DNA of 64,000 bases from a virus: IMG/VR virus record IMGVR_UViG_3300008116_000173, positions 8,522 to 72,521 of that record. The stretch is one strand, 5' to 3'. The position numbers and the translations under genes are program-made. Of this stretch, positions 1-64,000 are shown piece by piece (positions within the stretch are counted from its first letter, which is position 1; every line of letters starts with the position of its first letter). Under the pieces are notes generated by a model. That model saw only the letters and a list, made by a program, of their open reading frames with translations. It was not told where the DNA came from and made no database searches.

Positions 1-1
1 T

Positions 2-3000
2 AATAAATTACCTTTTCTTGAAGAAGCTGCTGCTAAAAATCCTAAATATGCAGCTGATTACATTAATGTTTTAGCTAACATGATGTATTTTGAAACATCT
101 AAACAGATGTTTTATGTAGAACAAATAAGTAAACTAAATGCTCAAATTTTAGATATAGATAACAGTGATAAAAGATTTTTACCACAGAATGAAGCTTTTC
201 GTGAAAAATTTGTTAAACAAATTGAATCATTAGAAAAACTATTATCAGAATCTAAAGAAAATTATAAAATTTTGTTTGATGAAAATGAACAAAGTAAAGC
301 ATATGATGAATATATAAAAGATAGAAAAGAAGAAGAAAATTTAGCACAACAAGCACAAGCTGAAGTTGATGCTGTTAATAATGAATTTGATCCTGTTAAT
401 AATCCTCAAGGTGCAGCTAAAGAACAAGCAGCTGCTGCAAGTAATGTTGCTGAAGATCTTAAAAATGAATTTGGTAATACACAAACTAATCCACCAACAC
501 TTAATGAAATATTAAATCAAAGTCAAGGTGACCGTGCACCTGCACCTACATTAAGTGATGTATTAAATCAAACTGCTCAACAAACTCCTGTTTCTACAGA
601 TGCTAAGAAAGCTGATATAGAAAAAAATTATTTTATAGTTACAATGTCTGGCTCTAGAACTATTGAGCAATTAAAATCAGAAAAAAATCCTGATTTTATA
701 GGAGACTATGAATTTTTAGATTTAGGAGATGGTTTAGTAGCATGGAAAACACCTAAAGATCCAAAATCAACAATTCAACAATATTTAATTGCAGATACTA
801 AATCAAATAGTAAATTAATACATAAAACATCTAAAGATGTAAAAGGTAATTTTGCAAGAATAAATGAACCTAATGTAAAAGCAGATGCTAAGTCTAGTAA
901 TGATAATTATGAATTAAGATTAAATAGATTAAATGAAGCTATTTCAAAAATTAATAATGCAGAACTAGCTGCTTTAGAAGGTAGTAAACCTGCTGAACCA
1001 ATTGCTACTCAAACACCTGTTACATCAACTGTATCTGATGAAGATCAAGATGAAGTATCTAAACAAATAAATAATGTATCAGTTTATTCTCATACTGATG
1101 ATTATGATAATGTTGATAAAATACCTTTAAACTCAATAGAAGGTAAAATAAAACAACTCTGGAATGATTTCAGAATGCTTTTATTTAAAGGTAAAAAAAT
1201 AGGTAAACAATATTTATTTGATCGTAATGAAAATGGTTTGCCTAATTATGAAAATAAATCAGGTATTGATGTTACTGCTTTAAATAATTTAAGAAAAGGT
1301 GATACTGTTAGATTTGAATCACGTCCTTTATCTGTAGATCCAGATGCTATTGCTATATTAGATTTAAATAATAAACTAATAGGTTGGGTTAGGGCTTCAG
1401 CTAAAAAACAATTAGAACAATTAAAAACAAATAATCAGTTAAATACTGAACAAGCTCAAACACTTCAACAATTTGAAGAATGGCGTACAACATTACTTAA
1501 TAAACTTAAATCAGGTGAAGAAGTATATAGTACAGTTCAAGAAAAAGGTACAGGTAACTTATACACTAAAACTATATTATTACCTACAGGTCAACAGATT
1601 GTAGATGCTAATATAGATATATTTAATTCATTTAGAGAAAAAGATACCATACAAAGTAAACCTATATTTGTATATGCAAGTAAAAAAGATGTTACAGGTA
1701 GATCAAAATTAGTATTACCTGAAACAACATTTACACCTGAAGAAAATGCAGCTATTCAAAATAGATTAGAAACATTAAATAAATATGATTTAAAACCAGG
1801 TCGTGTATTTAAATTAATTAAAGATTTAAATGATGAGTGGAGTTTAATGCCATTATATGCTAATAATATTACTGATGATATTTTTAAAGATATAGTTGAA
1901 ATATTAAAAAATACAGATAATGAATCTGATATTCAAATACTTAGTCGTGATTTAAATAAATATATTTATAGTACTACTAATGATAATAAATCAGCACCAT
2001 TATTAATTAAGAAAAATCAAATTAATCAAATTGTTTTTTATTTAGGTACTAAAAGTTTTACATTAGATGATATAAAATCAAAACCTGAAATTTGGAAACA
2101 AGTTAAAGATATACTTAAAAAACAAAAACAAAATATAGAGGTAGCAAACCTTAATCAATCATTTCAACAACAAGAGTATGCTAAAAACAAAACCTTGTTA
2201 ACAAATGTTAATTTATATGAAGGTGAATATTTTATACAACCTTATGTATCTTACGTAACAGATTTTAAAATTAACATAAATCCTAAACCTGTAACTACAA
2301 CACCAGCTGCAGCTAGTGCTCAACCTAGTACTAATCAACAACAAGTTGATAGGGCTGAACGTTTAAAACGTGCAGCAGCTAGGTATAAAAATCCAGATAC
2401 TGAAGGTGCAGCATCAGTTAGACCTGATTATAGTAAATATAATGAAAAGCAATTTAAAGCCTTTTTAAAGAAGAAATTACCTCAGCTTAGTATAGCTAAC
2501 CAAGACCAATTAAATGCTCTTAGAGGGCTTCTAATTGATCCTGTGGGGTATTTTAAAGGTAACCTTATATATTTATTTAAAGGTGCTGGTAATTTAACAG
2601 CTTACCATGAAGCATTTCACGGTGTATTTAGGAATTTATTAACAGTAGCTGAGCGTGAAAATATAATTAATGAAGCTAAAAGTAAGTATAAAGAACCTAC
2701 AAAAGAAGATTTAGATAACTTACAAAAACGTTTAAACAATAATTATACTACTGAACAATTAACTTATTTATATTACGAAGAACAATTAGCTGATGATTTT
2801 GCAATTTATACTAATGATAAAAACAACCGTAGCTTACTTAAAAGAATTACAGATGCTATTAGAGCTATATTTGATAAAATACTGTCCTATTTTGATTTAT
2901 TTGAGAGTGCTAATACCTCAAGTATAAATGATGTATTTGATGCTGTAAATGAAGGTAGATTTAAACAAAGACAATCTATAAGTAATAATGTAGTTAATTT

Positions 3001-6000
3001 ACCTTTGTTTCAAGAAGGTGCTTATTCACCTAAAGCTAAATTAAATATTGGTTTAGCTGATAGAATTAAAGTTGTATCATCATTAGCTGATAACTTTTTA
3101 GCTTTATTGAATCAACGTATAGTTAATGATAAATATGCTGATGTAAGTAAAAAAGATTTATTTAATGGTATATATGATGAATTATACAATCAATTAAATG
3201 AAGCTTTTGATTTAAGCGATTCAGATTTACTTGGTAATGTTATATTAAATTATGCTGATTTAATTAATCAGGATGTTAAAACTAATTTAAAAGAACGTGG
3301 TGTACTTGATAATTTTGATTATGAATTTATTAATAGTGAAGAACGTAATCCTGAATCAAAATCAACATTAACTAATGATGATAAATTAACATTAGCTGTA
3401 TCTGAAACTGAAGAAACTCAAATTAAAGAAGGTAAAGATTCTAAAGGATATAGAGAACAAACTTCTATTTCAGGTTTAACTACTGCATCTGCACGTATTA
3501 AATTATTTTTATCAGCTATACCTGTTTATGAAGAAAATGAAAATGGTGAATTAGTTTATGAAAAAAATGAATTAGGTTTACAAAAATATCATGATTTTAA
3601 ATCATTATATTATTATATAGAAAAGAACTTAATTGATAAATATACTTTTGAAGAACAATTAGCAGTGTTAAAAAATTTAACATCTTCTAATCCTGCTTTA
3701 ATAAGTGTATTAAATAAACTTCAAGTTAATCCGCCCTACATGAGTGCTGAAAGATTTGAAATGTTACAAAATGATTTTAAAACTAATTTTAGTAAACAAC
3801 AACTAGTATACACATTAGTTAAACATTCATATAATCCTGCTAATAATACTATTAGTTTTAAAATAATAGATGCTAATAGAAATAATTTACCTACTAAATT
3901 AAAAGAAAGTTGGAAAAATAGTTATACAGTTAATGTATCTGAAAAAGGTTTATCACAACCAATTAAATTAGAAAACACTCTTAAAAAAGAAATTAAAAAA
4001 CTTGATAATGAAAATGGTGCTTTAGATGTTGATGTTATCAGTTCATTGCTTAAAACTATTCATATTGATTTAAGTAAAAAAACTATAGAAGCTAATGCTG
4101 ATAGTAAAGTATTTGCAAGGGATATAAATGTTGTATTATCATGGTATATTAAAAATAATAATACTAATTATGATGCTGCTACAAGGATAGCTATTGAAAA
4201 TTTAATTAAACTTGAAACAGCTGTAATGATAGAAATGCATTCACAATCATTTATTGATGGTGAAGGTAATAATATCTGGACTATACAATTACCATCTGAA
4301 TTAAGTAAGTTTTTAGCTAAAGTTAAAAATCCTCAAAAACGTGAACGATTTATAAATGATTTCTTTAAAGATGTTTTTTATAAAAATTCTAATTTACTTA
4401 ACGAATTACAACGTAATTCTAAATTTGCTGAAATATTTTCAATATCTTATTTAGATTCATTTAAAGATGAAATAGGTGTTAAAAAAGGTATTGGATTTAC
4501 ATCATTATCACCAAGAGATTATTTAGCTATGAAAATAGCTTTATTTAATAACCTTGAGGTTAATAGTGAAGATCGTTTTACAATGCCTGTAAATAAATAT
4601 TTATATATTGTACCTGCTGATAAGAGTATGCAAGCCATTGTAGACTCTACATCATTTGATGTTTTCTTTGCACCAAACAATATTGAAGTAAGTACCAATA
4701 GTAAAATCATTGAGTCGTTTTATAATATATTTTTACAAGAAGCTAAACGTATAAATAAGTTTAATAAAATAAAAAATAGTTTTTTAACTGAAGGTTCACA
4801 ATCAAAATTTAAACCTACATTGCTTAATGAGTATGGTGTATTTAGTAAAAAAACATATCAAAGTGATTTAGTACAAAATTTATTAAATAAATATAATACT
4901 GAAGGTACATTAACTAATGAAGAATATGCACAATTAGCCAATAAAATGGATGGTCAAGCATTTAAATTTAATTATTTAAATAATGATTATTTTACATTTG
5001 CTAAAAATTTACCACAACAAACTAAAGAGTTAATTAAAAATACATTAGAAAATAGTTTACTTACTGATGATATGCTTGAAAAATCTTTAGCTGCGCAAAA
5101 AAATATAATTAAAAAAGAGTTAGCTTCATTTGTATATAAAACTTATGAAATAACTTTAAAAGAGTGGGAAAGTAAAGGCATAATAACTAAAAATAAAAAT
5201 AATGAATATGTTAATTCATTAGTTCAATTACCTTCTGTAAAAACAACTACTAGTGTAGATCAACGTATTAAAAATTTAGCATTAAAATATAGTGCTAATT
5301 ATTTATTACACAATATTGAACTATCTAATATGTTTAACGGTGATGTATCTCAATATAAACCTAATGATTTACAAAAACGTACTAATCAGTCACAAAGTTT
5401 TATGACTGATGGTAAATTTAATAATCCTGTAATAAGAACTAAAGTAAATAAAGATGTTATACATGATTATTCTTTAGAATCAGATTATACTAACATGGTT
5501 GATGTACTTAAACAATTAGGTGTATCTGATGAACGTATAAATGAAATATTAGATCCATATAAAAAGACTAATGTAACAGATGCTCAAGTAATAATTCATC
5601 CTGAATTTTTTAAACTTATTCATTATTCACAAGGTACTTGGACACCTGAATTAGAAACAGCTTATAACATAGCTGAAGGTATAATACCTGGTGATGCTAA
5701 AAAAAGTGTACAAACATTATTACGTGGTTTTAAACCATTTTATTTTGGTAAACGTTTTGATCCTGTAACTGAAACATGGTATTATGAACAAGTTAAATGT
5801 TCTATGTTTCCATTATTTAAATCTTATACAGATATTAATCCATTATTTGCTTTAAAACGTGAAGAAATGGAAAAAGATAATATAGATATGATAGCTTTTG
5901 AATCATCATTCAAAGGTGCTATAGGTTATAGAAGTGATTTTTTAGATGATAATAAAACTATATTAGAATTAGATGTTAATAATTTTGGTATTCAACAAGC

Positions 6001-9000
6001 TAACCCTGATCATACTACTGAAGGTAATGATTCATTACGTCAGCTTAAAATGATTTTACCAGGTACTATTGACACTAATGTTAGTTATAATGGTAGATCA
6101 GGTGCTGATATATTAGATGAAATATTATCACTTGAAGCTGCTAATTTAAAAACTGATTTAATTAAATTAACTAAATTATTAAATAATCCTTCGTCACAAG
6201 CTGAGTTTAATAGCTTTATTCAAGAAATGATTACTAAGCGTGGTGCTTATGAAGTATTAGTTAATTTTTTAAGTGTTGATGAAAATGGTCAATATATTTA
6301 CCCATTAGATAGTGGTATAACAAGTACTAAAGTACAAGAATTATTATCTAGTGTATTTACTTCTAAAGTATTAAAACAAAAATTTAATCATGGTGGTTCA
6401 TTAGTACAAGCTACTAGTTTAGGTCTTAAGTTTAGTAATTTAAGTGAACAACAAAAAAACCTTACACCTGAATTATTAGCTAAACAACGTAAATTAGAAT
6501 GGTTTAAACCAAACATTCAAACTGGTCAAATAGGTTATGCAGAATGTATTATGCCTGCATCAGCTAAAAAATTCTTTGATGAAAATGGTTTTTTAAAAGA
6601 TATAAATAATATACCTGATGCATTAAAAGAATTTATAGCTTATCGTATACCTACTGAAGGTTTACATTCAACAATGGCTATTAGAGTAATTGAATTTTTA
6701 CCTAAAGAATTAGGTAATTTTATATTATTACCTTATCATGTAACTACACAATTTGGTGCTGACTTTGACTTTGATAAAATTTATTTCTTTGGTAGAGAAT
6801 TTACTACAAGTGTAAATAAGAAAACAGGTAAAGTAACTTACAGAATACCTGAAATGAATTATGATGAAACTGAGTATGCTACTGAACAACGTTATAAAGA
6901 TTATGTATATTCTGTATTACAAGATAAAAATAATGAACTTTATTATGAAGATGTTATTACTGAATATGAAAAATATTATGGTGAACCAATAGCATCATTA
7001 TCTAAAAATGAAAAAATACAAGTTTTAGTAAGTGAAAACATACTAATGACACTAGATAAATTTAGTAAACGACCTATAGAAGAACAAAATACTAAAGCAG
7101 CTAGGAATAATCGTATAGTTGATAATTATCTTAATATTATTACATCTATTGAAAACTTAACTAATATTATTGCACCTTCAAGTTTTAAAGACATTGCTGA
7201 TTTTAAAAATAATTATTTTGGTGAAAATGAAAAAGTTAATTTCTTTGCTGATTTTACACAAAATAATTATAAAAATCGTAACCATACAGGTAGGATATTA
7301 AAAGGTATATGGGCTTTACATTTAACAGGTCATTCATATGCTCGTATATCAGGTTTATCAACTAAACAAAATGTAAATGCTCAAGGTTTTGTAGATTATG
7401 GTAATTCAGTTAATCTTGAAGGTGGTATTACTGAAGGTAATAATCATAGAAATGATTTTTCAAGATTATATAATGATGAAGGTAAATTAATAGCTCGTGA
7501 GTTAGGTAAAGTGATGGCTGCTGTATTAGATGACCTTAAAAATCCATTACTTGAAAGTTTAAATATTAACCAATATACAACACATGCGTTAGCTGCTATT
7601 CTTAGGGCAGGTTATTCTATGGAAACTATGTTATTGTTTTCAAGTCAACCTGCAATAACTAAGTTTTCACAACAGTCTATAGATAATTCAAGTGCTTTAT
7701 CTAAAAAAACTGAACGTTTTGACATTGAAAATTTAAAAGTATCTTATATTAAAATATTAAAAGATATCTATAATAAATATGAATATCAAGATAATCCTGA
7801 TATTAAAAGACTTATGGATACTTTAAATACAAATATACCTATTACAAATGCTGAATTAAAGGATATTTTAACTAATTTTACTAATGACGCTAATGGTAAT
7901 TTAATTAATAAAGTTACTGGTAAAAAACCTAGTGTTGAACAAGCTATGAAATACTATCATGTTCAGGTTAATGTTTTAAAACAAATGGAAAACTTAATTG
8001 CAATAGGTGATCAGTTTAAAAACTTAAATAATTTTTATACTATAAATAAAGAAGTAGGACCTCAAATAGAAGATATTATTGAACAACAAGATTTGTTAGT
8101 TCAAATATCTAAAGATGATATATTACGTGATTATGAAATTGATTCAATGGCTACTTTATATCAAACATGGGATACTCATTTAAATGCTTTAGATTACTTT
8201 TCTAAATACTTTCCTTATAGTAGTGAGCTATACATGGGTATTAAAAGTCAAATAGCTTTAATTCAAAAAAATAAAAGTATTAGCGGTATTAAAACTGATG
8301 ACCGTAAATTAATAAATAACTTTATTAGGACTTATTTAGATTATTCTTTTGAGAAGTTTGTTGATATACCATCTCAATCTGAAGAATTATTAAGATCATT
8401 CCCATCAATGGTTAAACAAATTACTAAAGGTACATCAGGTTTAAAGATAGATGATATATCATATGAAGAATTAAGTAAAAATCCTTTTATAGCTAATATT
8501 GAAGTTAAATTCAATAAAAAAACTGGTTTAAATCAAATTCAATTAAAAAGTGGTCAGTTAATACCTCAAGTAAAAGATAGTATCTCTAATGGGCTTATAT
8601 TGCTTTATAACAATAAAAAAACAAGAGGGTTAGCTGAAAATTTTGTTAAATATGCATTTTTAACTAGTGGTTTTTATACTGGTGTTAATATGTATTCAAA
8701 TCTTATAGATCCAAGTATATTAAAAGCTATGGAGTATACAAATTATAGGATGCAAACAACTAATGATTTAGTTAATGGTACTTTTACATTAGAAGTTGAT
8801 AATAATAGATTAATAGATCAATTAGTTAGAAATTATCCTTATAACTTTACTAATATATTTGATAGTAATTTATTTGATGAATCAACTAAAAATGGTTTAC
8901 CTAATAAATTAACACTTAATGAAGAAGCTTTAAATGAAGCTAATATGAGTGGTTATATGTTTGATACTAAAATTGGTATTTTAACACCACGTTATATAAT

Positions 9001-9952
9001 GGTACGTCAAAAAGATGCTGAATCTACTAAAAAAGAAGGTTTAACATTATATAAATTAGAAAATAATAATGAAGGTTTTAAATATGTTAAAATAAATGAA
9101 TTAGGTAAAAAAGGATTTTTAATAGAAGTAAATCCTTTAGAAGATATTGTTAATAGTGTTGTTAACAGAAATTTAGAAAAAATACCTGATGCTATACTTC
9201 AAGATCCACCTGATGGTGTTGAAAATGATATGATGCCTGAATTAAGTATGTCAAAAGATACTGAATATGATATGGAAGCTAGTATACTTGGTAAATCACA
9301 AGTTGAATTTGATGCTATAGATAAAGCTATTGCTGCTAAATCTATTACTCAACCTATAGTACAACCTACTGAAAGAAAAACTTATTCAGGAAAAGTAACA
9401 AGTTTACAGCCTAATCAAATATTTGTATTTGGAAGTAATCCTCTTGGTATTAATGGAAATCCTTCTAAAGGCACAGGAGGAGCAGCTTTAGTTGCGTATA
9501 ATATTGCAGGTGTTAAACAAGGTGAAAAAATGGATAATAAGTTATCTGATTCAGGAAAAGCTTGGGGAATTACAACAGTAAAAGCTCCAGGACAAAAAAG
9601 AAGTAAAACTCCTGAACAAATAACAGAAGGTATTAAAAAATTATATGAATATGCTAAACAAAATCCAACCAAAGAATTTTTAATTTCTGATTATTCAGGA
9701 ACAAATCTTAATGGTTATACAGGTCAAGAAATGGCAGATATGTTTGTTAATGCAGGATCAATACCTTCTAATATAGTATTTAATAACAACTTTGATAAAT
9801 TAATTACTACTCAACCTACTACTCAACCTACTGCACAAGATAATCAAATATTAAATTCACCACAATTTAAAGAATTTTACAATAAAGAATTAGAAAGTAA
9901 TCCTAATTTAACTGTAGAAGAAGCTTTAGATTATTATAAAAAATGTAAATAA
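2..9952 (+). CDS. Giant virion-packaged RNA polymerase of crAss-like phage (5'-truncated by the window), with zincin-like domain and accessory inserts
   Basis: The frame is open from nt 2, upstream of the ATG at 80. Catalytic-type motif QFGADFDFDKIY (~6749-6784) is preceded by AYRIPTEG, as in crAss-like two-barrel vRNAPs. AYHEAFH...YEEQLADDF zincin motif at ~2600-2800. More than 3290 aa. Confidence 0.9.
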   Translation, partial: NKLPFLEEAAAKNPKYAADYINVLANMMYFETSKQMFYVEQISKLNAQILDIDNSDKRFLPQNEAFREKFVKQIESLEKLLSESKENYKILFDENEQSKAYDEYIKDRKEEENLAQQAQAEVDAVNNEFDPVNNPQGAAKEQAAAASNVAEDLKNEFGNTQTNPPTLNEILNQSQGDRAPAPTLSDVLNQTAQQTPVSTDAKKADIEKNYFIVTMSGSRTIEQLKSEKNPDFIGDYEFLDLGDGLVAWKTPKDPKSTIQQYLIADTKSNSKLIHKTSKDVKGNFARINEPNVKADAKSSNDNYELRLNRLNEAISKINNAELAALEGSKPAEPIATQTPVTSTVSDEDQDEVSKQINNVSVYSHTDDYDNVDKIPLNSIEGKIKQLWNDFRMLLFKGKKIGKQYLFDRNENGLPNYENKSGIDVTALNNLRKGDTVRFESRPLSVDPDAIAILDLNNKLIGWVRASAKKQLEQLKTNNQLNTEQAQTLQQFEEWRTTLLNKLKSGEEVYSTVQEKGTGNLYTKTILLPTGQQIVDANIDIFNSFREKDTIQSKPIFVYASKKDVTGRSKLVLPETTFTPEENAAIQNRLETLNKYDLKPGRVFKLIKDLNDEWSLMPLYANNITDDIFKDIVEILKNTDNESDIQILSRDLNKYIYSTTNDNKSAPLLIKKNQINQIVFYLGTKSFTLDDIKSKPEIWKQVKDILKKQKQNIEVANLNQSFQQQEYAKNKTLLTNVNLYEGEYFIQPYVSYVTDFKININPKPVTTTPAAASAQPSTNQQQVDRAERLKRAAARYKNPDTEGAASVRPDYSKYNEKQFKAFLKKKLPQLSIANQDQLNALRGLLIDPVGYFKGNLIYLFKGAGNLTAYHEAFHGVFRNLLTVAERENIINEAKSKYKEPTKEDLDNLQKRLNNNYTTEQLTYLYYEEQLADDFAIYTNDKNNRSLLKRITDAIRAIFDKILSYFDLFESANTSSINDVFDAVNEGRFKQRQSISNNVVNLPLFQEGAYSPKAKLNIGLADRIKVVSSLADNFLALLNQRIVNDKYADVSKKDLFNGIYDELYNQLNEAFDLSDSDLLGNVILNYADLINQDVKTNLKERGVLDNFDYEFINSEERNPESKSTLTNDDKLTLAVSETEETQIKEGKDSKGYREQTSISGLTTASARIKLFLSAIPVYEENENGELVYEKNELGLQKYHDFKSLYYYIEKNLIDKYTFEEQLAVLKNLTSSNPALISVLNKLQVNPPYMSAERFEMLQNDFKTNFSKQQLVYTLVKHSYNPANNTISFKIIDANRNNLPTKLKESWKNSYTVNVSEKGLSQPIKLENTLKKEIKKLDNENGALDVDVISSLLKTIHIDLSKKTIEANADSKVFARDINVVLSWYIKNNNTNYDAATRIAIENLIKLETAVMIEMHSQSFIDGEGNNIWTIQLPSELSKFLAKVKNPQKRERFINDFFKDVFYKNSNLLNELQRNSKFAEIFSISYLDSFKDEIGVKKGIGFTSLSPRDYLAMKIALFNNLEVNSEDRFTMPVNKYLYIVPADKSMQAIVDSTSFDVFFAPNNIEVSTNSKIIESFYNIFLQEAKRINKFNKIKNSFLTEGSQSKFKPTLLNEYGVFSKKTYQSDLVQNLLNKYNTEGTLTNEEYAQLANKMDGQAFKFNYLNNDYFTFAKNLPQQTKELIKNTLENSLLTDDMLEKSLAAQKNIIKKELASFVYKTYEITLKEWESKGIITKNKNNEYVNSLVQLPSVKTTTSVDQRIKNLALKYSANYLLHNIELSNMFNGDVSQYKPNDLQKRTNQSQSFMTDGKFNNPVIRTKVNKDVIHDYSLESDYTNMVDVLKQLGVSDERINEILDPYKKTNVTDAQVIIHPEFFKLIHYSQGTWTPELETAYNIAEGIIPGDAKKSVQTLLRGFKPFYFGKRFDPVTETWYYEQVKCSMFPLFKSYTDINPLFALKREEMEKDNIDMIAFESSFKGAIGYRSDFLDDNKTILELDVNNFGIQQANPDHTTEGNDSLRQLKMILPGTIDTNVSYNGRSGADILDEILSLEAANLKTDLIKLTKLLNNPSSQAEFNSFIQEMITKRGAYEVLVNFLSVDENGQYIYPLDSGITSTKVQELLSSVFTSKVLKQKFNHGGSLVQATSLGLKFSNLSEQQKNLTPELLAKQRKLEWFKPNIQTGQIGYAECIMPASAKKFFDENGFLKDINNIPDALKEFIAYRIPTEGLHSTMAIRVIEFLPKELGNFILLPYHVTTQFGADFDFDKIYFFGREFTTSVNKKTGKVTYRIPEMNYDETEYATEQRYKDYVYSVLQDKNNELYYEDVITEYEKYYGEPIASLSKNEKIQVLVSENILMTLDKFSKRPIEEQNTKAARNNRIVDNYLNIITSIENLTNIIAPSSFKDIADFKNNYFGENEKVNFFADFTQNNYKNRNHTGRILKGIWALHLTGHSYARISGLSTKQNVNAQGFVDYGNSVNLEGGITEGNNHRNDFSRLYNDEGKLIARELGKVMAAVLDDLKNPLLESLNINQYTTHALAAILRAGYSMETMLLFSSQPAITKFSQQSIDNSSALSKKTERFDIENLKVSYIKILKDIYNKYEYQDNPDIKRLMDTLNTNIPITNAELKDILTNFTNDANGNLINKVTGKKPSVEQAMKYYHVQVNVLKQMENLIAIGDQFKNLNNFYTINKEVGPQIEDIIEQQDLLVQISKDDILRDYEIDSMATLYQTWDTHLNALDYFSKYFPYSSELYMGIKSQIALIQKNKSISGIKTDDRKLINNFIRTYLDYSFEKFVDIPSQSEELLRSFPSMVKQITKGTSGLKIDDISYEELSKNPFIANIEVKFNKKTGLNQIQLKSGQLIPQVKDSISNGLILLYNNKKTRGLAENFVKYAFLTSGFYTGVNMYSNLIDPSILKAMEYTNYRMQTTNDLVNGTFTLEVDNNRLIDQLVRNYPYNFTNIFDSNLFDESTKNGLPNKLTLNEEALNEANMSGYMFDTKIGILTPRYIMVRQKDAESTKKEGLTLYKLENNNEGFKYVKINELGKKGFLIEVNPLEDIVNSVVNRNLEKIPDAILQDPPDGVENDMMPELSMSKDTEYDMEASILGKSQVEFDAIDKAIAAKSITQPIVQPTERKTYSGKVTSLQPNQIFVFGSNPLGINGNPSKGTGGAALVAYNIAGVKQGEKMDNKLSDSGKAWGITTVKAPGQKRSKTPEQITEGIKKLYEYAKQNPTKEFLISDYSGTNLNGYTGQEMADMFVNAGSIPSNIVFNNNFDKLITTQPTTQPTAQDNQILNSPQFKEFYNKELESNPNLTVEEALDYYKKCK

Positions 9953-9968
9953 TAATAACTTATAAATT

Positions 9969-12900
9969 ATGTCACAAAGTTGTTTTAATTTTAGTCTTAA
10001 CGAAAATAAAAGAATAGCTGAAGATTTTGGAGAAATAGAAACTCAAAAATTAATTGAGTTGTATTTTCCAGATAAAAATCCTGCTAGTTATAATGAATTT
10101 ATAAGTAATGATAAAGTAAAAGAAGCTTTAGGTTTAAAAGGTATAACTGAAGCTAACAAACTTTTAAATACTAATTATAAAAAAGAAATTAGTAATCAAC
10201 AATTAATTAATTTAAAAAGTATTATTAGTCAAACTAATAATAAATTAAAAGGTGAAAATAAAAACATAGTATATAAATTATACAATGTTAAACAATTAGG
10301 TGAATCTGATAATTATACTTGGGGTATACGTGAAATAAAAGGTAATTTAGATGTTGATGCTAAAATTGAAAGAGCTTTAACTAGAGGTAAAACTGAACAA
10401 GCTAAAAATTTAAAAAATTTAAATGATAATAATCAATTAACATTATTTCAATTATCTAATAAACAAATTATTAAACCAGGAGTACAAGAACTATTTGATT
10501 CTAATCCTGAATTAGCTAATCAAGTATATGAAGCTTTAGGGTTTAAAAATCAAACACCTAAAAGATTAACTAAATCTGATAGAACTTTATCTAAGTATAT
10601 ATCTATTGGAAAATCTGAATTTGAAAAAGCTCAAAAAGAAGCCAATACCAAAAGTTCTGATTTTAATCATAATGGATTTAGATGGTATGAATCTGAGGAT
10701 GAGTTATTTGGTGGAAAAGATTGGAGAAAAGATGAATTACCACAAAGTAATAGTGGAACTTTTGAGGATGATTACTATAAGTTACAAGTAGAATTTTCTC
10801 AAAAAGCAAGAAGTTTTCATCCAGAAGATTTTGATGAAATGGGTTTTGAGTTATTGTATGATTTACCTCAAGATGAATTATTTCAAGCTATCAGATATTG
10901 GTATAAACCTTTAGAAGGAATTGAATTTACAGAATTAGCTGATATATATGACCCAAATTCTTCTTATAATAAAAAACATCCAGAAGATATTAAATCTAAA
11001 GATGCTTCTGATTTAAGAAAGTTTATTGAAAAAGAAATAGGAATTAAAAATAAACTATACCCTTCCTTAAACAACCAAATAACCCCACAACAAAAACAAA
11101 AAGCTCTACAACTATACTCTCAATACTTAGATACTATATTTCCTGAAAGAACAAATATTGTTTATTCTACATCAACACTAGATGATGGAAGTAATTTTTT
11201 AACAGATGATATAAATTATTCAAAAAAATATAAAGGTATTACAAAACCATATATTGTAAATTTAAAAAATTCTTTAAAAACTAATTATGGTATTAATATT
11301 GCAATTTCTAATATATTATTTGAAGAAAATCCTAATATAGATGTAATTTATGGTAAAGAAGGAGAAAGAATAAGTTATAAAGATATATGGGCTGAAATTC
11401 AACAAGATCCTGATTTAACACAAAATGAAGCTATAAAATTATTATCATCTAGACCAACAAGAAATATTAATGTTTTTGTTGTTAAAAATAAATCAGAAAA
11501 ATATGAATTAAATACTAAACAAGATATTGAAAATTTTAAAAATTTTATTAATAAAGAAAATAAATTAAATAATTTTGATTTAGATATTGATGAAAATCTA
11601 ACAAAAAAAGAAAAATTAACAAAATTTTTTACTCAATTTGGTTTTAAATTTGAAGAAGGAGATTTATCAACAGATTTATTAAAAAAAATAATATATGTTA
11701 ATAAAAATGATATTGAATTATTTATTAATAATTCTGTAAAAGCTTTAAGTCAACTTTTATTAGCTAATACTAATATAGATTTTAATAAACTTAAAAATTT
11801 AATTGAAAATACTGAAGAATTTAAAAGTTTATTAAATAATTCAACAACTGAATTTAAAAATAATTATTATCATATAAACAGTGGTAATAAAATTCCAATT
11901 AATGATTATAGAATTTATCAAAAAGATTATGAAAATATAAAAAAACAAGTAATTGAAAAATATTTAAAAGAATCTTTATTAGATAATAAAAATTTAAAAC
12001 CTTTACACAAATTAATTATTGATTTTATTAATTGGTTAAAAAATTTATTTGAAACTGCTACAAATTTAAAAGATATTACTGATAGTTTAATACAACAAGT
12101 TTTTGAAAATCAAAAAGAAATTATTATTAATTCTAATCTTTTAAAAAATAAAGAAAAAGTTAATTTAAATAAAGCTTTAAAAGAAACTAAACATGGTAAA
12201 AATATAATTAAAATATTTGGTGATTTTGGTTTAATTCTTACTGGTAGTATAAGTGCATCTGAACAAGGTACTATTTGGAGAAAAATTGGTAAACTTTTAC
12301 ACGATATTGATTGGATTGTACCTAAAGATTTTAATAAAGATTATTTACAAAAATTATTTGATGAATTTCCTGGAGCAACATTAATAAGACAATTTGATAG
12401 TCCTGGTTATTACACAAGAACATATGTTGTTCCACCAAAAGGATACACTATTGCTAATTTAGAATATTTTGAAAAAGAAAAATATAATGAAAAATATATT
12501 AAACAATATGATTTGTTAGATCAAAATAATAAAATAGTTAATAATTATAGAAGATATTATGATGTAACACCTGAAGGAAAAGTTTACGAAACAAAAGAAG
12601 TTTATAATGAAAATTTACAAAATGTTGATGTAAATTTAGATCCTGTATTAGTTGATTTTTTTGAAAATAAACAAAATTTAGAATTTAAACCTTATACTGT
12701 AAATGTAGAAGGTGTTAAACTACAATTATCAAATTGGTTATCTTCTTTTTCTGAAAAATTAAGATACGGTAGAGCTAAAGATTTATTAGATTATGCTTTA
12801 TTTATACCTAATGATTTAAATCAATCAAAAGATAATAAATCATTTCAATTAGAACCAACAATACAAAAAGATCCTACTGAAATTATTCAACAAGTTGATA

Positions 12901-15900
12901 CTTTATTAAATGATTATATTAATAACAATAATATAAAAGTTGAATTTAAAGATAGGGTTTTAGATGATAATGGTAATGATGTTGTAGCTTTTTACAATAG
13001 TGTTAAAAAAGTTATTGAGATTAATCAAAATCAACGTGATAGTAAAACATTACCTGAAGAATTAGCTCACCATTTACATTTAGCTTTAGGTAAAGATCAT
13101 ATACTTGTTAAACGTGCTTTTAACCTATTAAATAGGGTTGATTATAAAGCTATGTTAGGTCAAGAATATGTTGACTTATATAAAAATAATACAGATTTAT
13201 TAAAATTTGAAATATTAGGTAAATTAACTGCAGCAGCAGTACGTGGTGAAAAGATACCTTTACAAATGAATACTGTTGAAGGTAATAAGCTTTGGGATAC
13301 TATTAAACGTATGATTGATGCTGTTATAAAGTTATTTAAACCTGATGTAAATGTTCAAAAAGAACTTGATAATTTAAGTAATCAATTTGCTAATATGCTT
13401 AAATCAGGTGTTAAAGTTGATAGTGAAAAATCAATTAATGCTAAATTATATCAAACTAATAAAGATTTAATTAATTTAAGTTCTAAAATTAAACCTGCTT
13501 ACGTTTATTATACAACATTATCAACAGCACTTAAAAAGAAACAAAAACAATTTAGTGCATTATCTGAAGAATATAAAATTATTCAAAATCAAATTAATAC
13601 TATTGATATATCATTAAGAGAATTAATTCAAAATGAAAATGAATTACCTTTAATTAATCTTGTTGAAGAAACTATAACAACTGTAGCTCAAAACATTAAT
13701 GATTTTGAAATTAATTATTCTAAAGGTATAATGCCTTCAGAAAAAAATATTATTGAAGCTGTTGAAATACTTAAAAAGTTTTCAGGATTTCCTGGTACAG
13801 AAAGTAAAATTAATGCTTTAAAAGCTAGATTAATTAATTTTATTAAACCTTATTTAGCAAATAAAGCTTCTGAGGTATTAGGTAAACCTGTTACTGAGGA
13901 AGATATATCTGCTGTAACAAGTGATATTAATGTACTTGAAAAGAATTTTGGTACATTAGCAAGAACTGAATTTACATTATCACGTATGCTTGGTTTATTA
14001 ATTAAACAAAAGCAAAATACTATAGAACGTGAAAATAAGCAAGCTTTTGAACAAGTACAAGCTGCTACTAATAAATTAAAAGATTGGGCAGCTAGCAAAG
14101 GTATGTCTTTAGAGCAAGCTTTTGATGTATTACAACAAGAATACAGAGGTACTAGAATATTAACTAAAGAATATACTAGTGAATTTTATAAGTTAATTAA
14201 TGATACTTATAAATTAGATCCTGAAAAAGCTAAAGAAGCACGTGCTAAAATAGCTATTTGGGATGCTGCTAATAAAAAATGGATACCTAAATCTACTAAG
14301 TATAATAATCCAAATTACCAATTAATACATAAAAAAGGTAATGAAGATTTATTAAACTATTATAATTTCTTTAAAGATCAAATTCAAAAAATATCTGATA
14401 ATACATTACCTATTGAATTAGATGATTATTTTATACCTAATGTGTATGAAGAAACACTTTTAGATATATTAAAAACTGAAGATGCTGTTGGTGATAAATT
14501 AAAAGATAGTGTTATCCATATATTAGAATTTAATCCATTTGAAAAAATGGGTACTGTTGATAAGCAGATGGATGTTATTTATGATGCTGATTTGATTGGT
14601 GATAAAATACCTTTAAAATACATTCAAGCACTACCTGAAGATAAGAAATCTAAAAATTTAAGTGCAGCATTATTAAAATTCATGTATTTTGCTAATAGTT
14701 ATAATCACATGAATGAAATATTACCTATTGCTAACTTAGTTCAGGAAACTATAACAGACCCTGATACTAGTAAAATACTTCAATATGGTAACCCTAACTT
14801 AAACGTTGCTGCTAAATCTAATATAGTTGACATGGTTAAAACTATAAAAGAAATGCAGATTTTAGGTAAGATGCGTAAAGAGAATGAAATGTTTAATGTA
14901 TTAGGTTATAAATTAAACTATGGTAAATTAATTGATTTTGGTTTACAGTACACTTCTAAAATACGTTTAGGTTTAAATCCATTTGCTGCATTAGCTAACG
15001 TTGCTGTAGGTAACTTAGGTAATATTATTGAAGCTGCAGGTGGTAAATACTTTACATTAAGTGAATATTTTAGTGCTTTAGGTACCTTTACAACTGAAGC
15101 TAAAAAAGTAGATGGATTGATTAATCTATTTAACCCTTTGATGGAAATGGATGATTATGAAAATCTTAAAAAATTAGGTGTTGGTTCTAAAGAATACCGT
15201 GAAAAAATAAATGGTTTGTTATATGCACCTACACGTATGGGTGAAAAACAAATGCAAACTACTACTATGATTGCTATATTAAAGCATAAAAAAGTTGACA
15301 TTAAAGATAAAAAAGGTAATGTAACTGGTAGTATATCAATGTTAGATGCTTTTGATAGTAATGGTAAATGGGATACTGCTAAAATGGGTTATGAATTAAA
15401 TGAACAAGAAATTAATAAAATAACCAATAGAGTACATGGTGTTAACCAAATGATTCATGGTAGGTATTCAGCTAAAGATGCTGCTGCAATGCAACAATAT
15501 GCTATGTATAGGGCTTTAATGCAATTTAAAAAATGGATACCAGCTGCTGTTGAACAACGTTTTATGGCTAGACGTTATGACCCACTATTAGATGAAGAAA
15601 CTGAAGGTAGGTATTGGGCTTATGCTAAAGGTCTTAGACTTATGATGGCTAAATTAAAAAATGATGCCAAAAAGATTGAAGAAAATAAGTTTACTGAATT
15701 AGATTGGTATAACATGCGTAGAAATGCTATGGAAGTACTAATGATAGGTTTAATGTTTGGTTTAACTACTTTCCTTAAAGCTGGTGATGATGATGATGAA
15801 TTAAAGCGTAATGCAAGTTATAAGACTTATATGCGCCTTTTAAACAGCGTTAGTGGTGATTTAATGCAATGGTATTTACCAGGTACATTTTTAGATAAAG

Positions 15901-16139
15901 CTATGGTATTACCTGTAACTAAAACATTAAGGTCACTTGAAAGAACTATACAGTATACACCTTATATGTTTGGTGATTATACTAGTGATGCTTCAGGTAC
16001 TTATGAAGCTGGTGAACGTAAAGATGAAAATAAATTCTGGAGTAATTTCTTTAATAATGTACCTTTTGGTAGTACTACTGCTGACATGTACAGAACATGG
16101 TTTAAAGATGATGTAAGTTACATACCTCGTAATAGGTAA
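9969..16139 (+). CDS. Giant virion (ejected/cargo) protein of the RNAP gene block, with inserted domains
   Basis: 2056 aa directly after the vRNAP. LPEELAHH degenerate zincin-like motif, internal NTase motif TGS...HDIDW, and a C-terminal region (MQFKKWIP...RF, EGRY, hydrophobic helix) resembling large phage ejection proteins. Confidence 0.75.
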   Translation: MSQSCFNFSLNENKRIAEDFGEIETQKLIELYFPDKNPASYNEFISNDKVKEALGLKGITEANKLLNTNYKKEISNQQLINLKSIISQTNNKLKGENKNIVYKLYNVKQLGESDNYTWGIREIKGNLDVDAKIERALTRGKTEQAKNLKNLNDNNQLTLFQLSNKQIIKPGVQELFDSNPELANQVYEALGFKNQTPKRLTKSDRTLSKYISIGKSEFEKAQKEANTKSSDFNHNGFRWYESEDELFGGKDWRKDELPQSNSGTFEDDYYKLQVEFSQKARSFHPEDFDEMGFELLYDLPQDELFQAIRYWYKPLEGIEFTELADIYDPNSSYNKKHPEDIKSKDASDLRKFIEKEIGIKNKLYPSLNNQITPQQKQKALQLYSQYLDTIFPERTNIVYSTSTLDDGSNFLTDDINYSKKYKGITKPYIVNLKNSLKTNYGINIAISNILFEENPNIDVIYGKEGERISYKDIWAEIQQDPDLTQNEAIKLLSSRPTRNINVFVVKNKSEKYELNTKQDIENFKNFINKENKLNNFDLDIDENLTKKEKLTKFFTQFGFKFEEGDLSTDLLKKIIYVNKNDIELFINNSVKALSQLLLANTNIDFNKLKNLIENTEEFKSLLNNSTTEFKNNYYHINSGNKIPINDYRIYQKDYENIKKQVIEKYLKESLLDNKNLKPLHKLIIDFINWLKNLFETATNLKDITDSLIQQVFENQKEIIINSNLLKNKEKVNLNKALKETKHGKNIIKIFGDFGLILTGSISASEQGTIWRKIGKLLHDIDWIVPKDFNKDYLQKLFDEFPGATLIRQFDSPGYYTRTYVVPPKGYTIANLEYFEKEKYNEKYIKQYDLLDQNNKIVNNYRRYYDVTPEGKVYETKEVYNENLQNVDVNLDPVLVDFFENKQNLEFKPYTVNVEGVKLQLSNWLSSFSEKLRYGRAKDLLDYALFIPNDLNQSKDNKSFQLEPTIQKDPTEIIQQVDTLLNDYINNNNIKVEFKDRVLDDNGNDVVAFYNSVKKVIEINQNQRDSKTLPEELAHHLHLALGKDHILVKRAFNLLNRVDYKAMLGQEYVDLYKNNTDLLKFEILGKLTAAAVRGEKIPLQMNTVEGNKLWDTIKRMIDAVIKLFKPDVNVQKELDNLSNQFANMLKSGVKVDSEKSINAKLYQTNKDLINLSSKIKPAYVYYTTLSTALKKKQKQFSALSEEYKIIQNQINTIDISLRELIQNENELPLINLVEETITTVAQNINDFEINYSKGIMPSEKNIIEAVEILKKFSGFPGTESKINALKARLINFIKPYLANKASEVLGKPVTEEDISAVTSDINVLEKNFGTLARTEFTLSRMLGLLIKQKQNTIERENKQAFEQVQAATNKLKDWAASKGMSLEQAFDVLQQEYRGTRILTKEYTSEFYKLINDTYKLDPEKAKEARAKIAIWDAANKKWIPKSTKYNNPNYQLIHKKGNEDLLNYYNFFKDQIQKISDNTLPIELDDYFIPNVYEETLLDILKTEDAVGDKLKDSVIHILEFNPFEKMGTVDKQMDVIYDADLIGDKIPLKYIQALPEDKKSKNLSAALLKFMYFANSYNHMNEILPIANLVQETITDPDTSKILQYGNPNLNVAAKSNIVDMVKTIKEMQILGKMRKENEMFNVLGYKLNYGKLIDFGLQYTSKIRLGLNPFAALANVAVGNLGNIIEAAGGKYFTLSEYFSALGTFTTEAKKVDGLINLFNPLMEMDDYENLKKLGVGSKEYREKINGLLYAPTRMGEKQMQTTTMIAILKHKKVDIKDKKGNVTGSISMLDAFDSNGKWDTAKMGYELNEQEINKITNRVHGVNQMIHGRYSAKDAAAMQQYAMYRALMQFKKWIPAAVEQRFMARRYDPLLDEETEGRYWAYAKGLRLMMAKLKNDAKKIEENKFTELDWYNMRRNAMEVLMIGLMFGLTTFLKAGDDDDELKRNASYKTYMRLLNSVSGDLMQWYLPGTFLDKAMVLPVTKTLRSLERTIQYTPYMFGDYTSDASGTYEAGERKDENKFWSNFFNNVPFGSTTADMYRTWFKDDVSYIPRNR

Positions 16140-16157
16140 TTCAATATCAATGCAGGT

Positions 16158-16206
16158 AAAAAAAAGGGTTAGCTCACTTAAGAACTAACCCTTGATTTAT
16201 TTTTTA
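16158..16206. terminator. Probable bidirectional intrinsic terminator between the convergent blocks
   Basis: AAGGGTTAG (16164-72) / CTAACCCTT (16185-93) stem with an A-run on the left and a T-rich tract on the right. Confidence 0.8.
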
Positions 16207-16214
16207 TTAATTAA

Positions 16215-16406
16215 TTAAAACGTACTTAAATAATTTTTAGCAGCTTTAAGTGTATCAAATGTAATACGCTTACTAACACCACTAACACATTTACGCACAG
16301 TATATTTACCACTTATTTGTTTGTAAATATTCTTTGCTATACGTTGATCTTGCTTTAGGTTTGTAACCTTGGTTTTAGATTTACCCTTGTTTGTTTGTTT
16401 TTTCAT
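16215..16406 (-). CDS. Small basic protein, possible AP2/integrase-type DNA-binding domain
   Basis: KNIY...GKYTVR...G...ITFDTLKAAKNY pattern resembles three-stranded beta-sheet DNA-binding domains. Confidence 0.45.
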   Translation of the reverse strand: MKKQTNKGKSKTKVTNLKQDQRIAKNIYKQISGKYTVRKCVSGVSKRITFDTLKAAKNYLSTF

Positions 16407-16415
16407 AGTTTATAT

Positions 16416-16646
16416 TTAATCTTTAAATTTATTGACTATACTGTCCCAACTAACCCAAATCTTATTATTATCATCACACAAGTAAAATAAACCATCATAT
16501 TCAAGAAATACAACAGATTCTTTAGTTGCTTGGGAATGTGCTAAAACTTGGTTGTTTTCATCATGTACTACAAGTACATTATAGTTTTCATTAACACCTT
16601 TATCATTAGGTATTTGAACTACGTCTTTAAATATATTAAATTTCAT
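16416..16646 (-). CDS. Hypothetical protein
   Basis: ORF packed into the operon with typical codon usage. Confidence 0.6.
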   Translation of the reverse strand: MKFNIFKDVVQIPNDKGVNENYNVLVVHDENNQVLAHSQATKESVVFLEYDGLFYLCDDNNKIWVSWDSIVNKFKD

Positions 16647-16647
16647 A

Positions 16648-16974
16648 TTATCTATTATCTCCAGAGCCTTGTATTACACCTCTGTTCATCCTATCTTTTA
16701 ATTTAGCTATATTATTTTCTGCAATAGCATTCATATCAAGTCCTAAATCTCTAGATAAGGCAGCTATATACCAAAGTACATCACCTATTTCTTTACCAAT
16801 CTCTACCACACTAGCAGGTGAATATACGCCATTATTATCCCGTAATACTTTTTTAATCTTACCTAAAACTTCACCAGCTTCATTGCTAAGACCTAAAGCA
16901 GGGTAAATAATTTTGCTATTGTCACTGTAAACAGCTGTCTGTGCAGCTTCATTTTGATATTCGTTAAACGTCAT
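16648..16974 (-). CDS. mazG: MazG-like nucleoside triphosphate pyrophosphohydrolase
   Basis: MTFNEYQ...YPALGLSNEAGEV...KEIGDVLWY...NIAKLKDR...GSGDNR is the classic phage MazG-like signature. Confidence 0.9.
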   Translation of the reverse strand: MTFNEYQNEAAQTAVYSDNSKIIYPALGLSNEAGEVLGKIKKVLRDNNGVYSPASVVEIGKEIGDVLWYIAALSRDLGLDMNAIAENNIAKLKDRMNRGVIQGSGDNR

Positions 16975-17924
16975 TTTGTTTCTTTTATTACTGCAAAGCT
17001 AGCATAAGCTCCACATTTTTTACATTGTTTTTGTATTTTTAACACACCTGTAGCAGTTATACGTTTTTTACAATATGCTAAATCATTATTACCACATTTA
17101 GGGCAAGTATGTTTATCATGACCACGTAATACACCTACATGTGTTTTAGCTGATACATAATTTTCAAGTTTCTTAAATACACGTTCTAATAATAAAACAT
17201 CATTACAACAATATTTAATCATCTTGCTTAAGGCTGTAGGATCATTATTTTCAATAATCTTTTTCCACAATTCAAACCCACCTGTATCTATTTTCTTCCC
17301 TACTTTAAGTATTTGACCTATGTAGTCCAACCTGTTAGAGTTAAATTTAAACTCTTTACGGGCTATTTTAAGTGTATCTATACTGGTTATAGAAGGCATG
17401 TTTCTAATACCATGATATAAACACCTGGTTTTGAACCACTTAATATCAAACTTATCTGAATTATGACCTACAATCTCATCAGCATCCATTATAATTTTAT
17501 AGAACTGATGGATCATTTCATAATCATCACCTTTATTCCAATGTAAAGAATGTACTTTATTTTCATGTTCCCATTTGTAACATATACAAATAATGGCTCT
17601 TTCCTTAATAATATTTTGGTAACCTACATTAAGGTTATAACCAATAGTCCATGAATAAACAACATTAGGGCTTGTTTCAATGTCAAAATATAGGCGTTTT
17701 AAGCTATTTTTAGGCATTTTAAAGACACTTTGTTGTTCAGGTATACTTTTACTTGGTTTAGATTTAGTAAACGATTTAAAGTTATCCTGAGCTGTTTTTT
17801 TAGCTATTACAATATCATTTAGTGACCACCTAGGCCACATTGATTTTATAAACTTTACGTTTTTCTTGAAATAGCCTGGTCTATCCATTAGCCATTTATA
17901 TATAACTAATTGATTTTCAGTCAT
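16971..17924 (-). CDS. DnaQ/DEDD-like 3'-5' exonuclease (RNase H-like) with C-terminal Zn ribbon
   Basis: LYFDIETS, GHNSDKFDIKW, YCCNDV motifs; CPKCG...CKKCG. Confidence 0.85.
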   Translation of the reverse strand: MTENQLVIYKWLMDRPGYFKKNVKFIKSMWPRWSLNDIVIAKKTAQDNFKSFTKSKPSKSIPEQQSVFKMPKNSLKRLYFDIETSPNVVYSWTIGYNLNVGYQNIIKERAIICICYKWEHENKVHSLHWNKGDDYEMIHQFYKIIMDADEIVGHNSDKFDIKWFKTRCLYHGIRNMPSITSIDTLKIARKEFKFNSNRLDYIGQILKVGKKIDTGGFELWKKIIENNDPTALSKMIKYCCNDVLLLERVFKKLENYVSAKTHVGVLRGHDKHTCPKCGNNDLAYCKKRITATGVLKIQKQCKKCGAYASFAVIKETK

Positions 17925-18384
17925 TTGTTTTTGTTTTATATACTACATTACGGTCATCAACACCTTTATTTGTTTTTTGACTATCTAAAATCATCATAAT
18001 ACTGGCTGCTGCATTAGCCAAATGATTAGTACCAATCTCATCAATATCTTCCCCACGTAACCATTGGTTTAAATGACGCATAGCTGCTGCTATATAACGC
18101 CTGTAATTAGTACCATGACTATAATTAAATACCCCATATTTTTGAGCACCTTTTGAAAATACTATTGCTATTTCTAATAATGCTTCTTGTGGTATTAATG
18201 TAAAGTCAGGTTTATCATGATCAAATTTTATAGTTTCTTTAATTTCTACAGTATTTGAATTACTATATGTAGTATTTGATTTATAATTAGGATAATATTC
18301 TCCTATTTTAGGTGCAGAAACCCTATTTTCTAGGGCTTCTGTTCCATTTGCTGGTCTATTTAGTTTATTAAAGTCAAATTCCAT
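17917..18384 (-). CDS. dATP/dGTP diphosphohydrolase-like protein (DUF5664 type)
   Basis: KFDHDKPDFTLIP...VFSKGAQKYG..NY..G...RYIAAAMRHL..W..GED.D...HLANAA. Confidence 0.8.
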   Translation of the reverse strand: MEFDFNKLNRPANGTEALENRVSAPKIGEYYPNYKSNTTYSNSNTVEIKETIKFDHDKPDFTLIPQEALLEIAIVFSKGAQKYGVFNYSHGTNYRRYIAAAMRHLNQWLRGEDIDEIGTNHLANAAASIMMILDSQKTNKGVDDRNVVYKTKTND

Positions 18385-18397
18385 TCGGCAAATATAA

Positions 18398-20248
18398 TTA
18401 TTTTATTTCACATGCACCACCTGCGCAAGCAGCTTGGTCAGTAAAATTTGTACCATCCTCATTTTCAATGACTTTAGTTAAGTCAATCTCTTTTAAACTT
18501 GAGCTAAGTTTATCAAAAACAGCCTTAGTACAGTTTTCAAATGGTGCTTGTATATAGCTACCATTATCATAAGGTAATACACTTATACCGTTATATGTGT
18601 GTTTATTATGCCACATCCAATCTCCTACAATAATCCATTCTTCAGGTTTAATAGACACTGTTGCACTAACGTTATTTGTATTATCACCTTTTCTGTGACC
18701 ATTTCTAACCCACTCTAGATTAAATTTGCTAATACGATCTAATAACTGCATAGCACTTTCAGTTCTTAATATAGAACCTTGTGGTGCTTCTTGAGGTATA
18801 GTTATAATAGCAGTATCTGATCTTAACTGGTCATCTTCTATAAGTTCAGGATGATGTATTGCTAAGTGAAAGTATAAAGGATCATTTTTCATAAGCCTAA
18901 TACGACGTAAATAATAATCATTATGCCATGCATGAATACCACTAGATGTACCTAATACACAACTTGTAGTGCCACTAGGTTTAATAGTTGTTACACGTGC
19001 AGCTTCATTAATATGTAATATAGCAGCATAATGTTTATTAGTTGCTTTAGCAAGTTCAGCAGCTAAGTTTAAATCATAATTTAAAATAGTACCTGAACCA
19101 ATACCAGTCATACCAACACCAATTAATGCATCTTCTTCAGTTGTTTTTTTCCATATGCTGCGCAGATAATGAAAATCTGTAAAGCCAGCCTGTAATGTAC
19201 CAAAGAATGCTGCTGTTGATACCCTTGTATTTAAATCATCTTGTGACGTTATATCACTTACATTTACTTCACATAAATTACAAAATTGGTATGGACGTAA
19301 AGCAATCTCACAACATGGGTTAGTACCCCAATCTAAATTATTAGTCCAATATACACCTGGTTCTCCACTACCTGATAGTTCTATCTTCTTCCAAATATTT
19401 TTAAATTCTTGTTCTGTTGTTGTAGCTCTATCTAAAACTACAGAGTTATTTGCTCTACCACGTTGGGCATTTAATTCCCACCATGCACCAAATTTACATT
19501 CTAGCATTTCCTGGTCATCATGTGAAAATAAGCTAATCATTGCTGAACGCCTAATACCACCTGATAACACAGCATCTGCTATGTGACACATTAAATCATG
19601 ACAATCAATAGGTTTTAGTTTATCACCGTTTTCCTTACGTTCAAATATACTTTCCATATGTGCTAAACATATTTTTAATGGTTCAGGTCCTGGTGCTTTA
19701 CCACCAGCTGTAACCAAACGCACACCTTTATGACGTATATCTGAAAAATTAAATTTAGGTTTATATTGTGTATAACCTAAATATGATTTAACAAGTGCTT
19801 TAATAGCATCAGCCCAACCTTCTAAAGAATCACCAATGATGAATTTCTTTTCCTTAATAGGTTTTTTAATAGCTGGTAATTGGTCAACATGTTGTTTTTG
19901 TACTGAAAAACCAACACCAGTACCACCTAATAATAAGAACATGGCTTCACTGAATGCTTTATAATTATCTACAGGAAAATATGCACAATTATATATCCTG
20001 CTTTCGTTTTTAAATATAGGTAAACCTGCAAATTGCATAGCACGCATACTTGGTAATATTTGTTTATTACGCACTAATAACATTTTGGTTGTGATATCCT
20101 CAGTTAATTGAGGATACCGTTCAACCATCATGTTCTCATACCTATCACAAATTTCCTGCCAAGTTTCTCTACGACTAAACTCAGGTTTAAATTTTGCATA
20201 CTTGTTAAAAATTGTAATTTCTGATAAAATTTGATTACTGATTGTCAT
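18398..20248 (-). CDS. nrdJ: Class II (B12-dependent, monomeric RTPR-type) ribonucleotide reductase
   Basis: YNCAY, GTGVGFSV, RRSAMISL, TNPCCEI, TTIKPSGT and C-terminal CAGGACE. Confidence 0.92.
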   Translation of the reverse strand: MTISNQILSEITIFNKYAKFKPEFSRRETWQEICDRYENMMVERYPQLTEDITTKMLLVRNKQILPSMRAMQFAGLPIFKNESRIYNCAYFPVDNYKAFSEAMFLLLGGTGVGFSVQKQHVDQLPAIKKPIKEKKFIIGDSLEGWADAIKALVKSYLGYTQYKPKFNFSDIRHKGVRLVTAGGKAPGPEPLKICLAHMESIFERKENGDKLKPIDCHDLMCHIADAVLSGGIRRSAMISLFSHDDQEMLECKFGAWWELNAQRGRANNSVVLDRATTTEQEFKNIWKKIELSGSGEPGVYWTNNLDWGTNPCCEIALRPYQFCNLCEVNVSDITSQDDLNTRVSTAAFFGTLQAGFTDFHYLRSIWKKTTEEDALIGVGMTGIGSGTILNYDLNLAAELAKATNKHYAAILHINEAARVTTIKPSGTTSCVLGTSSGIHAWHNDYYLRRIRLMKNDPLYFHLAIHHPELIEDDQLRSDTAIITIPQEAPQGSILRTESAMQLLDRISKFNLEWVRNGHRKGDNTNNVSATVSIKPEEWIIVGDWMWHNKHTYNGISVLPYDNGSYIQAPFENCTKAVFDKLSSSLKEIDLTKVIENEDGTNFTDQAACAGGACEIK

Positions 20249-20801
20249 AATGTAAGTTTTGTTTTGTTAGTTCATGTAATGGTTTGTAAATTTCGTAGTT
20301 TAAGTCAGGAGAATCCAATACCTCACTGATAAGTTTAGTTTCAACACCAAGCCTATCAGCTATTTGTTTTCTTTTGAATTCTTGAGGATATAACGTATTA
20401 TAAGCTGTTACTTTATACGTATCTTTTATAGATGTTCTACCATATGCTTTTACAATTAAGCTTTTATAATTAGTAGATGTTTTACTGTATTCTCCTTTTA
20501 TGATTTTGTTAAAATCAGATTTGAAGTTATCAGGAATTGTAAAATACAATAGAATTTCTTCACTTGTATCTTCATATTTACTGTAATCTCCATTTTCGTT
20601 AATAGTTGCTAAAAACCTATCAAACCCACTTATCTCTTTTTCTTCAGGTTTAGAACAAACTAATACAACACTATTGCTATCATAAATATATGTATTTATA
20701 TAATTATTTGGTAATAATGTTGATTTCAAACCAAACATTGGTAGTATAAATGTATGGCACTTTGTTGCTTTATTTCCTATAAGTTCTATTCTTTTATTCA
20801 C
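20235..20801 (-). CDS. Hypothetical protein of the replication module
   Basis: 188-aa ORF overlapping its neighbours. Confidence 0.65.
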   Translation of the reverse strand: MNKRIELIGNKATKCHTFILPMFGLKSTLLPNNYINTYIYDSNSVVLVCSKPEEKEISGFDRFLATINENGDYSKYEDTSEEILLYFTIPDNFKSDFNKIIKGEYSKTSTNYKSLIVKAYGRTSIKDTYKVTAYNTLYPQEFKRKQIADRLGVETKLISEVLDSPDLNYEIYKPLHELTKQNLHYDNQ

Positions 20802-21543
20802 ACACTTCTATTTTTAGTACATTATTTAGTTTTATATTCTTAACATCCACATTCTCAATTAGTTTTAAACTTAAATAATTTGTATAGAATTGTTTTATCC
20901 CTTCATATTCACCAAAATGCATAACATATTCATTAAAAATACAATCCCTCCAACTTAAAGTTTCAGGTTTATTATTTTTAATATTTTTAACATATGCTAA
21001 ACCTTTACCAGGTAAACCTTTAATATTGTCTACACGGTCACCTATAATCATACTTGACCAGAAATATTCTTCAATATCTTGTATGCTATTATTGACATAT
21101 ACACTAGATTTAGGGTTAAAACCTATTTCTAGCGAATATAAGACATCTTTATCAGGTGATACAACAATGTGTTCATATTCAGGATAAGTAGCTTTAAATG
21201 ACATTACAAGGTCATCTGCTTCATATCCTTCAATGAACATAAATTGATGTTTATTAATTAAATAATCTTTGACTTCAGCTAAATACTTAGGCATGTCAGT
21301 ATATTTTCTATTAGCCTTATAGTCAGGATTAACTGTATATCTAAAACATTTACCCACAGTCATAAAACCACAATATAAATCACCAAATAAATAGTTATTT
21401 ATATTAGTTATAAGACTGTCACACTGAATTATACAATCTTCCAGTGTTTTTTCAGGTTCATCTTTTTTATTGTGGCATACGTAAAAAGGTATAAAATCAG
21501 CGTCATAGCTGATTACTTTTAGTTTATTGCTTGATTCTTCCAT
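20794..21543 (-). CDS. 5'-3' exonuclease (T7 gp6/FEN-like)
   Basis: DAD, YKANR, EADD, SPDKD and GDRVDNIKGLPGKG helix-hairpin-helix motifs. Confidence 0.88.
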   Translation of the reverse strand: MEESSNKLKVISYDADFIPFYVCHNKKDEPEKTLEDCIIQCDSLITNINNYLFGDLYCGFMTVGKCFRYTVNPDYKANRKYTDMPKYLAEVKDYLINKHQFMFIEGYEADDLVMSFKATYPEYEHIVVSPDKDVLYSLEIGFNPKSSVYVNNSIQDIEEYFWSSMIIGDRVDNIKGLPGKGLAYVKNIKNNKPETLSWRDCIFNEYVMHFGEYEGIKQFYTNYLSLKLIENVDVKNIKLNNVLKIEVCE

Positions 21544-21725
21544 TCATCAAACCCTTCTAAGCCATACCTGTTTATTAACTGACGTTTAAGCTCAAATAGC
21601 TCCTCCTTAGTTTCAAGGAATACAGCTCTGTTTTGACCTAAACGTTCAAGTGTATTTATTGCAAATAAAGATTTGTCTAAAGTTTTGACAATCTTTATAA
21701 GTTCATATGATGATACTTTAAACAT
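21519..21725 (-). CDS. Hypothetical protein
   Basis: Short ORF with coupled overlaps. Confidence 0.55.
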   Translation of the reverse strand: MFKVSSYELIKIVKTLDKSLFAINTLERLGQNRAVFLETKEELFELKRQLINRYGLEGFDEWKNQAIN

Positions 21726-22179
21726 AGTACATGTTTTTTATTTTATCTATTGTTTTTAACACGTTGGTTTGATTGTTAGGCTTAAACAATGTAACTTTAA
21801 AACCATTTTGTAACAAATGTAATTTAAACCATTTCCATTTTAAAGGAAATGCATCATTTGGATAACCCTTACATTCAACAATCCAACCTTCTTTCTGCTC
21901 ATTAATGCAGGCAAAATCAGGTAAATAAGTTATTGCCCTGATATTACCACTAGCTATGTCATATAATTTATCTTTTTTTACCTCAAAGGAAGGATATGTA
22001 AATTCAAATGCAGGTAATAATGTAAACTTTAAAGTTTCATACTGAAAGTTAGTTATACCTGATTCTATTAACTTATTATAAGTAAACAATTCAAGTTTAG
22101 ATTTAAATACTAAACCATTTGCTTCTAGCTTTGTGGCATTTTTAATTTTGCCTTCACTACTCTTTTTATATTTCACCAT
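21718..22179 (-). CDS. PD-(D/E)xK endonuclease (DUF1064 / T7 endonuclease I-like)
   Basis: FKSKLE...YE...TYLPDF...IVECKG motif. Confidence 0.8.
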   Translation of the reverse strand: MVKYKKSSEGKIKNATKLEANGLVFKSKLELFTYNKLIESGITNFQYETLKFTLLPAFEFTYPSFEVKKDKLYDIASGNIRAITYLPDFACINEQKEGWIVECKGYPNDAFPLKWKWFKLHLLQNGFKVTLFKPNNQTNVLKTIDKIKNMYYV

Positions 22180-22576
22180 CTTTAATTTCCATCATCAACC
22201 TATCAAAAACTAACACATAGTCAGGTTTAAGGTAATATTTATTTAAGTTCTTAGTTACCAAAACACCATGACTACTAGGTGTTAATTCATCAATTTTTAT
22301 AACAAAACTTTGTAGATTGTCAAGATGAATATCAATATTTAGACTTTCAATGAGTTGCAGTTTGTCACTTTCAAAGTTACAAATCTTAACATGATCAGCA
22401 TCCATACTTAGGTTTTGGCCTGTTTTTAAAATATATGATGAATTATCATCATTAGATATAATATAAACATCAAAAGTATTTTCATCAGATAATAATACTT
22501 TTATAAAATTCCTAAAACCTTGTATAGTCCAGTTATCTGTTACTTCAAAAGATACTCTAAATTTACCATTTGTCAT
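22166..22576 (-). CDS. Degenerate HAD-fold-like protein
   Basis: VSFE..., VYIIS, K...I..LNIDIHLDN resemble phage HAD proteins, but the motif I DxD is missing. Confidence 0.4.
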   Translation of the reverse strand: MTNGKFRVSFEVTDNWTIQGFRNFIKVLLSDENTFDVYIISNDDNSSYILKTGQNLSMDADHVKICNFESDKLQLIESLNIDIHLDNLQSFVIKIDELTPSSHGVLVTKNLNKYYLKPDYVLVFDRLMMEIKDGEI

Positions 22577-23568
22577 TTTAATTGATTTAGTTTGTTAGTT
22601 ATTTGTTTTTTAGCTTTATTAAAACCATATAAATTTAAATAATCGCTAATGTCCTTAGCATCGTCAATAAAGAAATACTTAAATCCATAAGTGTCAGATA
22701 TAAGTTTTGTATTTTTCCTACCTTCTGAGTCATTGTCATAATTTATTATTATTTCTTTAAAACGTTTAAGCAATTTATTTACAACTTCAGGTTTTAATTT
22801 GTTGGTTTCACCTTGTAAAGATATAGCATTATAATTAAATAACCTATAAACCATACAATCTTTTAAACTTTTTGTCAAAATTAGTTTATCACCAACCCAA
22901 TCTAATTGGTCAAATCCTTCAATATAATCTGCTTTACCATCAAATAGCCATTTAAACCGTTTATTTTTTTCATAAGGTTTATATATCTTATAACGATATT
23001 CATCGTTAGAATTAAACCTATATGCGTATATAGGGTTATTTAAGGTTTCAGCAAACTTGTATAAATTATCATCTTTATGTAAAATGTATGATGAACATGC
23101 ACTTACATTATAATAATCTAACATAGTTAAAGGTATTTTATATTTATCCCAATATTCAAAGTCAATTAAACTAAAAGGTCTTTTTTCAATCTCAATTTTT
23201 ATTTTAGGTTTTTCATATGCGATGTGTTCCATAACAACGCTTTTATATTCTTTTAAATCTAACGACCTGATTTTAAAGTCATTAGCTATAATATTAAGAC
23301 ATTCTTTATATGTACACCCATATTTTAACATAATATAATCATAAACAGACATCTTTGCAGAGCTATTACCAAAATCCTTATAATATAATTTACCTCTATA
23401 AGGCCCTATTACACAACTTGGATTTTTATCATTATATAATTCAGATTTGAATTTTTTATTTATTTCCTTAAAGTTATGACAATAATACCTCCATAAATCA
23501 TACCCTGAGATTTTAGATTCTATTTCCTGTGAAGAAATAGGTTTATAATTATCTTTTAGACTAAACAT
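22573..23568 (-). CDS. dnaG: DNA primase (TOPRIM, crAss-type)
   Basis: DKNPSC..., YKDFG, YKIYKP, LILTKSLKDCM, LQGE, YDND.EG, AKDISD. Confidence 0.85.
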   Translation of the reverse strand: MFSLKDNYKPISSQEIESKISGYDLWRYYCHNFKEINKKFKSELYNDKNPSCVIGPYRGKLYYKDFGNSSAKMSVYDYIMLKYGCTYKECLNIIANDFKIRSLDLKEYKSVVMEHIAYEKPKIKIEIEKRPFSLIDFEYWDKYKIPLTMLDYYNVSACSSYILHKDDNLYKFAETLNNPIYAYRFNSNDEYRYKIYKPYEKNKRFKWLFDGKADYIEGFDQLDWVGDKLILTKSLKDCMVYRLFNYNAISLQGETNKLKPEVVNKLLKRFKEIIINYDNDSEGRKNTKLISDTYGFKYFFIDDAKDISDYLNLYGFNKAKKQITNKLNQLK

Positions 23569-23573
23569 AAAAT

Positions 23574-23619
23574 AAAAAAGTAGTGTAAAATACTATTAAC
23601 TAATACTTTACACTACTTT
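23574..23619 (-). terminator. Intrinsic terminator downstream of the SSB-like gene
   Basis: 13-bp inverted repeat AAAGTAGTGTAAA (23577-89) / TTTACACTACTTT (23607-19) with a T-tract on the minus strand. Confidence 0.7.
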
Positions 23620-23629
23620 AAAATTAAAA

Positions 23630-24214
23630 TTAGAATGGCATATCTTCAGCTGTAGTAGCTGTTGTTGCAAACAATTTAACATCTTTACTCTCATCAAACT
23701 TGAGATAAGATTGAGATGCTGGTATGCTCATAGACTCAGAACGATCTAAACTAGCATAAACAATACCATTTTCTTTAGTTTGCTCACCAATAAATTTAGC
23801 ACGGAATGGTTTACCAATCAATAAGCTTGATAATTTATTAACCAATTGTGCATACATTTTATCAGGATTAGTTTCACTTGGAGATACTAATTCAATATTT
23901 TCAGCTTCTTGTTTAGAAATGTTATTTGTAGAAATAATCAAATTAATCAAGTTCTTAGCTGTAATAGTCCAAGCAGTAGTCTGCTTGCCTTCAGCACGTG
24001 TATTTGATAAATACATACGTGAAGAGTTACCAACTTCATCAAGATTGTTAACAGTCTTAAGTTGTATATACGGTGTTTGTTTTACACTTGATTTACCAAA
24101 TAAAATTTCAGTAATCTTAACATTGTCATAAATACCAGGACGCTGATATCTAACTTTGTTTGGTTGTGTTGATTGTTGACTGTTTGAATTTTCTTGTTTT
24201 AAGTTAAAGTTCAT
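23630..24214 (-). CDS. Putative single-stranded DNA-binding protein
   Basis: Acidic-aromatic C-terminus (AEDMPF) typical of SSBs; lies between the AAA ATPase and primase. Confidence 0.6.
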   Translation of the reverse strand: MNFNLKQENSNSQQSTQPNKVRYQRPGIYDNVKITEILFGKSSVKQTPYIQLKTVNNLDEVGNSSRMYLSNTRAEGKQTTAWTITAKNLINLIISTNNISKQEAENIELVSPSETNPDKMYAQLVNKLSSLLIGKPFRAKFIGEQTKENGIVYASLDRSESMSIPASQSYLKFDESKDVKLFATTATTAEDMPF

Positions 24215-24235
24215 ATATTTTTATATTTTAAGTTA

Positions 24236-24964
24236 TTATTTATAGATTTTATCCCAATGAGTTACAATTTGACCATTTACTTCTTCAGCCAGTACAATCT
24301 CTTGATTTTTTAAATGGTCAGGTCTGGCACCACAAGTTACTTCCTCATTAGTTTTAAAGCTGATTACAGTTTGATTATCACGTCTAAACACATAACCAAT
24401 GGCATCAGCACCAGCGCATATTAATGATTTAATTTTACCAGTCAAATCAATATTTGCAGCCATTACTAATTCACCACTATCATCTACTTGTTTGTCTTTT
24501 ATATGACCTACAAGGATAATGTGTTCAGCTAATGAATCAATATAATCTAGCACTTGAAAGAATGCTTCACGCAGATATAAATAACCAGCGCCATTAGGTA
24601 ATTTAAGTACATCATCACCTGTAAATCTACTACCCATAGCTGTGTCTTTATATAATTTTAAAGCAAGCGGTTTAACCATATCTTCTAAAGCTGTGACAGT
24701 GTCAATAGCTACATATTTATATGGTCTATTATTAAGCTTAATTTGCTCACCAACAGCTTTTAATTCAGTAAGGGTATTAACCTTTACTTTTAAAGCTTCA
24801 ACGTAATCTGAGCCATCTTCCAAGTCAATAATTAAATTGTTATCTAAACCTGCAAGAGCTGTAGTCTTGCCAGTTTTAGGTTTTGAGTAAATAACCAAGC
24901 GTTTTGGGTTTACTCGTTCTGCCTTAAGTTTTTTAGTAGGCAATTTTATAGTTGTTTCTGTCAT
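24236..24964 (-). CDS. AAA_24/Sak4-like ATPase (recombination/annealing)
   Basis: Walker A YSKPKTGKTT, IIDLEDGS, AIDTVT, GAGY, ADAIGY. The likely start is MTETT at 24964 (ATGA overlap with the helicase stop) rather than 24985. Confidence 0.85.
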   Translation of the reverse strand: MTETTIKLPTKKLKAERVNPKRLVIYSKPKTGKTTALAGLDNNLIIDLEDGSDYVEALKVKVNTLTELKAVGEQIKLNNRPYKYVAIDTVTALEDMVKPLALKLYKDTAMGSRFTGDDVLKLPNGAGYLYLREAFFQVLDYIDSLAEHIILVGHIKDKQVDDSGELVMAANIDLTGKIKSLICAGADAIGYVFRRDNQTVISFKTNEEVTCGARPDHLKNQEIVLAEEVNGQIVTHWDKIYK

Positions 24965-26037
24965 ATCATATTTCTTTCTAACCAACCTTGTGACATTTCA
25001 TCAGCAGGTGGTAGTTCTTTAAATGCCCCTGCTTTTGGCAAAAATAATAAACCAATAGCTATGTTGTCCCTACTTAGCCTATTTTTTATTATTTTTAATA
25101 ATCTGAATGAATCTTTTAGATTATATGGTGCTGCAAACTTATTAATATTATAATTAAGTGAGCTTTCCATATCCATTTTATAGGCATTCATTAGACCTAA
25201 TACTACATCAGCATCTGTATAAGGGTTAGTTGTATCTTTAAAGTCTGACTGTTGTGGAGATATGTCAATACCTTTAAATTTCTGTCGTTCTATAGAACTT
25301 AGACCCTGATTGAATTGCTGTAGCCATATAAAGGTCATTTTAAACATATTTCTAGCAATTACAGAATACTCAGATATCTTGTCAATATTTTGTTTTAATG
25401 TAAATCCTATATTATTTCTTGATTCTAGTTTAGCTATAGCTAAGTGATCACCAACAACAATGTTGTATTCTTTAGGATTATGTAAATCAAATCTAACAAT
25501 ACGTTCTTTTGTATTCCCAAATTCATCTGTATAGGGTTCCTTAATAAATGTCCCACGATCTTTCATAAAATCCCACCAGTATTTATACATACCTGTAGGA
25601 TTCTCCGCTTCCCATATAAAATGAATTCTGCTAAAAAGTTTTTCAACTGTTTCAACTTCACTAAAAACTAATAGTTGTTCTTCCTGACTTAACCTATATT
25701 TACCATAACCTTTTATACGTTCAGGTGGTATTACAATATTGTATTTTTTGTATATCAGTATGGACAGCCAATTAGCTTTCTTTGACATCTCATCAATTTC
25801 CCATGAATAATAAATGATGTTTATAGGTATACCTTTAGTATCTGCATCCTCAATAGCATTGAGTATCCAAAAGTCTAAGAATGTAGTCTTGGCACTACCT
25901 GATAAACCACCAATTAAATAATAACAGGCTCTTTGTGTTTTAAATATATAATCATTTATTCTGTCTAAGCCGTTACTTAAACCTTCGTAATCACCAGTTA
26001 AACCAGCGTATATTCTTTCTTTTAGATTAGATTGCAT
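24961..26037 (-). CDS. dnaB: DnaB-like replicative helicase
   Basis: GLSGSAKTT Walker A variant, YSWEI, VGDHL, LQQFNQ, DADVVLGL, IIKNR. Confidence 0.8.
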   Translation of the reverse strand: MQSNLKERIYAGLTGDYEGLSNGLDRINDYIFKTQRACYYLIGGLSGSAKTTFLDFWILNAIEDADTKGIPINIIYYSWEIDEMSKKANWLSILIYKKYNIVIPPERIKGYGKYRLSQEEQLLVFSEVETVEKLFSRIHFIWEAENPTGMYKYWWDFMKDRGTFIKEPYTDEFGNTKERIVRFDLHNPKEYNIVVGDHLAIAKLESRNNIGFTLKQNIDKISEYSVIARNMFKMTFIWLQQFNQGLSSIERQKFKGIDISPQQSDFKDTTNPYTDADVVLGLMNAYKMDMESSLNYNINKFAAPYNLKDSFRLLKIIKNRLSRDNIAIGLLFLPKAGAFKELPPADEMSQGWLERNMI

Positions 26038-26617
26038 CTACATTAGTTATTTTACTTATATTATAATCATTACTATCATTATTTGTTATATCGTCAACAT
26101 ATAACAAATAGTTTTTCTGATTTAACCAAACAGATAGGTCTTGCATATACATCTCAGAATTAGCCCTTATTTTCTCTTGGTGATATAATTTAGCAGCTTT
26201 ACATAATATGTCATGAGTTGTTTCCAAAAGTAATTTGTTGTATAGTTCTTTAGCCCGTTTTAAATTACCGTGTAACCTCCTTGGTACACCATTGTGCGTA
26301 TGCACTATTTTAGGATAAAAAGATCTAAATTCATCAAAATTACTCAACCCAGTTTTATCTTCTTTCATAAGCTCTGTAGCTTTCTGGGTAAGTGATAAGG
26401 ACTCAAAAAATATTAAATTGTTTTTAGCACGCTTTATATTTAGAAAACCTTTATTTTCTAATATATTAAATATATCACTAGGAAATGTTACATTATTCCT
26501 ATAGCTATGCAATAAATTCTCATCATTTTTATAAACACAATATATTATAAAATATTCTTCAAAACTTAATCTCTGCTCTAATATTGTCTTTACATCTATG
26601 ATAAGTTTTTCATCCAT
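26027..26617 (-). CDS. Putative replication initiator / helicase-loader-like protein
   Basis: N-terminal winged-helix-like part plus FDEFRSFYPK...YMQ.L.VWLNQ C-terminal domain typical of phage replisome organisers; adjacent to the helicase. Confidence 0.55.
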   Translation of the reverse strand: MDEKLIIDVKTILEQRLSFEEYFIIYCVYKNDENLLHSYRNNVTFPSDIFNILENKGFLNIKRAKNNLIFFESLSLTQKATELMKEDKTGLSNFDEFRSFYPKIVHTHNGVPRRLHGNLKRAKELYNKLLLETTHDILCKAAKLYHQEKIRANSEMYMQDLSVWLNQKNYLLYVDDITNNDSNDYNISKITNVDAI

Positions 26618-26852
26618 AATTTACTCCTACGTGTTTTAAAGTTAAATGTAAATCTTCCATTTCAAGCTCTATTAAAGATTTATAATAATCTTGTAAATCC
26701 CTTGTATTTGCTTGAAAATTGAATTCAAATTTAAGTTTTTCTACGGCAATTTCCAAATTTATATTGCCATATTTAGAAAATATTAGGGGCATGTAAACCC
26801 CTAATATAATTTGTTTTTGTGCTTGATTAAGCAACAATTTGTTTTCCAGCAT
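26610..26852 (-). CDS. Hypothetical protein
   Basis: ORF in the operon. Confidence 0.55.
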   Translation of the reverse strand: MLENKLLLNQAQKQIILGVYMPLIFSKYGNINLEIAVEKLKFEFNFQANTRDLQDYYKSLIELEMEDLHLTLKHVGVNYG

Positions 26853-26862
26853 GTTACATGTT

Positions 26863-27540
26863 TTACATACTAATTTCTCTTAACGCTTTGTCAAAAGATT
26901 TGTTAATTTCATGACCTCCACGGTCCCATACATGTTGTCTAAAGCCATTATTTGAATGATAACATCCATCAACTTTAATATAACTACCAATTAAAAGTAT
27001 TCCCTTTTCAGGATGTAAGATACATATCTTATCAGAACCTATTATATTTTTGGTTAATTTATCAAATAATTTACTGTTATCATAAGCCATATCCAACATG
27101 CCATTTACAGCCAACACATATCTTGTGAAGGCATAAGTGTCAGAAAACTTAGGATTTAATTTAACATACTCACTTATATCATAAAATATACCATTATGAA
27201 CCATACACGGTTTATCTGTAACAACATCTGTTGCTATTATTTCTAAATGGTTATCTGATATAACAAAAGGATGTGTATTTTCATCACTATTATCACCTTG
27301 AGTACCAAACCTATGATGTAATATTAAATGATCATTACTTGTTAAGTTCAAATCAGAAATATCACGTATCATGCGTTCAGCATTAAAGTAACCTTTCTTA
27401 ACACCTATTGTATTAGCATTGCCTTTTTTATACATAAAACCACTACCATCAGTATTAGTTTTCATGCCTTGTATAATATAACGGCTAATATTTCTAATAT
27501 TCTTTTCAACCCCTTGAGGTATTACACTAATTAAACACAT
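26863..27540 (-). CDS. Class II (Ntn) glutamine amidotransferase
   Basis: N-terminal Cys (MCLI), NTDGSG, HHRFGTQG, NTHPF, HNG, SDT. Confidence 0.88.
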   Translation of the reverse strand: MCLISVIPQGVEKNIRNISRYIIQGMKTNTDGSGFMYKKGNANTIGVKKGYFNAERMIRDISDLNLTSNDHLILHHRFGTQGDNSDENTHPFVISDNHLEIIATDVVTDKPCMVHNGIFYDISEYVKLNPKFSDTYAFTRYVLAVNGMLDMAYDNSKLFDKLTKNIIGSDKICILHPEKGILLIGSYIKVDGCYHSNNGFRQHVWDRGGHEINKSFDKALREISM

Positions 27541-27541
27541 T

Positions 27542-29095
27542 TTATAAGTTTTTTAAGGATATATTATTATCTAATTCATTATCAACATACTCATCATTTT
27601 CAGTAAATTCAGCATCATTAAACTTAGCTATACGTTTATCAACCCAAGCTATAAGTTTATTTGCTTTCTGTCCATATACTTCAGTAAGTATTTTTGCTAA
27701 TGATAGATTACTATTTTCATAAATAAAACGTTTATGATTTTCAACAATATCTACTAAAGCCATACAGATTAACAACCAGTTTTTAATCTTAATATAAGAT
27801 GTAGAACCAGGTGCTGGTCTGAATTCAATAGTATAAATCTTGTTTTTCCTAGTATTAAATAATGCAGGTACAAAATTTACCCAGCAATAACGTGCTGAAT
27901 CATGATCATAACCACATTTATAACCTTTAGGATGGTCATTCTTTTTATTTACTTTTTTACTAGGATTATTATTTGCGCTAACATATCTAACAATAGCTTC
28001 ATAAGTAACATCTATAGCATAATTCCTATTAAAGCTTTGTAAGTCTTTAATATTAAAATTTATCATAGGACGACTATCTAAGAATCTACAATATGTATTA
28101 TTACGACGAGATTTAGGTAACATTGTAAATATCTCACGTTGTAATTTATGATACAAATAATACATTAAAACAATATTTTCTTTGTTAAAGTTAATATTGG
28201 ATAAATGCACATGCACACCACATTGATGATTTACTAAACAACGTTTAGTTAACTCATTACAAAGCTTTTTTAGTTTAAGTAAACCACGGTCACCCATTAA
28301 TACATCAGTAACATATTCCTTACCATAAGGATGATTGTTTTCAGCATCACGTAATGAACCATCATGAACACTAGAACAATTTAATGGTGCTAGTACATGT
28401 GCAGGTACTAAACCACTAATAGTTTCTATTTCTAAACCAAAACTATAACGTTTACCATAAGTATTATGATATGTTGTAGGTAGATTGTTATTATCACTTG
28501 GTGCATTAAATTTAATACCATCAACACGCATTTGTTTTACAAATGGTTCAATTTCAGATTTAAGTTTAAATATACCTGTATAATAATCTTCAGCGTAAAA
28601 TTTATTAAAAGTTGCATTAGCAAGTAAACTTGGTTTACCTAGATATGGTTTATTAGATTGTATACGTATATAACCTAATCTAAAAGCTTGATCATGATCA
28701 CAAGTATACTTTATTTCAGAATCAATTATAGGATAATTCTCAATAACAGCTGTTGCATTAAATTTAATAATATAACGATCTGATTCAAAATAATCTGTTA
28801 CAATATTAGGATCATCAGGCCTAGCATAAGAATCATGAAGTTGTATTAAATCATTTGAATATTCTACAACTTCACCTGTATATAACATTACCTCATTTTC
28901 ATCTAAATCAGGTTCATAAGGATTATTGTCATCATCATGTACTTCTGTATACTCATCTTCTGAAGGGTTAAACCAAAGATCATCAAGAGTTGTAGATATT
29001 ATATCAGTAGATGTGGGTACTACATCTGGTTCAGGAGCATCTGGTTCAGGTGGTGTTAAATTTTCAGGTATTGAATGATTTGGAATTATTGGCAT
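27542..29095 (-). CDS. Putative amidoligase (Amidoligase_2 / glutamine synthetase-like COOH-NH2 ligase)
   Basis: FGLEIET, HDGSL, KEYVT, CGVHVH, RYCWVN, TIEFR; acidic/Pro-rich N-terminal extension. Confidence 0.85.
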   Translation of the reverse strand: MPIIPNHSIPENLTPPEPDAPEPDVVPTSTDIISTTLDDLWFNPSEDEYTEVHDDDNNPYEPDLDENEVMLYTGEVVEYSNDLIQLHDSYARPDDPNIVTDYFESDRYIIKFNATAVIENYPIIDSEIKYTCDHDQAFRLGYIRIQSNKPYLGKPSLLANATFNKFYAEDYYTGIFKLKSEIEPFVKQMRVDGIKFNAPSDNNNLPTTYHNTYGKRYSFGLEIETISGLVPAHVLAPLNCSSVHDGSLRDAENNHPYGKEYVTDVLMGDRGLLKLKKLCNELTKRCLVNHQCGVHVHLSNINFNKENIVLMYYLYHKLQREIFTMLPKSRRNNTYCRFLDSRPMINFNIKDLQSFNRNYAIDVTYEAIVRYVSANNNPSKKVNKKNDHPKGYKCGYDHDSARYCWVNFVPALFNTRKNKIYTIEFRPAPGSTSYIKIKNWLLICMALVDIVENHKRFIYENSNLSLAKILTEVYGQKANKLIAWVDKRIAKFNDAEFTENDEYVDNELDNNISLKNL

Positions 29096-29097
29096 AA

Positions 29098-30621
29098 TTA
29101 AAGTTTTTGATCCATTGTTAATAATTGATAATGCATTGTTTCAGCATTTGTTTTTAATTGTTTAAGTGTTTCACAAACATCAAAAGTATCATCACATTCA
29201 CCTTTACTGAGTATGGTAATTAACATTTGTAATTCAACATCAAGATTTGTAAAAAATGAATCTGTTTTTGTTAGTACTTCTTCAATGTCAAGTTCAGTAT
29301 CAGCATCATTAAAATCATCATGATTAACCATTGGTGTAGTATTATGTTTGGTTATATCTTTTACTACAGGATGCACAGTTGTAGGTGTATTATAAATATC
29401 ATAAGCATCATAATAACCTTCATAATAACCATCTGTTGAAGTATAATCATTAACAGCTGTATTATTATTTTTATATGTTCTTATTTCTAAGTCTGTAGCA
29501 GCTCTGAAATAACGACGGTCTGCATTACAAATATCTTTTTTAGTATTGTAATTTTCAAGACTTAAGATGTTATTATTGACTTTAGTAATTGTTACAAGTT
29601 CATCAACATCAATAACAACTTCTTTCTTATCATCAACAATATCATATAAAGATACTGCAGTGTCCCATATTTCAAGATAATCATTTGTATTAAAATAAGA
29701 TTTGTGATATATTTCTACTGGTGAATTATCTTCATCTTTTTGTTTAACCTCTAACATACCAAATTCTGTTGCACCACATATAAAATAAAATTTATCTTGT
29801 ATGAGTTTGAATTTACGTGTAGTAGAAGTATCATTAAAGTTTGCCCTTAACCAAGAATTAACTAATTCATTAGGTTGTACAAAACTATTATAATAACCAC
29901 TGTTTGTATTATAGTTACCATATGTAGTATTATTATAACCAGTATTAATAAAAGGACGTTTGTAAGGTGTATTATTAATTTTAACAGTTTTTTCAACAAT
30001 ACCATCACATATTGTGTATACTGTATCTACTTTAAATTCTTTAACACTTTCACAACCAATATAAATTAATGATTCTTTAATAGATGATATATACATACAA
30101 CCATCAATCATACCTCTAAATAAAGGACGTTCTGTATTCCTAAAAACAAATAATTTATTAGGCATAGTAGTTTTATGCATAATAATTGCTGCAGGACCAT
30201 CAATTTCCTTTAACACACTAATGTTATCTTGTTTACTTATTGCACCACATATAACGTCACTATCTACAGAATATTCCATAGTTGACAATTCATACTTATG
30301 TGCTAAATCTAAGTGATTTTTAAGTGTACCATTGTGTTGAAGATACCAATCCCCTCGTTTGAAGGGATGAGTATTTTCAAGTGTATTTAAACCAATGGTT
30401 TTAGCTCTAACGTGAGCCATTAGAATTGTGTCAGGTATTAATTTAAAGTTATTATGAATAACTACATCAGAACCCTTGTTTAAGGTCCTATTATGCCCAT
30501 TTAAGGGACTATAAAAACCAGTAGCATCTTCACCACGTTCTAAAGAATTCCATAATGTTAATAATTTTATTTTCTCAATATCAAATGGTTTGGTACCACT
30601 GTAACCTAATTGTCCACACAT
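29098..30621 (-). CDS. Class II (Ntn) glutamine amidotransferase with long C-terminal extension
   Basis: MCGQLG, RGEDATG, AHVRAKT, NTHPF, HNGTL, VDSD, RPL. Confidence 0.88.
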   Translation of the reverse strand: MCGQLGYSGTKPFDIEKIKLLTLWNSLERGEDATGFYSPLNGHNRTLNKGSDVVIHNNFKLIPDTILMAHVRAKTIGLNTLENTHPFKRGDWYLQHNGTLKNHLDLAHKYELSTMEYSVDSDVICGAISKQDNISVLKEIDGPAAIIMHKTTMPNKLFVFRNTERPLFRGMIDGCMYISSIKESLIYIGCESVKEFKVDTVYTICDGIVEKTVKINNTPYKRPFINTGYNNTTYGNYNTNSGYYNSFVQPNELVNSWLRANFNDTSTTRKFKLIQDKFYFICGATEFGMLEVKQKDEDNSPVEIYHKSYFNTNDYLEIWDTAVSLYDIVDDKKEVVIDVDELVTITKVNNNILSLENYNTKKDICNADRRYFRAATDLEIRTYKNNNTAVNDYTSTDGYYEGYYDAYDIYNTPTTVHPVVKDITKHNTTPMVNHDDFNDADTELDIEEVLTKTDSFFTNLDVELQMLITILSKGECDDTFDVCETLKQLKTNAETMHYQLLTMDQKL

Positions 30622-30622
30622 A

Positions 30623-31432
30623 TTAAATTAATTGTTTAATGTTAGTAATATTTAAATTATAATCTTCAATAATATCGGTAGCTATCCGTTGATTGCATGA
30701 ATTAACAGCATCAATTATATCACCAGGGTTAGTAATAATACCACCTTGATTAACAAAATTAATAGCTGCTTGTGTTTGGTCATAAACCCAGCTTATAAGT
30801 TGGTCATTTTGTATAAAATAACTACTTAATACACGGTATTCTACACCATATTTCTTCATCCTAAAATCACCAGCTTTACCATACATTTTCCTACGTTCAT
30901 TATCTGGGTCAATAAGTACACTAGGTACACCTAGGAATAAATCCATAGCCCTGATAATATCAATAGAAGTTTGATCATTAGGATTATCATAACCCACATG
31001 AATATGCATACCAGTAGTACGTAATGTATAATCACTACGATCTACCTGATGTTCTTCAAATGACCATGCATCATATGATTTACTACAACCCATATGCTGA
31101 GCTGCAGGATTGCTTAAATCATCTTCATTAAAACGTGCTGAAGCTACATAATGAGGTATTAATTCTAAAGGCTTTAATACTGTTTCAGTAATATAATTCT
31201 TTACAAAATTAATACTATTAATAAATTCAGTTTTAGTTGTAGCTGGCGGTATTGTAAATTCTAATGCCACGTTATCTTCTTGTAAAGAATAGCCTATATT
31301 TTCTTCATTAATAGGGATAGGTTTTTCTTTTGTACCACCAACTAAACCACATACAGGTACATATTTACCATAAAGTGGTGAGTATAAAAATAATTCAGGA
31401 TCTGTACCAATTTTTGCGTTATTAATTTTCAT
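30623..31432 (-). CDS. phiEco32-like COOH-NH2 ligase type 2
   Basis: IGTDPELF, GGTKEKP, QEDNVALEF, LRTTGMHIHVG, RRKMYGKAG.FR.K.YGVEYRVLS. Confidence 0.9.
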   Translation of the reverse strand: MKINNAKIGTDPELFLYSPLYGKYVPVCGLVGGTKEKPIPINEENIGYSLQEDNVALEFTIPPATTKTEFINSINFVKNYITETVLKPLELIPHYVASARFNEDDLSNPAAQHMGCSKSYDAWSFEEHQVDRSDYTLRTTGMHIHVGYDNPNDQTSIDIIRAMDLFLGVPSVLIDPDNERRKMYGKAGDFRMKKYGVEYRVLSSYFIQNDQLISWVYDQTQAAINFVNQGGIITNPGDIIDAVNSCNQRIATDIIEDYNLNITNIKQLI

Positions 31433-31437
31433 AGTTT

Positions 31438-32004
31438 TTAAATTAGTTTGTTAAAAATTTTAATTAAGCCACCACGTTTATTTACATATTGATCTACAAT
31501 AGCATATGATTGAGCTAAATAAGGTTCTAAAAGTAAATTAGCAGTATTATCAGCACTAACACTATATGTTACACATGTATAACCAAATAAATCAGCTAAA
31601 TCTTCAGCAATAGTTAATCCTAATTCAAAATATTCAGGATGTTTATTGCTGCCATACATACCATTTAATTCCATATTGTTAATAACTGCAGTTGAACAAT
31701 TACCAAATAATTCATTTACATTAAATCTTATATTTGATAATGGTCTATATTGTTCATATTCACTTTTAGTTTCATAAAAATAAATACGAAACTCATTATC
31801 AATAAAATGTGCATGAATAGTATTATTAGCTTTACTTATAACTCTTATATGTTTAGGCTTTATAATTTTACTATATTTTTCCTGAATTAATTTTGTAGCT
31901 AAAGATTCAATATAAAGATCTAATGCTTTTAAAAACATAGGTGCTTTGTGAGCATCCATACCACCATAATTTGATTTGATGTTTTTTATTTCATTTCTTT
32001 CCAT
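31438..32004 (-). CDS. Hypothetical protein, possibly GNAT-like fold
   Basis: GNCS...AEDLADLFGYTCVTYSV...YVNKRGG resembles phage GNAT-like proteins; located inside the ligase cluster. Confidence 0.45.
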   Translation of the reverse strand: MERNEIKNIKSNYGGMDAHKAPMFLKALDLYIESLATKLIQEKYSKIIKPKHIRVISKANNTIHAHFIDNEFRIYFYETKSEYEQYRPLSNIRFNVNELFGNCSTAVINNMELNGMYGSNKHPEYFELGLTIAEDLADLFGYTCVTYSVSADNTANLLLEPYLAQSYAIVDQYVNKRGGLIKIFNKLI

Positions 32005-32846
32005 TTTAAAATAATTAAATTTGTTAATTGTTGTAAATAATGTTTATGTGTTAATGTACCAAATGATGGTGCGCTACAACTTTCAATAATAATATATTCA
32101 CAAGATTTTCTTCTTTGACCTTTACTATTAGTTGCAGATTGTACTTTTACATCAAAAGCGCCTATATCTAAACCTAATTGTTTTAAAGCTTTAACACAAT
32201 CCTGTATAATATCATTAAAATTAATAGGTTCATCAAATTTTTCATTGTCTTGTAAAATCCATACACAGTTATCATCATGTCTTTGAAAACGTTTATTTTC
32301 AGGTGTATCATTTTTTAACATTTTACGACAGGTATAAAAACAACCATTTTCAGTAACATGTAAACGATATTCACGAGAATATGTATAGAATTTCTCAAAT
32401 ATATAATTACTTAAGTCCTTATCAGCCATCCATGCTTTTAGTTCTTCTGGTGTATTATGTTTTACATTACCAGTACCACGTGAACCATGTATATGTTTAG
32501 ATAACATAGGATATGGTAAATCATTAATAGATACTGAAATATTAAGTTTTTTATCTAAAAACATAATTTCTGAATTAGCACTATTAAAAGTATACCAATC
32601 TGCTGTTTTTATATTGGCTTGGTTAAAACATTGTTTCATTAGAAACTTATTAGCACTATTAATTATACCTTGTATAGAATTTATTTCTACTTGAGGTTTA
32701 AATATAGCACCACTTGTTGTAGAACCTAAGCGTATAACAGATCTGAATCTAAATAAAGGTAATTCACTACGTAAATTACTATGACTAGGATGTCTACTAA
32801 ATACTTTTGGTCTAAAAGCTGTTAATTTTTTCTTTTTAGTAATCAT
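31986..32846 (-). CDS. ATP-grasp ligase (RimK/phiEco32-like)
   Basis: NSANK, GSRGTG loop, REYRLHV, LGLDIGAFDV, IIESCSAPS. Confidence 0.85.
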   Translation of the reverse strand: MITKKKKLTAFRPKVFSRHPSHSNLRSELPLFRFRSVIRLGSTTSGAIFKPQVEINSIQGIINSANKFLMKQCFNQANIKTADWYTFNSANSEIMFLDKKLNISVSINDLPYPMLSKHIHGSRGTGNVKHNTPEELKAWMADKDLSNYIFEKFYTYSREYRLHVTENGCFYTCRKMLKNDTPENKRFQRHDDNCVWILQDNEKFDEPINFNDIIQDCVKALKQLGLDIGAFDVKVQSATNSKGQRRKSCEYIIIESCSAPSFGTLTHKHYLQQLTNLIILKWKEMK

Positions 32847-33613
32847 AAAAGTTTAAGGTTTTTTTGGTCTATCATAAAAAGATAATTTTTAGATTTAATC
32901 TGACAATATGTTGTAGAAGATACTTTACGTATATCACTTACAACATAATCAGTTTTTACATTTAAAGGAAGACGACCAGGATTAATTATATTAACTTTAC
33001 TACCTACAACTATTTTAGTAATTTTAGGTAAAGAATAACCTTTAAATAATTGTATAAAATTAGGTTCAACTAATTCTAAATCAGAAGCTACAAATTTTAA
33101 ACTTTTATTAATTTCAGGGTTATATACTTCAGCAATAGTTTGTGTTTCACCTGTTTCTTTACAAACATAATTGGTTAAAACTTTTGTAATTACAAATTGT
33201 TTACCAACCATACTTTGTTTGACATTTGTATATTTAAAAAGCTCACTAGATTTTTTAAAATCTACAACTTTAAATATTAAATTATCAAGTAAATTTTTAT
33301 AACCTGAAAGTTCAAGATGTGCAAATTGTATAGTATTATTAAAATTTATTAATGAATCAGTTCTAAATCTATGTATAAAATCTTTTAACTCAAATAATCT
33401 ATAATTTTTAGTAGAATTATCTAAAATTATTATAAAATTTTTCTCTTGATATTCAGGTTTAAATCTTATAATAAAAGCATTATAACCTTGTATTAAACTA
33501 TTATGTATATGACGATAAGCACCTGTTGCATATCTGACATATTCTACACGTGTATCTGTTAAAATTAATCGTTTTATATGTTCTGTTAAGTTATTAAAAT
33601 TGTTCATAATCAA
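32843..33613 (-). CDS. Hypothetical protein (possible SH3/KOW-like repeats)
   Basis: 256-aa ORF coupled to polB and the ATP-grasp gene. Confidence 0.6.
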   Translation of the reverse strand: MIMNNFNNLTEHIKRLILTDTRVEYVRYATGAYRHIHNSLIQGYNAFIIRFKPEYQEKNFIIILDNSTKNYRLFELKDFIHRFRTDSLINFNNTIQFAHLELSGYKNLLDNLIFKVVDFKKSSELFKYTNVKQSMVGKQFVITKVLTNYVCKETGETQTIAEVYNPEINKSLKFVASDLELVEPNFIQLFKGYSLPKITKIVVGSKVNIINPGRLPLNVKTDYVVSDIRKVSSTTYCQIKSKNYLFMIDQKNLKLL

Positions 33614-35513
33614 ATAATGTTAATTGTTTATCAATAATTAAATTTATTTCTTTATAACATTCTGTTACATAAAAATTATAATCAATATTATATTGAGCAA
33701 TTGGTTTTGCTACATATGTATTAAATATAGTTACTGTGTAACCTTTGTTAATTAATTCTGTAGTACCTTTTTTATAATGTTTTATAAATACAGCACCTTT
33801 GTTAGATATATAATATCTGACATTTTTTTGTTGTTTTTCTCTAATGATTTGTTCACCATTTAAATAATGAATTTCACTATGGTCACCTTCCCTGAATTTC
33901 TGTCTACCACAAAAATCATAAATATTGGTATGGTTTAATATTGTAGTTTCTACAGGTGTATTATTTACAAAATACTCTTGTAATGCTAAAGGTATAATCC
34001 TAAATGAATTATCCTTATGATAAGCTGGTTCACTACCAACTACTTTATCTACTTCAAACCTACCTTTATTTTTAATTTTACCTTTAGTAGATACAGCAAT
34101 ATAATTATTAACATCAGCAATAATCATTTTACTGTAATTCACATATTCAAGATTTAATTTAGTTTTAACTTCCCAATCTTTACACAATTGATAATATAAA
34201 GCTTCATCTGACTTTTTAAGTTTTACAGTAATACCATCAGTATTAACTTGTAAAACAGTCAGGTTACTTATAGTATCAACTAATGTTTCAGCAAGCAAGC
34301 TTAATAACAATTGACCATTTAATGTTATACTCATTGTAAACTTTGGGTCATATAAAAAGCTGTTAACATCATTAGATTTACCATATACACTATTAGCAGC
34401 AAGCTTAAATCCATCAGATAACACCATATTACCTGCTTTTTTAGCCTGCATACGTAAATCAATAATACCTTTATATACTTCAACAAAGTCCTGACCTAAA
34501 TGCTCAGGGTAAAATCCATTAGTAATAGCTAAATTAGGGTATAGTGAACCCACATCAGCATCAATAATAATAGTTTCATTATCAGCTTCATACACACCAG
34601 GTTTAATACAACCATGAATACCACCAGTACCATAATCATACTTAAAACCTTTATAAACAACAGATTCTGCAAAAGCACCTTTAGTATTATTTATGGTAGT
34701 TTGTTTAAAAGTATGTAGTAATGTGTTAAATTCTACAGAGTTAAACGTAATGTAAGGTAAAATAACGTCATTTAAGGCTATTTTTAGCCTATCTGAGCGT
34801 AGTTTTTTAACTTCATGTGTGTCAGTATCAGTTTTATCACAATAAAGCTTTAAAATCAATTGTTCGCCTATTTTACTATCAGACCAGTTTAAGCATGGTA
34901 TGTTATAGGTGTTCATTAAAGATTTGCGTAATTCAATTTTAGGTAATGATTTCTTATAAAATTCATAAGTAGCCATAACATCATTAAGGTTATAGGCTAA
35001 TATACCTGCAATTTCTTCAGCTGTAATATTAGTTCTGGTATGTTCTATTGGCATTTCCATAACATTAGGGTAGTTCATGCTAATCTCTAAGGATTTTAAG
35101 CTTGTACTCCTGGCTTTGTTATTATAATGCCATAGTTTAAATAGATCTAATTGAGGTATTAATACTTCAGAGTGTTTAACTGCTACAACATTGTGGAATT
35201 TATCTTGTATTTGTTCCTGTATAATTTGTTGAGCTTTAAGGTAAAGGCCATCAACGATTTCATAAGGGTTATTTTTAACTCTATAACTCCTTGTTGTTAT
35301 CAATTTATGAATAACAGGATAGTCAAAATTAACATTATTAAAACCTATGTGGCCTTTACATATTTTCAAATGCTTTAACAGTTCTTTACAATCATTCCTA
35401 TCCTTATGTATAACATATTGCACAGTTTCATGTGTATCAATGTTATACGCTGTATAGGTAAAACAACTAGCTAATGTTTCAATATCATATACCCATACAT
35501 TTCTGTTATCCAT
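33594..35513 (-). CDS. polB: Family B DNA polymerase with 3'-5' exonuclease
   Basis: YDIET, FNNVNFD, YNLNDV (exonuclease); DADVGSLYPN, KLAANSVYGKS, VNTDG (polymerase). Confidence 0.92.
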   Translation of the reverse strand: MDNRNVWVYDIETLASCFTYTAYNIDTHETVQYVIHKDRNDCKELLKHLKICKGHIGFNNVNFDYPVIHKLITTRSYRVKNNPYEIVDGLYLKAQQIIQEQIQDKFHNVVAVKHSEVLIPQLDLFKLWHYNNKARSTSLKSLEISMNYPNVMEMPIEHTRTNITAEEIAGILAYNLNDVMATYEFYKKSLPKIELRKSLMNTYNIPCLNWSDSKIGEQLILKLYCDKTDTDTHEVKKLRSDRLKIALNDVILPYITFNSVEFNTLLHTFKQTTINNTKGAFAESVVYKGFKYDYGTGGIHGCIKPGVYEADNETIIIDADVGSLYPNLAITNGFYPEHLGQDFVEVYKGIIDLRMQAKKAGNMVLSDGFKLAANSVYGKSNDVNSFLYDPKFTMSITLNGQLLLSLLAETLVDTISNLTVLQVNTDGITVKLKKSDEALYYQLCKDWEVKTKLNLEYVNYSKMIIADVNNYIAVSTKGKIKNKGRFEVDKVVGSEPAYHKDNSFRIIPLALQEYFVNNTPVETTILNHTNIYDFCGRQKFREGDHSEIHYLNGEQIIREKQQKNVRYYISNKGAVFIKHYKKGTTELINKGYTVTIFNTYVAKPIAQYNIDYNFYVTECYKEINLIIDKQLTLFDYEQF

Positions 35514-35515
35514 AT

Positions 35516-35695
35516 TTAGTTTTTATTTATATTTTTAGTTTCTTTAATAAGTTCATTAGCATCTCTAAGTGCTAATTCATAACCTTTTAAAAAACCTATA
35601 ACATATGCACTTCTTTCAACTTCAGTATTATCTTCCATACCATAAGTTTGTACAGCTGCATATTTAGCTGCTGATTTTAATTCTTCTAAATTCAT
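35516..35695 (-). CDS. Small hypothetical protein (59 aa, not in the ORF track)
   Basis: ATG at 35695 to TAA at 35516, MNLEELKSAAKYAAVQTYG...; fills the gap with an overlap to the upstream gene. Confidence 0.6.
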   Translation of the reverse strand: MNLEELKSAAKYAAVQTYGMEDNTEVERSAYVIGFLKGYELALRDANELIKETKNINKN

Positions 35696-35997
35696 AATTT
35701 ATCTATTAAACATGTTGATTTGTTGTGTGAATTAGCATAACCACCACAATAAGGGCATTTAACTTCTAAAGGACCTGTAATAGAAGCATATACTTTACCT
35801 TGATATAATGGTACATTATGATAATATTCAGGATGTGTAAATTCATCTATATAATTGTAATCTACTCTTACATTATCTAAATGTGTTTGTGCTTCATTAA
35901 GTGCTGGTATTTCAGTAAAATGTACTTCAAACCTTTGTTTGTTGTATTCATCTTCAATAAACCAGTTATCTTTAATTTTATGTAATCTACCTTTCAT
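35692..35997 (-). CDS. Hypothetical protein with CPYC motif
   Basis: ORF with ATGA-type overlaps. Confidence 0.6.
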   Translation of the reverse strand: MKGRLHKIKDNWFIEDEYNKQRFEVHFTEIPALNEAQTHLDNVRVDYNYIDEFTHPEYYHNVPLYQGKVYASITGPLEVKCPYCGGYANSHNKSTCLIDKL

Positions 35998-36200
35998 AGT
36001 TTTTCTATTTCTTGTTTGACTTTAGTCCAAAATTCATATCCTCTATCAGCACCCATGTAACCTAATACTTCATTACAAGTTATTAAAGCACATTCTTTAG
36101 CATTTTCTAGCGAAAGAGTGGTGTATTGAGCTTGCTCCCATTTAATTCCGAGATATCCAAACTTTTGACATAGTTGGAGTGCTTTTTCTCTTGGTGTCAT
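35994..36200 (-). CDS. Small hypothetical phage protein (MTPREKA...WTKVKQEIEKL family)
   Basis: Recurrent small protein pattern of Bacteroidota phages; overlap-coupled. Confidence 0.65.
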   Translation of the reverse strand: MTPREKALQLCQKFGYLGIKWEQAQYTTLSLENAKECALITCNEVLGYMGADRGYEFWTKVKQEIEKL

Positions 36201-36877
36201 ATTTCAAATATATTTCCGTTATATGTTAAACCTAAATCAAATCTTCTATCAGTTACTCCTGCTGCATTACTAAATGTAATACCATAGTCAGGTAAATATC
36301 TGAATCCAGTATTGATTATATCTTCAAAGTTGTGAATGTGTCCTGATAAAAAGTATTTTGGTTTAATTCTATCCAAAACATGTTTGCGCAAAGCACCATC
36401 ACCACAAAACTCTAATACATTTTGTCTATTTCGAGATAAATCCAATATACCTTTGCATGGACCATGCACTGCAACTATATCCATTCCTTCAGGTATTTGT
36501 TCCCAAACACGGTTTATAGTTTCTCTTGATTTCATAAAAGCCCAATTACCAAATGTTGGTGTGAATGGACTACCAAATATCTTTATACCATTTACATCCA
36601 TCCAATCGTGATTGAGTAAATGAATGCCACGAGATATAAAATCAGATACTTTAACCAAACCACGTTCAATTGAAGTATCATGATTACCTGGAATGAAGAT
36701 TTTGTTTGGTATAGGTACTTGTTCATACCAATCTATAAACTTACGAACTTCATTTTCATTAGGAAATGGGTCTTTGTGATTACTACAATCGCCTGTATGA
36801 ATAACCAAGTCAATATCTTCAGGTATAACAAGTCGGAGGTGAAATCCGTGTGTATCTGATATGTGCCAAATTTTCAT
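36197..36877 (-). CDS. Calcineurin-like metallophosphoesterase
   Basis: ISDTHG, HTGD, PGNHD, VHGP, SGHIH. Confidence 0.9.
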   Translation of the reverse strand: MKIWHISDTHGFHLRLVIPEDIDLVIHTGDCSNHKDPFPNENEVRKFIDWYEQVPIPNKIFIPGNHDTSIERGLVKVSDFISRGIHLLNHDWMDVNGIKIFGSPFTPTFGNWAFMKSRETINRVWEQIPEGMDIVAVHGPCKGILDLSRNRQNVLEFCGDGALRKHVLDRIKPKYFLSGHIHNFEDIINTGFRYLPDYGITFSNAAGVTDRRFDLGLTYNGNIFEI

Positions 36878-36879
36878 AA

Positions 36880-37140
36880 TTACATATAGTTTTGATTATA
36901 GTATTCTTCAAATGTTAAAGATTCAGTATTACCTTTAACCATATTAAATGCTGATTGACCACCTGCAATAAAAGATTTATGCATTTGTTGTTTACTTTTA
37001 GTAAGTGCTTTATTAGCAAGTAAACGCCAATTACTATTTAATTCAAAACTTGACATTTTATTAAGTTCATCAATAAACCATTGTACAGCTAATTGTTCAC
37101 AATCAGTTTCTGTATCATGTGCTTGGCAAGGTGTTTTCAT
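36880..37140 (-). CDS. Small hypothetical protein
   Basis: QLAVQWF...FEEYYNQNY pattern. Confidence 0.6.
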   Translation of the reverse strand: MKTPCQAHDTETDCEQLAVQWFIDELNKMSSFELNSNWRLLANKALTKSKQQMHKSFIAGGQSAFNMVKGNTESLTFEEYYNQNYM

Positions 37141-37336
37141 TTGATTCTTGTGTTTTAAGTGATTCTTCTCTAAGTTTATGACTAGCTACATCTAAAAATG
37201 CATTTAAATATGTACCACGTATACGTTTACTTTCATATAGTTGTTTTAATTCATCTAATGATAAAGCCATGTATTCATGGTATTTTTTAACATATGCATT
37301 ATATTTTGCTATTTTATCTTTTTTAGTGAGTTTCAT
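37115..37336 (-). CDS. Small hypothetical protein
   Basis: ORF in the early-gene array. Confidence 0.55.
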   Translation of the reverse strand: MKLTKKDKIAKYNAYVKKYHEYMALSLDELKQLYESKRIRGTYLNAFLDVASHKLREESLKTQESNENTLPST

Positions 37337-37586
37337 AGATTTTCCATTTTATTTTTAAGTTTTTATTTTGTGTTAGCATATTACCTATTATATTTTTAGT
37401 TTCATTTTTAGATAATGAGCCTATAAACTTTTTAAAATATAACACATTAAATAATATATAATACCTATAAACATCACAATCACTGTAGCGTAAATCTAAG
37501 TATATAAATTCTTTAACTAAAATGGTATCAGACTTTTTTAATAAATTTTGTTTTAATTTATTTAATATTTTAATCATTTGTTTCAT
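37323..37586 (-). CDS. Small hypothetical protein
   Basis: ORF in the early-gene array. Confidence 0.5.
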   Translation of the reverse strand: MKQMIKILNKLKQNLLKKSDTILVKEFIYLDLRYSDCDVYRYYILFNVLYFKKFIGSLSKNETKNIIGNMLTQNKNLKIKWKIYETH

Positions 37587-37779
37587 TTTGATTTAGTTTA
37601 GGTAGTTTAAATCTATTATTATTTCTATCAATATGCCCATTGTTATAATCATCTATACGTTGAGCAAGTTCCATTTTTTTGGCTTGTAAAATTGTTTTGT
37701 ATGCATCTTCAATAGGCATACTTAAAAATGGCTTAATTTCTTCAATTAGAAATTCTACTGCTGTTTGTTTATTTTTCAT
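37570..37779 (-). CDS. Small hypothetical protein (QTAVE...QAK.ME family)
   Basis: KQTAVEFL...QAKKME...I.D.Y pattern, loosely related to 36880..37140. Confidence 0.6.
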   Translation of the reverse strand: MKNKQTAVEFLIEEIKPFLSMPIEDAYKTILQAKKMELAQRIDDYNNGHIDRNNNRFKLPKLNQNETND

Positions 37780-37966
37780 TGCGTATATTTTTTAAAGTAT
37801 TTCGAATAAATTGTGTATTTTCACCCCAATACATTTCGCATTTACCATCATTGATTGGTGGTTCTACAAAATATGATTGGTAATATTCATTTGCTTTAAC
37901 TGTGAATCTATAGCAAGAGTCTTTAATAGAACATCCTTCACCATTACATTTAGTTATATCTGCCAT
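37769..37966 (-). CDS. Small Cys-rich protein (MADITKC...C...CYRF family)
   Basis: Four Cys and a YQSYF motif. Confidence 0.65.
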   Translation of the reverse strand: MADITKCNGEGCSIKDSCYRFTVKANEYYQSYFVEPPINDGKCEMYWGENTQFIRNTLKNIRNEK

Positions 37967-37996
37967 TGTTTTGTTGTTTTACAATTTATTTTAGTT

Positions 37997-38854
37997 TTAA
38001 AATATGTATCTAATTGTATTCCAAGGTATTATACTATCATGTAATTCTTTAAACTGTTCAATAAACTCAGTTTTTAAATAATGTTTATACCTTATATTTT
38101 TACCACCATATTGTGATATTTTATCTTCTTGAATATCTGGTTGCCATAATAATTCTTCACCAGGTATATTATTAATGATATTATATTGATGTTTATTAAC
38201 ATTATGTGTAAGGAATATAACTTCACATTTAACCATGTCTTTATAATCAACATAATCATTAACCATTTGAAATAAATATTCATAATCTTCAAGCCAATTA
38301 TGATATACTACGACAGGACTAAAATTAATATGTACATCATAACCAGCATCAATAAATGCATCAATAGCTTTAATTCTATCTATTATTTCAGATGTATTAG
38401 GTTCTAATATATCAGATATATTTTGTGGCATAAGACTAAATCTAATCCTTACTTTAAATTCAGGATCAAATGTTGTTAATGTAGGATTAACATATTTAGT
38501 AGCAAATGAACCAAAAGCTTTGGGATGTTCTTTAAAGAATTTAAATATATATTCCCATTTGTGGTATTTAGCATGTAATGCAAAATCTTCATTACATGAT
38601 ATGTCATAAGTAATGTATTCTGAATGTGTTTGATTAGGTTTTGATACGTCAGCTAAAAACCAGACGTGATTATTTATAGCATCAAGTATTTGACTTGCAT
38701 TATTAGCTATATCTAACCCATCTGGTTTATGCCTTTTCATATAACAATAACCACAATTGTACAGACATCCATAACCAAAACTAGGACTAATATAATCAGT
38801 TGACCTACCACTAGGTCTGATTATCATTGATTTTCTTGTTAATTGTTTTAACAT
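37997..38854 (-). CDS. Spore photoproduct lyase-like radical SAM protein
   Basis: GCLYNCGYCY (CxxxCxxC), DISCNED (Cys at an SPL C141-like position), FATK.VN, RIRFSLMP, EP.TS.I.DRI.AI, GY.VHINFSPV. Confidence 0.8.
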   Translation of the reverse strand: MLKQLTRKSMIIRPSGRSTDYISPSFGYGCLYNCGYCYMKRHKPDGLDIANNASQILDAINNHVWFLADVSKPNQTHSEYITYDISCNEDFALHAKYHKWEYIFKFFKEHPKAFGSFATKYVNPTLTTFDPEFKVRIRFSLMPQNISDILEPNTSEIIDRIKAIDAFIDAGYDVHINFSPVVVYHNWLEDYEYLFQMVNDYVDYKDMVKCEVIFLTHNVNKHQYNIINNIPGEELLWQPDIQEDKISQYGGKNIRYKHYLKTEFIEQFKELHDSIIPWNTIRYIF

Positions 38855-38868
38855 AATTTATTTTTTAG

Positions 38869-38936
38869 TAGTCAGGGCAGGTCCGAGCTGCATCTCTCAT
38901 CTACTATGATGAGGCGTTACCTTACGCCACCTGACT
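38869..38936 (-). ncRNA. Degenerate tRNA-like cloverleaf element (pseudo-tRNA)
   Basis: Minus strand AGTCAGG-TG-GCGT AAGGTA ACGC-CTCATC ATAGTA GATGAG-AGAT-GCAG CTCGGAC CTGC-CCTGACT-A. Four perfect stems, but the anticodon loop and T-loop are non-canonical. Confidence 0.6.
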
Positions 38937-38947
38937 AACATTATTGA

Positions 38948-39136
38948 TTACTCAATAATTTCTTGTTTATTAATTACTTTAACTAACATTTTACCTATCC
39001 CCATCCATGATGAAGGTGCAAATTCATTTTTATCTGGATTTGTGGTATTAGTAGGTATAAATAATACCCAACCTACTACTGATAATGCAGCTAAAAATGT
39101 TAATAATAGCCATATAATAAAACACCATTGTTTCAT
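38948..39136 (-). CDS. Small membrane protein
   Basis: Hydrophobic N-terminal helix. Confidence 0.55.
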   Translation of the reverse strand: MKQWCFIIWLLLTFLAALSVVGWVLFIPTNTTNPDKNEFAPSSWMGIGKMLVKVINKQEIIE

Positions 39137-39137
39137 A

Positions 39138-39413
39138 TTAGTATGTTATTATAACTTGGTTATTATTAATAGTTAAAGATTTAATATTAAAACGTAATTC
39201 ACGTGTTGTTGTATTTGATACAACAGGTGTAATACGGCTTATAGTACGTTTAGATGATACATTATTCATCTTATGTAGTTTTGATGCTATACTGCTATAA
39301 GTACGTTTATATGTAAGCATATGCATTTTAATAGCATTTAAACGTGATTTACCTTTAAGTGTATTGATAATGTTTAATTGTTTTATTTCTGAATTTGTGA
39401 ATTGTTGACGCAT
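39138..39413 (-). CDS. Small basic hypothetical protein (possible HTH)
   Basis: FTNSEIKQL...RTYSSIASKL pattern. Confidence 0.55.
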   Translation of the reverse strand: MRQQFTNSEIKQLNIINTLKGKSRLNAIKMHMLTYKRTYSSIASKLHKMNNVSSKRTISRITPVVSNTTTRELRFNIKSLTINNNQVIITY

Positions 39414-39436
39414 GATTATGTATAATTAATAATTAA

Positions 39437-39471
39437 TAAAAAATAGGGTAGTATATTTCAACTACCCTATT
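39437..39471 (-). terminator. Intrinsic terminator
   Basis: AATAGGGTAGT (39442-52) / ACTACCCTATT (39461-71) with a T-run on the minus strand. Confidence 0.8.
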
Positions 39472-39480
39472 ACGTGATTA

Positions 39481-39939
39481 TTATGCATTTAAAGCAACTG
39501 TCCTAGTTGCAGCTTGAAATGCTTTAATTTCAGCGGTATTATTATGCTGAATTAATGTATCAACTACACTTAAATCATCAACATATTCAGTACGACGATA
39601 AATAGGTTGACCATTAAATGTACAAGTTGGTGCATTTTCAGCATTACCAGCACGTTTAAGTTGTGAACCTAATTCTTTAGTTAGTGTTTCAACCACAATG
39701 ATATTACCACTCATTTCCATACCTGGTACAAGAAATGTTTTAGCTTTTTCATAAGCTTCTAAAGATATAGATTTTAAAGCTGTACGTACTTTAACGCTAG
39801 CAACGCTAGATGACATATCTACAACTTGTTGTTCTAGACGTAAATAGCCATAAACTTTACCATCTTTACCTAAAGATTCATTAGCTGTGAATACTGTGCC
39901 TGTTGAAGGATTTACTGTTAATTTTACATTTGATTTCAT
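39481..39939 (-). CDS. Early protein, possibly OB-fold/SSB-like
   Basis: Beta-rich 152 aa with a GQPIYRRT motif and its own terminator. The fold call is tentative. Confidence 0.5.
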   Translation of the reverse strand: MKSNVKLTVNPSTGTVFTANESLGKDGKVYGYLRLEQQVVDMSSSVASVKVRTALKSISLEAYEKAKTFLVPGMEMSGNIIVVETLTKELGSQLKRAGNAENAPTCTFNGQPIYRRTEYVDDLSVVDTLIQHNNTAEIKAFQAATRTVALNA

Positions 39940-39985
39940 AATTTTTGTTTTTTAATTGTTTTTGATTGGTTAGTTAATTAATTGA

Positions 39986-40393
39986 TTAGTTTTTTTGATA
40001 ACGATATATATTTTTGTGAGGTACTGGTTTTAACTCACCTAATATGATATCTGGTTTATTTCTTTCAAGAAATATGTTTATTACATTAGGTACACTATCA
40101 GGATTAATCAGTAATGATACTGTATTATAACCTGGATGTGTAAATTCCATATGACAAAACATATTAGGGTCAACCCAAGTACTAAATTGATTACTAATTT
40201 TAATACCTGCTTGTTTACTATTGAATATGCCATCTATTGTGTATAGTTTAACATACACAGAATCAGTTTCAATTAAATTATAATCTAGATATACTTTAAA
40301 TGATAAAGTTTTATCAGTTAATTTAGGTGAACTGTCCTGTGCATGTAAAACTGACCCTAAAACAATAACCATGGCAGTTATTATGTTTTTCAT
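39986..40393 (-). CDS. Secreted/signal-peptide protein
   Basis: MKNIITAMVIVLGSVLHAQ is a Bacteroidota-type Sec signal ending A-Q. Confidence 0.6.
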   Translation of the reverse strand: MKNIITAMVIVLGSVLHAQDSSPKLTDKTLSFKVYLDYNLIETDSVYVKLYTIDGIFNSKQAGIKISNQFSTWVDPNMFCHMEFTHPGYNTVSLLINPDSVPNVINIFLERNKPDIILGELKPVPHKNIYRYQKN

Positions 40394-40515
40394 ATTTGCA
40401 CAAATATTCTAATTGCTTGGAATACAAGATATGCAAATGTAAATGTCAATATTGCTACTGTTACACCAAATGTTGCATCTTCATGTTTAGTGTAGATTTG
40501 TTTGATTTTTTTCAT
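40390..40515 (-). CDS. Small membrane peptide (41 aa, not in the ORF track)
   Basis: MKKIKQIYTKHEDATFGVTVAILTFTFAYLVFQAIRIFVQI; its stop overlaps the next ATG. Confidence 0.5.
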   Translation of the reverse strand: MKKIKQIYTKHEDATFGVTVAILTFTFAYLVFQAIRIFVQI

Positions 40516-40615
40516 AGTTTATTATATTATTTTGGTTATAATTATTATCAGTGATGATGATAATATAAAAATGACAGCAGTAAGACCTATTACTGCTATC
40601 ATTTTAAGTTGTTGC

Positions 40616-40876
40616 TTAGACATAAGTTTCTATGTACCAAGATTGTACTTGTGGAAATACAGGATGATCTGTATATGCTTCACTGTTATTAGGGTGAACC
40701 ATATCAAACCAATAATCACTGTAACCACCCTCCCAAATGTATTGTTGTAACCTATAGGCTGCATTAGGATCTTTATCTAATTGTTCTTGCATATCATCAA
40801 GAAAATCCATAATAGGTGATTTTAAATTGTTTGATGATTGTACATCAATAGCTGTGTTAATTTGTTGTGTTGTCAT
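40616..40876 (-). CDS. Hypothetical early protein
   Basis: ORF with an A-rich leader. Confidence 0.55.
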   Translation of the reverse strand: MTTQQINTAIDVQSSNNLKSPIMDFLDDMQEQLDKDPNAAYRLQQYIWEGGYSDYWFDMVHPNNSEAYTDHPVFPQVQSWYIETYV

Positions 40877-40977
40877 GGTTATTGTTTTTTAGTTTATGTT
40901 AATGAAATATAACATTACGCTATGTAATATTATAATGTGTATGATTATGTATAATTAATGAAAAGTGAAACAGTGGG

Positions 40978-41208
40978 TTAGAAGACCCACTGCAACACAT
41001 TAGTACCGTCTGTGTGTAACACAAACTCACCATTCTCATTAACTACAGGTGTAGTACTCTTAGGTTCAAAGTCTGTTAGTATGTCACCAACAGCATTTCC
41101 TGGGTTAGCACACCAAGCAAATGTATAGCCAACGCTATATTTAGATGTTTTAGCACCTACTAACATTGTTTTACCTGTTTGTGATAATTTAAATACTTTA
41201 GCTTCCAT
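40978..41208 (-). CDS. Hypothetical early protein (first gene of the leftward block)
   Basis: ORF with an A-rich leader, next to the strand switch. Confidence 0.6.
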   Translation of the reverse strand: MEAKVFKLSQTGKTMLVGAKTSKYSVGYTFAWCANPGNAVGDILTDFEPKSTTPVVNENGEFVLHTDGTNVLQWVF

Positions 41209-41319
41209 GATTTTTGTTTTTTAAGGTTTAGGTGGCAGTACTACCCTTCCTGCCAAAGTTTAGTGGGGGTATGTAGTTGGGGGAGGTCACTAACAACATG
41301 CATATAATTTTTCAAAAAA

Positions 41320-41490
41320 ACTAAAGGTAAAGGTCAATGTATTTTAGTAATTGATTATAGTGAGGAGCATGATTTAAAATGGGTAGTTATACAGGATGAT
41401 ACAGGTGAGGTATGGGCTTGGCCTAATGATAAGGTTAGGGGTTTTAAGAATGTAACTATGGGTAGAAACAGTGTTAGTAAAATAAGTTAA
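41320..41490 (+). pseudogene. Start-less or frameshifted small phage gene
   Basis: Frame reads TKGKGQCILVIDYSEEHDLKWVVIQDDTGEVWAWPNDKVRGFKNVTMGR... It has no in-frame start; the nearest ATG (41298) is out of frame across an A7 run. Confidence 0.5.
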
Positions 41491-41497
41491 TTTATAT

Positions 41498-41770
41498 ATG
41501 AGCAATGATGAATTTCAAATGAAAGGTTTTTGGGATAAGAAACCTACACAAAGTAAGGTTTTTAAACCTAATGAGATTATTGGTTTTTTAATGGTTAATG
41601 GCTCTTGGGCTGTTTATTTAAAGGAAGGTGTTAGGCGTAAAAGGTATGTCCAAAACCCTGAGTTTGAAAACTTTACACAGATTAATCAGGAATTAATTAA
41701 TTATGAATTATGGCAAAAGTATTATAAGGTTATATTAGGGGTTGATGACTTTAGTCATAACATTGAATAA
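41498..41770 (+). CDS. Hypothetical protein
   Basis: 90-aa ORF on the late strand. Confidence 0.55.
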   Translation: MSNDEFQMKGFWDKKPTQSKVFKPNEIIGFLMVNGSWAVYLKEGVRRKRYVQNPEFENFTQINQELINYELWQKYYKVILGVDDFSHNIE

Positions 41771-41820
41771 TTTTTTAATAATTTATAGCTCATATATCAA
41801 AATTTATTGTATATTAATAG

Positions 41821-42120
41821 TATGGTAAGGGTTAACATTGTTAACATCACCTCTGAGGGCCAAAAGGTAGTTAAGAGGTCAGACATTGGGTTAGTAGGTA
41901 TAAATAATACTGAGGTTGTCCCCAATACCTTACAAAAAGGACCTTATAAGGAAAAAGGTAGATAGCTGGAGCACAAGGTAAAGGTACCCTCCTGAATTAA
42001 CAGGGTTAAAGCTTCCAGATAGGTTTAAATGACCTAGGGCTAAATACTGATCTACTATAATCCTAAAGGTTAAAATCGCTTAGTGGTAACATTAAGTCAA
42101 AAAAGGCAGTTTCTGCAGGG
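41821..42120 (+). ncRNA. Candidate structured non-coding RNA
   Basis: GC-enriched intergenic segment with at least nine nested helices and a GNRA-capped hairpin (see findings). Confidence 0.55.
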
Positions 42121-42181
42121 GTATGTTTTATCTTAAAAAATATAAGGGATAGTTATATAACATGTGTTATTATATATTAAA

Positions 42182-42219
42182 TTTGTAAGATATAATAATA
42201 TATGTTATATTTAACATTA
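42182..42219 (+). promoter_or_regulatory. Putative late promoter (TTTG-N20-TATATTTA)
   Basis: Resembles the Bacteroidota -33 TTTG / -7 TAnnTTTG architecture. The 15-mer TTATATTTAACATTA (42205-19) recurs at 49948-62. Confidence 0.55.
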
Positions 42220-42235
42220 AAAGGGTAAAAGTAAT

Positions 42236-42598
42236 ATGGAATATAAAATACCAGTTAATAGCCAGAATTATTTTAAGGCTATGCTGACCGTTTTAAATTT
42301 TAATTTGAATCTGTCAGAATTGGAAATGGATATACTCTGTGCCATGATGAATAATGGTTTGATAGAGGTAAACATTGACACTAGGGAAATTATTAGGAAG
42401 GTGCTTAATAAGGATAAGTTCATGACTAATAATTATATTAAACGATTAAGGAATAAAAATGTACTTTTAGATAAGCCTAATGCCAATAGGGTGTATTATA
42501 TTAATCCAGCTATATTGAACATTATGAATGATATGAAAGTGAGTTTTGAATTTATTATAGCAGATGAAAATAACACAATTCAGGATCAGCAAGATTAA
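42236..42598 (+). CDS. Winged-HTH protein (RepL-like) of the late module
   Basis: LSELEMDIL...NNYIKRLRNKNVL...YYINP. Confidence 0.55.
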   Translation: MEYKIPVNSQNYFKAMLTVLNFNLNLSELEMDILCAMMNNGLIEVNIDTREIIRKVLNKDKFMTNNYIKRLRNKNVLLDKPNANRVYYINPAILNIMNDMKVSFEFIIADENNTIQDQQD

Positions 42599-42746
42599 TG
42601 AAGAAGACTTTGAAGAAGTACTTAATGAGCTTACAATGGGTTTTAGGAAGTATCGTAATAAAAATGTAGGTTTTAATTATACATTGGAGCATGACGATAA
42701 GACTATAACTATTAAGTTTGTAGAGTTAGATGAGTCCGTTAATTGA
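42564..42746 (+). CDS. Hypothetical protein
   Basis: Overlap-coupled ORF. Confidence 0.5.
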   Translation: MKITQFRISKINEEDFEEVLNELTMGFRKYRNKNVGFNYTLEHDDKTITIKFVELDESVN

Positions 42747-42984
42747 TGATATATTAAATGAAATGAAAGCTGAATTTGGGATAACTAAATTTGAGCTTGA
42801 AAAAATAATTGACTCCCAGTTTAAGATGCTTGCACAAACTATTGAAAGCAGGGAAGTTAAAGAAGTACATATTAAGAATGTAGGTAAATTTAAACCAACA
42901 ACGTATTTAATAGCTTATAAGGATGGCAGAGTTAAAAGCAAAAATAAAGGAAATAATACAGGGGTGGAAGAATCACCTCAGTAA
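42730..42984 (+). CDS. HU/IHF-like DNA-binding protein
   Basis: Two helices followed by EVHIKNVGKFK (HU V.I.GFG.F-like motif). HU/IHF homologues are usual in crAss-like late modules. Confidence 0.65.
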   Translation: MSPLIDDILNEMKAEFGITKFELEKIIDSQFKMLAQTIESREVKEVHIKNVGKFKPTTYLIAYKDGRVKSKNKGNNTGVEESPQ

Positions 42985-43213
42985 TCCTTCTGTTGATATA
43001 ACTAGGTTAGCTGATACAAGGATGCAGTTGTGTGGACGTTGTTCTTTAAACATAGGTAACTTTTGTTCTAAGAATAAGGAAGGGTATGCTTTAACTAAGT
43101 TCATGTATAATGGGGAACAAAGATCCCCAGGTTATAAATACAAAGGGTGTGGTTGTTATTTACCTGCTAAAACCAAATCACCAACCTCTTCTTGTCCTTT
43201 AGGTAAATGGTGA
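42923..43213 (+). CDS. Cys-rich Zn-binding protein (DUF6171-like)
   Basis: R..LC..C...GCGC.L.AK.....CPLGKW. Confidence 0.65.
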   Translation: MAELKAKIKEIIQGWKNHLSNPSVDITRLADTRMQLCGRCSLNIGNFCSKNKEGYALTKFMYNGEQRSPGYKYKGCGCYLPAKTKSPTSSCPLGKW

Positions 43214-43229
43214 TATAAAAGTAAATACT

Positions 43230-43520
43230 ATGAGGTTGCATGAATTTGAAATAATAAGCGATGTTCAGTCAACAACTTCTAAACCAAAGATATTGACCAA
43301 GAACGATAAAATTAAAAAGTTATTTAACCTTGATGAAATAACTGCTGAGGAGTTTATAGATGGTAAGACAGGTAAACATGTTAAGAAGTACTGTGTTATA
43401 CATGATTTAAACAATACAGCATATAAGGTTAATACACCATATGAAACTGTTAAAAATATAATACTTAATAAAACTTTTATGGTGCAAGGTTTTGCATCTA
43501 AAAGTAAAAATAAAAAATAG
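43230..43520 (+). CDS. Hypothetical protein
   Basis: ORF in the operon. Confidence 0.6.
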   Translation: MRLHEFEIISDVQSTTSKPKILTKNDKIKKLFNLDEITAEEFIDGKTGKHVKKYCVIHDLNNTAYKVNTPYETVKNIILNKTFMVQGFASKSKNKK

Positions 43521-43522
43521 TT

Positions 43523-43801
43523 GTGAAGATACCTAAGAAATTACAAATACTAGGCAAGACTGTGGTTATACAACAACCATGGAGAATTAGTAAGCAAGAT
43601 CATAGGGGTGAGTTTGATTATATTAAGGGTATTATTAAGGTTAAACGTAGTTTACCTAAAGAAGAAAAAGAAACTATATTTTTACATGAATTGACACATG
43701 CTGTTTTAGATTATTTAGAATATGATGAGTTGTCAAAAGATGAAAAGTTTGTAGAGCGTTTTTCAAAAGGTTTACATCAAGCATTAACAACAATGGAATA
43801 A
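43523..43801 (+). CDS. Small zinc metallopeptidase-like protein (HExxH)
   Basis: IFLHELTHAVL...DEKFVE. Confidence 0.7.
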   Translation: MKIPKKLQILGKTVVIQQPWRISKQDHRGEFDYIKGIIKVKRSLPKEEKETIFLHELTHAVLDYLEYDELSKDEKFVERFSKGLHQALTTME

Positions 43802-43802
43802 T

Positions 43803-44033
43803 ATGGAAGAAAATAAAACACTTGAAGAAAAAAACATAATTGAAAAGCATACCTTCGATAAGCAATTTAAACTAAGCGTAGCTTTAATTGACCTTGAAAA
43901 TAGGATTAAAGATTTAGACGTTAGAACCAGGGCATTAGAAGAAGCTATGCATTTTTTTGTTCAATGGTATAATGAAAAAGAAAGAGTAGACATATTGGTG
44001 CCAGAGCACTTAAAAGAGTATACGAAAAAATAA
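43803..44033 (+). CDS. Small coiled-coil protein
   Basis: Heptad pattern. Confidence 0.55.
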   Translation: MEENKTLEEKNIIEKHTFDKQFKLSVALIDLENRIKDLDVRTRALEEAMHFFVQWYNEKERVDILVPEHLKEYTKK

Positions 44034-44036
44034 TTT

Positions 44037-44357
44037 ATGAGTAAAAAACAGGGCGTAAAAGTAGAAGAAAGTCAAAAAGGTGTTGTACCCAACCCTAACA
44101 AAACCATATCTATGAGTTTATTAGAATCTTATAGAAGGGTATTGTATGAAATAAAGATATTTTTTGACTCTATAGAGTTTGATAAGATTGAAGAATTAGA
44201 ACTCAAGATTAAAACCGCTAAGTCTATACTTGATGCTGGCAAAGTATTAGGTGACAATATTAGTTCTTTGGATGTGCTTGAAGAAAAAGTAAAGCGTGAA
44301 GAAAAAGAAAATTCAGTACGCAGAGGTGGTGCTGAAACAAGTATGTTTGAATTGTAA
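44037..44357 (+). CDS. Putative terminase small subunit
   Basis: Helical protein ending VRRGG...FE, immediately before terL. Confidence 0.45.
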   Translation: MSKKQGVKVEESQKGVVPNPNKTISMSLLESYRRVLYEIKIFFDSIEFDKIEELELKIKTAKSILDAGKVLGDNISSLDVLEEKVKREEKENSVRRGGAETSMFEL

Positions 44358-44359
44358 AT

Positions 44360-46375
44360 ATGTCATCTAATACACAATATGTACCACAGGTAGATAAGTT
44401 TGAGAATACCGATGAGTTTAGACAGTTAGCAATACTGTTTGAACAAAAAGGGTATTATACAGATTTACCTAAAGGTACTCCTCAGTATAAAGAGTTTTGG
44501 GTAGAAGAAGATAGGAAATGTAGGTTTGGTGTAACTAATTCAAAAGGGATTAGTATAACAGGTATACATTATTTTTACTTGAATTATATTCAGATTAAAG
44601 CTGAAGATGAATCTACAGGTAGGAAGAAGATGAAGTTCCCAAGATTTTTGGATATTGATTATGATTATTTTCATTTAGTTGAAGCGTGCAGAAGATTAAA
44701 AAAAGGTCTTATATTTTCTAAACCACGACGTACTGGGTTTAGTTATAAGAATGCTGCATTAATGACACATGAATATAATTTTTATAGAGATTCTAAATGT
44801 GTTATAGGTGCTTATTTAGAACGTTTGTCTACAAACACAATGAACATGGTTTTAGACAATATGAACTTTTTAAATGCCAACACAGAATGGCGTAAACAAC
44901 GTAATCCTGATACAAAGGATTTTGTTAAGTCCAGGTTTGAAGCATCTGTAGATGGTGTTAAAGTGTGGCGTGGTTACATGTCTGAAGTAACCAAGTTAAC
45001 ATTTAAAGATAACCCATTTGCATCTGTTGGTTTGAGTGCTAGTGTATTTATATTTGAAGAAGCTGGTACTTTGGTAAACCTAAAAGAATCTTATAATATG
45101 TCAGAGCCGTGCTGGAAAGATGGTGAGAATATGATAGGTGTACCTATTGTATTTGGTACTGGTGGTGATATGGAAGGTGGTACAGCAGACTTTGCATACA
45201 TGTTTAATAACCCAAAACAATATAACTTGTTAGAGTTTACAAATGTGTGGGAAGATGGTAAATCACATACTAGTTGTGGTTGGTTTATACCAGCTACACG
45301 TGGTAGGTTAGGTTTATACAAAAATAAACGCATGGTAGATGTGGATGGTAATTCTGATCAGGAATTAGCATTAGAATCAATTATGAGTTTACGTGAAGCT
45401 AAAAGATCAGGGCATGATAATAAGGCTTTACAAGATGCTATAACACAGTATCCATTAACACCTAGTGAATCTTTTTTAAGGAACGCAGGCACAGTATTTT
45501 CAAGTATGGAGATGAATGAATGGTTAGCTAAACTTGAAACTACACCTTCTTTAAGGGATGATAAAAAGAAAGTTGAATTATACTTTGATACAAATAACAA
45601 GCTTAAAGCTAAAATAAACCCAGATCTGCAGGATATTATAAATTATCCTTTGCAGAAGTCAGATAACAAAGAGGGTTGTGTTGTATTGTATGAGGATCCT
45701 GTAGATAACCCACCATTTGGGTTGTATATTGCAGGGTGTGACCCATATGATCAAGATAAAGCACAACACAGTGAATCATTAGGTTCATTCTTTGTGTACA
45801 AAAGGTTTATGACTAATGCTCATACCTACGATCATATTGTAGCTGAGTATACAGGTAGACCTGAAAGAGCTGATGATTTTTATGAAACATGCAGACGTTT
45901 ATGCATATATTACAATGCTAAGTGTTTGTATGAAAACCAGCTTAAAGGTTTAAAAGGTTATTTTGAAATGAAGAACAGCCTGCATTATTTGTGTGAACAA
46001 CCACAGATAATTAAGGATATTGTTACTAATTCAAAAGTGAGCAGGGGATATGGTATTCATATGGCTATACAAATTAAAGATCAATGTGAATTGTATTTAA
46101 AACAATGGTTATATGAAGAACGTGAGGATATAGATGGAAAAAAAATATTAAATTTACATACTATAAAATCTATACCACTGCTTAAAGAATTAATTACATA
46201 TGACAGACAAGCTAACACGGATAGAGTTATAGCTTTTATGTTATGTATATTACAATCCAAAGAATTACATAAAATTCATTTGGAAGAAACACAACCTAAA
46301 ACTATTTTAGAAATGGACCCTTTCTTTTCAAAGCGTTTGTTTCAAAAAAATACATACAATAAAATTAAATACTAA
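44360..46375 (+). CDS. terL: Terminase large subunit
   Basis: ITGIHYFYLNY, KPRRTGFSYK Walker A, FEEAG, FGTGG, GCDPYD, YENQ and DRVIA nuclease motifs. Confidence 0.93.
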   Translation: MSSNTQYVPQVDKFENTDEFRQLAILFEQKGYYTDLPKGTPQYKEFWVEEDRKCRFGVTNSKGISITGIHYFYLNYIQIKAEDESTGRKKMKFPRFLDIDYDYFHLVEACRRLKKGLIFSKPRRTGFSYKNAALMTHEYNFYRDSKCVIGAYLERLSTNTMNMVLDNMNFLNANTEWRKQRNPDTKDFVKSRFEASVDGVKVWRGYMSEVTKLTFKDNPFASVGLSASVFIFEEAGTLVNLKESYNMSEPCWKDGENMIGVPIVFGTGGDMEGGTADFAYMFNNPKQYNLLEFTNVWEDGKSHTSCGWFIPATRGRLGLYKNKRMVDVDGNSDQELALESIMSLREAKRSGHDNKALQDAITQYPLTPSESFLRNAGTVFSSMEMNEWLAKLETTPSLRDDKKKVELYFDTNNKLKAKINPDLQDIINYPLQKSDNKEGCVVLYEDPVDNPPFGLYIAGCDPYDQDKAQHSESLGSFFVYKRFMTNAHTYDHIVAEYTGRPERADDFYETCRRLCIYYNAKCLYENQLKGLKGYFEMKNSLHYLCEQPQIIKDIVTNSKVSRGYGIHMAIQIKDQCELYLKQWLYEEREDIDGKKILNLHTIKSIPLLKELITYDRQANTDRVIAFMLCILQSKELHKIHLEETQPKTILEMDPFFSKRLFQKNTYNKIKY

Positions 46376-46392
46376 CTTAATAATAAAGAAAA

Positions 46393-48921
46393 GTGGCTTT
46401 ACCTATACAAAAGTTACCTTTTAAGAAAAAGGATGATGATTGGAAAAAAGATACTATGGACTACTTTGAACGTATGTCATACAGTTCTGTAGCATCTAAC
46501 CGTACAACCAATTATAATAAAAAAATTAACTATGACCTGTTTAATGGTCGTTTTAACAAAGCTGACTTAGAATATGTTTGTAATCCTTTAGGGCTTACAG
46601 AAAATGAATTCCCAGCTACACTGCAGCATTATGATATTGCATCTCCTTCTCTTAACCTTCTTATAGGTGAAGAAACTAAAAGGGGTGATAATTTTATAGT
46701 AGTTTCAGAAAGTTTAAGCGATATTAATCGTAAACAAGAACAGTTAAAAAATACTATAGTAGCTGCATTACAGCAGAAACTAATGGGTGAGATTGATCCA
46801 AGTACTATTGATCCTAACAATCCTCCACCCACCCCAGAACAAATTGTTAAATACCAAAAGCATAACATTACAGATCTTATAGAGTCACAAGCTAATAAGA
46901 TACTTAAGTTTTTACGTAAGAATTTAAATACCAAAGAGATATTTAAAAAGGGATGGAAAGATGCTTTAATAGCTGGTGAAGAAATTTACTGGACAGGTAT
47001 ATCTAATGATGATGTTACACTAAGACGTTGTAACCCATTAAACGTTACTGTAATACTTGATGGTGATACAGATTATGTAGATGATGCTTTAGCTGTAGTA
47101 GAAGTACGTATGTTAGCTCCTGCTAGTATTATTGATGAGTTTGGTAGTGATTTAACACCTGAACAAGTTGAGAAGATTGAAGCATTATCTAAACGTTTTA
47201 CATCAGGTTATAACTTAGTTAATAACAGTCCTACATTTACATTAGATAAAACAGCTGGTGTAGTTGATACAGGTTTATCAAACTTCTCAACAATTAACAC
47301 TACTGCAGGTGCATTTAATTCTGAATTACTACGTGTAGTACGTGTAGAATGGAAATCATTTAAAAAGCTTTACCATTTGACATATTTAGATATGGAAACA
47401 GGGTTACCTGTTGAACAAATTGTAGATGAATCTTTTGATATTAAAGTATTTAAAGGTTTTAATGATACTGCTAAGGTTGAAGAGTTTTGGATTAATGAAG
47501 CATGGGAGGGTATTAAGATTGGTGATAGTATTTATGTAAATGTACAACCTAAACCTAATCAACGTAGACGTATGGATAACCCATACTATTGTAAATTAGG
47601 TTATACAGGTTTAATTTATAATGCTACTAACAGTGTATCAGTATCTCTGTTAGATCGTATTAAACCATATCAATATTTATACAACATTATATCTTACAGG
47701 TTAGAATTAGCATTTGCTAGTGATCAAGGTAGGATATTCCTTATGGACTTAGCTCAAGTACCTAGGTCTGAAGGTATGGATATTGAACGCTGGATGTATT
47801 ATTTGAAAGCTATGAAGATAGCTTTTATTAACAGCTTTGAAGAAGGTAAAAAAGGTGTAGCTACTGGTAAGTTATCAAACTTTAATCAGTTTCAATCTAT
47901 TGATTTAAGTTTAGCTAATCAAATTAATCAGTATATACAAACTTTAGATTACATTAAATCTCAAGTAGCATTTATCAGTGGTGTATCACCACAACGTTTA
48001 GGTTCTATTAACACAAGTGAACTTGTAGGTAATGTAGAACGTTCAGTAAATCAATCTGCGTTGATTACAGAGTATTTATTTGACTCTCATGATGAAGTTA
48101 AACGTAGGGTATATATGGCACTTGTAGAATGTGCTAAAATGGCTTATAGGGATGGTAAAAAAGTACAATTTGTACTTGATGATATGGGTATAGAATTATT
48201 AGATGTACCTGAATTACAACTTGAAAATTCTGAATTTGGTGTTTATATTTCCAATGCTACAAAAGATCAAACAGTTGTTCAAACGCTTAAACAATTGGCT
48301 CAAGCAGCTATTCAGTCTGATAAAGCTGATTTGTCTACTATTATTGACACCATTGTTAATGACAATCCTAGGGACATCATTAGGTTGTTACAGAATAATG
48401 AGCAGGCTAAACAACAGCGTGATGCACAATCTGCACAGCAACAACAACAAATGCAACAGCAACAGTTAGAAATGCAAATGCAGATGAAGCAACAAGAGAT
48501 GAATCTTAAACAATATGAAGTTGATAGTAATAATCAAACTAAGATTCAGGTTGCTGAGATAAATGCTATGCGTAGTATGACAGGTCCTAGTGATGTTAAT
48601 GAAAACAAAATACCTGATCCTATGGAAGTAGCTAATGCATCATTAAAAGAACGTGAGATAGCATCTAAATCATTTAGTGAGCAAGCTAAACTAATGCAGG
48701 ATTCAAATAAACACAATAAACAAATGCAACTTAAAGAAAAAGAGATGCAGATGAAAAAAGATATTGAAGATAAAAAACTTGAAGCTATTAAAATACAAAA
48801 TCAAAATCAAATTGAATTAGCTAATAAAAAAGCACAACTTGATAAAGAAATGGCTAATAAAAAACTTGAACTTGAAAAATTAAAAATAAAAGCATCAAAT
48901 AATAATAAAACTAAAAAATAA
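46393..48921 (+). CDS. Portal protein
   Basis: Follows terL; P.QKL, LIGEE.KR, WINEAWEG, SGVSPQRLG and a Gln-rich coiled-coil C-terminus. Confidence 0.9.
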   Translation: MALPIQKLPFKKKDDDWKKDTMDYFERMSYSSVASNRTTNYNKKINYDLFNGRFNKADLEYVCNPLGLTENEFPATLQHYDIASPSLNLLIGEETKRGDNFIVVSESLSDINRKQEQLKNTIVAALQQKLMGEIDPSTIDPNNPPPTPEQIVKYQKHNITDLIESQANKILKFLRKNLNTKEIFKKGWKDALIAGEEIYWTGISNDDVTLRRCNPLNVTVILDGDTDYVDDALAVVEVRMLAPASIIDEFGSDLTPEQVEKIEALSKRFTSGYNLVNNSPTFTLDKTAGVVDTGLSNFSTINTTAGAFNSELLRVVRVEWKSFKKLYHLTYLDMETGLPVEQIVDESFDIKVFKGFNDTAKVEEFWINEAWEGIKIGDSIYVNVQPKPNQRRRMDNPYYCKLGYTGLIYNATNSVSVSLLDRIKPYQYLYNIISYRLELAFASDQGRIFLMDLAQVPRSEGMDIERWMYYLKAMKIAFINSFEEGKKGVATGKLSNFNQFQSIDLSLANQINQYIQTLDYIKSQVAFISGVSPQRLGSINTSELVGNVERSVNQSALITEYLFDSHDEVKRRVYMALVECAKMAYRDGKKVQFVLDDMGIELLDVPELQLENSEFGVYISNATKDQTVVQTLKQLAQAAIQSDKADLSTIIDTIVNDNPRDIIRLLQNNEQAKQQRDAQSAQQQQQMQQQQLEMQMQMKQQEMNLKQYEVDSNNQTKIQVAEINAMRSMTGPSDVNENKIPDPMEVANASLKEREIASKSFSEQAKLMQDSNKHNKQMQLKEKEMQMKKDIEDKKLEAIKIQNQNQIELANKKAQLDKEMANKKLELEKLKIKASNNNKTKK

Positions 48922-48926
48922 AAACA

Positions 48927-49460
48927 ATGGCTTTAGATATAAACAGTTTTAAAAAACAAAATACAGGTAAAAATCCTATGATATCTGATGAGGTAATCAG
49001 TTATTTAAACATGCGTATTGAACAAGAAGAGTTATCTTCAAGGATGTATTTATCCATGAGTATGTGGTTAAATAACAAAGGTTATACTGGCGCAGCATCT
49101 TTATGGAAAAAATATTCACAAGAAGAATTAGCACATTCTGATTGGTCACGTGAATATTTATTAGCTATGGGTGTTCAACCTGATACTCCTGCTTTAAAAT
49201 CACCTTCACAAAATTATCAAGGTTTACCTCAAATTATTAAACTTTCATATGAACATGAAATAACTATTACTAAGCAATGTAAAGAATTAGCTAGTAACGC
49301 TATGAAAAAAGGTGATTTTATGTTATTTGAATTAGCTGGTAAATTTTTAAAAGAGCAAATTGAAGAACATGATAAGATGCAAAACTGGATGGATAAGTTA
49401 GATGCTTTTGGTACAGATCAAATTGCTCTGCGTCTTTTAGATAATGAAATGGCTGGATAA
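48927..49460 (+). CDS. ftn: Non-heme ferritin
   Basis: LN.RIEQEELSSRMYLSMSMW, QEELAH, EHEITIT and EQIEEH ferroxidase-centre residues of the FtnA family. Confidence 0.88.
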   Translation: MALDINSFKKQNTGKNPMISDEVISYLNMRIEQEELSSRMYLSMSMWLNNKGYTGAASLWKKYSQEELAHSDWSREYLLAMGVQPDTPALKSPSQNYQGLPQIIKLSYEHEITITKQCKELASNAMKKGDFMLFELAGKFLKEQIEEHDKMQNWMDKLDAFGTDQIALRLLDNEMAG

Positions 49461-49474
49461 TAATAAATAAAACA

Positions 49475-49885
49475 ATGATTGATATAAACAAACCAATAGG
49501 ACAACCAAAAGGTAAATCCTCAAGTAAAGCTGAAGAGTTTTTTGGTAAACTTTTCCAATTAAGAGATCAAATTCATCTCACCCATCTCAAAGTATCAGGA
49601 CCAGGATCATATGCTGCCCATAAGGCTTTAAATGAGTTTTATGATGGGTTATTGGATCATATTGATACTTTAATTGAAAGTTATCAAGGTAAATATGGTA
49701 TTATTACTGTAAATATACCTGCTTCATCTGCAGTAGAACCTGAAATGGCACTTGAAATGTTAGCTAAATTAACTGATGATGGTAATGCATACATTATGTT
49801 CAAAGAAACATGGATACAAAACCAAATTGATGAAATTAGTACGTTAACATACCAAACTTTATACAAACTGAAAAACCTGGCATAA
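49475..49885 (+). CDS. Dps/ferritin-like protein (DUF5856-like)
   Basis: IHLTHL...SYAAHKALNEFYD...DTLIESYQGKYG...QNQIDEI...YKL. Confidence 0.7.
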   Translation: MIDINKPIGQPKGKSSSKAEEFFGKLFQLRDQIHLTHLKVSGPGSYAAHKALNEFYDGLLDHIDTLIESYQGKYGIITVNIPASSAVEPEMALEMLAKLTDDGNAYIMFKETWIQNQIDEISTLTYQTLYKLKNLA

Positions 49886-49922
49886 TAAAACGCCATATGT
49901 TTTATTACGTATTTTAGAAAGT

Positions 49923-49962
49923 TTTGTAAATTATATAACAAGAAGTATTATATTTAACATTA
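49923..49962 (+). promoter_or_regulatory. Putative late promoter for the capsid genes
   Basis: TTTG-N22-TATATTTA, sharing the 15-mer TTATATTTAACATTA with 42205-19. Confidence 0.55.
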
Positions 49963-49969
49963 TAACAAC

Positions 49970-51175
49970 ATGGCAAAAAGTAAAAGTACAGAAGAAACAG
50001 CAGGAACAAGTCCTTTTGGAGGGTTTAAAATTCTACAAGGTGAATTTCCACCCCCACCTGCAACTGATGATATTCAGGATGGTGATGATGTAGCATTAGT
50101 TGATAAAACTGATGATGCAGAAGAAGAACAAACTGATGATCAAAAGCAAAGGATGCTTGAAGCTGACAAGAAGCTAGAAAAAGTAGCTGAAAAAGCAGCT
50201 AAAAATTCTAAAAAAACTGAAGATGTTGCTCAAGATGAAACAGATGAAGAAGCTGAAGATGAAGTTGAAGATGATACTGATACTGATAATCTGGCAGATG
50301 AGTCTGATGATGACAACACTGAGTCACCGCTCAAAGAATTTGCTAAATCTCTTTACAACAAAGGGGTTTTGGATTTTGATGATAGTGATGAAGAGTTTGA
50401 AGACAGTGAAGAAGGTCTTGAAAAACTGGTTAACAAGACTGTAGAAAACAGGATTAATGATTGGGTATCCAATTTACCTGATGAATACAGTAAATTTTTA
50501 GAGTTTGTTCAAAATGGTGGTCAACCTAAAGATTTCCTTAATGTATATTACGGTAATCACTCTTGGGAAAACTACAAAGTAGAAAATGAAAGTCAACAAA
50601 TAGTAGCTGTTGAAGAGTCCCTAAGACTTACAGGTGAAACTGAAGAAGATATTAGGGATATGGTTGAAGAATGGCGTGATAATGGTACTTTAGAAAAACG
50701 TGCTAAATCAGCTTTAACTAAACTTCAACGTATAGAAGCAAGTCAAAAACAAGAACTTGTAGAAATACAAAAACAACAAGCTGCAAAACAAAAAGCTGCA
50801 CAAAAACAATACTGGGATAATTTTAAAAACAGTTTGTTTGAACGTGAAGACATTAAAGGGTTTAAATTAACTCCTAAAATGAAAGAACAGCTTTGGCATC
50901 ATATGACTGCTATAGATAAGTCCACTGGTAAAACAGGTTATCAGATGGCAGTAGAGCAGGATAATGAAGCTTCACTGTTGTTTGCTTTACAATCAATGTT
51001 AGGTTTTGACATTAAGAAACTTGAAAAACAAGTTGAAAGTAAAGTAAGTAACAAATTCAGCAAAATGCTGAAAAATTACAATAAATCATCTAAAGAGAAA
51101 ATTTCTTCAGGTGGTACACAAGATTTTGGTGGTGGGAATAATCCATTCTCAGGCTTTAAATCTGTTAAACTTTGA
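49970..51175 (+). CDS. Acidic scaffold-like structural protein preceding the MCP
   Basis: Highly acidic N-terminal half, coiled-coil C-terminal half, position before the MCP. Confidence 0.7.
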   Translation: MAKSKSTEETAGTSPFGGFKILQGEFPPPPATDDIQDGDDVALVDKTDDAEEEQTDDQKQRMLEADKKLEKVAEKAAKNSKKTEDVAQDETDEEAEDEVEDDTDTDNLADESDDDNTESPLKEFAKSLYNKGVLDFDDSDEEFEDSEEGLEKLVNKTVENRINDWVSNLPDEYSKFLEFVQNGGQPKDFLNVYYGNHSWENYKVENESQQIVAVEESLRLTGETEEDIRDMVEEWRDNGTLEKRAKSALTKLQRIEASQKQELVEIQKQQAAKQKAAQKQYWDNFKNSLFEREDIKGFKLTPKMKEQLWHHMTAIDKSTGKTGYQMAVEQDNEASLLFALQSMLGFDIKKLEKQVESKVSNKFSKMLKNYNKSSKEKISSGGTQDFGGGNNPFSGFKSVKL

Positions 51176-51205
51176 TATCTATAAACAATATAAAAATAAA
51201 ACAAA

Positions 51206-52666
51206 ATGCAATTATCTGATTTACAGATAAGTACTGGTAACTGGCACACTGGCCTAACCCAGGCAACTCACTTATCTAACTTCTTTTTAACTGAGCCAGC
51301 ATTGGCTTCTGAAGTAATCACTCGTGTATATAACAAGATGAATGGTTACAAAAATGCATTGTCATTCCTTACTTCTGGTACTGGTCGTACTAAAGGTTTG
51401 GATAACATTGTATATCGTTGGCCTTTAATGGGAGATAGCCAAAAAGCTGTTCCTATTTCTGTTGCTCAATCTACCTATGGTGATGGTGGTTCTACACCTG
51501 GTATTGCTAACTCTACATTCCGTGTAGGTTTACCTGAAAAATGGTTTACTATTGGTGATGTATTGGTAGCTGATGACAACCAATATTTATTCCGTGTAAT
51601 GGAAGAGCCTTATCAAGATGGTGTTGATTATGTTTACACTTTGCAATTGATCACTAAAGATCCAGCTGCTTATGTACCTCAATCACTTCTTGGAATTGGT
51701 AAAGAATTATCTAAAGACTACAACGTAGTTGAACATGATCATTCTCGTACTTCTGGTGACACTACTTATGCAACTCCTTTCATGATGGAGAACTACATGA
51801 CTACTTTCCGTAAAATGTATGCTGTATCTGGAGCTGCTCAAGCTAAAGTTCTTAAAATAGGATTAATGAACCCACAAGGTAAAGAAGTATCTTATACTTG
51901 GGTTAAATATGCTGAATGGGAATTTTGGGCACAATGGATGGATGAAATGGAAATTGCTTACATCTATGGTAAAGGTAACGTGAATAAAAATGGTACTACT
52001 GCTATGAAAGGTGCTTCTGGTAACCCAGTTTATACTGGTGCTGGTTTAGAAGAGCAAATTGCTCCTGCTAACAAGCGTAAGTATACTACTCTTACTGAGC
52101 AAGTTCTTCGTGATTTCATGGATGATCTTTCTTATAACGGTACTGAAGATGGTCCACGTGAGTATGTTGCTCTTTGTGGTCGTCAGTTCATGAACCTTTT
52201 TGATCAAGCTATGAAAAAATCTGCTTCTAACTTTACTTTAGTTGACAGCAAATTCATCACTGGTTCTGGTCAAGAACTTATCTTAGGTGGTCAGTTCAAA
52301 ACTTATATCGGTTTGAATGGTGATAAAATTACTTTAAAAGAGTGTCCTCTTTATAATTCAGTTGTACGTAACCGTCAGCTTCACCCACAAACTGGTAAAC
52401 CAGCTGAATCTTACAAAGCTACTTTCCTTAACTTCAAGATTAACTCTAACGGAGAATCTAACGTTATGAAAGTTTACCATAATGGACGTGAAATGGCTTC
52501 TACTTACATTGAAGGATTATGTTCACCTTATGGTATGAAGAAAAATGGTACTTCTAGTTCACCTGTAGATGGATATGAATTCCATGTATTAAGTGAGTGT
52601 GGTATCATGTTGAAAGATCCTACCGATGCAGGACAATTCATCCTGGATGTTGAATCTATCTCTTAA
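51206..52666 (+). CDS. Major capsid protein (crAss-like)
   Basis: 486 aa; GLT...HL..F, G.GL.EQI; strongly biased codons; followed by a terminator. Confidence 0.88.
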   Translation: MQLSDLQISTGNWHTGLTQATHLSNFFLTEPALASEVITRVYNKMNGYKNALSFLTSGTGRTKGLDNIVYRWPLMGDSQKAVPISVAQSTYGDGGSTPGIANSTFRVGLPEKWFTIGDVLVADDNQYLFRVMEEPYQDGVDYVYTLQLITKDPAAYVPQSLLGIGKELSKDYNVVEHDHSRTSGDTTYATPFMMENYMTTFRKMYAVSGAAQAKVLKIGLMNPQGKEVSYTWVKYAEWEFWAQWMDEMEIAYIYGKGNVNKNGTTAMKGASGNPVYTGAGLEEQIAPANKRKYTTLTEQVLRDFMDDLSYNGTEDGPREYVALCGRQFMNLFDQAMKKSASNFTLVDSKFITGSGQELILGGQFKTYIGLNGDKITLKECPLYNSVVRNRQLHPQTGKPAESYKATFLNFKINSNGESNVMKVYHNGREMASTYIEGLCSPYGMKKNGTSSSPVDGYEFHVLSECGIMLKDPTDAGQFILDVESIS

Positions 52667-52683
52667 TTGTTATATAGGCTTTG

Positions 52684-52713
52684 AAGGGTGTGCCTTAAAC
52701 ACCCTTTATTTTT
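52684..52713 (+). terminator. Intrinsic terminator after the MCP
   Basis: AAGGGTGT / ACACCCTT stem followed by TATTTTT. Confidence 0.75.
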
Positions 52714-52748
52714 AAAACAACAACAACAAAAACAACAAAAGTAAAAGT

Positions 52749-53549
52749 ATGAAATTTGAAGGACCTAAGTCTGTAAAGATTAAAAAATGCCCAAAAGTAG
52801 GATATTTTGGTTTAGTATCTTACCCAAAATCAGTAACAACAATAGGTTGTCAACTTGGTTCAAAAGGTGGTTATAACACTGGTTTAACTGAGGATGAAGA
52901 ACGCTATTTTGAAAAAGCACTTGATTTACAACCCAACCAATTAAATAAACATAGCAAATGGTGGGGTGATGTTTTTAATGTTGAATATGCTATACGCTTA
53001 AACAACACAAAAACCACTGAATTAATTATGGATAATCCAGTTAATCAGTTAAAATATAAAGTACTTTTATCCCACACAGATGTTGCTAACTCTGAGTTGG
53101 AAAAAAATAAACCAGGTGTTCAGTTTTACATTGATGATGAAGAACTGAAAGCAAAAGAAGAACTTAAGACTCTTAACTTTGAACTTGAAGGTATGAAACT
53201 AATTATTGGTTTCACACCAGATGAAAAGAAAGGTGCTCTACGCTTATTTGGTAAGATTGGTTTAGATACCATGAGTGAAGATGTAGCTAGCAGTTACCTA
53301 ATGCAAGAAATGAAAAGAGATCCTAAGAAATTCTTTGACATAGTCACTGATAAAGAAATGAAAACTAAAATGTTTATTTCTGAATTAAGTGAACGTAAGA
53401 TTTTAACACGTACAGGTAATATGTTTAAATATGGTGATGATATCATAGCTAATAGTACATCTGAATGTGTTGAATACCTTAATGATCCTAAAAATCAATC
53501 TGTTAGATTGGCTTTAGAAACTAAATTAAAGAAACATAAAAAAGCGTAA
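52749..53549 (+). CDS. Conserved crAss-like protein following the MCP
   Basis: TGLTEDEE..FEK.L...L.NP...LKYKVL...DPKKF...YLNDPKNQ pattern and synteny. Confidence 0.7.
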   Translation: MKFEGPKSVKIKKCPKVGYFGLVSYPKSVTTIGCQLGSKGGYNTGLTEDEERYFEKALDLQPNQLNKHSKWWGDVFNVEYAIRLNNTKTTELIMDNPVNQLKYKVLLSHTDVANSELEKNKPGVQFYIDDEELKAKEELKTLNFELEGMKLIIGFTPDEKKGALRLFGKIGLDTMSEDVASSYLMQEMKRDPKKFFDIVTDKEMKTKMFISELSERKILTRTGNMFKYGDDIIANSTSECVEYLNDPKNQSVRLALETKLKKHKKA

Positions 53550-53554
53550 TAACC

Positions 53555-53932
53555 TTGACAATAGCTGAAGCACATAGAGCATTTAGGTTTGGTCTTGATA
53601 AGATGGATGGTTTAAATTATCCAAACTTCTTACCTGAAGAAATTGATTTACTTTTAAATCAGGCACAAGAACGGATAATTAAACAACGTTATGGTAAAAA
53701 TAATATCAAACGTGCATCATTTGAAGAAGAACAAAAACGGACTGAAGATTTAAAAGAAATCATTCAAACCAGGATTGCTTTACCTCAAACTCCAGGTATT
53801 TATGGTAATTCAGCTAGTAATGCTACGTTTTTTGATTTAACTGATGATCATTGGTTTATTATTTGGGAAAAAGCAATTATTAACTGTCCAAGTTGTAATG
53901 TAAATAACCAATTACCACCAAGAAATCCTTAA
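53555..53932 (+). CDS. Tail ring/adaptor protein, N-terminal half
   Basis: TTG start; F...LDK......F.PEEID..LNQAQ...FEE.QKR.EDL. Confidence 0.65.
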   Translation: MTIAEAHRAFRFGLDKMDGLNYPNFLPEEIDLLLNQAQERIIKQRYGKNNIKRASFEEEQKRTEDLKEIIQTRIALPQTPGIYGNSASNATFFDLTDDHWFIIWEKAIINCPSCNVNNQLPPRNP

Positions 53933-53943
53933 ATTAAAATCAT

Positions 53944-54327
53944 ATGGCAATAGGACCTCCTCCTCCTCCAGTAGACCCAAATCCTCCTGTAAGTGGGATT
54001 GAGGTTGAAGTAAGACCAGTAACACATCTGGAACTTGAAAAGATTAAGAATGATCCTTTTAAAGGTCCTGATCAAACTAAGGTTTTACGTTTGATGTACA
54101 AGAATAATGTTGAAATTATTCCTGCAACAGGTTGTACAGCAGTTAGGTATATGTACAGATATATAGCTAAACCAACACCTGTGTCACTGCAAAATAATGT
54201 CACATTTGTATTATCTGAACATATGCATCAAGAAATAGTTGATGAAGCTATTAAGATAGCATTAGAAGGTATAGAAGCTAAGCGTAATCAAACATTTACA
54301 CCAATTGTAGATAACCAAAAAGAATAA
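53944..54327 (+). CDS. Tail ring/adaptor protein, C-terminal half
   Basis: DPFKGP...Y.YRYI.KP..V...LSEHMHQEIVDEAI.IALE.IE..R; different frame from the upstream half. Confidence 0.65.
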   Translation: MAIGPPPPPVDPNPPVSGIEVEVRPVTHLELEKIKNDPFKGPDQTKVLRLMYKNNVEIIPATGCTAVRYMYRYIAKPTPVSLQNNVTFVLSEHMHQEIVDEAIKIALEGIEAKRNQTFTPIVDNQKE

Positions 54328-54339
54328 AAAAATTAAAAA

Positions 54340-54750
54340 ATGGCTAACATAAAAAATATCAAACCTGCATACTTCTTAGGAAGTTTGCTAACAAATCCTA
54401 AAGTTTTAGGTGGTAAAGTAGCTGAGATGATCACTGCTTTAACTGAAAAAAGCACTGTTACACAGGCTACAAGTATATCAACAGGAGTTACTATCAATGC
54501 TCAATCAGGTGTTATTACAACTGTAGCATTATCAACTGCTGCTGATACTGATTGTGGTTCATTTACTGTTACTAACAATAAATGTTACTCAAACTCAGTA
54601 GTACTTTTAACTGTAGTTAATAGTGGTGCTGGTGCACCTATAGCAACTGTTACATCTGTAAGCAATGGTTCATTCATTGTTAAATTACGTAATGTACACA
54701 GCGCTACTGCACTTAACAGCGTATTAAAATTAAACTATCAAATAATCTAA
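54340..54750 (+). CDS. Small structural protein (Thr/Ser-rich beta domain)
   Basis: VTQATSISTGVTINAQSGVITT motif; late-module position. Confidence 0.6.
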   Translation: MANIKNIKPAYFLGSLLTNPKVLGGKVAEMITALTEKSTVTQATSISTGVTINAQSGVITTVALSTAADTDCGSFTVTNNKCYSNSVVLLTVVNSGAGAPIATVTSVSNGSFIVKLRNVHSATALNSVLKLNYQII

Positions 54751-54775
54751 ATTATTAATATTAAAACACAAAAAA

Positions 54776-56047
54776 ATGAATAACTTACAAAGAGTTCAAA
54801 ACATCTTCATCAGTAACGGTAGTGCTACTCCTGCTGGTGGTTCTGCTATTACCTCTGTTACACCTGGTGTAATTGGAGTATATGGCACTGGTATGGCTGC
54901 TTTAACTGCAGGTAATACCGTATCAACTAGCACTAATACTGGTGCAATCTACATGGTAGAAGGTAAAACTGACGCTAGCGGTGTTAGTTATGTTAAACGT
55001 TCATCTAAAATAGATGGAATGTCTATACTTAGCTATCAAGCTGAATCTTATGCTCCTGCTCAACGTCAAGTATGGTCTATTGGTTTTAACCGTGCTACTT
55101 CAGCTGGTCTTATTGAAGTGAATAATGATGTTAACTATAACTTCAGCATTCGTTTTAAGAATGACAAATGGTTATATTCAGAACGTCCTGAACTTCTTAA
55201 TATCAACTTCCAATCTTCAAGTACTGCTACTCAATTAAGCATTGCTACTCAAGTTGCTAACTCTATCAATAACAGTGCTTACAAAAAGCAAGTTGTTGCT
55301 ATTGTAGTTGGTGATGGTACTGGTGTTTATGGTGTAACTGGTGCTAGCAACTTTGGTGTTGAAATTACTGCTAAAGATGTTGATCAGTTCTTTAACAGCA
55401 CTTATACTCCTAATAAAGTATATTTCTCTGTTCAAGTAAATGATGCTACTGGTTTTGGTACTTCTACAACTTGTACTGAAATACAAGCTTTTGATCCAGG
55501 TGTTGGTACTTACGATCAAGTTTATATGCTTGAAAACAAATGTTTTGGTTATGAAGGTGTTGCTAATCGTCGTCAGTGGCCTATCCCTGTATTAGACTAT
55601 TCAGCAAGTTCATCTTATGTTCTTAGTGCTGCTATTGCACCTACTGTAACAGGTACTATTGGTGAAGATAAAGTTACTTTCAGTGCTACTGTTGCTGCTA
55701 TCCTACGTGCTGGTGAAAAAGTAGAATTAGGTGGAGTTAACTATGAAATTAAATATTTCATTAGTTCAACTGTTGCTGTTCTTACTTCAGTTCTAGTTGC
55801 TGGTTTAGCTGCTGCTGCTGCTAAAGTACGTTATCAATATGATGTTATTACTGTAGAATATAACGACGCTATTAATACTCCTACTGGTGTTGTTGCTGTA
55901 GCTAATAAGTCAGCAGTTATTGCAATGCCTGCTATTGATGCAGGTGGTGCTTATAGCTCTACTTCAGCTATTGGAACAGCTATTTTAGCTATATTGAATC
56001 CTTGGATGGCTTCTACAGCTAAAGCTCCAGCTAACGTTTCTTTATAA
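54776..56047 (+). CDS. Abundant structural protein, probably auxiliary capsid/decoration protein
   Basis: MCP-like codon bias, PG.GTY..V..LE....GY.G motif, own terminator, crAss-like synteny. Confidence 0.6.
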   Translation: MNNLQRVQNIFISNGSATPAGGSAITSVTPGVIGVYGTGMAALTAGNTVSTSTNTGAIYMVEGKTDASGVSYVKRSSKIDGMSILSYQAESYAPAQRQVWSIGFNRATSAGLIEVNNDVNYNFSIRFKNDKWLYSERPELLNINFQSSSTATQLSIATQVANSINNSAYKKQVVAIVVGDGTGVYGVTGASNFGVEITAKDVDQFFNSTYTPNKVYFSVQVNDATGFGTSTTCTEIQAFDPGVGTYDQVYMLENKCFGYEGVANRRQWPIPVLDYSASSSYVLSAAIAPTVTGTIGEDKVTFSATVAAILRAGEKVELGGVNYEIKYFISSTVAVLTSVLVAGLAAAAAKVRYQYDVITVEYNDAINTPTGVVAVANKSAVIAMPAIDAGGAYSSTSAIGTAILAILNPWMASTAKAPANVSL

Positions 56048-56071
56048 TACTTTTACCCCCTTGTTGTTTGT

Positions 56072-56112
56072 CCCAGGCTGTTTGGTGTCCTACCGCAGCT
56101 TGGGGCTTTTTT
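56072..56112 (+). terminator. Intrinsic terminator
   Basis: CCCAGGCTG / CAGCTTGGG stem followed by TTTTTT. Confidence 0.65.
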
Positions 56113-56164
56113 AATTTTATTGTTCATGGTTCATGAACATTTAACAAATGAACATTGATATAAA

Positions 56165-56743
56165 ATGGCATTAGAACCAAAAATAAAACTTTGCCTTGCA
56201 GCTAATTGCACAGGCTTAACTTTCTATGAGGAAACTGGGGTATATAATGCAGCCACTAACCCTGGTGGTTATGGTGCACCTAACCCTACTTTAGCTAGCG
56301 TAGATCATGCTGAATTATTAATTTGGCCTTTATACAGTCTTACAAACTACGTAGCTCCTACTTACAACCTCACAATCACTCCTTCTGACAATCCTGATCT
56401 TGGTACATCCATTCTTCCTGATTTAAATATCCAGGATGGATTTTGGTATTTTGTATACAACCTATATGATGCTGCTGATCAATTAATAGCCACTGTTGAA
56501 CAGGGTTATTATTACTATTGCAACACTGAATGTTGTGTTAGTAAATTATTATCAGCTATTGATTTAGATAGTTGTATGTGTACAAAAGAACACTTAAAAG
56601 ATATAGAGAAATATACTAGAGCTAAGGTTTTACTTGAGTCTTTAAAAAATGCTGCTAGCTGTTATAATGATTCACTGTTTACAAAAATAAAAACAGCATT
56701 AAACAGTTTGTGTGCAAGTGTTGACTGTAAATCTTGCGGTTAA
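56165..56743 (+). CDS. Tail hub/fibre-attachment-like protein (Cys-rich)
   Basis: TG.Y....NPGGYG.PN; CC...CMC...C..C..CG. Confidence 0.55.
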   Translation: MALEPKIKLCLAANCTGLTFYEETGVYNAATNPGGYGAPNPTLASVDHAELLIWPLYSLTNYVAPTYNLTITPSDNPDLGTSILPDLNIQDGFWYFVYNLYDAADQLIATVEQGYYYYCNTECCVSKLLSAIDLDSCMCTKEHLKDIEKYTRAKVLLESLKNAASCYNDSLFTKIKTALNSLCASVDCKSCG

Positions 56744-56768
56744 TTAAAAACAAATAAATAATATACAC

Positions 56769-58295
56769 ATGTGTAATTGTAATGATAATATAAATTCAGT
56801 AACTGTTTATACTGGTCCTGCTGGACCTACAGGTCCTCAAGGTCCTGCTGGCAATGATTCAATATTAACAGGTACTTCTACAAGTAACTTAGCTGCCACT
56901 ACTGGTACTAAGACTATAGTAACTCAAGCTAATATATCTTGGGCACCTGGTATGCGTTTAAGGGTATCTGATGGTGCTCCAGCTACACCAAGAATTATGG
57001 AAGGTGAAGTATCAACTTATACAGGTACTACATTAGTACTTAATGTTGATTACACTGAAGGTCCTGCAAGTTTATGGAATAACTGGGTAATAGGTGTTAG
57101 TGGTGCAGTAGGTCCTACTGGTCCAACAGGTGCTACTGGTGCAACTGGTGCAGCAGGCGCTGATTCTTTTGATTTATTACAGAATGCTATATTCTTTTCA
57201 GGTTCAACATATACACTAACTGTACAAAATAGTACTACTTGGATGTCATATGGTATGATATTGTATATTGCTAACCCAGCTACTGCTGTAGTAGCAGGTT
57301 ATTATCAAGTAACTAATATATTAAGTATAAATCAGGTTATTGTATCTGATTTAGGTTACCCTGGTAATAGTACTGCTAATTTAACAGGTGCATTGCCTTT
57401 AGCAATGACTATTAGTGCTGCAGGTATTAGAGGTGCTGTAGGTACTACTGGAGCTGCTGGTCCTGCTAATAGCTTAAGTATTGGTTCTGTAGGTGCAGGT
57501 ACTGCAGCTGCTAGTATAACTGGTACAGCCCCATCACAAATACTTAACTTAACATTACCTTATGGTCCTGCAGGTGCATCTGCATATACTACATTTACAA
57601 CATCAACATATCCTACAGGATCTGTTTATTTTCCATTATTAACTAATGCTTATGATGTAGATGTTATGAGCACTGCCTGGATGGCACAATCTAACCCACC
57701 TTATTCTGGACCACCTTATGATGGCCAAATGATATTTATACAAGGTGCTGGTTATTTTCAAGTTATTAGTGTAAATAATGCTACTAGTGTTACTGTTTAT
57801 GACCCAGGTTATTCAGGTAATAACTTAGGTTTAGCAACTCCTGCTGGAGCAGTTACTAGTGCTGGTGTACAAGGTGCATCAGGAGCCACAACAGGTAGTG
57901 TAGTATCAGGTATTAGTGATGGTGCTGGTAATACAGCTTCAGGTACTTCATATTACACATTGATTGGTAATTTAGTACATGTAGAAATAGAAATTGATTT
58001 AACTACATTAACTAGTACTAGTAGTGGTCAATTTTATGTAACATTACCTTATACACCTGTTGCAGCTAAAGTTTCAAATGGTTTATTAATGTATGGTGGT
58101 TTTGTTTCATATGCTAGTAGTGGTGTTCAATACCCTATACAAGTTAAAATAAACAATACTAATACTCAAGGTTTATTATATTTTACATTTGTCACTGGTA
58201 GTAATATTAGGTTAAGGAACTTTACAGACAGTCAACCTGAATCATTAACTACTAATGATGTTTTAAACTTTAGCTTTACTTACGAAAAAGCATAA
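56769..58295 (+). CDS. Collagen-repeat tail fibre-like protein
   Basis: Several Gly-X-Y runs (GPAGPTGPQGPAG; GPTGPTGATGATGAAG). Confidence 0.75.
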   Translation: MCNCNDNINSVTVYTGPAGPTGPQGPAGNDSILTGTSTSNLAATTGTKTIVTQANISWAPGMRLRVSDGAPATPRIMEGEVSTYTGTTLVLNVDYTEGPASLWNNWVIGVSGAVGPTGPTGATGATGAAGADSFDLLQNAIFFSGSTYTLTVQNSTTWMSYGMILYIANPATAVVAGYYQVTNILSINQVIVSDLGYPGNSTANLTGALPLAMTISAAGIRGAVGTTGAAGPANSLSIGSVGAGTAAASITGTAPSQILNLTLPYGPAGASAYTTFTTSTYPTGSVYFPLLTNAYDVDVMSTAWMAQSNPPYSGPPYDGQMIFIQGAGYFQVISVNNATSVTVYDPGYSGNNLGLATPAGAVTSAGVQGASGATTGSVVSGISDGAGNTASGTSYYTLIGNLVHVEIEIDLTTLTSTSSGQFYVTLPYTPVAAKVSNGLLMYGGFVSYASSGVQYPIQVKINNTNTQGLLYFTFVTGSNIRLRNFTDSQPESLTTNDVLNFSFTYEKA

Positions 58296-58297
58296 TA

Positions 58298-59293
58298 ATG
58301 ACACAAGAACAAATAATAAACGTAATATACAGGTTACAATGTTGTTCATCAACTATTGCTGCTGAACTATCAACATTGTTATTAACTGGTGATAAATCTT
58401 GTAAATCAAGGTTTAGTAATTTATTATTGTTAAATGATTACATTACACAATTTAAAAAATACAATACTGTTGCTGGCTCTATAAACTGTATCACAGAAGA
58501 ACAATTTACAGCAATGTATAATAATGCTTCTGAATTGTGTAAACTTTGTGATTGTGGTACACCATTTCAATCTTATAATAGTCCTTATACTGCACCACTT
58601 GCTAATATAACTTTAAGTCCATCACCTGCTTTAGTTGATGATAAGTTAATACGTAGCATACCTTTTACATTTGCAAATACAATTGATGCAACTATAACAA
58701 GGACTAGCAGTAAGAATATGATTACTTATGCTTTACAAAGGAGTTATGATAATTCATCATGGACTACTTTGTCAAGTAACGATGCTACAAACCCTGTTAC
58801 AACAATACTAGGTTTAACTGATTTGGCTCAACCAGCTAATCAAAATAATTATTATGTGAGGGCTTTTGTTTCAGATGAACAAGTGCCTGCTGGTCAAGCA
58901 ATATCTGCAGTAGCATCATTTGGTATTTATCAACCTGTATTGTATGGTTATACTACTCAATCTAACCCTACACTTGTAGATTTAACTACATTAGTACCTG
59001 TACCACAAGGTGCTGGTTCTGGTCAATTAGATTATGCAAACAGTTCTGCAGATAAAACCATAAACGGTTTATTTTTTAATTTTAATGCTAACCCTAACTT
59101 TAGGTTTTGTATAGCTTATGATAATTCTTATGGTACTTTAACTTCATTTAGCGATGGGTTTTTTAATTACATAAGTAACTTTACAAGTAATACACAAACA
59201 TTAACATTTGGGGATGGCACAGTAAAAACATACAAAGTGTATGTATATAACTTAACTATTAGTTCAGGTACATATACTATAAACACCTACTAA
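58298..59293 (+). CDS. Structural protein (Cys-rich N-terminal hub-like domain plus beta domain)
   Basis: CC...C...NCITEEQ...LCKLCDC N-terminus. Confidence 0.55.
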   Translation: MTQEQIINVIYRLQCCSSTIAAELSTLLLTGDKSCKSRFSNLLLLNDYITQFKKYNTVAGSINCITEEQFTAMYNNASELCKLCDCGTPFQSYNSPYTAPLANITLSPSPALVDDKLIRSIPFTFANTIDATITRTSSKNMITYALQRSYDNSSWTTLSSNDATNPVTTILGLTDLAQPANQNNYYVRAFVSDEQVPAGQAISAVASFGIYQPVLYGYTTQSNPTLVDLTTLVPVPQGAGSGQLDYANSSADKTINGLFFNFNANPNFRFCIAYDNSYGTLTSFSDGFFNYISNFTSNTQTLTFGDGTVKTYKVYVYNLTISSGTYTINTY

Positions 59294-59294
59294 A

Positions 59295-62200
59295 ATGGCA
59301 ATTAATTTACCTACAGGATTTTTTAGGACAACTAATGAACCTTTAGATGTTCGTTATTTGGCTAGTGGGTTAACACCCTATAGTTCTGTTGCTGCAGCTA
59401 ATGCAGCTATAGAATCTTCTGTTAGGTATATAGGTCAATTTGTAAATATAAACAATCAGTTATACTGGTATCAAAATGGTATTGCTGATGGTAATTTAGT
59501 AGCTTTTGCAGGTGGTGGGGGCGGTGGTAGTGGTACTGTAACAAGTGTATCTGTAACAACAGCTAATGGTGTTTCAGGTACTGTTTCAAACCCTACAACA
59601 ACACCAGCTATTTCATTAAGCTTAGGTGCTATTACACCAAGTTCTGTTGCTGCTACAGGTACTGTTACAGGTAGTAATTTAAGTGGTACTAATACTGGTG
59701 ATCAGGATTTATCAAACTTAGTTGTTAAAAATCCTACTATTACTGGTGCCACAAAAACTAAAATAACATATGACAGTAAAGGTTTAGTAACTAGTGGTTC
59801 AGATGCTACAACTGCTGATATAGCAGATACTACTGATAAACGTTACCAAACTGACAACCAAAAGTTATATAATGATGCTACAAGTTCTATTCAAACACAA
59901 TTGAATAGTAAAGTTACAGGTGTTACTGCAAGTTCACCTATAACATCATCTGGTGGTACATCACCTGTTATATCAACATCTATGTCTACCAATAAATTAA
60001 TTGGTAGGTCTAGTGCTGGTACAGGTAGTATGGAAGAAATTACTGTAGGTACAGGTTTATCATTATCAGGTGGTACATTAAGTAGCACAAGTACTGGTAG
60101 TGGTATATTAAGTGGTACAGCATCAGGTACAGATACTTATACAGTAACTATATCTGGTGTAACAGCTTATAACAATCAGGATGCTTACTTAATTAGGTTT
60201 ACTAATGGTAATACAACTGGTTGTACATTAAATATTAACTCTATAGGTGCTGTAACATTATACAGAAATAATGATGGTGCTTTAATAGGTGGTGATATTA
60301 TTGATGGTGCTGAAATGTTGTGTATTTATAATTCAACATTAAGTGGTTTTCAAGTTATTGGTACTGCACCTAATACATTATTAGCTTATGTTACTAATGC
60401 TGAAACTAGTACTATAACTAAAGGTCAAGCAGTATATGCTTTTGGTGGTACTGGTGACCGTTTAAAAGTTAAATTAGCTTATAACACAAGTGATGCAACA
60501 TCAGCTAGCACATTAGGTATTGTATTATCAACATCTATTGCAGCTAACCAAAAAGGTTTAATTATAATGCAAGGTCAGCTAGATGGATTAAGTTTATTTC
60601 CTACAGCTACATGGGCAGATGGTGATCCTGTTTTTCTTAGTGCGACACCTGGTGGTGTAACTAAAACAAAACAATATGCACCTAATCATTTGGTGTATTT
60701 AGGTGTTGTAACTACAGCAAGTAATGGTAGTGCTGGTAGAATGTATGTTAAAGTACAAAATGGTTATGAATTAGATGAACTACATAATGTTCAAGCACAG
60801 AGTCCTAATAATAATGATACACTTTATTATGACAACTCTGTAAGTCAGTGGAAAACTAATTCAATAGCTGGTATATTAGGTTATACACCTGCTAATGCTA
60901 GTACAGCTGTAACTTCTGTAACAGGTACAAGTCCTATTTCAAGTTCAGGTGGTACTACACCAGCTATAAGTATATCACAAGCTACTGCAAGTACTAGTGG
61001 TTATTTAAGCAGTACAGACTGGAATACATTTAACAACAAACAACCTGCAGGTGCTTATTTGACTTCTGTAACTGCAGATTCACCATTATCAGGTTTAGGT
61101 ACATCAGGTAGTCATTTAACAATACCTGCTGCAACTTCAAGTGTAAATGGGTATTTGAGTAGTACAGATTGGAGTACTTTTAATAGTAAACAACCTGCTT
61201 TAAGTGGTACTGGTTTTGTAAAAATTAATGGTACTACAATAAGCTACGATAATTCAACTTATTATTTAGCTTCTAATCCTAATGGTTATACTAGTAACTT
61301 AGGGACTGTTACAAGTGTTGGGTTATCTTCTTCTACAACAGGAGTAACTATTGGTTCAACACCTGTAACTACAAGTGGAACAATTTCTTTAGCTATTGCT
61401 ACTGCAAGTGGTTCACAACAAGGTTTATTATCAAGTACTGACTGGAATACTTTTAATAATAAACAAAATGCTTTTGGTAGTCAAACAGGTAATACTTTTT
61501 TTGCAGCTCCTGATGGTGCACCAGGTGTACCTAGCTTCAGACAAATTGTTGCTGCTGATATACCAACGTTAAACCAAAATACTACTGGCAGTGCTGGTAG
61601 TGTTGTAAACAATTTAACATTTGATAATACTGGTTCAGGTAGTTCAAGTGGTGTAACATTTAATGGTTCATCTGCTAAAACTATCTCATACAATACAATA
61701 GGTGCACAAGCATCTTCAACAAATTTAACAAGTCTTGCTGCTTTAAGTTATGCAAGTACTTCATTTGTTAAAATGACTGCTTCTGGCACATTTAGTTTAG
61801 ATACTAATACATATGTTACATCAGGTGCTTTAAGCTCTTATGTACCATATACAGGTGCTGTAAGTAATGTTGCTTTAGGTACTTTTAGTCTTACATCGGA
61901 TAATGGTGCTTATGATACTGAAATATCACCTACCTTTGTTAAGGCAAAAAACTTAACAGCTACTGAATTTTCTAGTATGTATTATGATCATTTTGAAGTA
62001 AGTAATACTATTTCAATGTCTACAATGCAGATGAATTCTTCAGGATTAGTTTTCCCTAATGGTAGTACACAAACTACAGCAGGTTTAACTGGTTCAGGTT
62101 CATCAGGTCAAGTATCTTACTGGAATGGTTCAACTTCACAAGCAGGCACAAGTAATTTGTTTTGGGATAGTGGTAATAATAGATTAGGTATAAATAATGC

Positions 62201-62771
62201 ATCACCATTGTATGATTTAGATGTATCTGGTACTGCAAAATCTAATACAGTACGTGTAGATAATATAGGTGCTGATACATTTCAAATATTTGATGGTGGT
62301 GGTACTAAACAATTATATATTGATAGTACAAACCAGTTTGCATTTAATGCTGCATCAGGTCCTATATATTTTGGGGCATTTGGTGCACCTACATTTGGTA
62401 GGGCAGGTTTTAGTATACCAGGTAATGTAGTATTTGTTGTTGACGCTGTAACAGCTAGGACAGGTTTTGGTGGTGGTATTAACTTAATATTTAATTCACC
62501 AGATGCTTTAGTTGAAATTCAAGGTAAAGCTGATGAAAAACAATTATCTGTAAAAGGTAATGCTGGTCAAACTAGTGATATTGCAGAATTTAAATCTAAT
62601 GGTACTAAAACAGTTTATGTTGACAGTACAGGTAGATTAGTATCAACAACTATGGCAATACCTACTGCTGCTCCTGCAAGCGCAATAGCAGGTAGTATGT
62701 ATATTGATACTACAACTAATTTTTTATGGGTACATAACGGTACAAGTTGGGTATCAACATTATTAACTTAA
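59295..62771 (+). CDS. Long tail fibre / receptor-binding protein
   Basis: Ser/Thr/Gly-rich with repeats GTVTSV, SPISSSGGT and LSSTDW.TFN.KQ; TKITYDSKGLVT; NNRLGIN. Confidence 0.8.
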   Translation: MAINLPTGFFRTTNEPLDVRYLASGLTPYSSVAAANAAIESSVRYIGQFVNINNQLYWYQNGIADGNLVAFAGGGGGGSGTVTSVSVTTANGVSGTVSNPTTTPAISLSLGAITPSSVAATGTVTGSNLSGTNTGDQDLSNLVVKNPTITGATKTKITYDSKGLVTSGSDATTADIADTTDKRYQTDNQKLYNDATSSIQTQLNSKVTGVTASSPITSSGGTSPVISTSMSTNKLIGRSSAGTGSMEEITVGTGLSLSGGTLSSTSTGSGILSGTASGTDTYTVTISGVTAYNNQDAYLIRFTNGNTTGCTLNINSIGAVTLYRNNDGALIGGDIIDGAEMLCIYNSTLSGFQVIGTAPNTLLAYVTNAETSTITKGQAVYAFGGTGDRLKVKLAYNTSDATSASTLGIVLSTSIAANQKGLIIMQGQLDGLSLFPTATWADGDPVFLSATPGGVTKTKQYAPNHLVYLGVVTTASNGSAGRMYVKVQNGYELDELHNVQAQSPNNNDTLYYDNSVSQWKTNSIAGILGYTPANASTAVTSVTGTSPISSSGGTTPAISISQATASTSGYLSSTDWNTFNNKQPAGAYLTSVTADSPLSGLGTSGSHLTIPAATSSVNGYLSSTDWSTFNSKQPALSGTGFVKINGTTISYDNSTYYLASNPNGYTSNLGTVTSVGLSSSTTGVTIGSTPVTTSGTISLAIATASGSQQGLLSSTDWNTFNNKQNAFGSQTGNTFFAAPDGAPGVPSFRQIVAADIPTLNQNTTGSAGSVVNNLTFDNTGSGSSSGVTFNGSSAKTISYNTIGAQASSTNLTSLAALSYASTSFVKMTASGTFSLDTNTYVTSGALSSYVPYTGAVSNVALGTFSLTSDNGAYDTEISPTFVKAKNLTATEFSSMYYDHFEVSNTISMSTMQMNSSGLVFPNGSTQTTAGLTGSGSSGQVSYWNGSTSQAGTSNLFWDSGNNRLGINNASPLYDLDVSGTAKSNTVRVDNIGADTFQIFDGGGTKQLYIDSTNQFAFNAASGPIYFGAFGAPTFGRAGFSIPGNVVFVVDAVTARTGFGGGINLIFNSPDALVEIQGKADEKQLSVKGNAGQTSDIAEFKSNGTKTVYVDSTGRLVSTTMAIPTAAPASAIAGSMYIDTTTNFLWVHNGTSWVSTLLT

Positions 62772-62775
62772 AATT

Positions 62776-63024
62776 ATGGAAATACAAGATATAACAATAT
62801 GGTCTAAAGGTGAAACAAAAACAGCTACACAAATTAAAGTAGCACTAACAGGTGATGACTTGAGTAGTAAAGCTGTATTTTATTATGAACTTTTAACTGC
62901 AGATAATATTCAATTAATAGGTGGTACTGTTGAAATGAAAGGTTCTGATTATACAAATTGGAATGGATCAAATCAAGCTGCTTATCAATTTGTAGCACAA
63001 AAATTAAATATTAATTTAAAATAA
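62776..63024 (+). CDS. Small protein, possible fibre assembly chaperone
   Basis: Y..W.GSN..AY..VA.KLN pattern, directly after the fibre gene. Confidence 0.5.
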   Translation: MEIQDITIWSKGETKTATQIKVALTGDDLSSKAVFYYELLTADNIQLIGGTVEMKGSDYTNWNGSNQAAYQFVAQKLNINLK

Positions 63025-63026
63025 CA

Positions 63027-63200
63027 ATGGAAAAAAAGATAGAACAAAACGCACAGGATTTACTTAATTTAATCCACAACACACCTTTAACAACATCACA
63101 ACGTGAAAGTTTATTAAAAGGTTTAGAAACAATTTATAAATTAGCATCTGATTATTTAAAATTAGAAGCTGCAAAAGAAGAAGAAAAAACAAAAGTTTAA
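63027..63200 (+). CDS. Small hypothetical protein (57 aa, not in the ORF track)
   Basis: ATG 63027 to TAA 63200, MEKKIEQNAQDLLNLIHNTP... Confidence 0.55.
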   Translation: MEKKIEQNAQDLLNLIHNTPLTTSQRESLLKGLETIYKLASDYLKLEAAKEEEKTKV

Positions 63201-63219
63201 ACTATAAAAACATATTAAA

Positions 63220-63576
63220 ATGATTAGAGCAGACCAAAGTAAACAGTATCTAAGTGAATTATTACAAATTACTAAAGCTAATTTAGTAGCTTGTGGTTTT
63301 CAAAAATTAACTGTAGATGGTACAGTTGGTGGTGTATCCCTAACTGTTCCTTCAAATGCACGCTATGCACTTTGTGTAGTAGAATCTACTATAACATCTG
63401 GTCCAGCAATACGTTATTTAGAATTAGGTGGGGTAACACCTCCTACAGCTAGTAACGGTATTCCTAGAGCTAACTATGAAATATTTGACCTTCAAGGTTA
63501 TCAAAACATGGTTAATTTTAGAGCAATACAGTTTGGAGCAGGTACACATAGCATTCAAGTTCAATATTATAAATAA
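63220..63576 (+). CDS. Small structural beta-sandwich protein
   Basis: LTVP..A.YA...VE....IRY...G..PTASNG pattern. Confidence 0.55.
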   Translation: MIRADQSKQYLSELLQITKANLVACGFQKLTVDGTVGGVSLTVPSNARYALCVVESTITSGPAIRYLELGGVTPPTASNGIPRANYEIFDLQGYQNMVNFRAIQFGAGTHSIQVQYYK

Positions 63577-64000
63577 TGGCTAACATAAGACATAATCTTA
63601 AAAATCTACTGTTAAAAGGCAAGTCTTTTGTGTCAGTCATTAACAGTAGTAAAGAAAATATTTTAAACGGTAATCTTGATAAAAGAGGGTGGCAAAGTGT
63701 GTCTGCTGGTGGCGGTGATGATTTTGCAGGAATATTTTTATCAGCTGCTGGTATTACTGATCCTACCATAACAAGTGCTGTTTATACATTAGTTAATGAT
63801 TTAAATGGTTACGGGTTATGGTCTAAGATGTTAGGCATATATCCATTAGTGGGTGGTACTGCAAGTTCACATGCATGGAATTTAAGAGATACTACTAAAC
63901 TAAAAATGCGTTGGGTTGGTGGTATGACTCATGACTCTAATGGTGTTACAGGTAATGGTACTAACTCTTACGGTCAGCCTGATATAACAGGAACAACAGG
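63576..64000 (+). CDS. Structural protein (truncated at the window end)
   Basis: ATG overlaps the previous stop; FLSAAGITD.T...AV..LV.DL...GLWSKM..IYPLVGGTASSH.WNL; open to nt 64000. Confidence 0.6.
   Translation, partial: MANIRHNLKNLLLKGKSFVSVINSSKENILNGNLDKRGWQSVSAGGGDDFAGIFLSAAGITDPTITSAVYTLVNDLNGYGLWSKMLGIYPLVGGTASSHAWNLRDTTKLKMRWVGGMTHDSNGVTGNGTNSYGQPDITGTT

Follow-up and report, generated by a model that had tools for sequence, protein, structure and literature searches.

A predicted pol-beta nucleotidyltransferase domain in a putative virion protein encoded next to a crAss-like phage's RNA polymerase

We analysed a stretch of viral DNA of 64,000 nucleotides, the whole of which is called the window here, and found a nucleotidyltransferase domain inside P0001, a large protein encoded directly downstream of a virion RNA polymerase. 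The domain is real and intact; its family is new, its fold is a known one, and proteins of the carrier's kind are known as well. Its sequence pattern and predicted structure make an active transferase very probable. Our best overall explanation, for which we put the chances at about even, is a helical module plus an intact transferase that are delivered with the virion, with the 3' end of RNA as the best-guess acceptor.

Few parts of the very abundant crAss-like phages are as poorly understood as the giant proteins of their transcription block, to which almost no functions have been assigned beyond a polymerase motif and a protease motif. A compact module, clearly catalytic to judge from its motifs and its model, is now delimited inside one such protein. 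Its family is named in no curated database and appears at a fixed place beside a polymerase that is taken as injected. A cloneable unit of 405 aa together with a short list of point mutants offers a way to ask what these phages do in the first minutes of infection.

Domain, motifs and conservation

The carrier ORF was taken from the ORF list and its translation, and the approximate domain limits were set from the profile and the model. The features are as follows.

2 to 9952, plus strand: giant ORF upstream of P0001, virion RNA polymerase, open at the 5' end of the window
2606 to 2620, plus strand: HEAFH, zincin-like motif of the polymerase ORF
6755 to 6778, plus strand: GADFDFDK motif of the polymerase ORF
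9969 to 16139, plus strand: carrier ORF P0001, 2056 aa
11604 to 12143, plus strand: conserved, mostly helical module, aa 546-725, always preceding the transferase domain (alignment A4)
12144 to 12818, plus strand: predicted pol-beta-fold nucleotidyltransferase domain, aa 726-950, limits approximate
12231 to 12269, plus strand: LILTGSISASEQG, aa 755-767, in frame in P0001
12237 to 12248, plus strand: motif I, L-T-G-S (L757, G759 and S760 invariant), end of strand 1 and start of the helix
12279 to 12311, plus strand: motif II, H-D-x-D (H778, D779, D781), in the strand that follows, preceded by spacer arginine R771
12297 to 12320, plus strand: LHDIDWIV, aa 777-784, in frame in P0001
12651 to 12662, plus strand: VDFF, aa 895-898, in frame in P0001, strand with the third carboxylate D896
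12753 to 12794, plus strand: EKLRYGRAKDLLDY, aa 929-942, in frame in P0001
12756 to 12791, plus strand: C-terminal helix motif K930-x4-R935-x-K937-D938-x2-D941, which corresponds in compact form to AbiEii motifs III and IV (+DxxD)

The first-pass annotation had proposed intact transferase motifs between positions 12190 and 12810. All four strings are indeed in frame in P0001 (12231-12794), and the domain limits (about aa 726-950) are slightly wider than that interval. No other ORF of at least 60 aa overlaps positions 12190-12810 on either strand.

Conservation was examined in an alignment of 86 sequences, comprising the window copy and 85 full-length domain segments from representatives of clusters at 50% identity; six close relatives were left out of it. 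Every motif residue named in the first-pass annotation, and L757 in addition, was found to be invariant: L757, G759, S760, H778, D779, D781, D896, K930, R935, K937, D938 and D941 are the same in 86/86 domains. R771 and F898 are each kept in 82 of the 86, and no decayed copies were seen among them. The 86 domains are diverse, with about 30% identity to the window copy; in the 31-row alignment A2 this identity is mostly 28-38%. Judged from these alignments, the motifs are far beyond chance, and a complete metal-binding triad with triphosphate-binding residues, invariant in all 86 domains, is the pattern that an active enzyme would have.

If the domain works as its superfamily does, metal ions would be bound by D779, D781 and D896, and the triphosphate of an NTP by G759-S760 and by K930, R935 and K937, which are basic. 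The enzyme would then transfer an NMP to an acceptor's hydroxyl group.

In 33/33 cases (32 loci and the window, with L035 left out because its domain is split), the 250 aa that precede the domain fall into a single homology cluster. The helical module in this region is mildly basic (median pI 8.05, n = 29) and had no match in the PDB or Pfam. In sequence terms, the module and the transferase (aa 546-950) make up what appears to be a two-part unit of about 405 aa. A complex prediction for the two parts scored 0.07, which counts neither way.

Predicted fold and comparison with known transferases

An AlphaFold2 (AF2) model of the domain was built from the 31-row alignment A2 and reached a pLDDT of 92.3 and a pTM of 0.87. 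It was used instead of a single-sequence model of aa 711-977, which was discarded at a pLDDT of 42.3. Motif I falls on a strand (31-33, model numbering) followed by a helix (35-39), the D779-I-D781 pair lies in strand 54-59, D896 lies in strand 168-175, and the K930...D941 motif occupies helices 198-208 and 211-219. Ahead of the strand with the third aspartate there is a beta-rich insert, about 75 aa long. According to this model, the domain has a pol-beta nucleotidyltransferase fold, with GS...DxD intact and a third aspartate on a later strand.

Structural comparison by VIA-align placed six small transferases on top, with Z of 8.4-9.7, 134-151 aligned residues and rmsd of 3.5-4.8 over a model span of about 1-235: MenT1 (8an4, Z 9.7), ANT(2'') (4xje, 9.7), LnuA (4wh5, 9.5), TM1012 (2ewr, 8.8), TglT/MenT3 (6j7n/6y5u, 8.7) and JHP933. 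These values must be read with the caveat that a best Z of 7-8 is common in models without a true match, so that a Z of 9.7 is modest when taken alone. Nine of the best ten rows are nucleotidyltransferases, and the tenth is an AbiEi antitoxin. MenT4 (6y56) had a Z of 6.5. Foldseek gave TM1012 as its best match (E 3.4e-3, prob 1.00), with JHP933, 5uvd, TglT/MenT3 and MenT1 also on top; no PDB match had E <= 0.001. The viral structure library BFVD likewise yielded nothing informative and no entry with E <= 0.001. A sequence search of the domain against the PDB returned nothing significant, and the family sequence profile found only TM1012 among PDB chains (E 0.8), aligning TGS...QG...HDID.

The first-pass annotation had read the GS...DxD signature as pol-beta, had noted a later acidic strand, and had named the absence of this fold from a predicted structure as grounds for giving up the idea. 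The AF2 model, VIA-align and Foldseek all point to a pol-beta fold, and the motif definitions (PMC3985639) agree with that reading.

The same annotation had also suggested a likeness to AbiEii and MenT. Motifs I and II of DUF1814 have been defined as hG[GS]x15DhD, motif III as KLxAaxxR and motif IV as +DxxD, and the spacer from GS to DxD is given as 15 residues for AbiEii, against 9-13 for the general consensus (PMC3985639). In the sections of that source on the motifs, the domain finds counterparts for its long hG[GS]-DxD spacer with an arginine, its Lys-Arg helix motif and its +DxxD, in addition to the shared pol-beta fold. As had been proposed, the K...R.KD..D string resembles motif IV and, in a shorter form, motif III. 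However, there are several differences. The spacer is 18 residues in the present family against 15. The helix motif is K-x4-R (K-L-x-aromatic-x-R), two residues shorter than motif III, and +DxxD follows two residues after the arginine here but about 11 there. An invariant histidine stands before DxD, whereas in MenT3 and MenT1 a Ser/Thr is found two residues upstream (PMC10435456). The beta-rich insert is a further difference. The toxins are free proteins of about 190-300 aa, whereas the domain sits within giant putative virion proteins of phages and has no antitoxin partner: it is internal to a 2056-aa ORF, and no paired AbiEi or MenA gene lies beside it.

Family membership was examined by profile searches. 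None of 31 family members matched PF08843 even at E up to 10, and the phage record gave no match to it. When alignment A2 was compared by hhalign with 23 PF08843 members, the motifs were collinear, with K930 opposite K, KDxxD opposite RDxxD and motif I opposite KGG. The local score was 22.1 (P 0.023) and the global P was 0.0045, at a probability of only 2-3%; all 22 controls scored below 22.1 (reversed alignment 13.5, unrelated alignment 10.9, maximum of 20 column shuffles 14.7). By these searches, with a weak profile-profile match, the domain does not fall within the Pfam family PF08843 in the strict sense.

ANT(2'')-Ia and TM1012 (PF10706) and LnuA are likewise small pol-beta transferases with a C-terminal helical part, and TM1012 shares TGS..QG..HDID with the domain in the sequence-profile alignment besides being the best Foldseek match. 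In contrast to these enzymes, which are free-standing and have 156-175 residues in the matched chains, the present domain has about 225 aa and always follows the 180-aa helical module in proteins of 1000-6300 aa. None of the 31 members matched PF10706 at E up to 10, and no PF10706 member was found in 151 sampled genomes. TM1012 presumably belongs to that family, for which the control genome of Thermotoga maritima was positive. A protein-atlas lead points to clusters that bear PF10706.

Family spread and the place beside the polymerase

At 50% identity, the transferase family falls into at least 303 clusters, almost all of them from proteins of 1000-6300 aa. No Pfam, NCBIfam or PHROG model covers the domain; DUF6036 was the sole Pfam match among the 31 members (2/31, E 0.005), and NCBIfam and PHROGs gave nothing consistent. 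The tblastn search of 50,697 GenBank phage records with the window domain and a central family member returned no match. No related viral loci were obtained with the single window protein as query, and alignments A1 and A3 recovered them. In the species genomes, alignment A1 found no locus and alignment A3 found one, which lies in a metagenome-assembled genome on a contig of 138,768 bp.

Seven matches were free-standing short forms of 117-457 aa, most of them fragments (contigs of 0.5-1.2 kb, or no contig recorded), and none of the seven bridged to a named cellular family. One whole protein of 453 aa (P0071), on a 91.7-kb contig, consists of the helical module and the transferase. In the running text of the literature searched, we found no description of such a transferase domain in crAss-like virion proteins.

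P0001 as a whole matched nothing in Pfam or PHROG, and no second recognisable enzyme domain was found in it besides the transferase. Its C-terminal half is homologous to polymerase-adjacent proteins of other crAss-like phages. In tblastn searches of phages, aa 1010-1989 matched a putative RNA-polymerase subunit of cr128_1 (23.3% identity, E 3e-17) and aa 1571-1943 matched gp49 of crAss001 (22.3% identity, E 2e-9). P0001 lies directly 3' of a DFDxD virion RNA polymerase ORF, and the order is the same in crAss001, where gp50, a putative RNA polymerase, is followed by gp49. Replication and nucleotide-metabolism genes lie nearby on the opposite strand. A DFDxD virion polymerase and a zincin-like protease in a neighbouring protein have been described (bioRxiv 10.1101/2020.03.07.982082). 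We infer that P0001 is the counterpart of crAss001 gp49, an 'RNA-polymerase-associated' virion cargo protein.

Gp49 and its neighbours are virion proteins (PMC10172136; bioRxiv 10.1101/2020.03.07.982082); gp49 itself has been detected in virions by mass spectrometry, and the homologues of the carrier are virion cargo that is thought to be ejected (PMC10172136). The crAss-like phage therefore probably packs P0001 into its particle next to the RNA polymerase, a reading drawn from the 22-23% identity to gp49-type proteins and from synteny. We also lean towards delivery of P0001 into the host. The earlier description of the carrier as an ejected virion protein accordingly holds as an argument from homology: its C-terminal half is related to gp49-type proteins, and gp49 is in virions (PMC10172136).

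The domain lies within or beside polymerase or gp49-like genes in 25 of 33 related viral contigs. It shares an ORF with polymerase homology in 7 loci, is directly downstream of the polymerase ORF in 15 and stands beside a gp49-like or polymerase ORF in 3 more; in the other 8 there is no detectable link. On the other hand, a profile search of the whole records of phi14:2, crAss001 and cr128_1 detected no transferase domain at E <= 1, whereas that profile detects the copy in the window at E 2.4e-75. The carriers of these phages thus differ from P0001 in this respect, despite their common place after the DFDxD polymerase gene. Phi14:2 and crAss001 are cultured model phages and cr128_1 is an uncultured relative; because the profile found a copy in none of the three, no experiment bears on the transferase domain.

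Possible acceptors

Under our best explanation, P0001 would be packed in the capsid with the polymerase and, perhaps once the large proteins have been cleaved into parts, ejected into the cell along with the DNA, and it would act in the first minutes of infection, as homology to crAss001 and phi14:2 suggests. The acceptor would be an RNA 3' end, either the acceptor ends of host tRNA, as for MenT toxins, or transcripts of the co-injected polymerase, and the modification would serve host takeover or counter-defence. By analogy with the characterised members of the AbiEii/DUF1814 lineage, which act on tRNA (PMC10435456), an RNA 3' end is a tentative choice of acceptor. The fuller proposal is somewhat less probable again: an injected RNA 3'-end nucleotidyltransferase of an unnamed family that extends host tRNA ends, as a toxin-type attack or to mend ends damaged by defence, or that tails the first phage transcripts. 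A phage would harm its own translation by blocking all tRNA charging at entry, which counts against this explanation. If the acceptor were tRNA or mRNA, the domain would tie defence-toxin chemistry (AbiE/MenT) to a role in viral attack or repair; more broadly, the phage may use the transferase to attach chemical tags to its own molecules or those of the host as infection begins.

The first-pass annotation had listed host tRNA, host proteins and nucleotide signals as possible targets. The signal idea is the least supported, since cGAS/CD-NTase-type structures reached a Z of only about 4.5-4.6 (CdnE 6wt8, 4.6; cGLR 8gjw, 4.5) against 8.4-9.7 for the small transferases.

It may also be considered that the transferase partners the co-packaged polymerase, by adding untemplated 3' tails to early phage transcripts or by nucleotidylation that regulates the polymerase complex. 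We regard this as unlikely. Among bacterial viruses it would then take the place that virion-packed poly(A) polymerases have in poxviruses and giant viruses and, if transcript tailing is true, would be the first such analogue. The position of the domain at the junction of polymerase and gp49-like modules in those 25 loci, 7 of them with the domain and polymerase homology in the same polypeptide, is consistent with such a role. So is a structural match to the polyadenylate synthase of Megavirus (Z 6.9), and a viral cluster of the protein atlas, in which 11% of the members have Poly_A_pol_cat, is a lead only. However, poly(A) polymerases, terminal uridylyltransferases and CCA-adding enzymes as a group reached a Z of 4-7, whereas the small transferases reached 8.4-9.7. 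Bacterial RNA with a 3' tail is as a rule marked for decay, which counts against transcript tailing. Moreover, the domain would be dispensable for the virion polymerase because the profile found no copy in phi14:2 and crAss001, provided that their polymerases work as described.

An acceptor other than RNA seems just as unlikely. It could be a host protein, in an AMPylation-type takeover comparable to that of ADP-ribosyltransferase effectors, or a hydroxyl-bearing small molecule, as for ANT(2'') and LnuA, for example a defence metabolite or signal. ANT(2''), LnuA and TM1012 (Z 9.7, 9.5 and 8.8) tie with MenT1 as the best folds, and TM1012 was found by both Foldseek and the sequence profile. In the model, the ties among MenT1, ANT(2'') and LnuA (Z within 1) cannot separate RNA from small-molecule acceptors. 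The domain is acidic overall (median pI 5.5, n = 86), and its predicted charge does not favour a nucleic-acid-binding surface. An acidic pI is more typical of small-molecule transferases than of RNA enzymes. Iyer et al. predicted protein substrates for the pol-beta transferases of polyvalent proteins (PMC5512222), and ART-PolyVal and GNAT domains occur near the transferase in some relatives. Against this, the K...R and +DxxD motifs are features of AbiEii/DUF1814 (PMC3985639), whose characterised members act on tRNA; PF10706 was matched by 0/31 members, and no specific target can be named.

Finally, the domain may be undelivered or non-catalytic in the host, with an assembly, packaging or structural role or with residues that bind a nucleotide without transfer; this is very improbable, for although ejection of P0001 is argued from homology and the neighbouring regions are helical, the complete metal triad and the triphosphate-binding residues are invariant in 86/86 domains and the proteins homologous to the carrier are cargo of the virion and presumably ejected (PMC10172136).

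Our preferred reading of a delivered transferase would bring P0001 close to the polyvalent proteins, which are giant, multidomain and delivered with DNA, and in which effector enzymes are arrayed (Iyer et al. 2017, PMC5512222). The pol-beta transferase described there is a minimal domain with four strands plus three helices, related to NTox45 and fused to ArdC-N; the entries of that survey on this domain list it only in conjugative elements, mainly of Firmicutes, and among transferases they credit phage-type polyvalent proteins with RelA/SpoT. The present family is a different, larger and phage-borne domain. It would add to the effector domains listed for delivered phage proteins, as the survey, in those entries, credited such transferases only to conjugative elements. 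Other effector-type domains occur in the giant proteins of the relatives, namely ART-PolyVal (P0015, P0056, L005), NADAR (P0009), GNAT (L031), YkuD (P0083) and a SprT-like domain, and in P0085 a 2H phosphoesterase follows about 70 aa after the transferase domain.

Conservation and fold of the transferase domain

The four strings that the first-pass annotation had read as nucleotidyltransferase motifs are intact and in frame in P0001, the gp49-like ORF of the window, at nt 12231–12794; the ORF list holds no other coding there on either strand. A word-indexed search with residues 735–960 of this ORF returned 17 proteins of 1676–3537 aa, which shared 52–71% identity over the domain, except for one 100%-identical cluster, and in which the domain lay anywhere from residue 142 to 2795. 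We built a profile from 11 of the 17 proteins (alignment A1) and searched it against 1.84 billion cluster representatives. This search matched 303 proteins at E ≤ 0.001, of which 150 passed E ≤ 1e-10 and 26 passed E ≤ 1e-30; most had 1000–6300 aa, and the domain position again varied.

Rescoring with A1 gave 91 full-length domain matches among the proteins listed. After removal of six close relatives, the remaining 85 were aligned with the window copy. Positions L757, G759, S760, H778, D779, D781, D896, K930, R935, K937, D938 and D941 were invariant in all 86 sequences, and R771 was retained in 82. No residue of the proposed signature is missing from the window copy, whose identity to the other rows of A2, a diverse 31-row domain alignment, is mostly 28–38%. 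Because the conserved columns are precisely the residues singled out from the sequence beforehand, the motif pattern is, as judged from the alignment, under strong selection and no chance match.

A single-sequence fold (pLDDT 42) was replaced by a model computed with A2 (pLDDT 92.3, pTM 0.87), in which protein residue = model residue + 725. In the model, strand 1 ends and a helix begins at G759-S760; the long strand that comes next bears D779 and D781, strand 168–175 (model numbering) bears D896, and two helices at the C-terminus bear K930 and R935-D941. Between the DxD strand and the third-Asp strand lie about 75 residues rich in beta structure (model 79–154).

Foldseek found no PDB match at E ≤ 0.001. 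Its best rows were all nucleotidyltransferases, namely TM1012 (2ewr; E 3.4e-3, probability 1.00), JHP933, 5uvd, TglT/MenT3 and MenT1. VIA-align was run against 48,161 representative chains.

VIA-align Z scores of the A2-based model
MenT1, 9.7
ANT(2''), 9.7
LnuA, 9.5
TM1012, 8.8
TglT/MenT3, 8.7
JHP933, 8.4
Megavirus poly(A) synthase, 6.9
5uvd, 6.5
MenT4, 6.5
Family X polymerases, CCA-adding enzymes, terminal uridylyltransferases and CD-NTases, 4–5.5

By the tool's own caveat, a best Z of 7–8 is common without a true match, so the predicted fold is assigned from the uniform identity of the top rows, the near-whole-model coverage and the canonical placement of the invariant residues, and not from Z alone. 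Independently, the family sequence profile singled out TM1012 from all the PDB chains, at an E of 0.8 that is not significant on its own, and the profile alignment matched TGS..QG..HDID residue for residue. The pol-beta fold claimed from the motifs is thus borne out by the model and by the top rows of both structural searches.

Family placement and distribution

No model of Pfam, NCBIfam or PHROG covers the domain in any of the 31 diverse members, and it was likewise uncovered in 28 whole relatives and 32 flanked segments. The only repeated family match was DUF6036, a transferase of unknown function (2 of 31, E 0.005). Dy et al. 2014 (PMC3985639), in their description of the DUF1814/AbiEii motifs, give hG[GS]x15DhD (its spacer containing an Arg), KLxAaxxR and a +DxxD pentad, and report that mutating these motifs abolishes toxicity. 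Our family has counterparts of all three, but its GS-to-DxD spacer is 18 residues and not x15, it has K-x4-R in place of KLxAaxxR, and its KDxxD follows just two residues past the Arg, a different spacing. A His that is invariant in the family precedes the first Asp, whereas MenT1 and MenT3, as described in PMC10435456, have a Thr/Ser two residues upstream.

We compared the family with 23 natural PF08843 (AbiEii/MenT) members from genomes by hhalign. The GS/GG, DxD, motif III Lys and +DxxD were collinear, with a global P of 0.0045 and a local score of 22.1, at a probability of just 2–3%; among the controls, a reversed template reached 13.5, an unrelated alignment 10.9 and the best of 20 column shuffles 14.7. 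The AbiEii/MenT-like resemblance noted earlier holds at the level of motif counterparts and their order. Within the pol-beta superfamily, the domain forms a new branch that has no name yet; it lies near the small transferases, has DUF1814-like accessory motifs and falls outside PF08843 and PF10706 (ANT(2'')/TM1012) as those models stand.

The virus record of 72,521 bases, of which the window spans 8522–72521, has one copy of the domain. Profile searches found no copy in phi14:2, crAss001 or cr128_1, and tblastn of two members against 50,697 GenBank phage records gave no match for either. Among 185,579 species, each represented by one genome, the single match was L037, in a metagenome-assembled genome. 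Its contig, of 138,768 bp, is of phage size and was binned with a bacterial genome; L037 likely represents a phage contig and no cellular gene. The whole free-standing form is rare, with a single example (P0071, 453 aa). On this distribution, the family is a large one that has so far turned up exclusively in uncultured crAss-like phages.

The carrier protein and the polymerase gene block

The window has a G+C of about 21–37% and a crAss-like gene content, with two giant plus-strand ORFs at its left end.

2–9952 (+), first giant ORF, of at least 3316 aa, running off the window edge, virion RNA polymerase-type
2606–2620 (+), HEAFH, zincin-like HExxH, in the first giant ORF
6755–6778 (+), GADFDFDK, in the first giant ORF
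9969–16139 (+), second giant ORF, P0001, 2056 aa, carrying the transferase domain
44–53 kb (+), large terminase, portal and major head protein
Minus strand, DNA polymerase, primase, ribonucleotide reductase and nucleotide-metabolism genes

The preprint 10.1101/2020.03.07.982082 describes a DFDxD catalytic motif in the crAss-like virion RNA polymerase and a zincin-like protease in its neighbour. By sequence, GADFDFDK and HEAFH fit these two features, and the protease-bearing and polymerase-bearing proteins of phi14:2 (gp65 and gp66) appear to be fused in the first giant ORF. According to the same source, the polymerase and the products of two adjoining genes are virion proteins in phi14:2, and in some phages the three are fused as a polyprotein, with cleavage presumed. 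Near the C-terminal end of the polymerase ORF (9383–9814, aa 3128–3271), the compact segment YSGKVTSLQPNQIFVFGSNPLG...GTGGAALVA... has the look of a globular domain of its own, possibly one that binds nucleotides; it had no Pfam match and no PDB sequence match.

Whole P0001 matched GenBank phages by tblastn in its C-terminal half only: a Crassvirales 'putative RNA-polymerase subunit' of cr128_1 (aa 1010–1989, 23.3%, E 3e-17) and crAss001 gp49 (aa 1571–1943, 22.3%, E 2e-9). In both phages, as in the window, the subunit gene comes immediately after the 'putative RNA polymerase' gene. In the account of the crAss001 virion (PMC10172136), gp49, gp47 and gp50 were detected and assigned to the capsid cargo zone, with ejection partly unfolded. 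The earlier description of the carrier as a virion protein that would be ejected is reasonable on this gp49-type homology. A cluster represented by P0003 (2128 aa), otherwise 99.9–100% identical to the window ORF, has 72 residues inserted after aa 283, an indel polymorphism of the N-terminal region.

We then compared the ORFs of 33 related viral loci with the window's proteins (E ≤ 1e-5).

Location of the transferase domain in the 33 loci
Within an ORF that has polymerase homology, 7
In the next ORF downstream of the polymerase ORF, 15 (4 of these ORFs also contain a gp49-like part)
Upstream of a gp49-like ORF, 2
Upstream of a polymerase ORF, 1
No link detected (E ≤ 1e-5), 8

The ORF boundaries of the module differ between loci: in L003, L004, L011 and L021 it makes up a protein of its own with 594–885 aa, in the window it is joined to the gp49-like part, and in L005 it is part of a 5457-aa fusion protein. 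The stretch of 250 aa preceding the domain was homologous in 33 of 33 cases (32 loci and the window; L035, whose domain is split, was left out), and the downstream sequences fell into many unrelated groups. The conserved unit, as delimited by these comparisons, is therefore aa 546–950, a mostly helical module plus the transferase. The split in L035 (2–9856, ORF aa 1054–1380) comes from some 120 aa inserted between positions 109 and 111 of the profile.

A highly conserved short peptide, IKPGVQELFDSNPELANQVYEALGF (10470–10544, aa 168–192 of P0001), recurs at very different places in relatives, often immediately after the transferase domain (P0005, P0007, P0008, P0018, P0019) or near the ORF N-terminus (P0009–P0011), and from nt 9896 a weaker look-alike closes the polymerase ORF. 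The peptide may mark borders between modules, or a site of cleavage or docking within these polyproteins. Just past the transferase unit lies a His-rich helix motif, PEELAHHLHLALG (13056–13091, aa 1030–1041), which does not have the canonical HExxH form and matched no family.

In relatives, these giant proteins sporadically carry further enzyme domains.

ART-PolyVal, in P0015, P0056 and L005
NADAR, in P0009
GNAT, in L031
YkuD, in P0083
SprT-like, weak matches in relatives
2H phosphoesterase (tRNA_lig_CPD), in P0085, about 70 aa past the transferase domain

Such additions follow the polyvalent-protein pattern that Iyer et al. 2017 (PMC5512222) described; the pol-beta transferase listed in that survey is a different, minimal one, credited to conjugative elements only.

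Proposed activity and acceptor

The window thus encodes an intact pol-beta transferase domain under strong constraint, at a fixed position in the virion polymerase gene block. By analogy with its superfamily, it would transfer NMP from NTP to a hydroxyl group by two-metal catalysis, in a protein that, by homology, would be packaged and ejected. The DUF1814-like motifs, together with the MenT matches, speak for RNA 3' ends as the putative acceptor, and the adjoining 2H phosphoesterase in one relative fits RNA-end chemistry. The acceptor may instead be a small molecule or a protein, given the structural ties with ANT(2''), LnuA and TM1012 and given that the domain is acidic, at a median pI of 5.5; the position beside the polymerase would suit a role in transcription. 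Synthesis of cyclic nucleotide signals is the least supported reading, with a Z of just about 4.5 to CD-NTases. The transferase is a new family of known fold in a known kind of delivered giant protein; its small size, sharp limits and wide occurrence make the unit a rewarding subject for experiment.

Inside the replication block, three adjoining genes (27542–31432, minus strand) match phage families that carry the annotations amidoligase, glutamine amidotransferase-type enzyme and COOH-NH2 ligase, and could form a small modification or biosynthesis cassette.

Follow-up and report, generated by a model that had tools for sequence, protein, structure and literature searches.

A lineage-specific variant of the phiEco32/LUZ24/RIO-1-type amidoligase cassette between the DNA polymerase and helicase genes of a freshwater crAss-like phage

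What does a phage make with a set of ligase and amidotransferase genes placed between its DNA polymerase and its helicase? The question is raised by a viral window of 64,000 nucleotides, the whole stretch of DNA that was analysed (IMGVR_UViG_3300008116_000173:8522-72521), for which a first-pass annotation had described seven tightly coupled genes between polB and the helicase genes. Seven co-oriented ORFs, overlapping or nearly abutting in the ORF listing, indeed occupy the minus strand at exactly the limits given there (26863-33613), and all seven gene calls stand. They are listed with their neighbours in the direction of transcription:

33594-35513, minus strand: family-B DNA polymerase (polB), upstream neighbour (phrog_1252, 4.2e-150); its 3' end overlaps the start of g1
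32843-33613, minus strand: g1, 256 aa, TTG start, with an ATG two codons inward as alternative start
31986-32846, minus strand: g2, 286 aa, RimK-like ATP-grasp carboxylate-amine ligase
31438-32004, minus strand: g3, 188 aa, divergent GNAT-fold protein, probable N-acyltransferase
30623-31432, minus strand: g4, 269 aa, COOH-NH2 ligase type 2
29098-30621, minus strand: g5, 507 aa, long class-II (Ntn) glutamine amidotransferase
27542-29095, minus strand: g6, 517 aa, Amidoligase_2
26863-27540, minus strand: g7, 225 aa, second Ntn amidotransferase/amidohydrolase paralogue, short form
26610-26852, minus strand: conserved 80-aa protein, downstream of g7 in the same coupled run
26027-26617, minus strand: 196-aa protein, downstream, same coupled run
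24961-26037, minus strand: DnaB-like helicase, downstream, same coupled run (PF03796, 8.8e-5; 71-75% identity in relatives)

From these coordinates, overlaps amount to 20 nt for polB/g1, 4 nt for g1/g2 and 19 nt for g2/g3, and the gaps to 5 nt for g3/g4, 1 for g4/g5, 2 for g5/g6, 1 for g6/g7 and 10 between g7 and the next ORF. On the coding strand from 39442 to 23619, no terminator-like sites were found beyond two weak internal ones (27900-27879 and 30934-30921). Contigs from RNA libraries cross the seven-gene block, with DNA carry-over as a possible source.

The kinship to the phiEco32-type set proposed in the first-pass annotation was borne out by matches to four core families in the window. 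g4 is recognised by PF14395, named 'Phage phiEco32-like COOH.NH2 ligase-type 2' in Pfam (48.9 bits for a cut-off of 25, 6.6e-13), and by phrog_3815 (1.2e-67); Pfam's family naming assigns it a glutamate-cysteine-ligase/GS-like fold. g6 matches PF12224 over residues 249-448 (50.7 bits for a cut-off of 22, 3e-13) and phrog_2443 (3.9e-20), its Amidoligase_2 (GS-like) domain at ~215-460 being preceded by an acidic N-terminus, apparently disordered judging by composition, and an N-domain without family. The match of g5 to PF13522 (54 bits for a cut-off of 27, 2.2e-14) covers residues 61-180 only. Behind its N-terminal Ntn domain (1-~215) come a low-complexity linker, a beta-rich middle that varies and an acidic/helical tail, and the C-terminal part gave no known family, no ESM Atlas match and no hhalign link to other parts of the cassette. 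g2 falls into phrog_2599 (1.4e-23), a PHROG named after RimK. No Pfam ATP-grasp model matched it at E <= 0.1, and among solved structures a profile of 14 homologues retrieved ATP-grasp enzymes: PurK (7.4e-6), PurD (5.6e-4), L-amino-acid ligase and Ddl.

The active sites, which the first-pass annotation wanted checked, are conserved and not degenerate in all four core enzymes, the catalytic residues being invariant over 11-15 homologues per enzyme. g2 has 41 invariant columns over 14 homologues, and g4 has 26 over 11 phages, among them E13, E58, H143, H145, R180, E198 and R200. Over 15 homologues each, the invariant positions include C2, R29, G30, H70, R72, N97, G98, D120 and S121 in g5, and E222, E224, H295, H297, E424 and R426 in g6. 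We take the catalytic roles of these columns to be those of the parent families. g7 gave only weak Pfam matches, none at the cut-off (PF13230, E 0.013), and its best matches among solved structures are weak as well (PurF, 0.0034). hhalign connects it to the N-domain of the long amidotransferase (probability 92.7%, E 4.4e-7), and M1, C2, H75, R77, H115, N116, G117 and D134 are invariant over 15 homologues. Its relatives measure 415-554 aa, and short forms (220-241 aa) also occur in four other loci (L030, L031, L033 and L071).

The GNAT-like character first given to g3 was confirmed by fold. Its AF2 model (pLDDT 87.4, pTM 0.86) gave 132 PDB matches at E <= 1e-3 with Foldseek (best 5.6e-6), those listed being almost all GNAT acetyltransferases. 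In the wide VIA-align search, essentially all of the best 50 matches were GNAT-type or GNAT-domain proteins, with Z from 8.8 to 10.8 over 105-149 aligned residues (top Z 10.8 over 133 residues). Judged by its predicted structure, g3 is a GNAT by fold and a probable N-acyltransferase. Its family comprises 141 representative clusters at E <= 1e-3 among 1.84 billion. Besides the fold, a link to the GNAT superfamily comes from distant members, with PF00583 matched by 12 of 70 (best 2.6e-7) and PF13508 by 9 of 70. By sequence, g3 is divergent. The window protein matched no Pfam or PHROG family, GNAT models of Pfam included. A motif peculiar to the family (ELFGNC...Y...NKR) is conserved; C103 and Y142 are retained by 90% or more of the 70 members. 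GNATs usually bind acyl-CoA through a loop with the motif Q/R-x-x-G-x-G/A; in the g3 alignment, read by eye between strand 105-115 and helix 123-139, no conserved glycine-rich loop was seen.

g1 matched no Pfam or PHROG family; in 8 non-duplicate loci a homologue lies between the genes for the polymerase and the ATP-grasp ligase. Conservation is found in the C-terminal half, and the AF2 model is confident only for residues 112-256 (pLDDT 65-87, with a dip to ~50 at 185-197), residues 1-111 staying below 50. Residues ~200-256 of the model weakly suggest an SH3/Tudor/KOW-like beta-barrel, VIA-align giving Z of 6.2-7.9 over 46-62 residues to small barrels, values below the tool's own reliability mark.

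These genes do not occur together by accident. Their order is identical, at 30-70% protein identity, in three independent IMG/VR contigs (L005, L006 and L018); the co-occurrence that the first-pass annotation wanted checked was found, and the block is more than chance. In a further contig (L009) six of the seven genes are detectable and a divergent 205-aa ORF occupies the slot of g3. Against a contig that is 98-99% identical (L004), g1-g7 show 29 synonymous and 21 non-synonymous differences (pN/pS 0.18); the counts for g3, 0 synonymous and 5 non-synonymous, are tiny. The four core enzymes, all of them intact, are conserved with their three lineage-specific partners as one tightly coupled unit under purifying selection. 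The crAss-like context also held: the major capsid protein matches phrog_11589 (1.4e-112), and in tblastn, which matched 145 records, it is 39-42% identical over 99% of the protein to Crassvirales capsids (cr118_1, cr56_1 and others). The phage belongs to a crAss-like, freshwater lineage.

How unusual is this set of enzymes? Of 50,697 phage records, 318 contain a homologue of g4, as do at least 555 IMG/VR stretches. All four core genes are present in 71 of 86 non-duplicate loci, with the long Ntn amidotransferase gene adjacent to Amidoligase_2 in 68 of these 71 complete cassettes. Several features singled out by the first-pass annotation proved to be ordinary on this scale: the three ligases are the invariant core of the cassette, and most cassettes contain a second amidotransferase-type enzyme, with a Peptidase_C26-type match in 48/71 and the g7-type Ntn in 16/71. 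At least one type of gamma-glutamyl- or glutamine-cleaving enzyme is present in 67 of the 71, GGCT accounting for 33. The lack of a recognisable GGCT was correctly noted, PF06094 (GGCT/GGACT) having no match in the seven proteins or in the window's 72.5-kb record, but 38 of the 71 complete cassettes are without it. Neither GGACT nor Peptidase_C26 was found in this record or in a 93%-complete relative, which leaves g7 as the only candidate gamma-glutamyl-cleaving enzyme here. The g7-type enzyme is the sole cleaving type in 9 of the 71 cassettes, the window included; since 6 others hold it together with GGCT and C26, the three are not simple substitutes. The possible acyltransferase fared better: it has the GNAT fold and is rare (4/71 complete cassettes, plus one locus found by BLAST, L046, where a g3-family pair adjoins the COOH-NH2 ligase in an unrelated podovirus-type arrangement), although it is new in degree only.

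We consider it probable that the locus is a working copy of the phiEco32/LUZ24/RIO-1-type cassette, by which a glutamate-linked amide product would be built and trimmed during replication, the chemistry being suggested by family resemblance. g2, g4 and g6 would each activate a carboxylate with ATP, probably one of glutamate type, and join it to an amine. g5 would work with its constant neighbour g6, glutamine-derived nitrogen turning a carboxylate into an amide. In a step particular to the window's lineage, g3 may acyl-cap a free amine of the product. g7, in the slot held elsewhere by GGCT and/or a C26 hydrolase, would cut a glutamine-like or gamma-glutamyl amide, and g1 is a possible binding or targeting subunit. 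The cassette appears to be transcribed along with polB and the helicase gene, and its product would therefore be made while the phage replicates. The peptide of cell-wall precursors already contains a gamma-glutamyl bond, and our leading guess, a tentative one, is that a peptide of this type is the target and is changed to alter the envelope of the infected cell. None of g1-g7 matched a cell-wall-binding Pfam family. The idea of a role in the cell wall and in superinfection is stated in the available text of PMC5498523 and PMC10580990, both of which treat the function as hypothetical, in line with the first-pass annotation, where the product was called proposed and unproven.

A soluble gamma-glutamyl peptide or gamma-glutamyl-amine, similar to glutathione or to gamma-glutamyl-polyamines, is a rather doubtful alternative. 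Glutamate would be either a building block or a temporary handle; g5 and g6 would amidate the product, g3 would N-acylate it and g7 would deprotect it. Pathways to gamma-glutamyl small molecules draw on these classes of enzyme: glutathione synthesis uses GCS and an ATP-grasp enzyme, putrescine use a GS-like ligase and a C26 hydrolase, ergothioneine EgtA and EgtC, and butirosin an ATP-grasp ligase and a GGCT-type enzyme. The C26 match in O4 (9.7e-17) and that of GGACT in phi14:2 (2.8e-16) fit such a pathway, as does the failure to find a carrier or tag protein whose C-terminus is conserved, the 75-aa neighbour, itself conserved, having variable ends. Nevertheless, the proteins scanned included no transporter and no tailoring enzyme, PLP-dependent or other, and enzymes of a soluble pathway would not usually carry a barrel like the putative one of g1 or additional domains like those of g5, g6 and long g7.

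Modification of a host or phage protein, the ligases adding glutamate or other residues and the Ntn enzymes editing the adduct, seems improbable to us. RimK acting on ribosomal protein S6 and Pup ligation are parallels, and GS-fold ligases include protein-tagging enzymes. The RimK name of the g2 PHROG points the same way, but is an annotation transfer. Protein N-acetyltransferases (HP0935, RimJ, RimL and NatD) are among the top fold neighbours of g3. The Tudor/KOW/SH3-like end of g1 would also fit, although its fold match lies under the reliability mark, and the search for a small tag-like protein ending in a fixed residue found none.

Tailoring of a phage DNA base or of the nucleotide pool would explain the seat of the cassette in the replication module, between polB and helicase in window-type loci reaching polB, and would agree with the SPL-like radical SAM gene upstream in the same block and with the viromes described by Lee et al. 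(in the available text of PMC8989533), where amidoligase and amidotransferase genes lie beside thymidine-hypermodification genes. It is very unlikely: there is no sign of such hypermodification genes here; the ThyA-type hydroxymethylase (PF00303) was absent from the window's own record (0/1) and from related records (0/5, two of them 93% and 100% complete), in a search whose control recovered it from 10 of 14 genomes; neither ThyX nor PurZ was found; no kinase (5-HMUDK) or aGPT-Pplase family occurs among the 30 proteins scanned against Pfam in this block of an incomplete genome; the same cassette occurs in many podoviruses without hypermodification genes; and a uracil-DNA glycosylase follows it in the phi14:2-type arrangement.

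The glutamate-linked amide product that we favour would come from a cassette type whose sequences have been known since 2009 and which occurs in hundreds of phages, here in a lineage-specific version. The phiEco32-type cassette was reportedly first described by Iyer et al. in 2009. With the phiEco32/LUZ24/RIO-1-type phage amidoligase cassette, of which it is a variant, the block shares the core (ATP-grasp, COOH-NH2 ligase type 2, long Ntn amidotransferase and Amidoligase_2), the neighbouring amidotransferase and amidoligase genes and a placement among early/middle replication genes. The order differs, the ATP-grasp gene coming first here and the amidoligase after the amidotransferase. In contrast to that type, the window is without GGCT, C26 and the ~200-aa family that follows the podovirus COOH-NH2 ligase, and adds g1, the GNAT g3 and the Ntn paralogue g7. 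The siting beside the replisome, held to be noteworthy in the first-pass annotation, has precedents in podovirus cassettes lying among transcription, DNA-metabolism and replication genes, according to the available text of PMC5498523, where the name 'peptidoglycan modification cassette' is used.

Nor is the crAss-like setting new, as the cassette is already annotated inside the replication module of two crAss-like phages of the Steigviridae, Cellulophaga phage phi14:2 (g037-g041: GGCT, ATP-grasp, COOH.NH2 ligase, aminotransferase and amidoligase) and cr108_1 (gp028-gp034). Their core order is that of the window (ATP-grasp, COOH-NH2 ligase, Ntn amidotransferase, amidoligase), and identities to phi14:2 and cr108_1 are 50% (g038 for phi14:2) and 40% for the ATP-grasp ligase and 37% and 44% for the COOH-NH2 ligase. 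Their cassettes lie between primase and uracil-DNA glycosylase, whereas that of the window lies between polB and helicase, in a phage whose capsid is only 39-42% identical to those of the listed Crassvirales. They carry GGCT and/or a C26 hydrolase and a ~300-aa family where the window has g1, g3 and g7. These three genes, a GNAT, a second Ntn enzyme and g1, are particular to the freshwater crAss-like lineage; the GNAT g3 and the g1 family are what is new, and new in degree only.

The ORF listing holds seven open reading frames exactly at 26863-33613 on the minus strand, confirming the seven-gene block proposed there by the first-pass annotation. We number them g1 to g7 in transcription order. 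Junctions between adjacent genes are overlaps of 4-20 nt or gaps of 1-5 nt, and the end of polB runs 20 nt into g1. The coding strand inside the block has just two terminator-like sites, both weak, within g6 and g4. A scan for sigma-70-type promoters, whose coverage does not include crAss-like promoters, gave 156 sites as compared to 151 in shuffled sequences, hence no excess. The block and its surroundings are organized as follows.

Features of the window around the cassette
~39.4 kb to 23.6 kb, minus strand: co-oriented gene block; first small ORFs, then an SPL-like radical SAM gene and a metallophosphoesterase gene, then polB, g1-g7, an 80-aa protein, a 196-aa protein, a DnaB-like helicase, a Sak4-like ATPase and a 194-aa protein
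38868-38936, minus strand: tRNA-like gene with an abnormal anticodon call by ARAGORN ('tRNA-???')
37997-38854, minus strand: SPL-like radical SAM protein (PF20903, 4.9e-22), upstream of polB
36197-36877, minus strand: calcineurin-like phosphoesterase (PF00149, 2e-12), upstream of polB
31438-32004, minus strand: g3
26610-26852, minus strand: 80-aa ORF, after g7
23619-23577: terminator-like hairpin at the end of the minus-strand block, with the primase behind it
17917-18384 and 16648-16974, both minus strand: dATP/dGTP diphosphohydrolase N-terminal domain protein (PF18909, 3.7e-28), with a MazG-type pyrophosphohydrolase nearby

All seven gene calls of the first-pass annotation stand when family, profile and fold evidence are considered together. 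By sequence family, g2 is assigned as an ATP-grasp ligase and g4 as a COOH-NH2 ligase type 2 (PF14395, phrog_3815), g6 carries a predicted Amidoligase_2 domain (PF12224), and the first ~215 residues of g5 correspond to an Ntn glutamine-amidotransferase domain (PF13522). The g2 protein matches phrog_2599 (1.4e-23); its single sequence retrieved no solved structure in a sequence search, and a profile of 14 homologues matched PurK, PurD, L-amino-acid ligase and Ddl. Neither g4 nor g6 matched a solved structure by sequence, singly or as profiles, and the ESM Atlas gave no usable match for residues 230-507 of g5. The second Ntn amidotransferase that had been recognized in g7 is indeed a paralogue of the g5 N-terminal domain (hhalign probability 92.7%). 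It begins with Met-Cys, and its H-x-R, H-N-G and D134 positions are kept in 15 of 15 homologues. The window encodes a short form of 225 aa, also found in four other loci; most relatives have 415-554 aa, the long ones having in addition a C-terminal domain that belongs to no known family. A targeting domain shared between g1, the middle and end of g5, the N-terminal domain of g6 and the C-terminal domain of g7 relatives was searched for with hhalign, and no link was obtained (probabilities of at most 0.4%). Complex prediction for g5 (1-507) and g6 (70-517) with their own alignments scored 0.00, which is uninformative either way. Four g5 homologues from related loci (L009, 6458-8104; L070, 9912-11681; L081, 10129-11868; L030, 12239-13534) show 30-40 hydrophobic residues before the catalytic Cys, which has no adjoining Met; this stretch may be a membrane anchor, a propeptide that is cleaved off, or the result of a miscalled start.

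Degenerate catalytic residues, which the first-pass annotation had named as evidence against its reading, were not seen. Invariant positions are E13, E58, H143, H145, R180, E198 and R200 in g4 (11 phages), E222, E224, H295, H297, E424 and R426 in g6 (15 homologues), and C2, R29, G30, H70, R72, N97, G98, D120 and S121 in g5 (15 homologues), and g2 has 41 invariant columns. On our assignment, the positions used for catalysis in the parent families are among the invariant ones of these four proteins. The co-occurrence in other genomes that the same annotation expected was also observed, the order of all seven genes being retained in the related contigs L005, L006 and L018 at 30-70% protein identity. 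In a further contig, L009, six of the seven are detectable and a divergent 205-aa ORF occupies the g3 slot. Between the window and its close relative L004 (98-99% identical), g1-g7 together show 29 synonymous and 21 non-synonymous differences (pN/pS 0.18). Unlike its neighbours, g3 shows 0 synonymous and 5 non-synonymous differences from its 97% identical L004 homologue, counts too few for a test, and constraint on g3 is not evident from them.

Several other features of these loci were recorded. The polB gene of L006, an 84.9-kb phage contig, lies in two ORFs (4101-6393) with an insert of ~370 nt between them, and the COOH-NH2 ligase gene of L009 (4693-6440) is cut by an insert of ~250 nt just before the H-x-H motif, a Cys-rich 174-aa ORF coming next. 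No group I intron was found in either split gene at the Rfam gathering threshold. L006 also carries a full-length tmRNA gene (803-1206; RF00023, 84.2 bits) and two tRNA genes (422-494 and 1776-1847). The 80-aa ORF after g7 belongs to a family of small helical proteins present in 9 loci of the window type, always between g7 and the 196-aa protein, with a Y/F-x-P...E-E...L-G pattern and variable C-termini.

For g3 and g1, predicted structures were considered. The g3 sequence has no family match, and its predicted model (pLDDT 87.4) adopts a GNAT fold. In a Foldseek search of the PDB, this model gave 132 matches at E <= 1e-3, with almost all of the matches listed being GNATs, and essentially all of the best 50 listed by VIA-align were GNAT-type or GNAT-domain proteins (Z 8.8-10.8). 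A search of 1.84 billion proteins with the g3 profile yielded 141 representative clusters; when 70 members of the family were scanned, 12 matched Pfam Acetyltransf_1 and 9 Acetyltransf_7. No g3 homologue was found by tblastn in the GenBank phage collection, and in hhalign comparisons g3 could be linked neither to the podoviral family of ~200 aa located after the ligase nor to the GGCT or C26 families. For g1, a confident model could be obtained for the C-terminal half only. Over its last ~56 residues, g1 is similar to small SH3/Tudor/KOW barrels (Z 6-8), a level that the tool rates as a possibly common arrangement. The best named match in the ESM Atlas was T4 MotB, at 0.80, below the lead threshold of the tool.

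To place the block among its relatives, we used tblastn with g4 and found homologues in 318 of 50,697 GenBank phage records, phiEco32 among them. The leading word of the organism name is Pseudomonas in 121 of these records, Escherichia in 94 and Vibrio in 22, the rest carrying other names. Scanning IMG/VR with a pattern yielded at least 555 related stretches, of which the best 80 were taken up. HMMs built from the first loci were scored on every ORF of 94 loci, and dropping 8 near-duplicates by hand left 86, among which close relatives are still present (for example L088, L089, L091 and L092). The four core genes (ATP-grasp, COOH-NH2 ligase type 2, long Ntn and Amidoligase_2) are all present in 71 of the 86 loci. 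The long Ntn gene adjoins Amidoligase_2 in 68 of these 71, and 67 contain one or more enzymes of glutamine- or gamma-glutamyl-amide-cleaving types: a Peptidase_C26-type class-I amidotransferase in 48 (the type being assigned by a Pfam match in phage O4, 9.7e-17), GGCT in 33 and a g7-type Ntn enzyme in 16. Three arrangements were distinguished.

Gene arrangements of the cassette
Window type: polB, g1, ATP-grasp, g3 or other protein, COOH-NH2 ligase, Ntn, amidoligase, g7, helicase
phi14:2/cr108_1 type: primase, GGCT, ATP-grasp, C26, ligase, Ntn, amidoligase, UDG
Podovirus type: C26, ligase, ~200-aa family, amidoligase, Ntn, ATP-grasp, GGCT

The HMM search detected g1 homologues in 8 non-duplicate loci, BLAST clustering gathered 15 sequences with near-duplicates counted, and every one is of the window type. 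HMMs detected g3 in 4 of the 71 complete cassettes and in the truncated locus L019, and a tandem pair of g3-family genes adjoins the ligase in the podovirus-type cassette L046 (BLAST, 5e-9 to L006 and 4e-4 to the window). The lack of a recognizable GGCT noted earlier holds for the whole source record, which has no GGACT match; Peptidase_C26 gave no match there either, and both families were without match in five related records, one of them 93% complete. Within the window, g7 is the only candidate trimming enzyme, and a g7-type protein is the sole cleaving-type enzyme in 9 of the 71 cassettes. A Pup-like tag was considered and rejected, the conserved ~75-aa neighbour having no fixed C-terminal residue.

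What the data show are the family assignments and their conservation; the scheme given here is drawn from the activities of the same families in other systems. Ligases of the GS/GCS fold and of the ATP-grasp type activate a carboxylate by phosphorylation and then couple it to an amine. Ntn amidotransferases take ammonia from glutamine or hydrolyse gamma-glutamyl amides, which are also cleaved by enzymes of the GGACT and C26 families. The near-constant adjacency of g5 and g6 suggests that they may form a two-part glutamine-dependent amidoligase, and since a cleaving enzyme accompanies nearly all cassettes, a glutamyl group may be put on and later taken off or edited. In the window lineage, g3 would acylate a free amine and g7 would fill the cleaving role.

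Our highest-ranked candidate for the target, put forward tentatively, is a peptide of the cell-wall-precursor type. The RIO-1 version is presented as a set of seven genes termed a 'peptidoglycan modification cassette' and situated among genes for transcription, DNA metabolism and replication (PMC5498523), and another paper restates the cell-wall and superinfection idea, with the function still to be explored (PMC10580990). The literature that we searched yielded no experimental data on the cassette. A soluble gamma-glutamyl compound is a possible target that we rank next, and a protein is an unlikely one. We consider it equally improbable that the cassette serves a replication-coupled covalent marking of phage DNA, replisome or host protein instead of an envelope or metabolite pathway, with the barrel-like end of g1 (KOW/Tudor/SH3 type) targeting and g3 capping as a step peculiar to the lineage; the fixed seat between polB and the helicase in this crAss-like lineage would follow from such marking. 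Modification of DNA or nucleotides is very improbable: a ThyA-type hydroxymethylase is absent from the source record and 5 related records, no kinase or aGPT-Pplase family was found among 30 proteins scanned, and the cassette is also present in many phages without thymidine-hypermodification genes.

The window covers bases 8522-72521 of an IMG/VR virus record of 72.5 kb, which is an estimated 53% complete, and has a G+C content of ~28%. Its terminase, portal and major capsid protein belong to PHROG families. Across 99% of its length, the capsid protein shares 39-42% identity with those of Crassvirales (cr118_1 and cr56_1 among them), and the long minus-strand block comes after two giant ORFs of 3290 and 2056 aa. 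On these grounds we assign the phage as a distant crAss-like phage. No PurZ-type adenylosuccinate-synthetase homologue was found in the record, so the PF18909 and MazG-type genes do not point to a genome containing 2-aminoadenine.

Near-identical DNA (0.84-0.99 of sampled words) was found in 20 runs from 13 studies, mostly freshwater and riverine metagenomes and including six RNA-library runs. In three of the latter, single contigs of 15-17 kb, with 44-54 differences, extend from the primase side through the entire cassette into polB; RNA-library data consist of contigs only, with DNA carry-over possible, so that strand, level and transcription are not readable from them. In contigs of three RNA-library runs, the phosphoesterase gene is missing (joint 36219 to 36879), and further joints upstream of polB leave out 37770 to 37986 and 39413 to 39978. 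The 35.9-40 kb region is therefore strain-variable, with whole-gene gaps between strains, and the cassette is free of such variation. Contigs of several runs stop or diverge at 38868 and at 38936-38937, the limits of the tRNA-like gene. Since it is near-identical in 13 studies and its block is present in contigs of six RNA-library runs, the phage is an ecologically relevant carrier.

The cassette is among the most widespread phage enzyme gene sets lacking a known product, a puzzle to which the window copy alone brings little gain. In the literature that we searched, no paper joins it to crAss-like phages, and this link rests on GenBank annotation: Cellulophaga phi14:2 and cr108_1, both crAss-like, have the cassette annotated already, and g2 shares 50% and 40% identity, respectively, with their ATP-grasp proteins. 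The window thus carries a known kind of cassette that is new through its accessory genes, a common freshwater crAss-like lineage having an Ntn paralogue as candidate trimming enzyme and an added probable acyltransferase. Setting it against the versions that have GGCT and C26 could help to work out which intermediate they share.

Follow-up and report, generated by a model that had tools for sequence, protein, structure and literature searches.

What occupies the 465-nt gap (41771-42235) between a 90-aa ORF and a 120-aa ORF near the start of the plus-strand gene block of this phage? The window analysed here is a stretch of 64,000 nucleotides that forms part of a 72.5-kb IMG/VR virus record, with a G+C content of about 29%; its plus strand carries two giant ORFs of 3316 and 2056 aa, after which come a minus-strand gene block (16.6-41.2 kb) and a plus-strand block that runs from 41.5 kb and includes terL (44360-46375) and a portal-sized ORF. 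The TerL protein is full-size and of the crAss type (phrog_6681, E = 1.3e-141), and since its identity to the terminases of 162 GenBank phages, which are nearly all crAss-like phages of Bacteroides, Flavobacterium, or Cellulophaga, does not exceed 38%, we take the phage to be a distant, uncultured, Crassvirales-like one. The only ORFs of at least 30 aa that overlap the gap encode 52 aa (plus strand) and 42 aa (minus strand), and a first-pass annotation of the window had proposed that a standalone, multi-domain structured RNA of about 300 nt lies there. Our analysis indicates that the gap almost certainly holds a real and functional RNA family that has not been catalogued. As to what the RNA does, we tentatively favor the reading that it is a free RNA, a folded product of about 300 nt that would act by binding a partner.

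All of the stems that the first-pass annotation had listed are present in the sequence (Table 1), and RNAfold gives the plus strand approximately the same architecture. The expected gain in stability over shuffled controls was borne out only marginally, with a folding energy of -78.9 kcal/mol for the plus strand versus -70.6 ± 4.8 kcal/mol for the shuffles (z = -1.74); 3 of 100 shuffles fold as stably as the RNA, and the z score of the minus strand is -0.95. Such single-sequence energies are weak evidence, and it is the comparison of homologues that is decisive.

Table 1. Positions of the RNA, its helices and joiners, and the flanking promoters and gene, in window coordinates.
Feature	Position	Strand	Remarks
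RNA promoter	41780..41820	+	Bacteroidota TAnnTTTG type
Domain 1, four-way junction	41825..41933	+	model R2 alignment, n = 25
P1, closes domain 1	GTAAGG 41825-30 / CCTTAC 41928-33	+	
P2 hairpin, domain 1	GTTAAC 41831-36 / 41840-45	+	
P3, domain 1	ACCTCT 41849-54 / AGAGGT 41874-79	+	conserved GARG...AGUA-type loop
P4, domain 1	ATTGGG 41885-90 / CCCAAT 41921-26	+	
P4a	41892-94 / 41916-18	+	
P4b, variable hairpin	41897-901 / 41907-11	+	loop TAAATAA
A-rich joiner, domain 1 to domain 2	41934..41939	+	consensus AGAAACAG; A and G positions near-invariant
Domain 2	41940..42071	+	model R1 alignment, n = 34
P5	41940-45 / 42066-71	+	includes ACCTT 41941-45 / AAGGT 42066-70
P5a	AGGA 41949-52 / TCCT 42061-64	+	
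P6	GTAGAT 41958-63 / ATCTAC 42050-55	+	
P7	CTGGAGC 41966-72 / GCTTCCAG 42011-18	+	bears hairpins P7a and P7b
P7a hairpin	41976-90	+	
P7b hairpin	CCTG 41991-94 / CAGG 42001-04	+	loop AATTAA
P8	TAGGT 42020-24 / ACCTA 42032-36	+	
Joiner J8/6	42037-49	+	GGGCTAAATACTG, near-invariant
Domain 3 = P9	CTTAGTG-GTAA-CATTAAG 42079-96	+	GNRA tetraloop GTAA 42086-89
Small hairpin	GCAG 42106-09 / CTGC 42113-16	+	lineage-specific; within 42106..42135
Purine tail AGGGG	42117-21	+	near-invariant; followed by TATGTTTTATCTT
AT-rich inverted repeat ATAAC-ATG-TGTTAT	42157..42170		directly before the next promoter
Second promoter, TTTG-N20-TATATTTA	42182..42213	+	serves the HTH gene; same arrangement in relatives
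HTH gene	42236-42598	+	first gene after the RNA; own promoter

Homologues were gathered through TerL, sequence patterns, and covariance models. Eighteen loci obtained through TerL gave 10 nhmmer matches to the RNA, all upstream of terL. A 20-mer pattern taken from the most conserved joiner has 20 matches in the viral collection: 13 are homologues, and 7 are chance matches that all fall in coding DNA; a longer, stricter pattern is found in 7 metagenome contigs, mostly from the same phages, and at no place in 185,579 GTDB species genomes. Two covariance models, R1 for domains 2-3 and R2 for domain 1, extend the family. R1 was searched against 77 sources, including 61 further TerL-aligned loci from the best 80 of 176 candidates, and returned 46 matches at E ≤ 1, all on the terL strand and 2-4.5 kb upstream of terL, with TerL identities down to roughly 51%. 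R2 gave 25 matches, all but one of which directly adjoin an R1 match, the exception being a partial match in locus L079, where an insertion splits domain 1. A core pattern, GAAGTANNCNNCTGANTTAACAG, identified 28 viral contigs (21 known carriers and 7 new ones, all 7 confirmed by R1) and 9 places in GTDB genomes (6 Ignavibacteria, 2 Kordiimonas-type, and 1 Paenochrobactrum); since these bacterial matches all lie inside ORFs and cover only 30 nt of the model, none is a homologue.

The carriers comprise 49 IMG/VR contigs besides the window's own record, drawn from the TerL loci (best 80 of 176 candidates) and the pattern scans. The suggestion that homologues would be found upstream of the HTH-HU-terL block proved right: the RNA occupies a conserved position in the order small ORF, RNA, HTH gene, HU-like gene, and onward to terL, and 40 of the 49 terL-anchored loci that have the HTH gene and sequence upstream of it carry the RNA. 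Among the terL-anchored loci, matches are weak or partial in L055 and L061, a divergent form in L052/L053 was judged by eye, and the R1 and R2 searches gave no RNA match in L098 and L104. When five whole reference crAss-like genomes (Fpv20, cr52_1, phi14:2, ProJPt-Bp1, and PhiCrAssBcn19) were searched, R1 matched none and R2 gave only hits at E = 0.09 and E = 0.96, which were disregarded; a blastn search of 50,697 phage records with the element returned no match.

Covariation, which the first-pass annotation had named as a check on the proposed structure, is strong in every alignment examined. A structure-blind MAFFT alignment of 10 homologues yields 65 RNAalifold pairs, 37 of which have compensatory changes; because the R1 and R2 alignments are fitted to a model and so favor structure, this result is a check that is independent of the fitting. 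For R1, the alignment comprises 34 distinct sequences and 43 pairs; 95.1% of its cells are paired, versus 69.5 ± 0.9% in shuffles, and 38 of the 43 pairs change in a compensatory way; the R2 alignment (25 sequences, 20 pairs) has 98.4% of cells paired, versus 69.0% in shuffles, and 15 compensatory pairs. None of 500 shuffles reached the covariation score of R1, and none of 500 reached that of R2, for which the 'further pair types' measure was not significant (123 of 500). When the partners are displaced by 1-3 columns, pairing falls to 30-50%. Helix P1 was inspected directly, since the aligners treated it poorly, and takes at least 10 complementary forms, such as GUAAGG/CCUUAC, UGGGA/UCCCA, UGAGC/GCUCA, UAGGC/GCCUA, GAAGG/CCUUC, UAGGA/UCCUA, UGUAC/GUACA, and UACAC/GUGUA; in the members that have P9, all 8 of its pairs are kept, 7 of them with compensatory changes, around a GTAA or GTGA loop. 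At least nine helices in three domains are maintained by compensatory substitution in phages whose terminases are only about 51-55% identical, and the balance of G-U to A-C cells (175 versus 14) fixes the RNA on the plus strand, as the first-pass annotation had it.

The short ORF that begins at ATG 41822 had been singled out as a possible conserved protein, and it is not one. Its protein-level matches are near-identical copies and two close lineages, the homologue in L004 is interrupted by a stop, and a partial match of just 31 residues is left in the L034 lineage; distant members have no protein-level match to it, and the ATG is missing in several. We rejected the ORF as a protein. The broader reading that the element is not an RNA, and is instead a protein-coding remnant, a single-stranded DNA structure, or a product of chance, could appeal to the single-sequence z score of only -1.74 and to the fact that G-T wobbles exist in DNA as well. 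It has, however, to contend with compensatory change at 53 of the 63 pairs modelled in R1 and R2, a promoter at the 5' edge, a conserved GNRA loop, an ORF that is not conserved, and a core pattern whose matches are family members in 28 of 28 cases in viruses and 0 of 9 in bacteria, so that we consider this reading highly improbable and largely refuted.

Nor does any family in Rfam 15 (4227 models) correspond to the RNA: at gathering thresholds there are no matches in the whole 64-kb window, and a sensitive scan of 41600-42400 returned only Flavi_TBFV_SL6, a junk hit (E = 4.2) whose 13.9 bits fall short of the family's threshold of 38.3. Two diverged members, L099 and L059, have no Rfam match at E ≤ 10, and five whole loci gave only tRNAs, which lie elsewhere in those loci. 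The opinion of the first-pass annotation that this is not a tRNA, tmRNA, RNase P RNA, or intron holds throughout: ARAGORN finds nothing at 41821-42135 and Rfam adds no tRNA or tmRNA, no RNase P model matches at E ≤ 10, and no group I or group II intron model matches at a locus that has no exons, since a promoter abuts the 5' end and the inverted repeat and second promoter form the 3' flank. As possible mimics of host RNAs, 6S RNA and SRP RNA were considered and rejected, with no match at E ≤ 10 and no copy in the GTDB pattern scans. A riboswitch was likewise rejected, given that a promoter separates the RNA from the next ORF, that the mini-ORFs behind the RNA are not conserved, and that Shine-Dalgarno motifs are not used.

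Comparison of the homologues reveals an invariant core within a variable periphery. Near-invariant elements include the joiner AGGGCUnAAnACU, the hairpins GGUAWGAAGUAUCC and CCUG-AAUUAA-CAGG, the A-rich interdomain joiner, and the 3' tail (A/G)AAGGGG; AAGGGG is present in 27 of the 28 homologues examined (L070 has AAGGGC) and is usually followed, after 4-7 nt, by (A/G)TGT(C/T). Right behind the AAGGGG lies an AT-rich stretch (42100-42324, 20-22% GC). Around the core, P2 is absent in L029 and L031, P8 in L071 and L079, and P9, GNRA loop included, in roughly half of the 34 sequences; a clean 41-nt deletion in L003 removes the inside of P7, and P4b accepts insertions of at least 60 nt in homologues, with an ORF for a 137-aa HNH endonuclease inside P4b of L079.

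Near-invariant junction strands set among covarying helices could mean that the three-way junction of domain 2 (J8/6, AGGGCUAAAUACUG) is the catalytic or binding core of a ribozyme or ligand sensor, an idea with which the GNRA tetraloop and a homing-endonuclease ORF in a peripheral loop, as in self-splicing introns, would agree. We regard this as quite improbable: no Rfam ribozyme, intron, or riboswitch matches at E ≤ 10, there are no exons and the promoter abuts the 5' end, and, because a promoter intervenes, no regulated ORF stands directly behind the RNA. Moreover, when every pair of columns was screened for covariation that would mark tertiary contacts or a pseudoknot, the signals were all of the transition type or correlated with clade, and neither a pseudoknot nor a cleavage-site signature emerged.

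The promoter-like motif that had been noticed just upstream of the RNA (TGTATATTAATA, 41808-19) contains a conserved -7 box, TATATTAA (41810-41817), of the type TAnnTTTG, which is described as the Bacteroidota -7 consensus (PMC7641319); the -33 element of the window is degenerate (around 41782-41790). In 23 of 24 homologues the -7 box stands 15-36 nt before the match to the domain-1 model, and in the sequences themselves P1 begins 4-8 nt after it. A strict TTTG-N17-22-TAnnTT promoter is present in 12 of the 24, and most of the others have, as judged by eye, TTAG, CTTG, or GTTG at -33. That this is a functional RNA family, read from the plus strand and equipped with its own host-type promoter, is as secure as comparative analysis allows.

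The 3' side is less sharply bounded. The separate promoter that had been proposed for the next gene is indeed there and complete (Table 1), and shares the 15-mer TTATATTTAACATTA with a promoter at 49923-49956. In most homologous loci, also where the RNA is a different one, repeats of the ATAAC...GTTAT type occur just before the -33 element of this next promoter; the one in the window (42157-70) is likely an operator of the downstream HTH protein, a weak hairpin that ends the RNA unit, or both. A terminator scan of 41200-42700 found none, the 42157-70 repeat not qualifying; with no canonical terminator after the RNA, the standalone nature that the first-pass annotation gave it is at most tentative. 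Further along the right arm, terminators are found at 52682-52708 and 56087-56106. AAGGGG was also considered as a ribosome-binding site and rejected, since the phage's own genes have A-rich leaders without a Shine-Dalgarno motif and the mini-ORFs behind the tail (2-11 codons) are unconserved and missing in several members.

Some loci carry other RNAs or additional genes at this site. A different conserved element that folds well (z = -2.56; class 2) occupies the same position in L010 and L011, and a third (z = -2.60; class 3), with its own promoter and a strong terminator, is found in L073 and L076; neither class has an Rfam match. Both have members that end in a terminator-like hairpin, formed in L076 by a 14-bp stem followed by TTTATTGTTT and in L011 by GTGGG...CCCAC followed by TTTCTCTTT. 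Between the RNA tail and the inverted repeat, L034 and L055 have an endonuclease-like ORF and L004 an HExxH ORF, and in L053 a tRNA follows the second promoter. Since the ORFs of L034, L055, and L004 have no visible promoter of their own, transcription must pass the tail in these loci.

These observations bring in a cis-acting role, in which the RNA would head transcripts that run into the HTH-HU-terminase-virion arm and, by analogy with antitermination and attenuation, would act as a leader or gate, its target being either the transcription complex that makes it or the weak AT-rich hairpin behind it. We consider this reading doubtful when taken by itself, and nearly as good as that of a free RNA. 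It rests on the missing terminator and on the promoter-less ORFs behind the tail (L034, L055, and L004), alongside the ORF inside the RNA in L079; the RNA is, moreover, placed and oriented at the head of the rightward arm, between its promoter at 41780-41820 and the same-strand genes from HTH to terL, and long transcripts would need to pass the terminators at 52682-52708 and 56087-56106. Metatranscriptome data are weakly compatible with this reading. Eight riverine runs contain 48-74% of the sampled words of 41700-42300, and in 3 of 4 runs (X7, X8, and X9) RNA-library contigs start at 41839 and continue unbroken into the late genes, bridging the RNA and what lies downstream; in the fourth, X10, a 408-nt contig covers 41734-42140. 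From 40889/40940 to 41839 the strains in these runs diverge from the window. These contigs also cover neighboring DNA, could represent DNA carry-over, and carry no information on transcript ends.

Several features do not fit a leader well. The locus shows no regulated terminator that is free of an intervening promoter, there being only the 42157-70 repeat and then the promoter at 42182-42213, and the full second promoter present in most loci would bypass such a leader. Known antitermination RNAs are much smaller (about 70-120 nt), and the RNA lies far above that size. The unrelated RNAs at the same locus finish in terminator-like hairpins. Finally, a switch would require the tail to pair in alternative ways, and such pairings do not agree across lineages: the best duplex of AAGGGG is with the P7a/P7b linker in some and with the 3' strand of P4 in others, an option that L029 breaks, and the mean z scores of these duplexes (-2.2 and -2.4) are inflated because shuffling breaks the G run.

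The tail and its AT-rich flank could also belong to a transcript-primed replication origin, for which ColE1 RNA II or the logic of the mitochondrial CSB is the model: a structured pre-primer, made from a strong host promoter, would form a persistent hybrid through its invariant G-rich tail at the AT-rich edge and so start DNA synthesis. Primer RNAs of the ColE1 type are also processed by RNase H and controlled by an antisense RNA. AAGGGG does stand directly before the stretch of 20-22% GC (42100-42324), the RNA locus is within about 2 kb of both the cumulative GC-skew minimum and the point at which leftward and rightward gene blocks diverge, and the replacement of one RNA class by another at a single locus recalls the control RNAs of replicons. 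Yet the GC skew here simply tracks gene orientation, no replication gene adjoins the locus, and a GNRA hairpin and ornate junctions would be unneeded for priming, so we judge such an origin improbable.

The presence of at least three unrelated RNA classes at one site (class 1 here, class 2 in L010/L011, and class 3 in L073/L076) points to another, rather unlikely, reading, namely that the locus is a cassette site for interchangeable RNAs that would serve, as RNA only, as decoys or inhibitors directed against host defence or machinery. If so, the RNAs would be made at once on infection from strong host-type promoters and swapped in the course of an arms race, like protein anti-defence genes upstream of aca-type HTH genes.

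A free RNA is the reading that we favor, because a full promoter separates the RNA from the first gene, because the unrelated RNAs of the same locus end in terminator-like hairpins, because its size and invariant junctions are those seen in RNAs that act as folded bodies, and because its periphery tolerates cargo. RNAs that function as folded molecules typically combine large size with many helices and invariant junctions. In support, the second promoter and the inverted repeat (42157-42213) precede the HTH gene here and likewise in relatives, and added genes have come to lie between the tail and the repeat (L034, L055, and L004) or in P4b (L079). Against it, there is no canonical intrinsic terminator behind the class-1 RNA (41200-42700), transcription past the tail is implied in L034, L055, and L004, in 3 of 4 runs unbroken RNA-library contigs, which are perhaps DNA, lead from 41839 into the genes beyond, and the argument from the other loci presumes that the three RNA classes are functionally equivalent. 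On this reading of a free RNA, the host polymerase would transcribe it from a strong promoter next to which no operator stands, and the RNA would fold from its 5' end into a compact tertiary core. It would then serve as a regulator, scaffold, or decoy by binding a partner, most probably a protein of the host or the phage, and the conserved single-stranded joiners and the purine tail would make up the contact surface.

Large folded ncRNAs with strong covariation are rare, and new classes have tended to bring new biology with them. This one is widespread in an environmental branch of Crassvirales-like phages, being carried by a freshwater crAss-like phage and by dozens of uncultured relatives, and sits at a regulatory hub between the replication arm and the packaging/virion arm; it may also shed light on the timing or protection of the late program in crAss-like phages, which is poorly understood, and at about 300 nt it is a target that can be synthesised.

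How does the RNA compare with known systems? GOLLD and ROOL RNAs, which are large, ornate, and represented by Rfam families, are about 580-800 nt long and often occur in prophages and phages. The RNA described here resembles them in being phage-borne, large, multi-domain, and defined by covariation, with conserved junctions and a variable periphery (10.1101/2024.12.08.627333). It differs from them in its size of about 300 nt, in the lack of any sequence or structure match in the Rfam scans, and in being tied, in Crassvirales-like phages of Bacteroidota-type hosts, to one fixed locus where it has a promoter of its own. In the late gate of lambda, the PR' promoter gives a 194-nt 6S transcript that involves tR' and Q, and the put RNA of HK022 acts in cis on polymerase. 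With these the present locus shares a strong promoter followed by a short untranslated transcript that heads late or virion genes; unlike them, it has an RNA that is far larger, structurally conserved, and without a strong terminator, a second promoter stands before the first gene, and no Q-like factor was identified. The pRNA of phi29 is likewise a structured RNA encoded by a phage, one whose relatives keep the locus while the sequence varies, but phi29-type pRNAs (two-domain, about 120-174 nt), which bind the portal connector and pair with one another through their loops, differ in size and architecture from the RNA here, which has four-way and three-way junction domains, no Rfam match, and a full-size crAss-type TerL (phrog_6681) in its phage.

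Two further comparisons can be drawn. Fremin, Bhatt and Kyrpides (2023) reported 10,006 candidate motifs from IMG/VR, some of them upstream of terminase genes, on the strength of covariation in viral contigs, so that both the data source and the type of evidence are those used here (PMC10690425). Their text names no crAss or Bacteroidota motif (neither 'crass' nor 'bacteroid' occurs in it), and we found no published description of the RNA in the literature searched, although the family may be an unnamed entry in the motif list of that study. The acr-aca anti-defence loci offer a parallel in layout, as a variable element with a strong promoter is found there too, immediately upstream of a conserved small HTH gene and with inverted-repeat operators at the promoter (PMC13551039). 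The difference is that the variable element here is a large RNA instead of a gene for a protein, and that the HTH gene has a promoter of its own.

In the gene of the class 1 RNA, a homing-endonuclease ORF of the HNH type, 137 aa long, is inserted within arm P4b, the variable hairpin of domain 1, at one homologous locus (L079); outside this insertion the RNA is intact. Extra ORFs, with no visible promoter, stand directly 3' of the RNA tail at three further loci (L034, L055 and L004; see the table). In L003, a near-identical relative of the window, a clean 41-nt deletion has removed the P7a and P7b hairpins of domain 2 and has left a short CTGG-AGCTT-CCAG hairpin.

Features at and around the RNA locus (L-numbers, homologous loci from IMG/VR contigs)
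Feature	Sequence	Coordinates	Position
HNH homing-endonuclease ORF	L079	112-525	arm P4b
Endonuclease-like gene	L034, L055		3' of RNA tail, before HTH gene
HExxH metallopeptidase-like gene	L004	~3820-4150	behind RNA tail
RNA stretch with 41-nt deletion	L003	2359-2489	domain 2
Divergent RNA form	L053	~3300-3790	
Long-stem element	L008	~4090-4170	downstream of RNA
Class 2 element	L010	~1500-1740	
Class 2 element	L011	~1925-2150	
Class 3 element	L076	~1480-1790	
Repeat TTAGTAGGTATAAATAATAC, two copies	window	39048-39067; 41891-41910	
ORF removed by 564-nt skip	window	39481-39939	
15-mer TTATATTTAACATTA, two copies	window	42203-42217; 49946-49960	
Odd tRNA	window	38868-38936 (-)	

In L053 the RNA takes a divergent form that has domain 1, GGGCTAAATACC and, as its tail, CTAAGGGGATAG; neither of the two covariance models of class 1 (R1 for domains 2-3, R2 for domain 1) detected it. 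The RNA of this locus is followed by a promoter and then, before the HTH gene, by a putative tRNA gene, judged by eye. Elsewhere (L008) we noted an extra long-stem element, GAGCTCTCT...AGAGAGCTC, that encloses a T-loop-like GGGGTTTGAGTCCC.

Other loci carry different RNA classes. Class 2, a different conserved structured element seen in L010 and L011, is flanked like class 1 by the small ORF and the HTH gene, and its end is formed by a GTGGG...CCCAC hairpin with a T-rich run behind it; its folding z is -2.56 in L011, and it has no match in Rfam. Class 3, a third and unrelated element of ~300 nt (folding z -2.60; likewise no Rfam match), occupies this locus in L076, where it has a promoter of its own and ends at a strong intrinsic terminator consisting of a 14-bp stem and then TTTATTGTTT; that L073 is also class 3 is our guess from an HTH match identical to that of L076, the element itself having been read in L076 alone.

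Within the window, an exact 20-nt direct repeat, TTAGTAGGTATAAATAATAC, has its second copy in arm P4b of the class 1 RNA. The first lies in the gap 38855-39480, where a small minus-strand ORF was read by eye. The mRNA of that ORF would be fully complementary, over 20 nt, to the + strand RNA; a comparable match of at least 13 nt was absent from 13 of the 14 loci of other homologues that were searched, the fourteenth (L031) having a single 13-nt opposite-strand match. ARAGORN also reports an odd tRNA in this gap, with an undetermined two-base anticodon '(ag)', and the Rfam tRNA model is below threshold there.

The strains in the river samples, represented by contigs of four metatranscriptome runs (X7-X10), differ from the window at 39413-39978 and 40889-41839. 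A joint skipping 564 nt at the first site removes one ORF in three of the four (X7, X8 and X9); at the second, contigs of all four runs depart from the window sequence at 40889/40940, and cover starts again at 41839 (X7-X9) or 41734 (X10).

The promoters of the HTH gene and of a 401-aa ORF at 49970 have the 15-mer TTATATTTAACATTA in common, and because both carry it, their sequences suggest a phage-specific extended promoter class.
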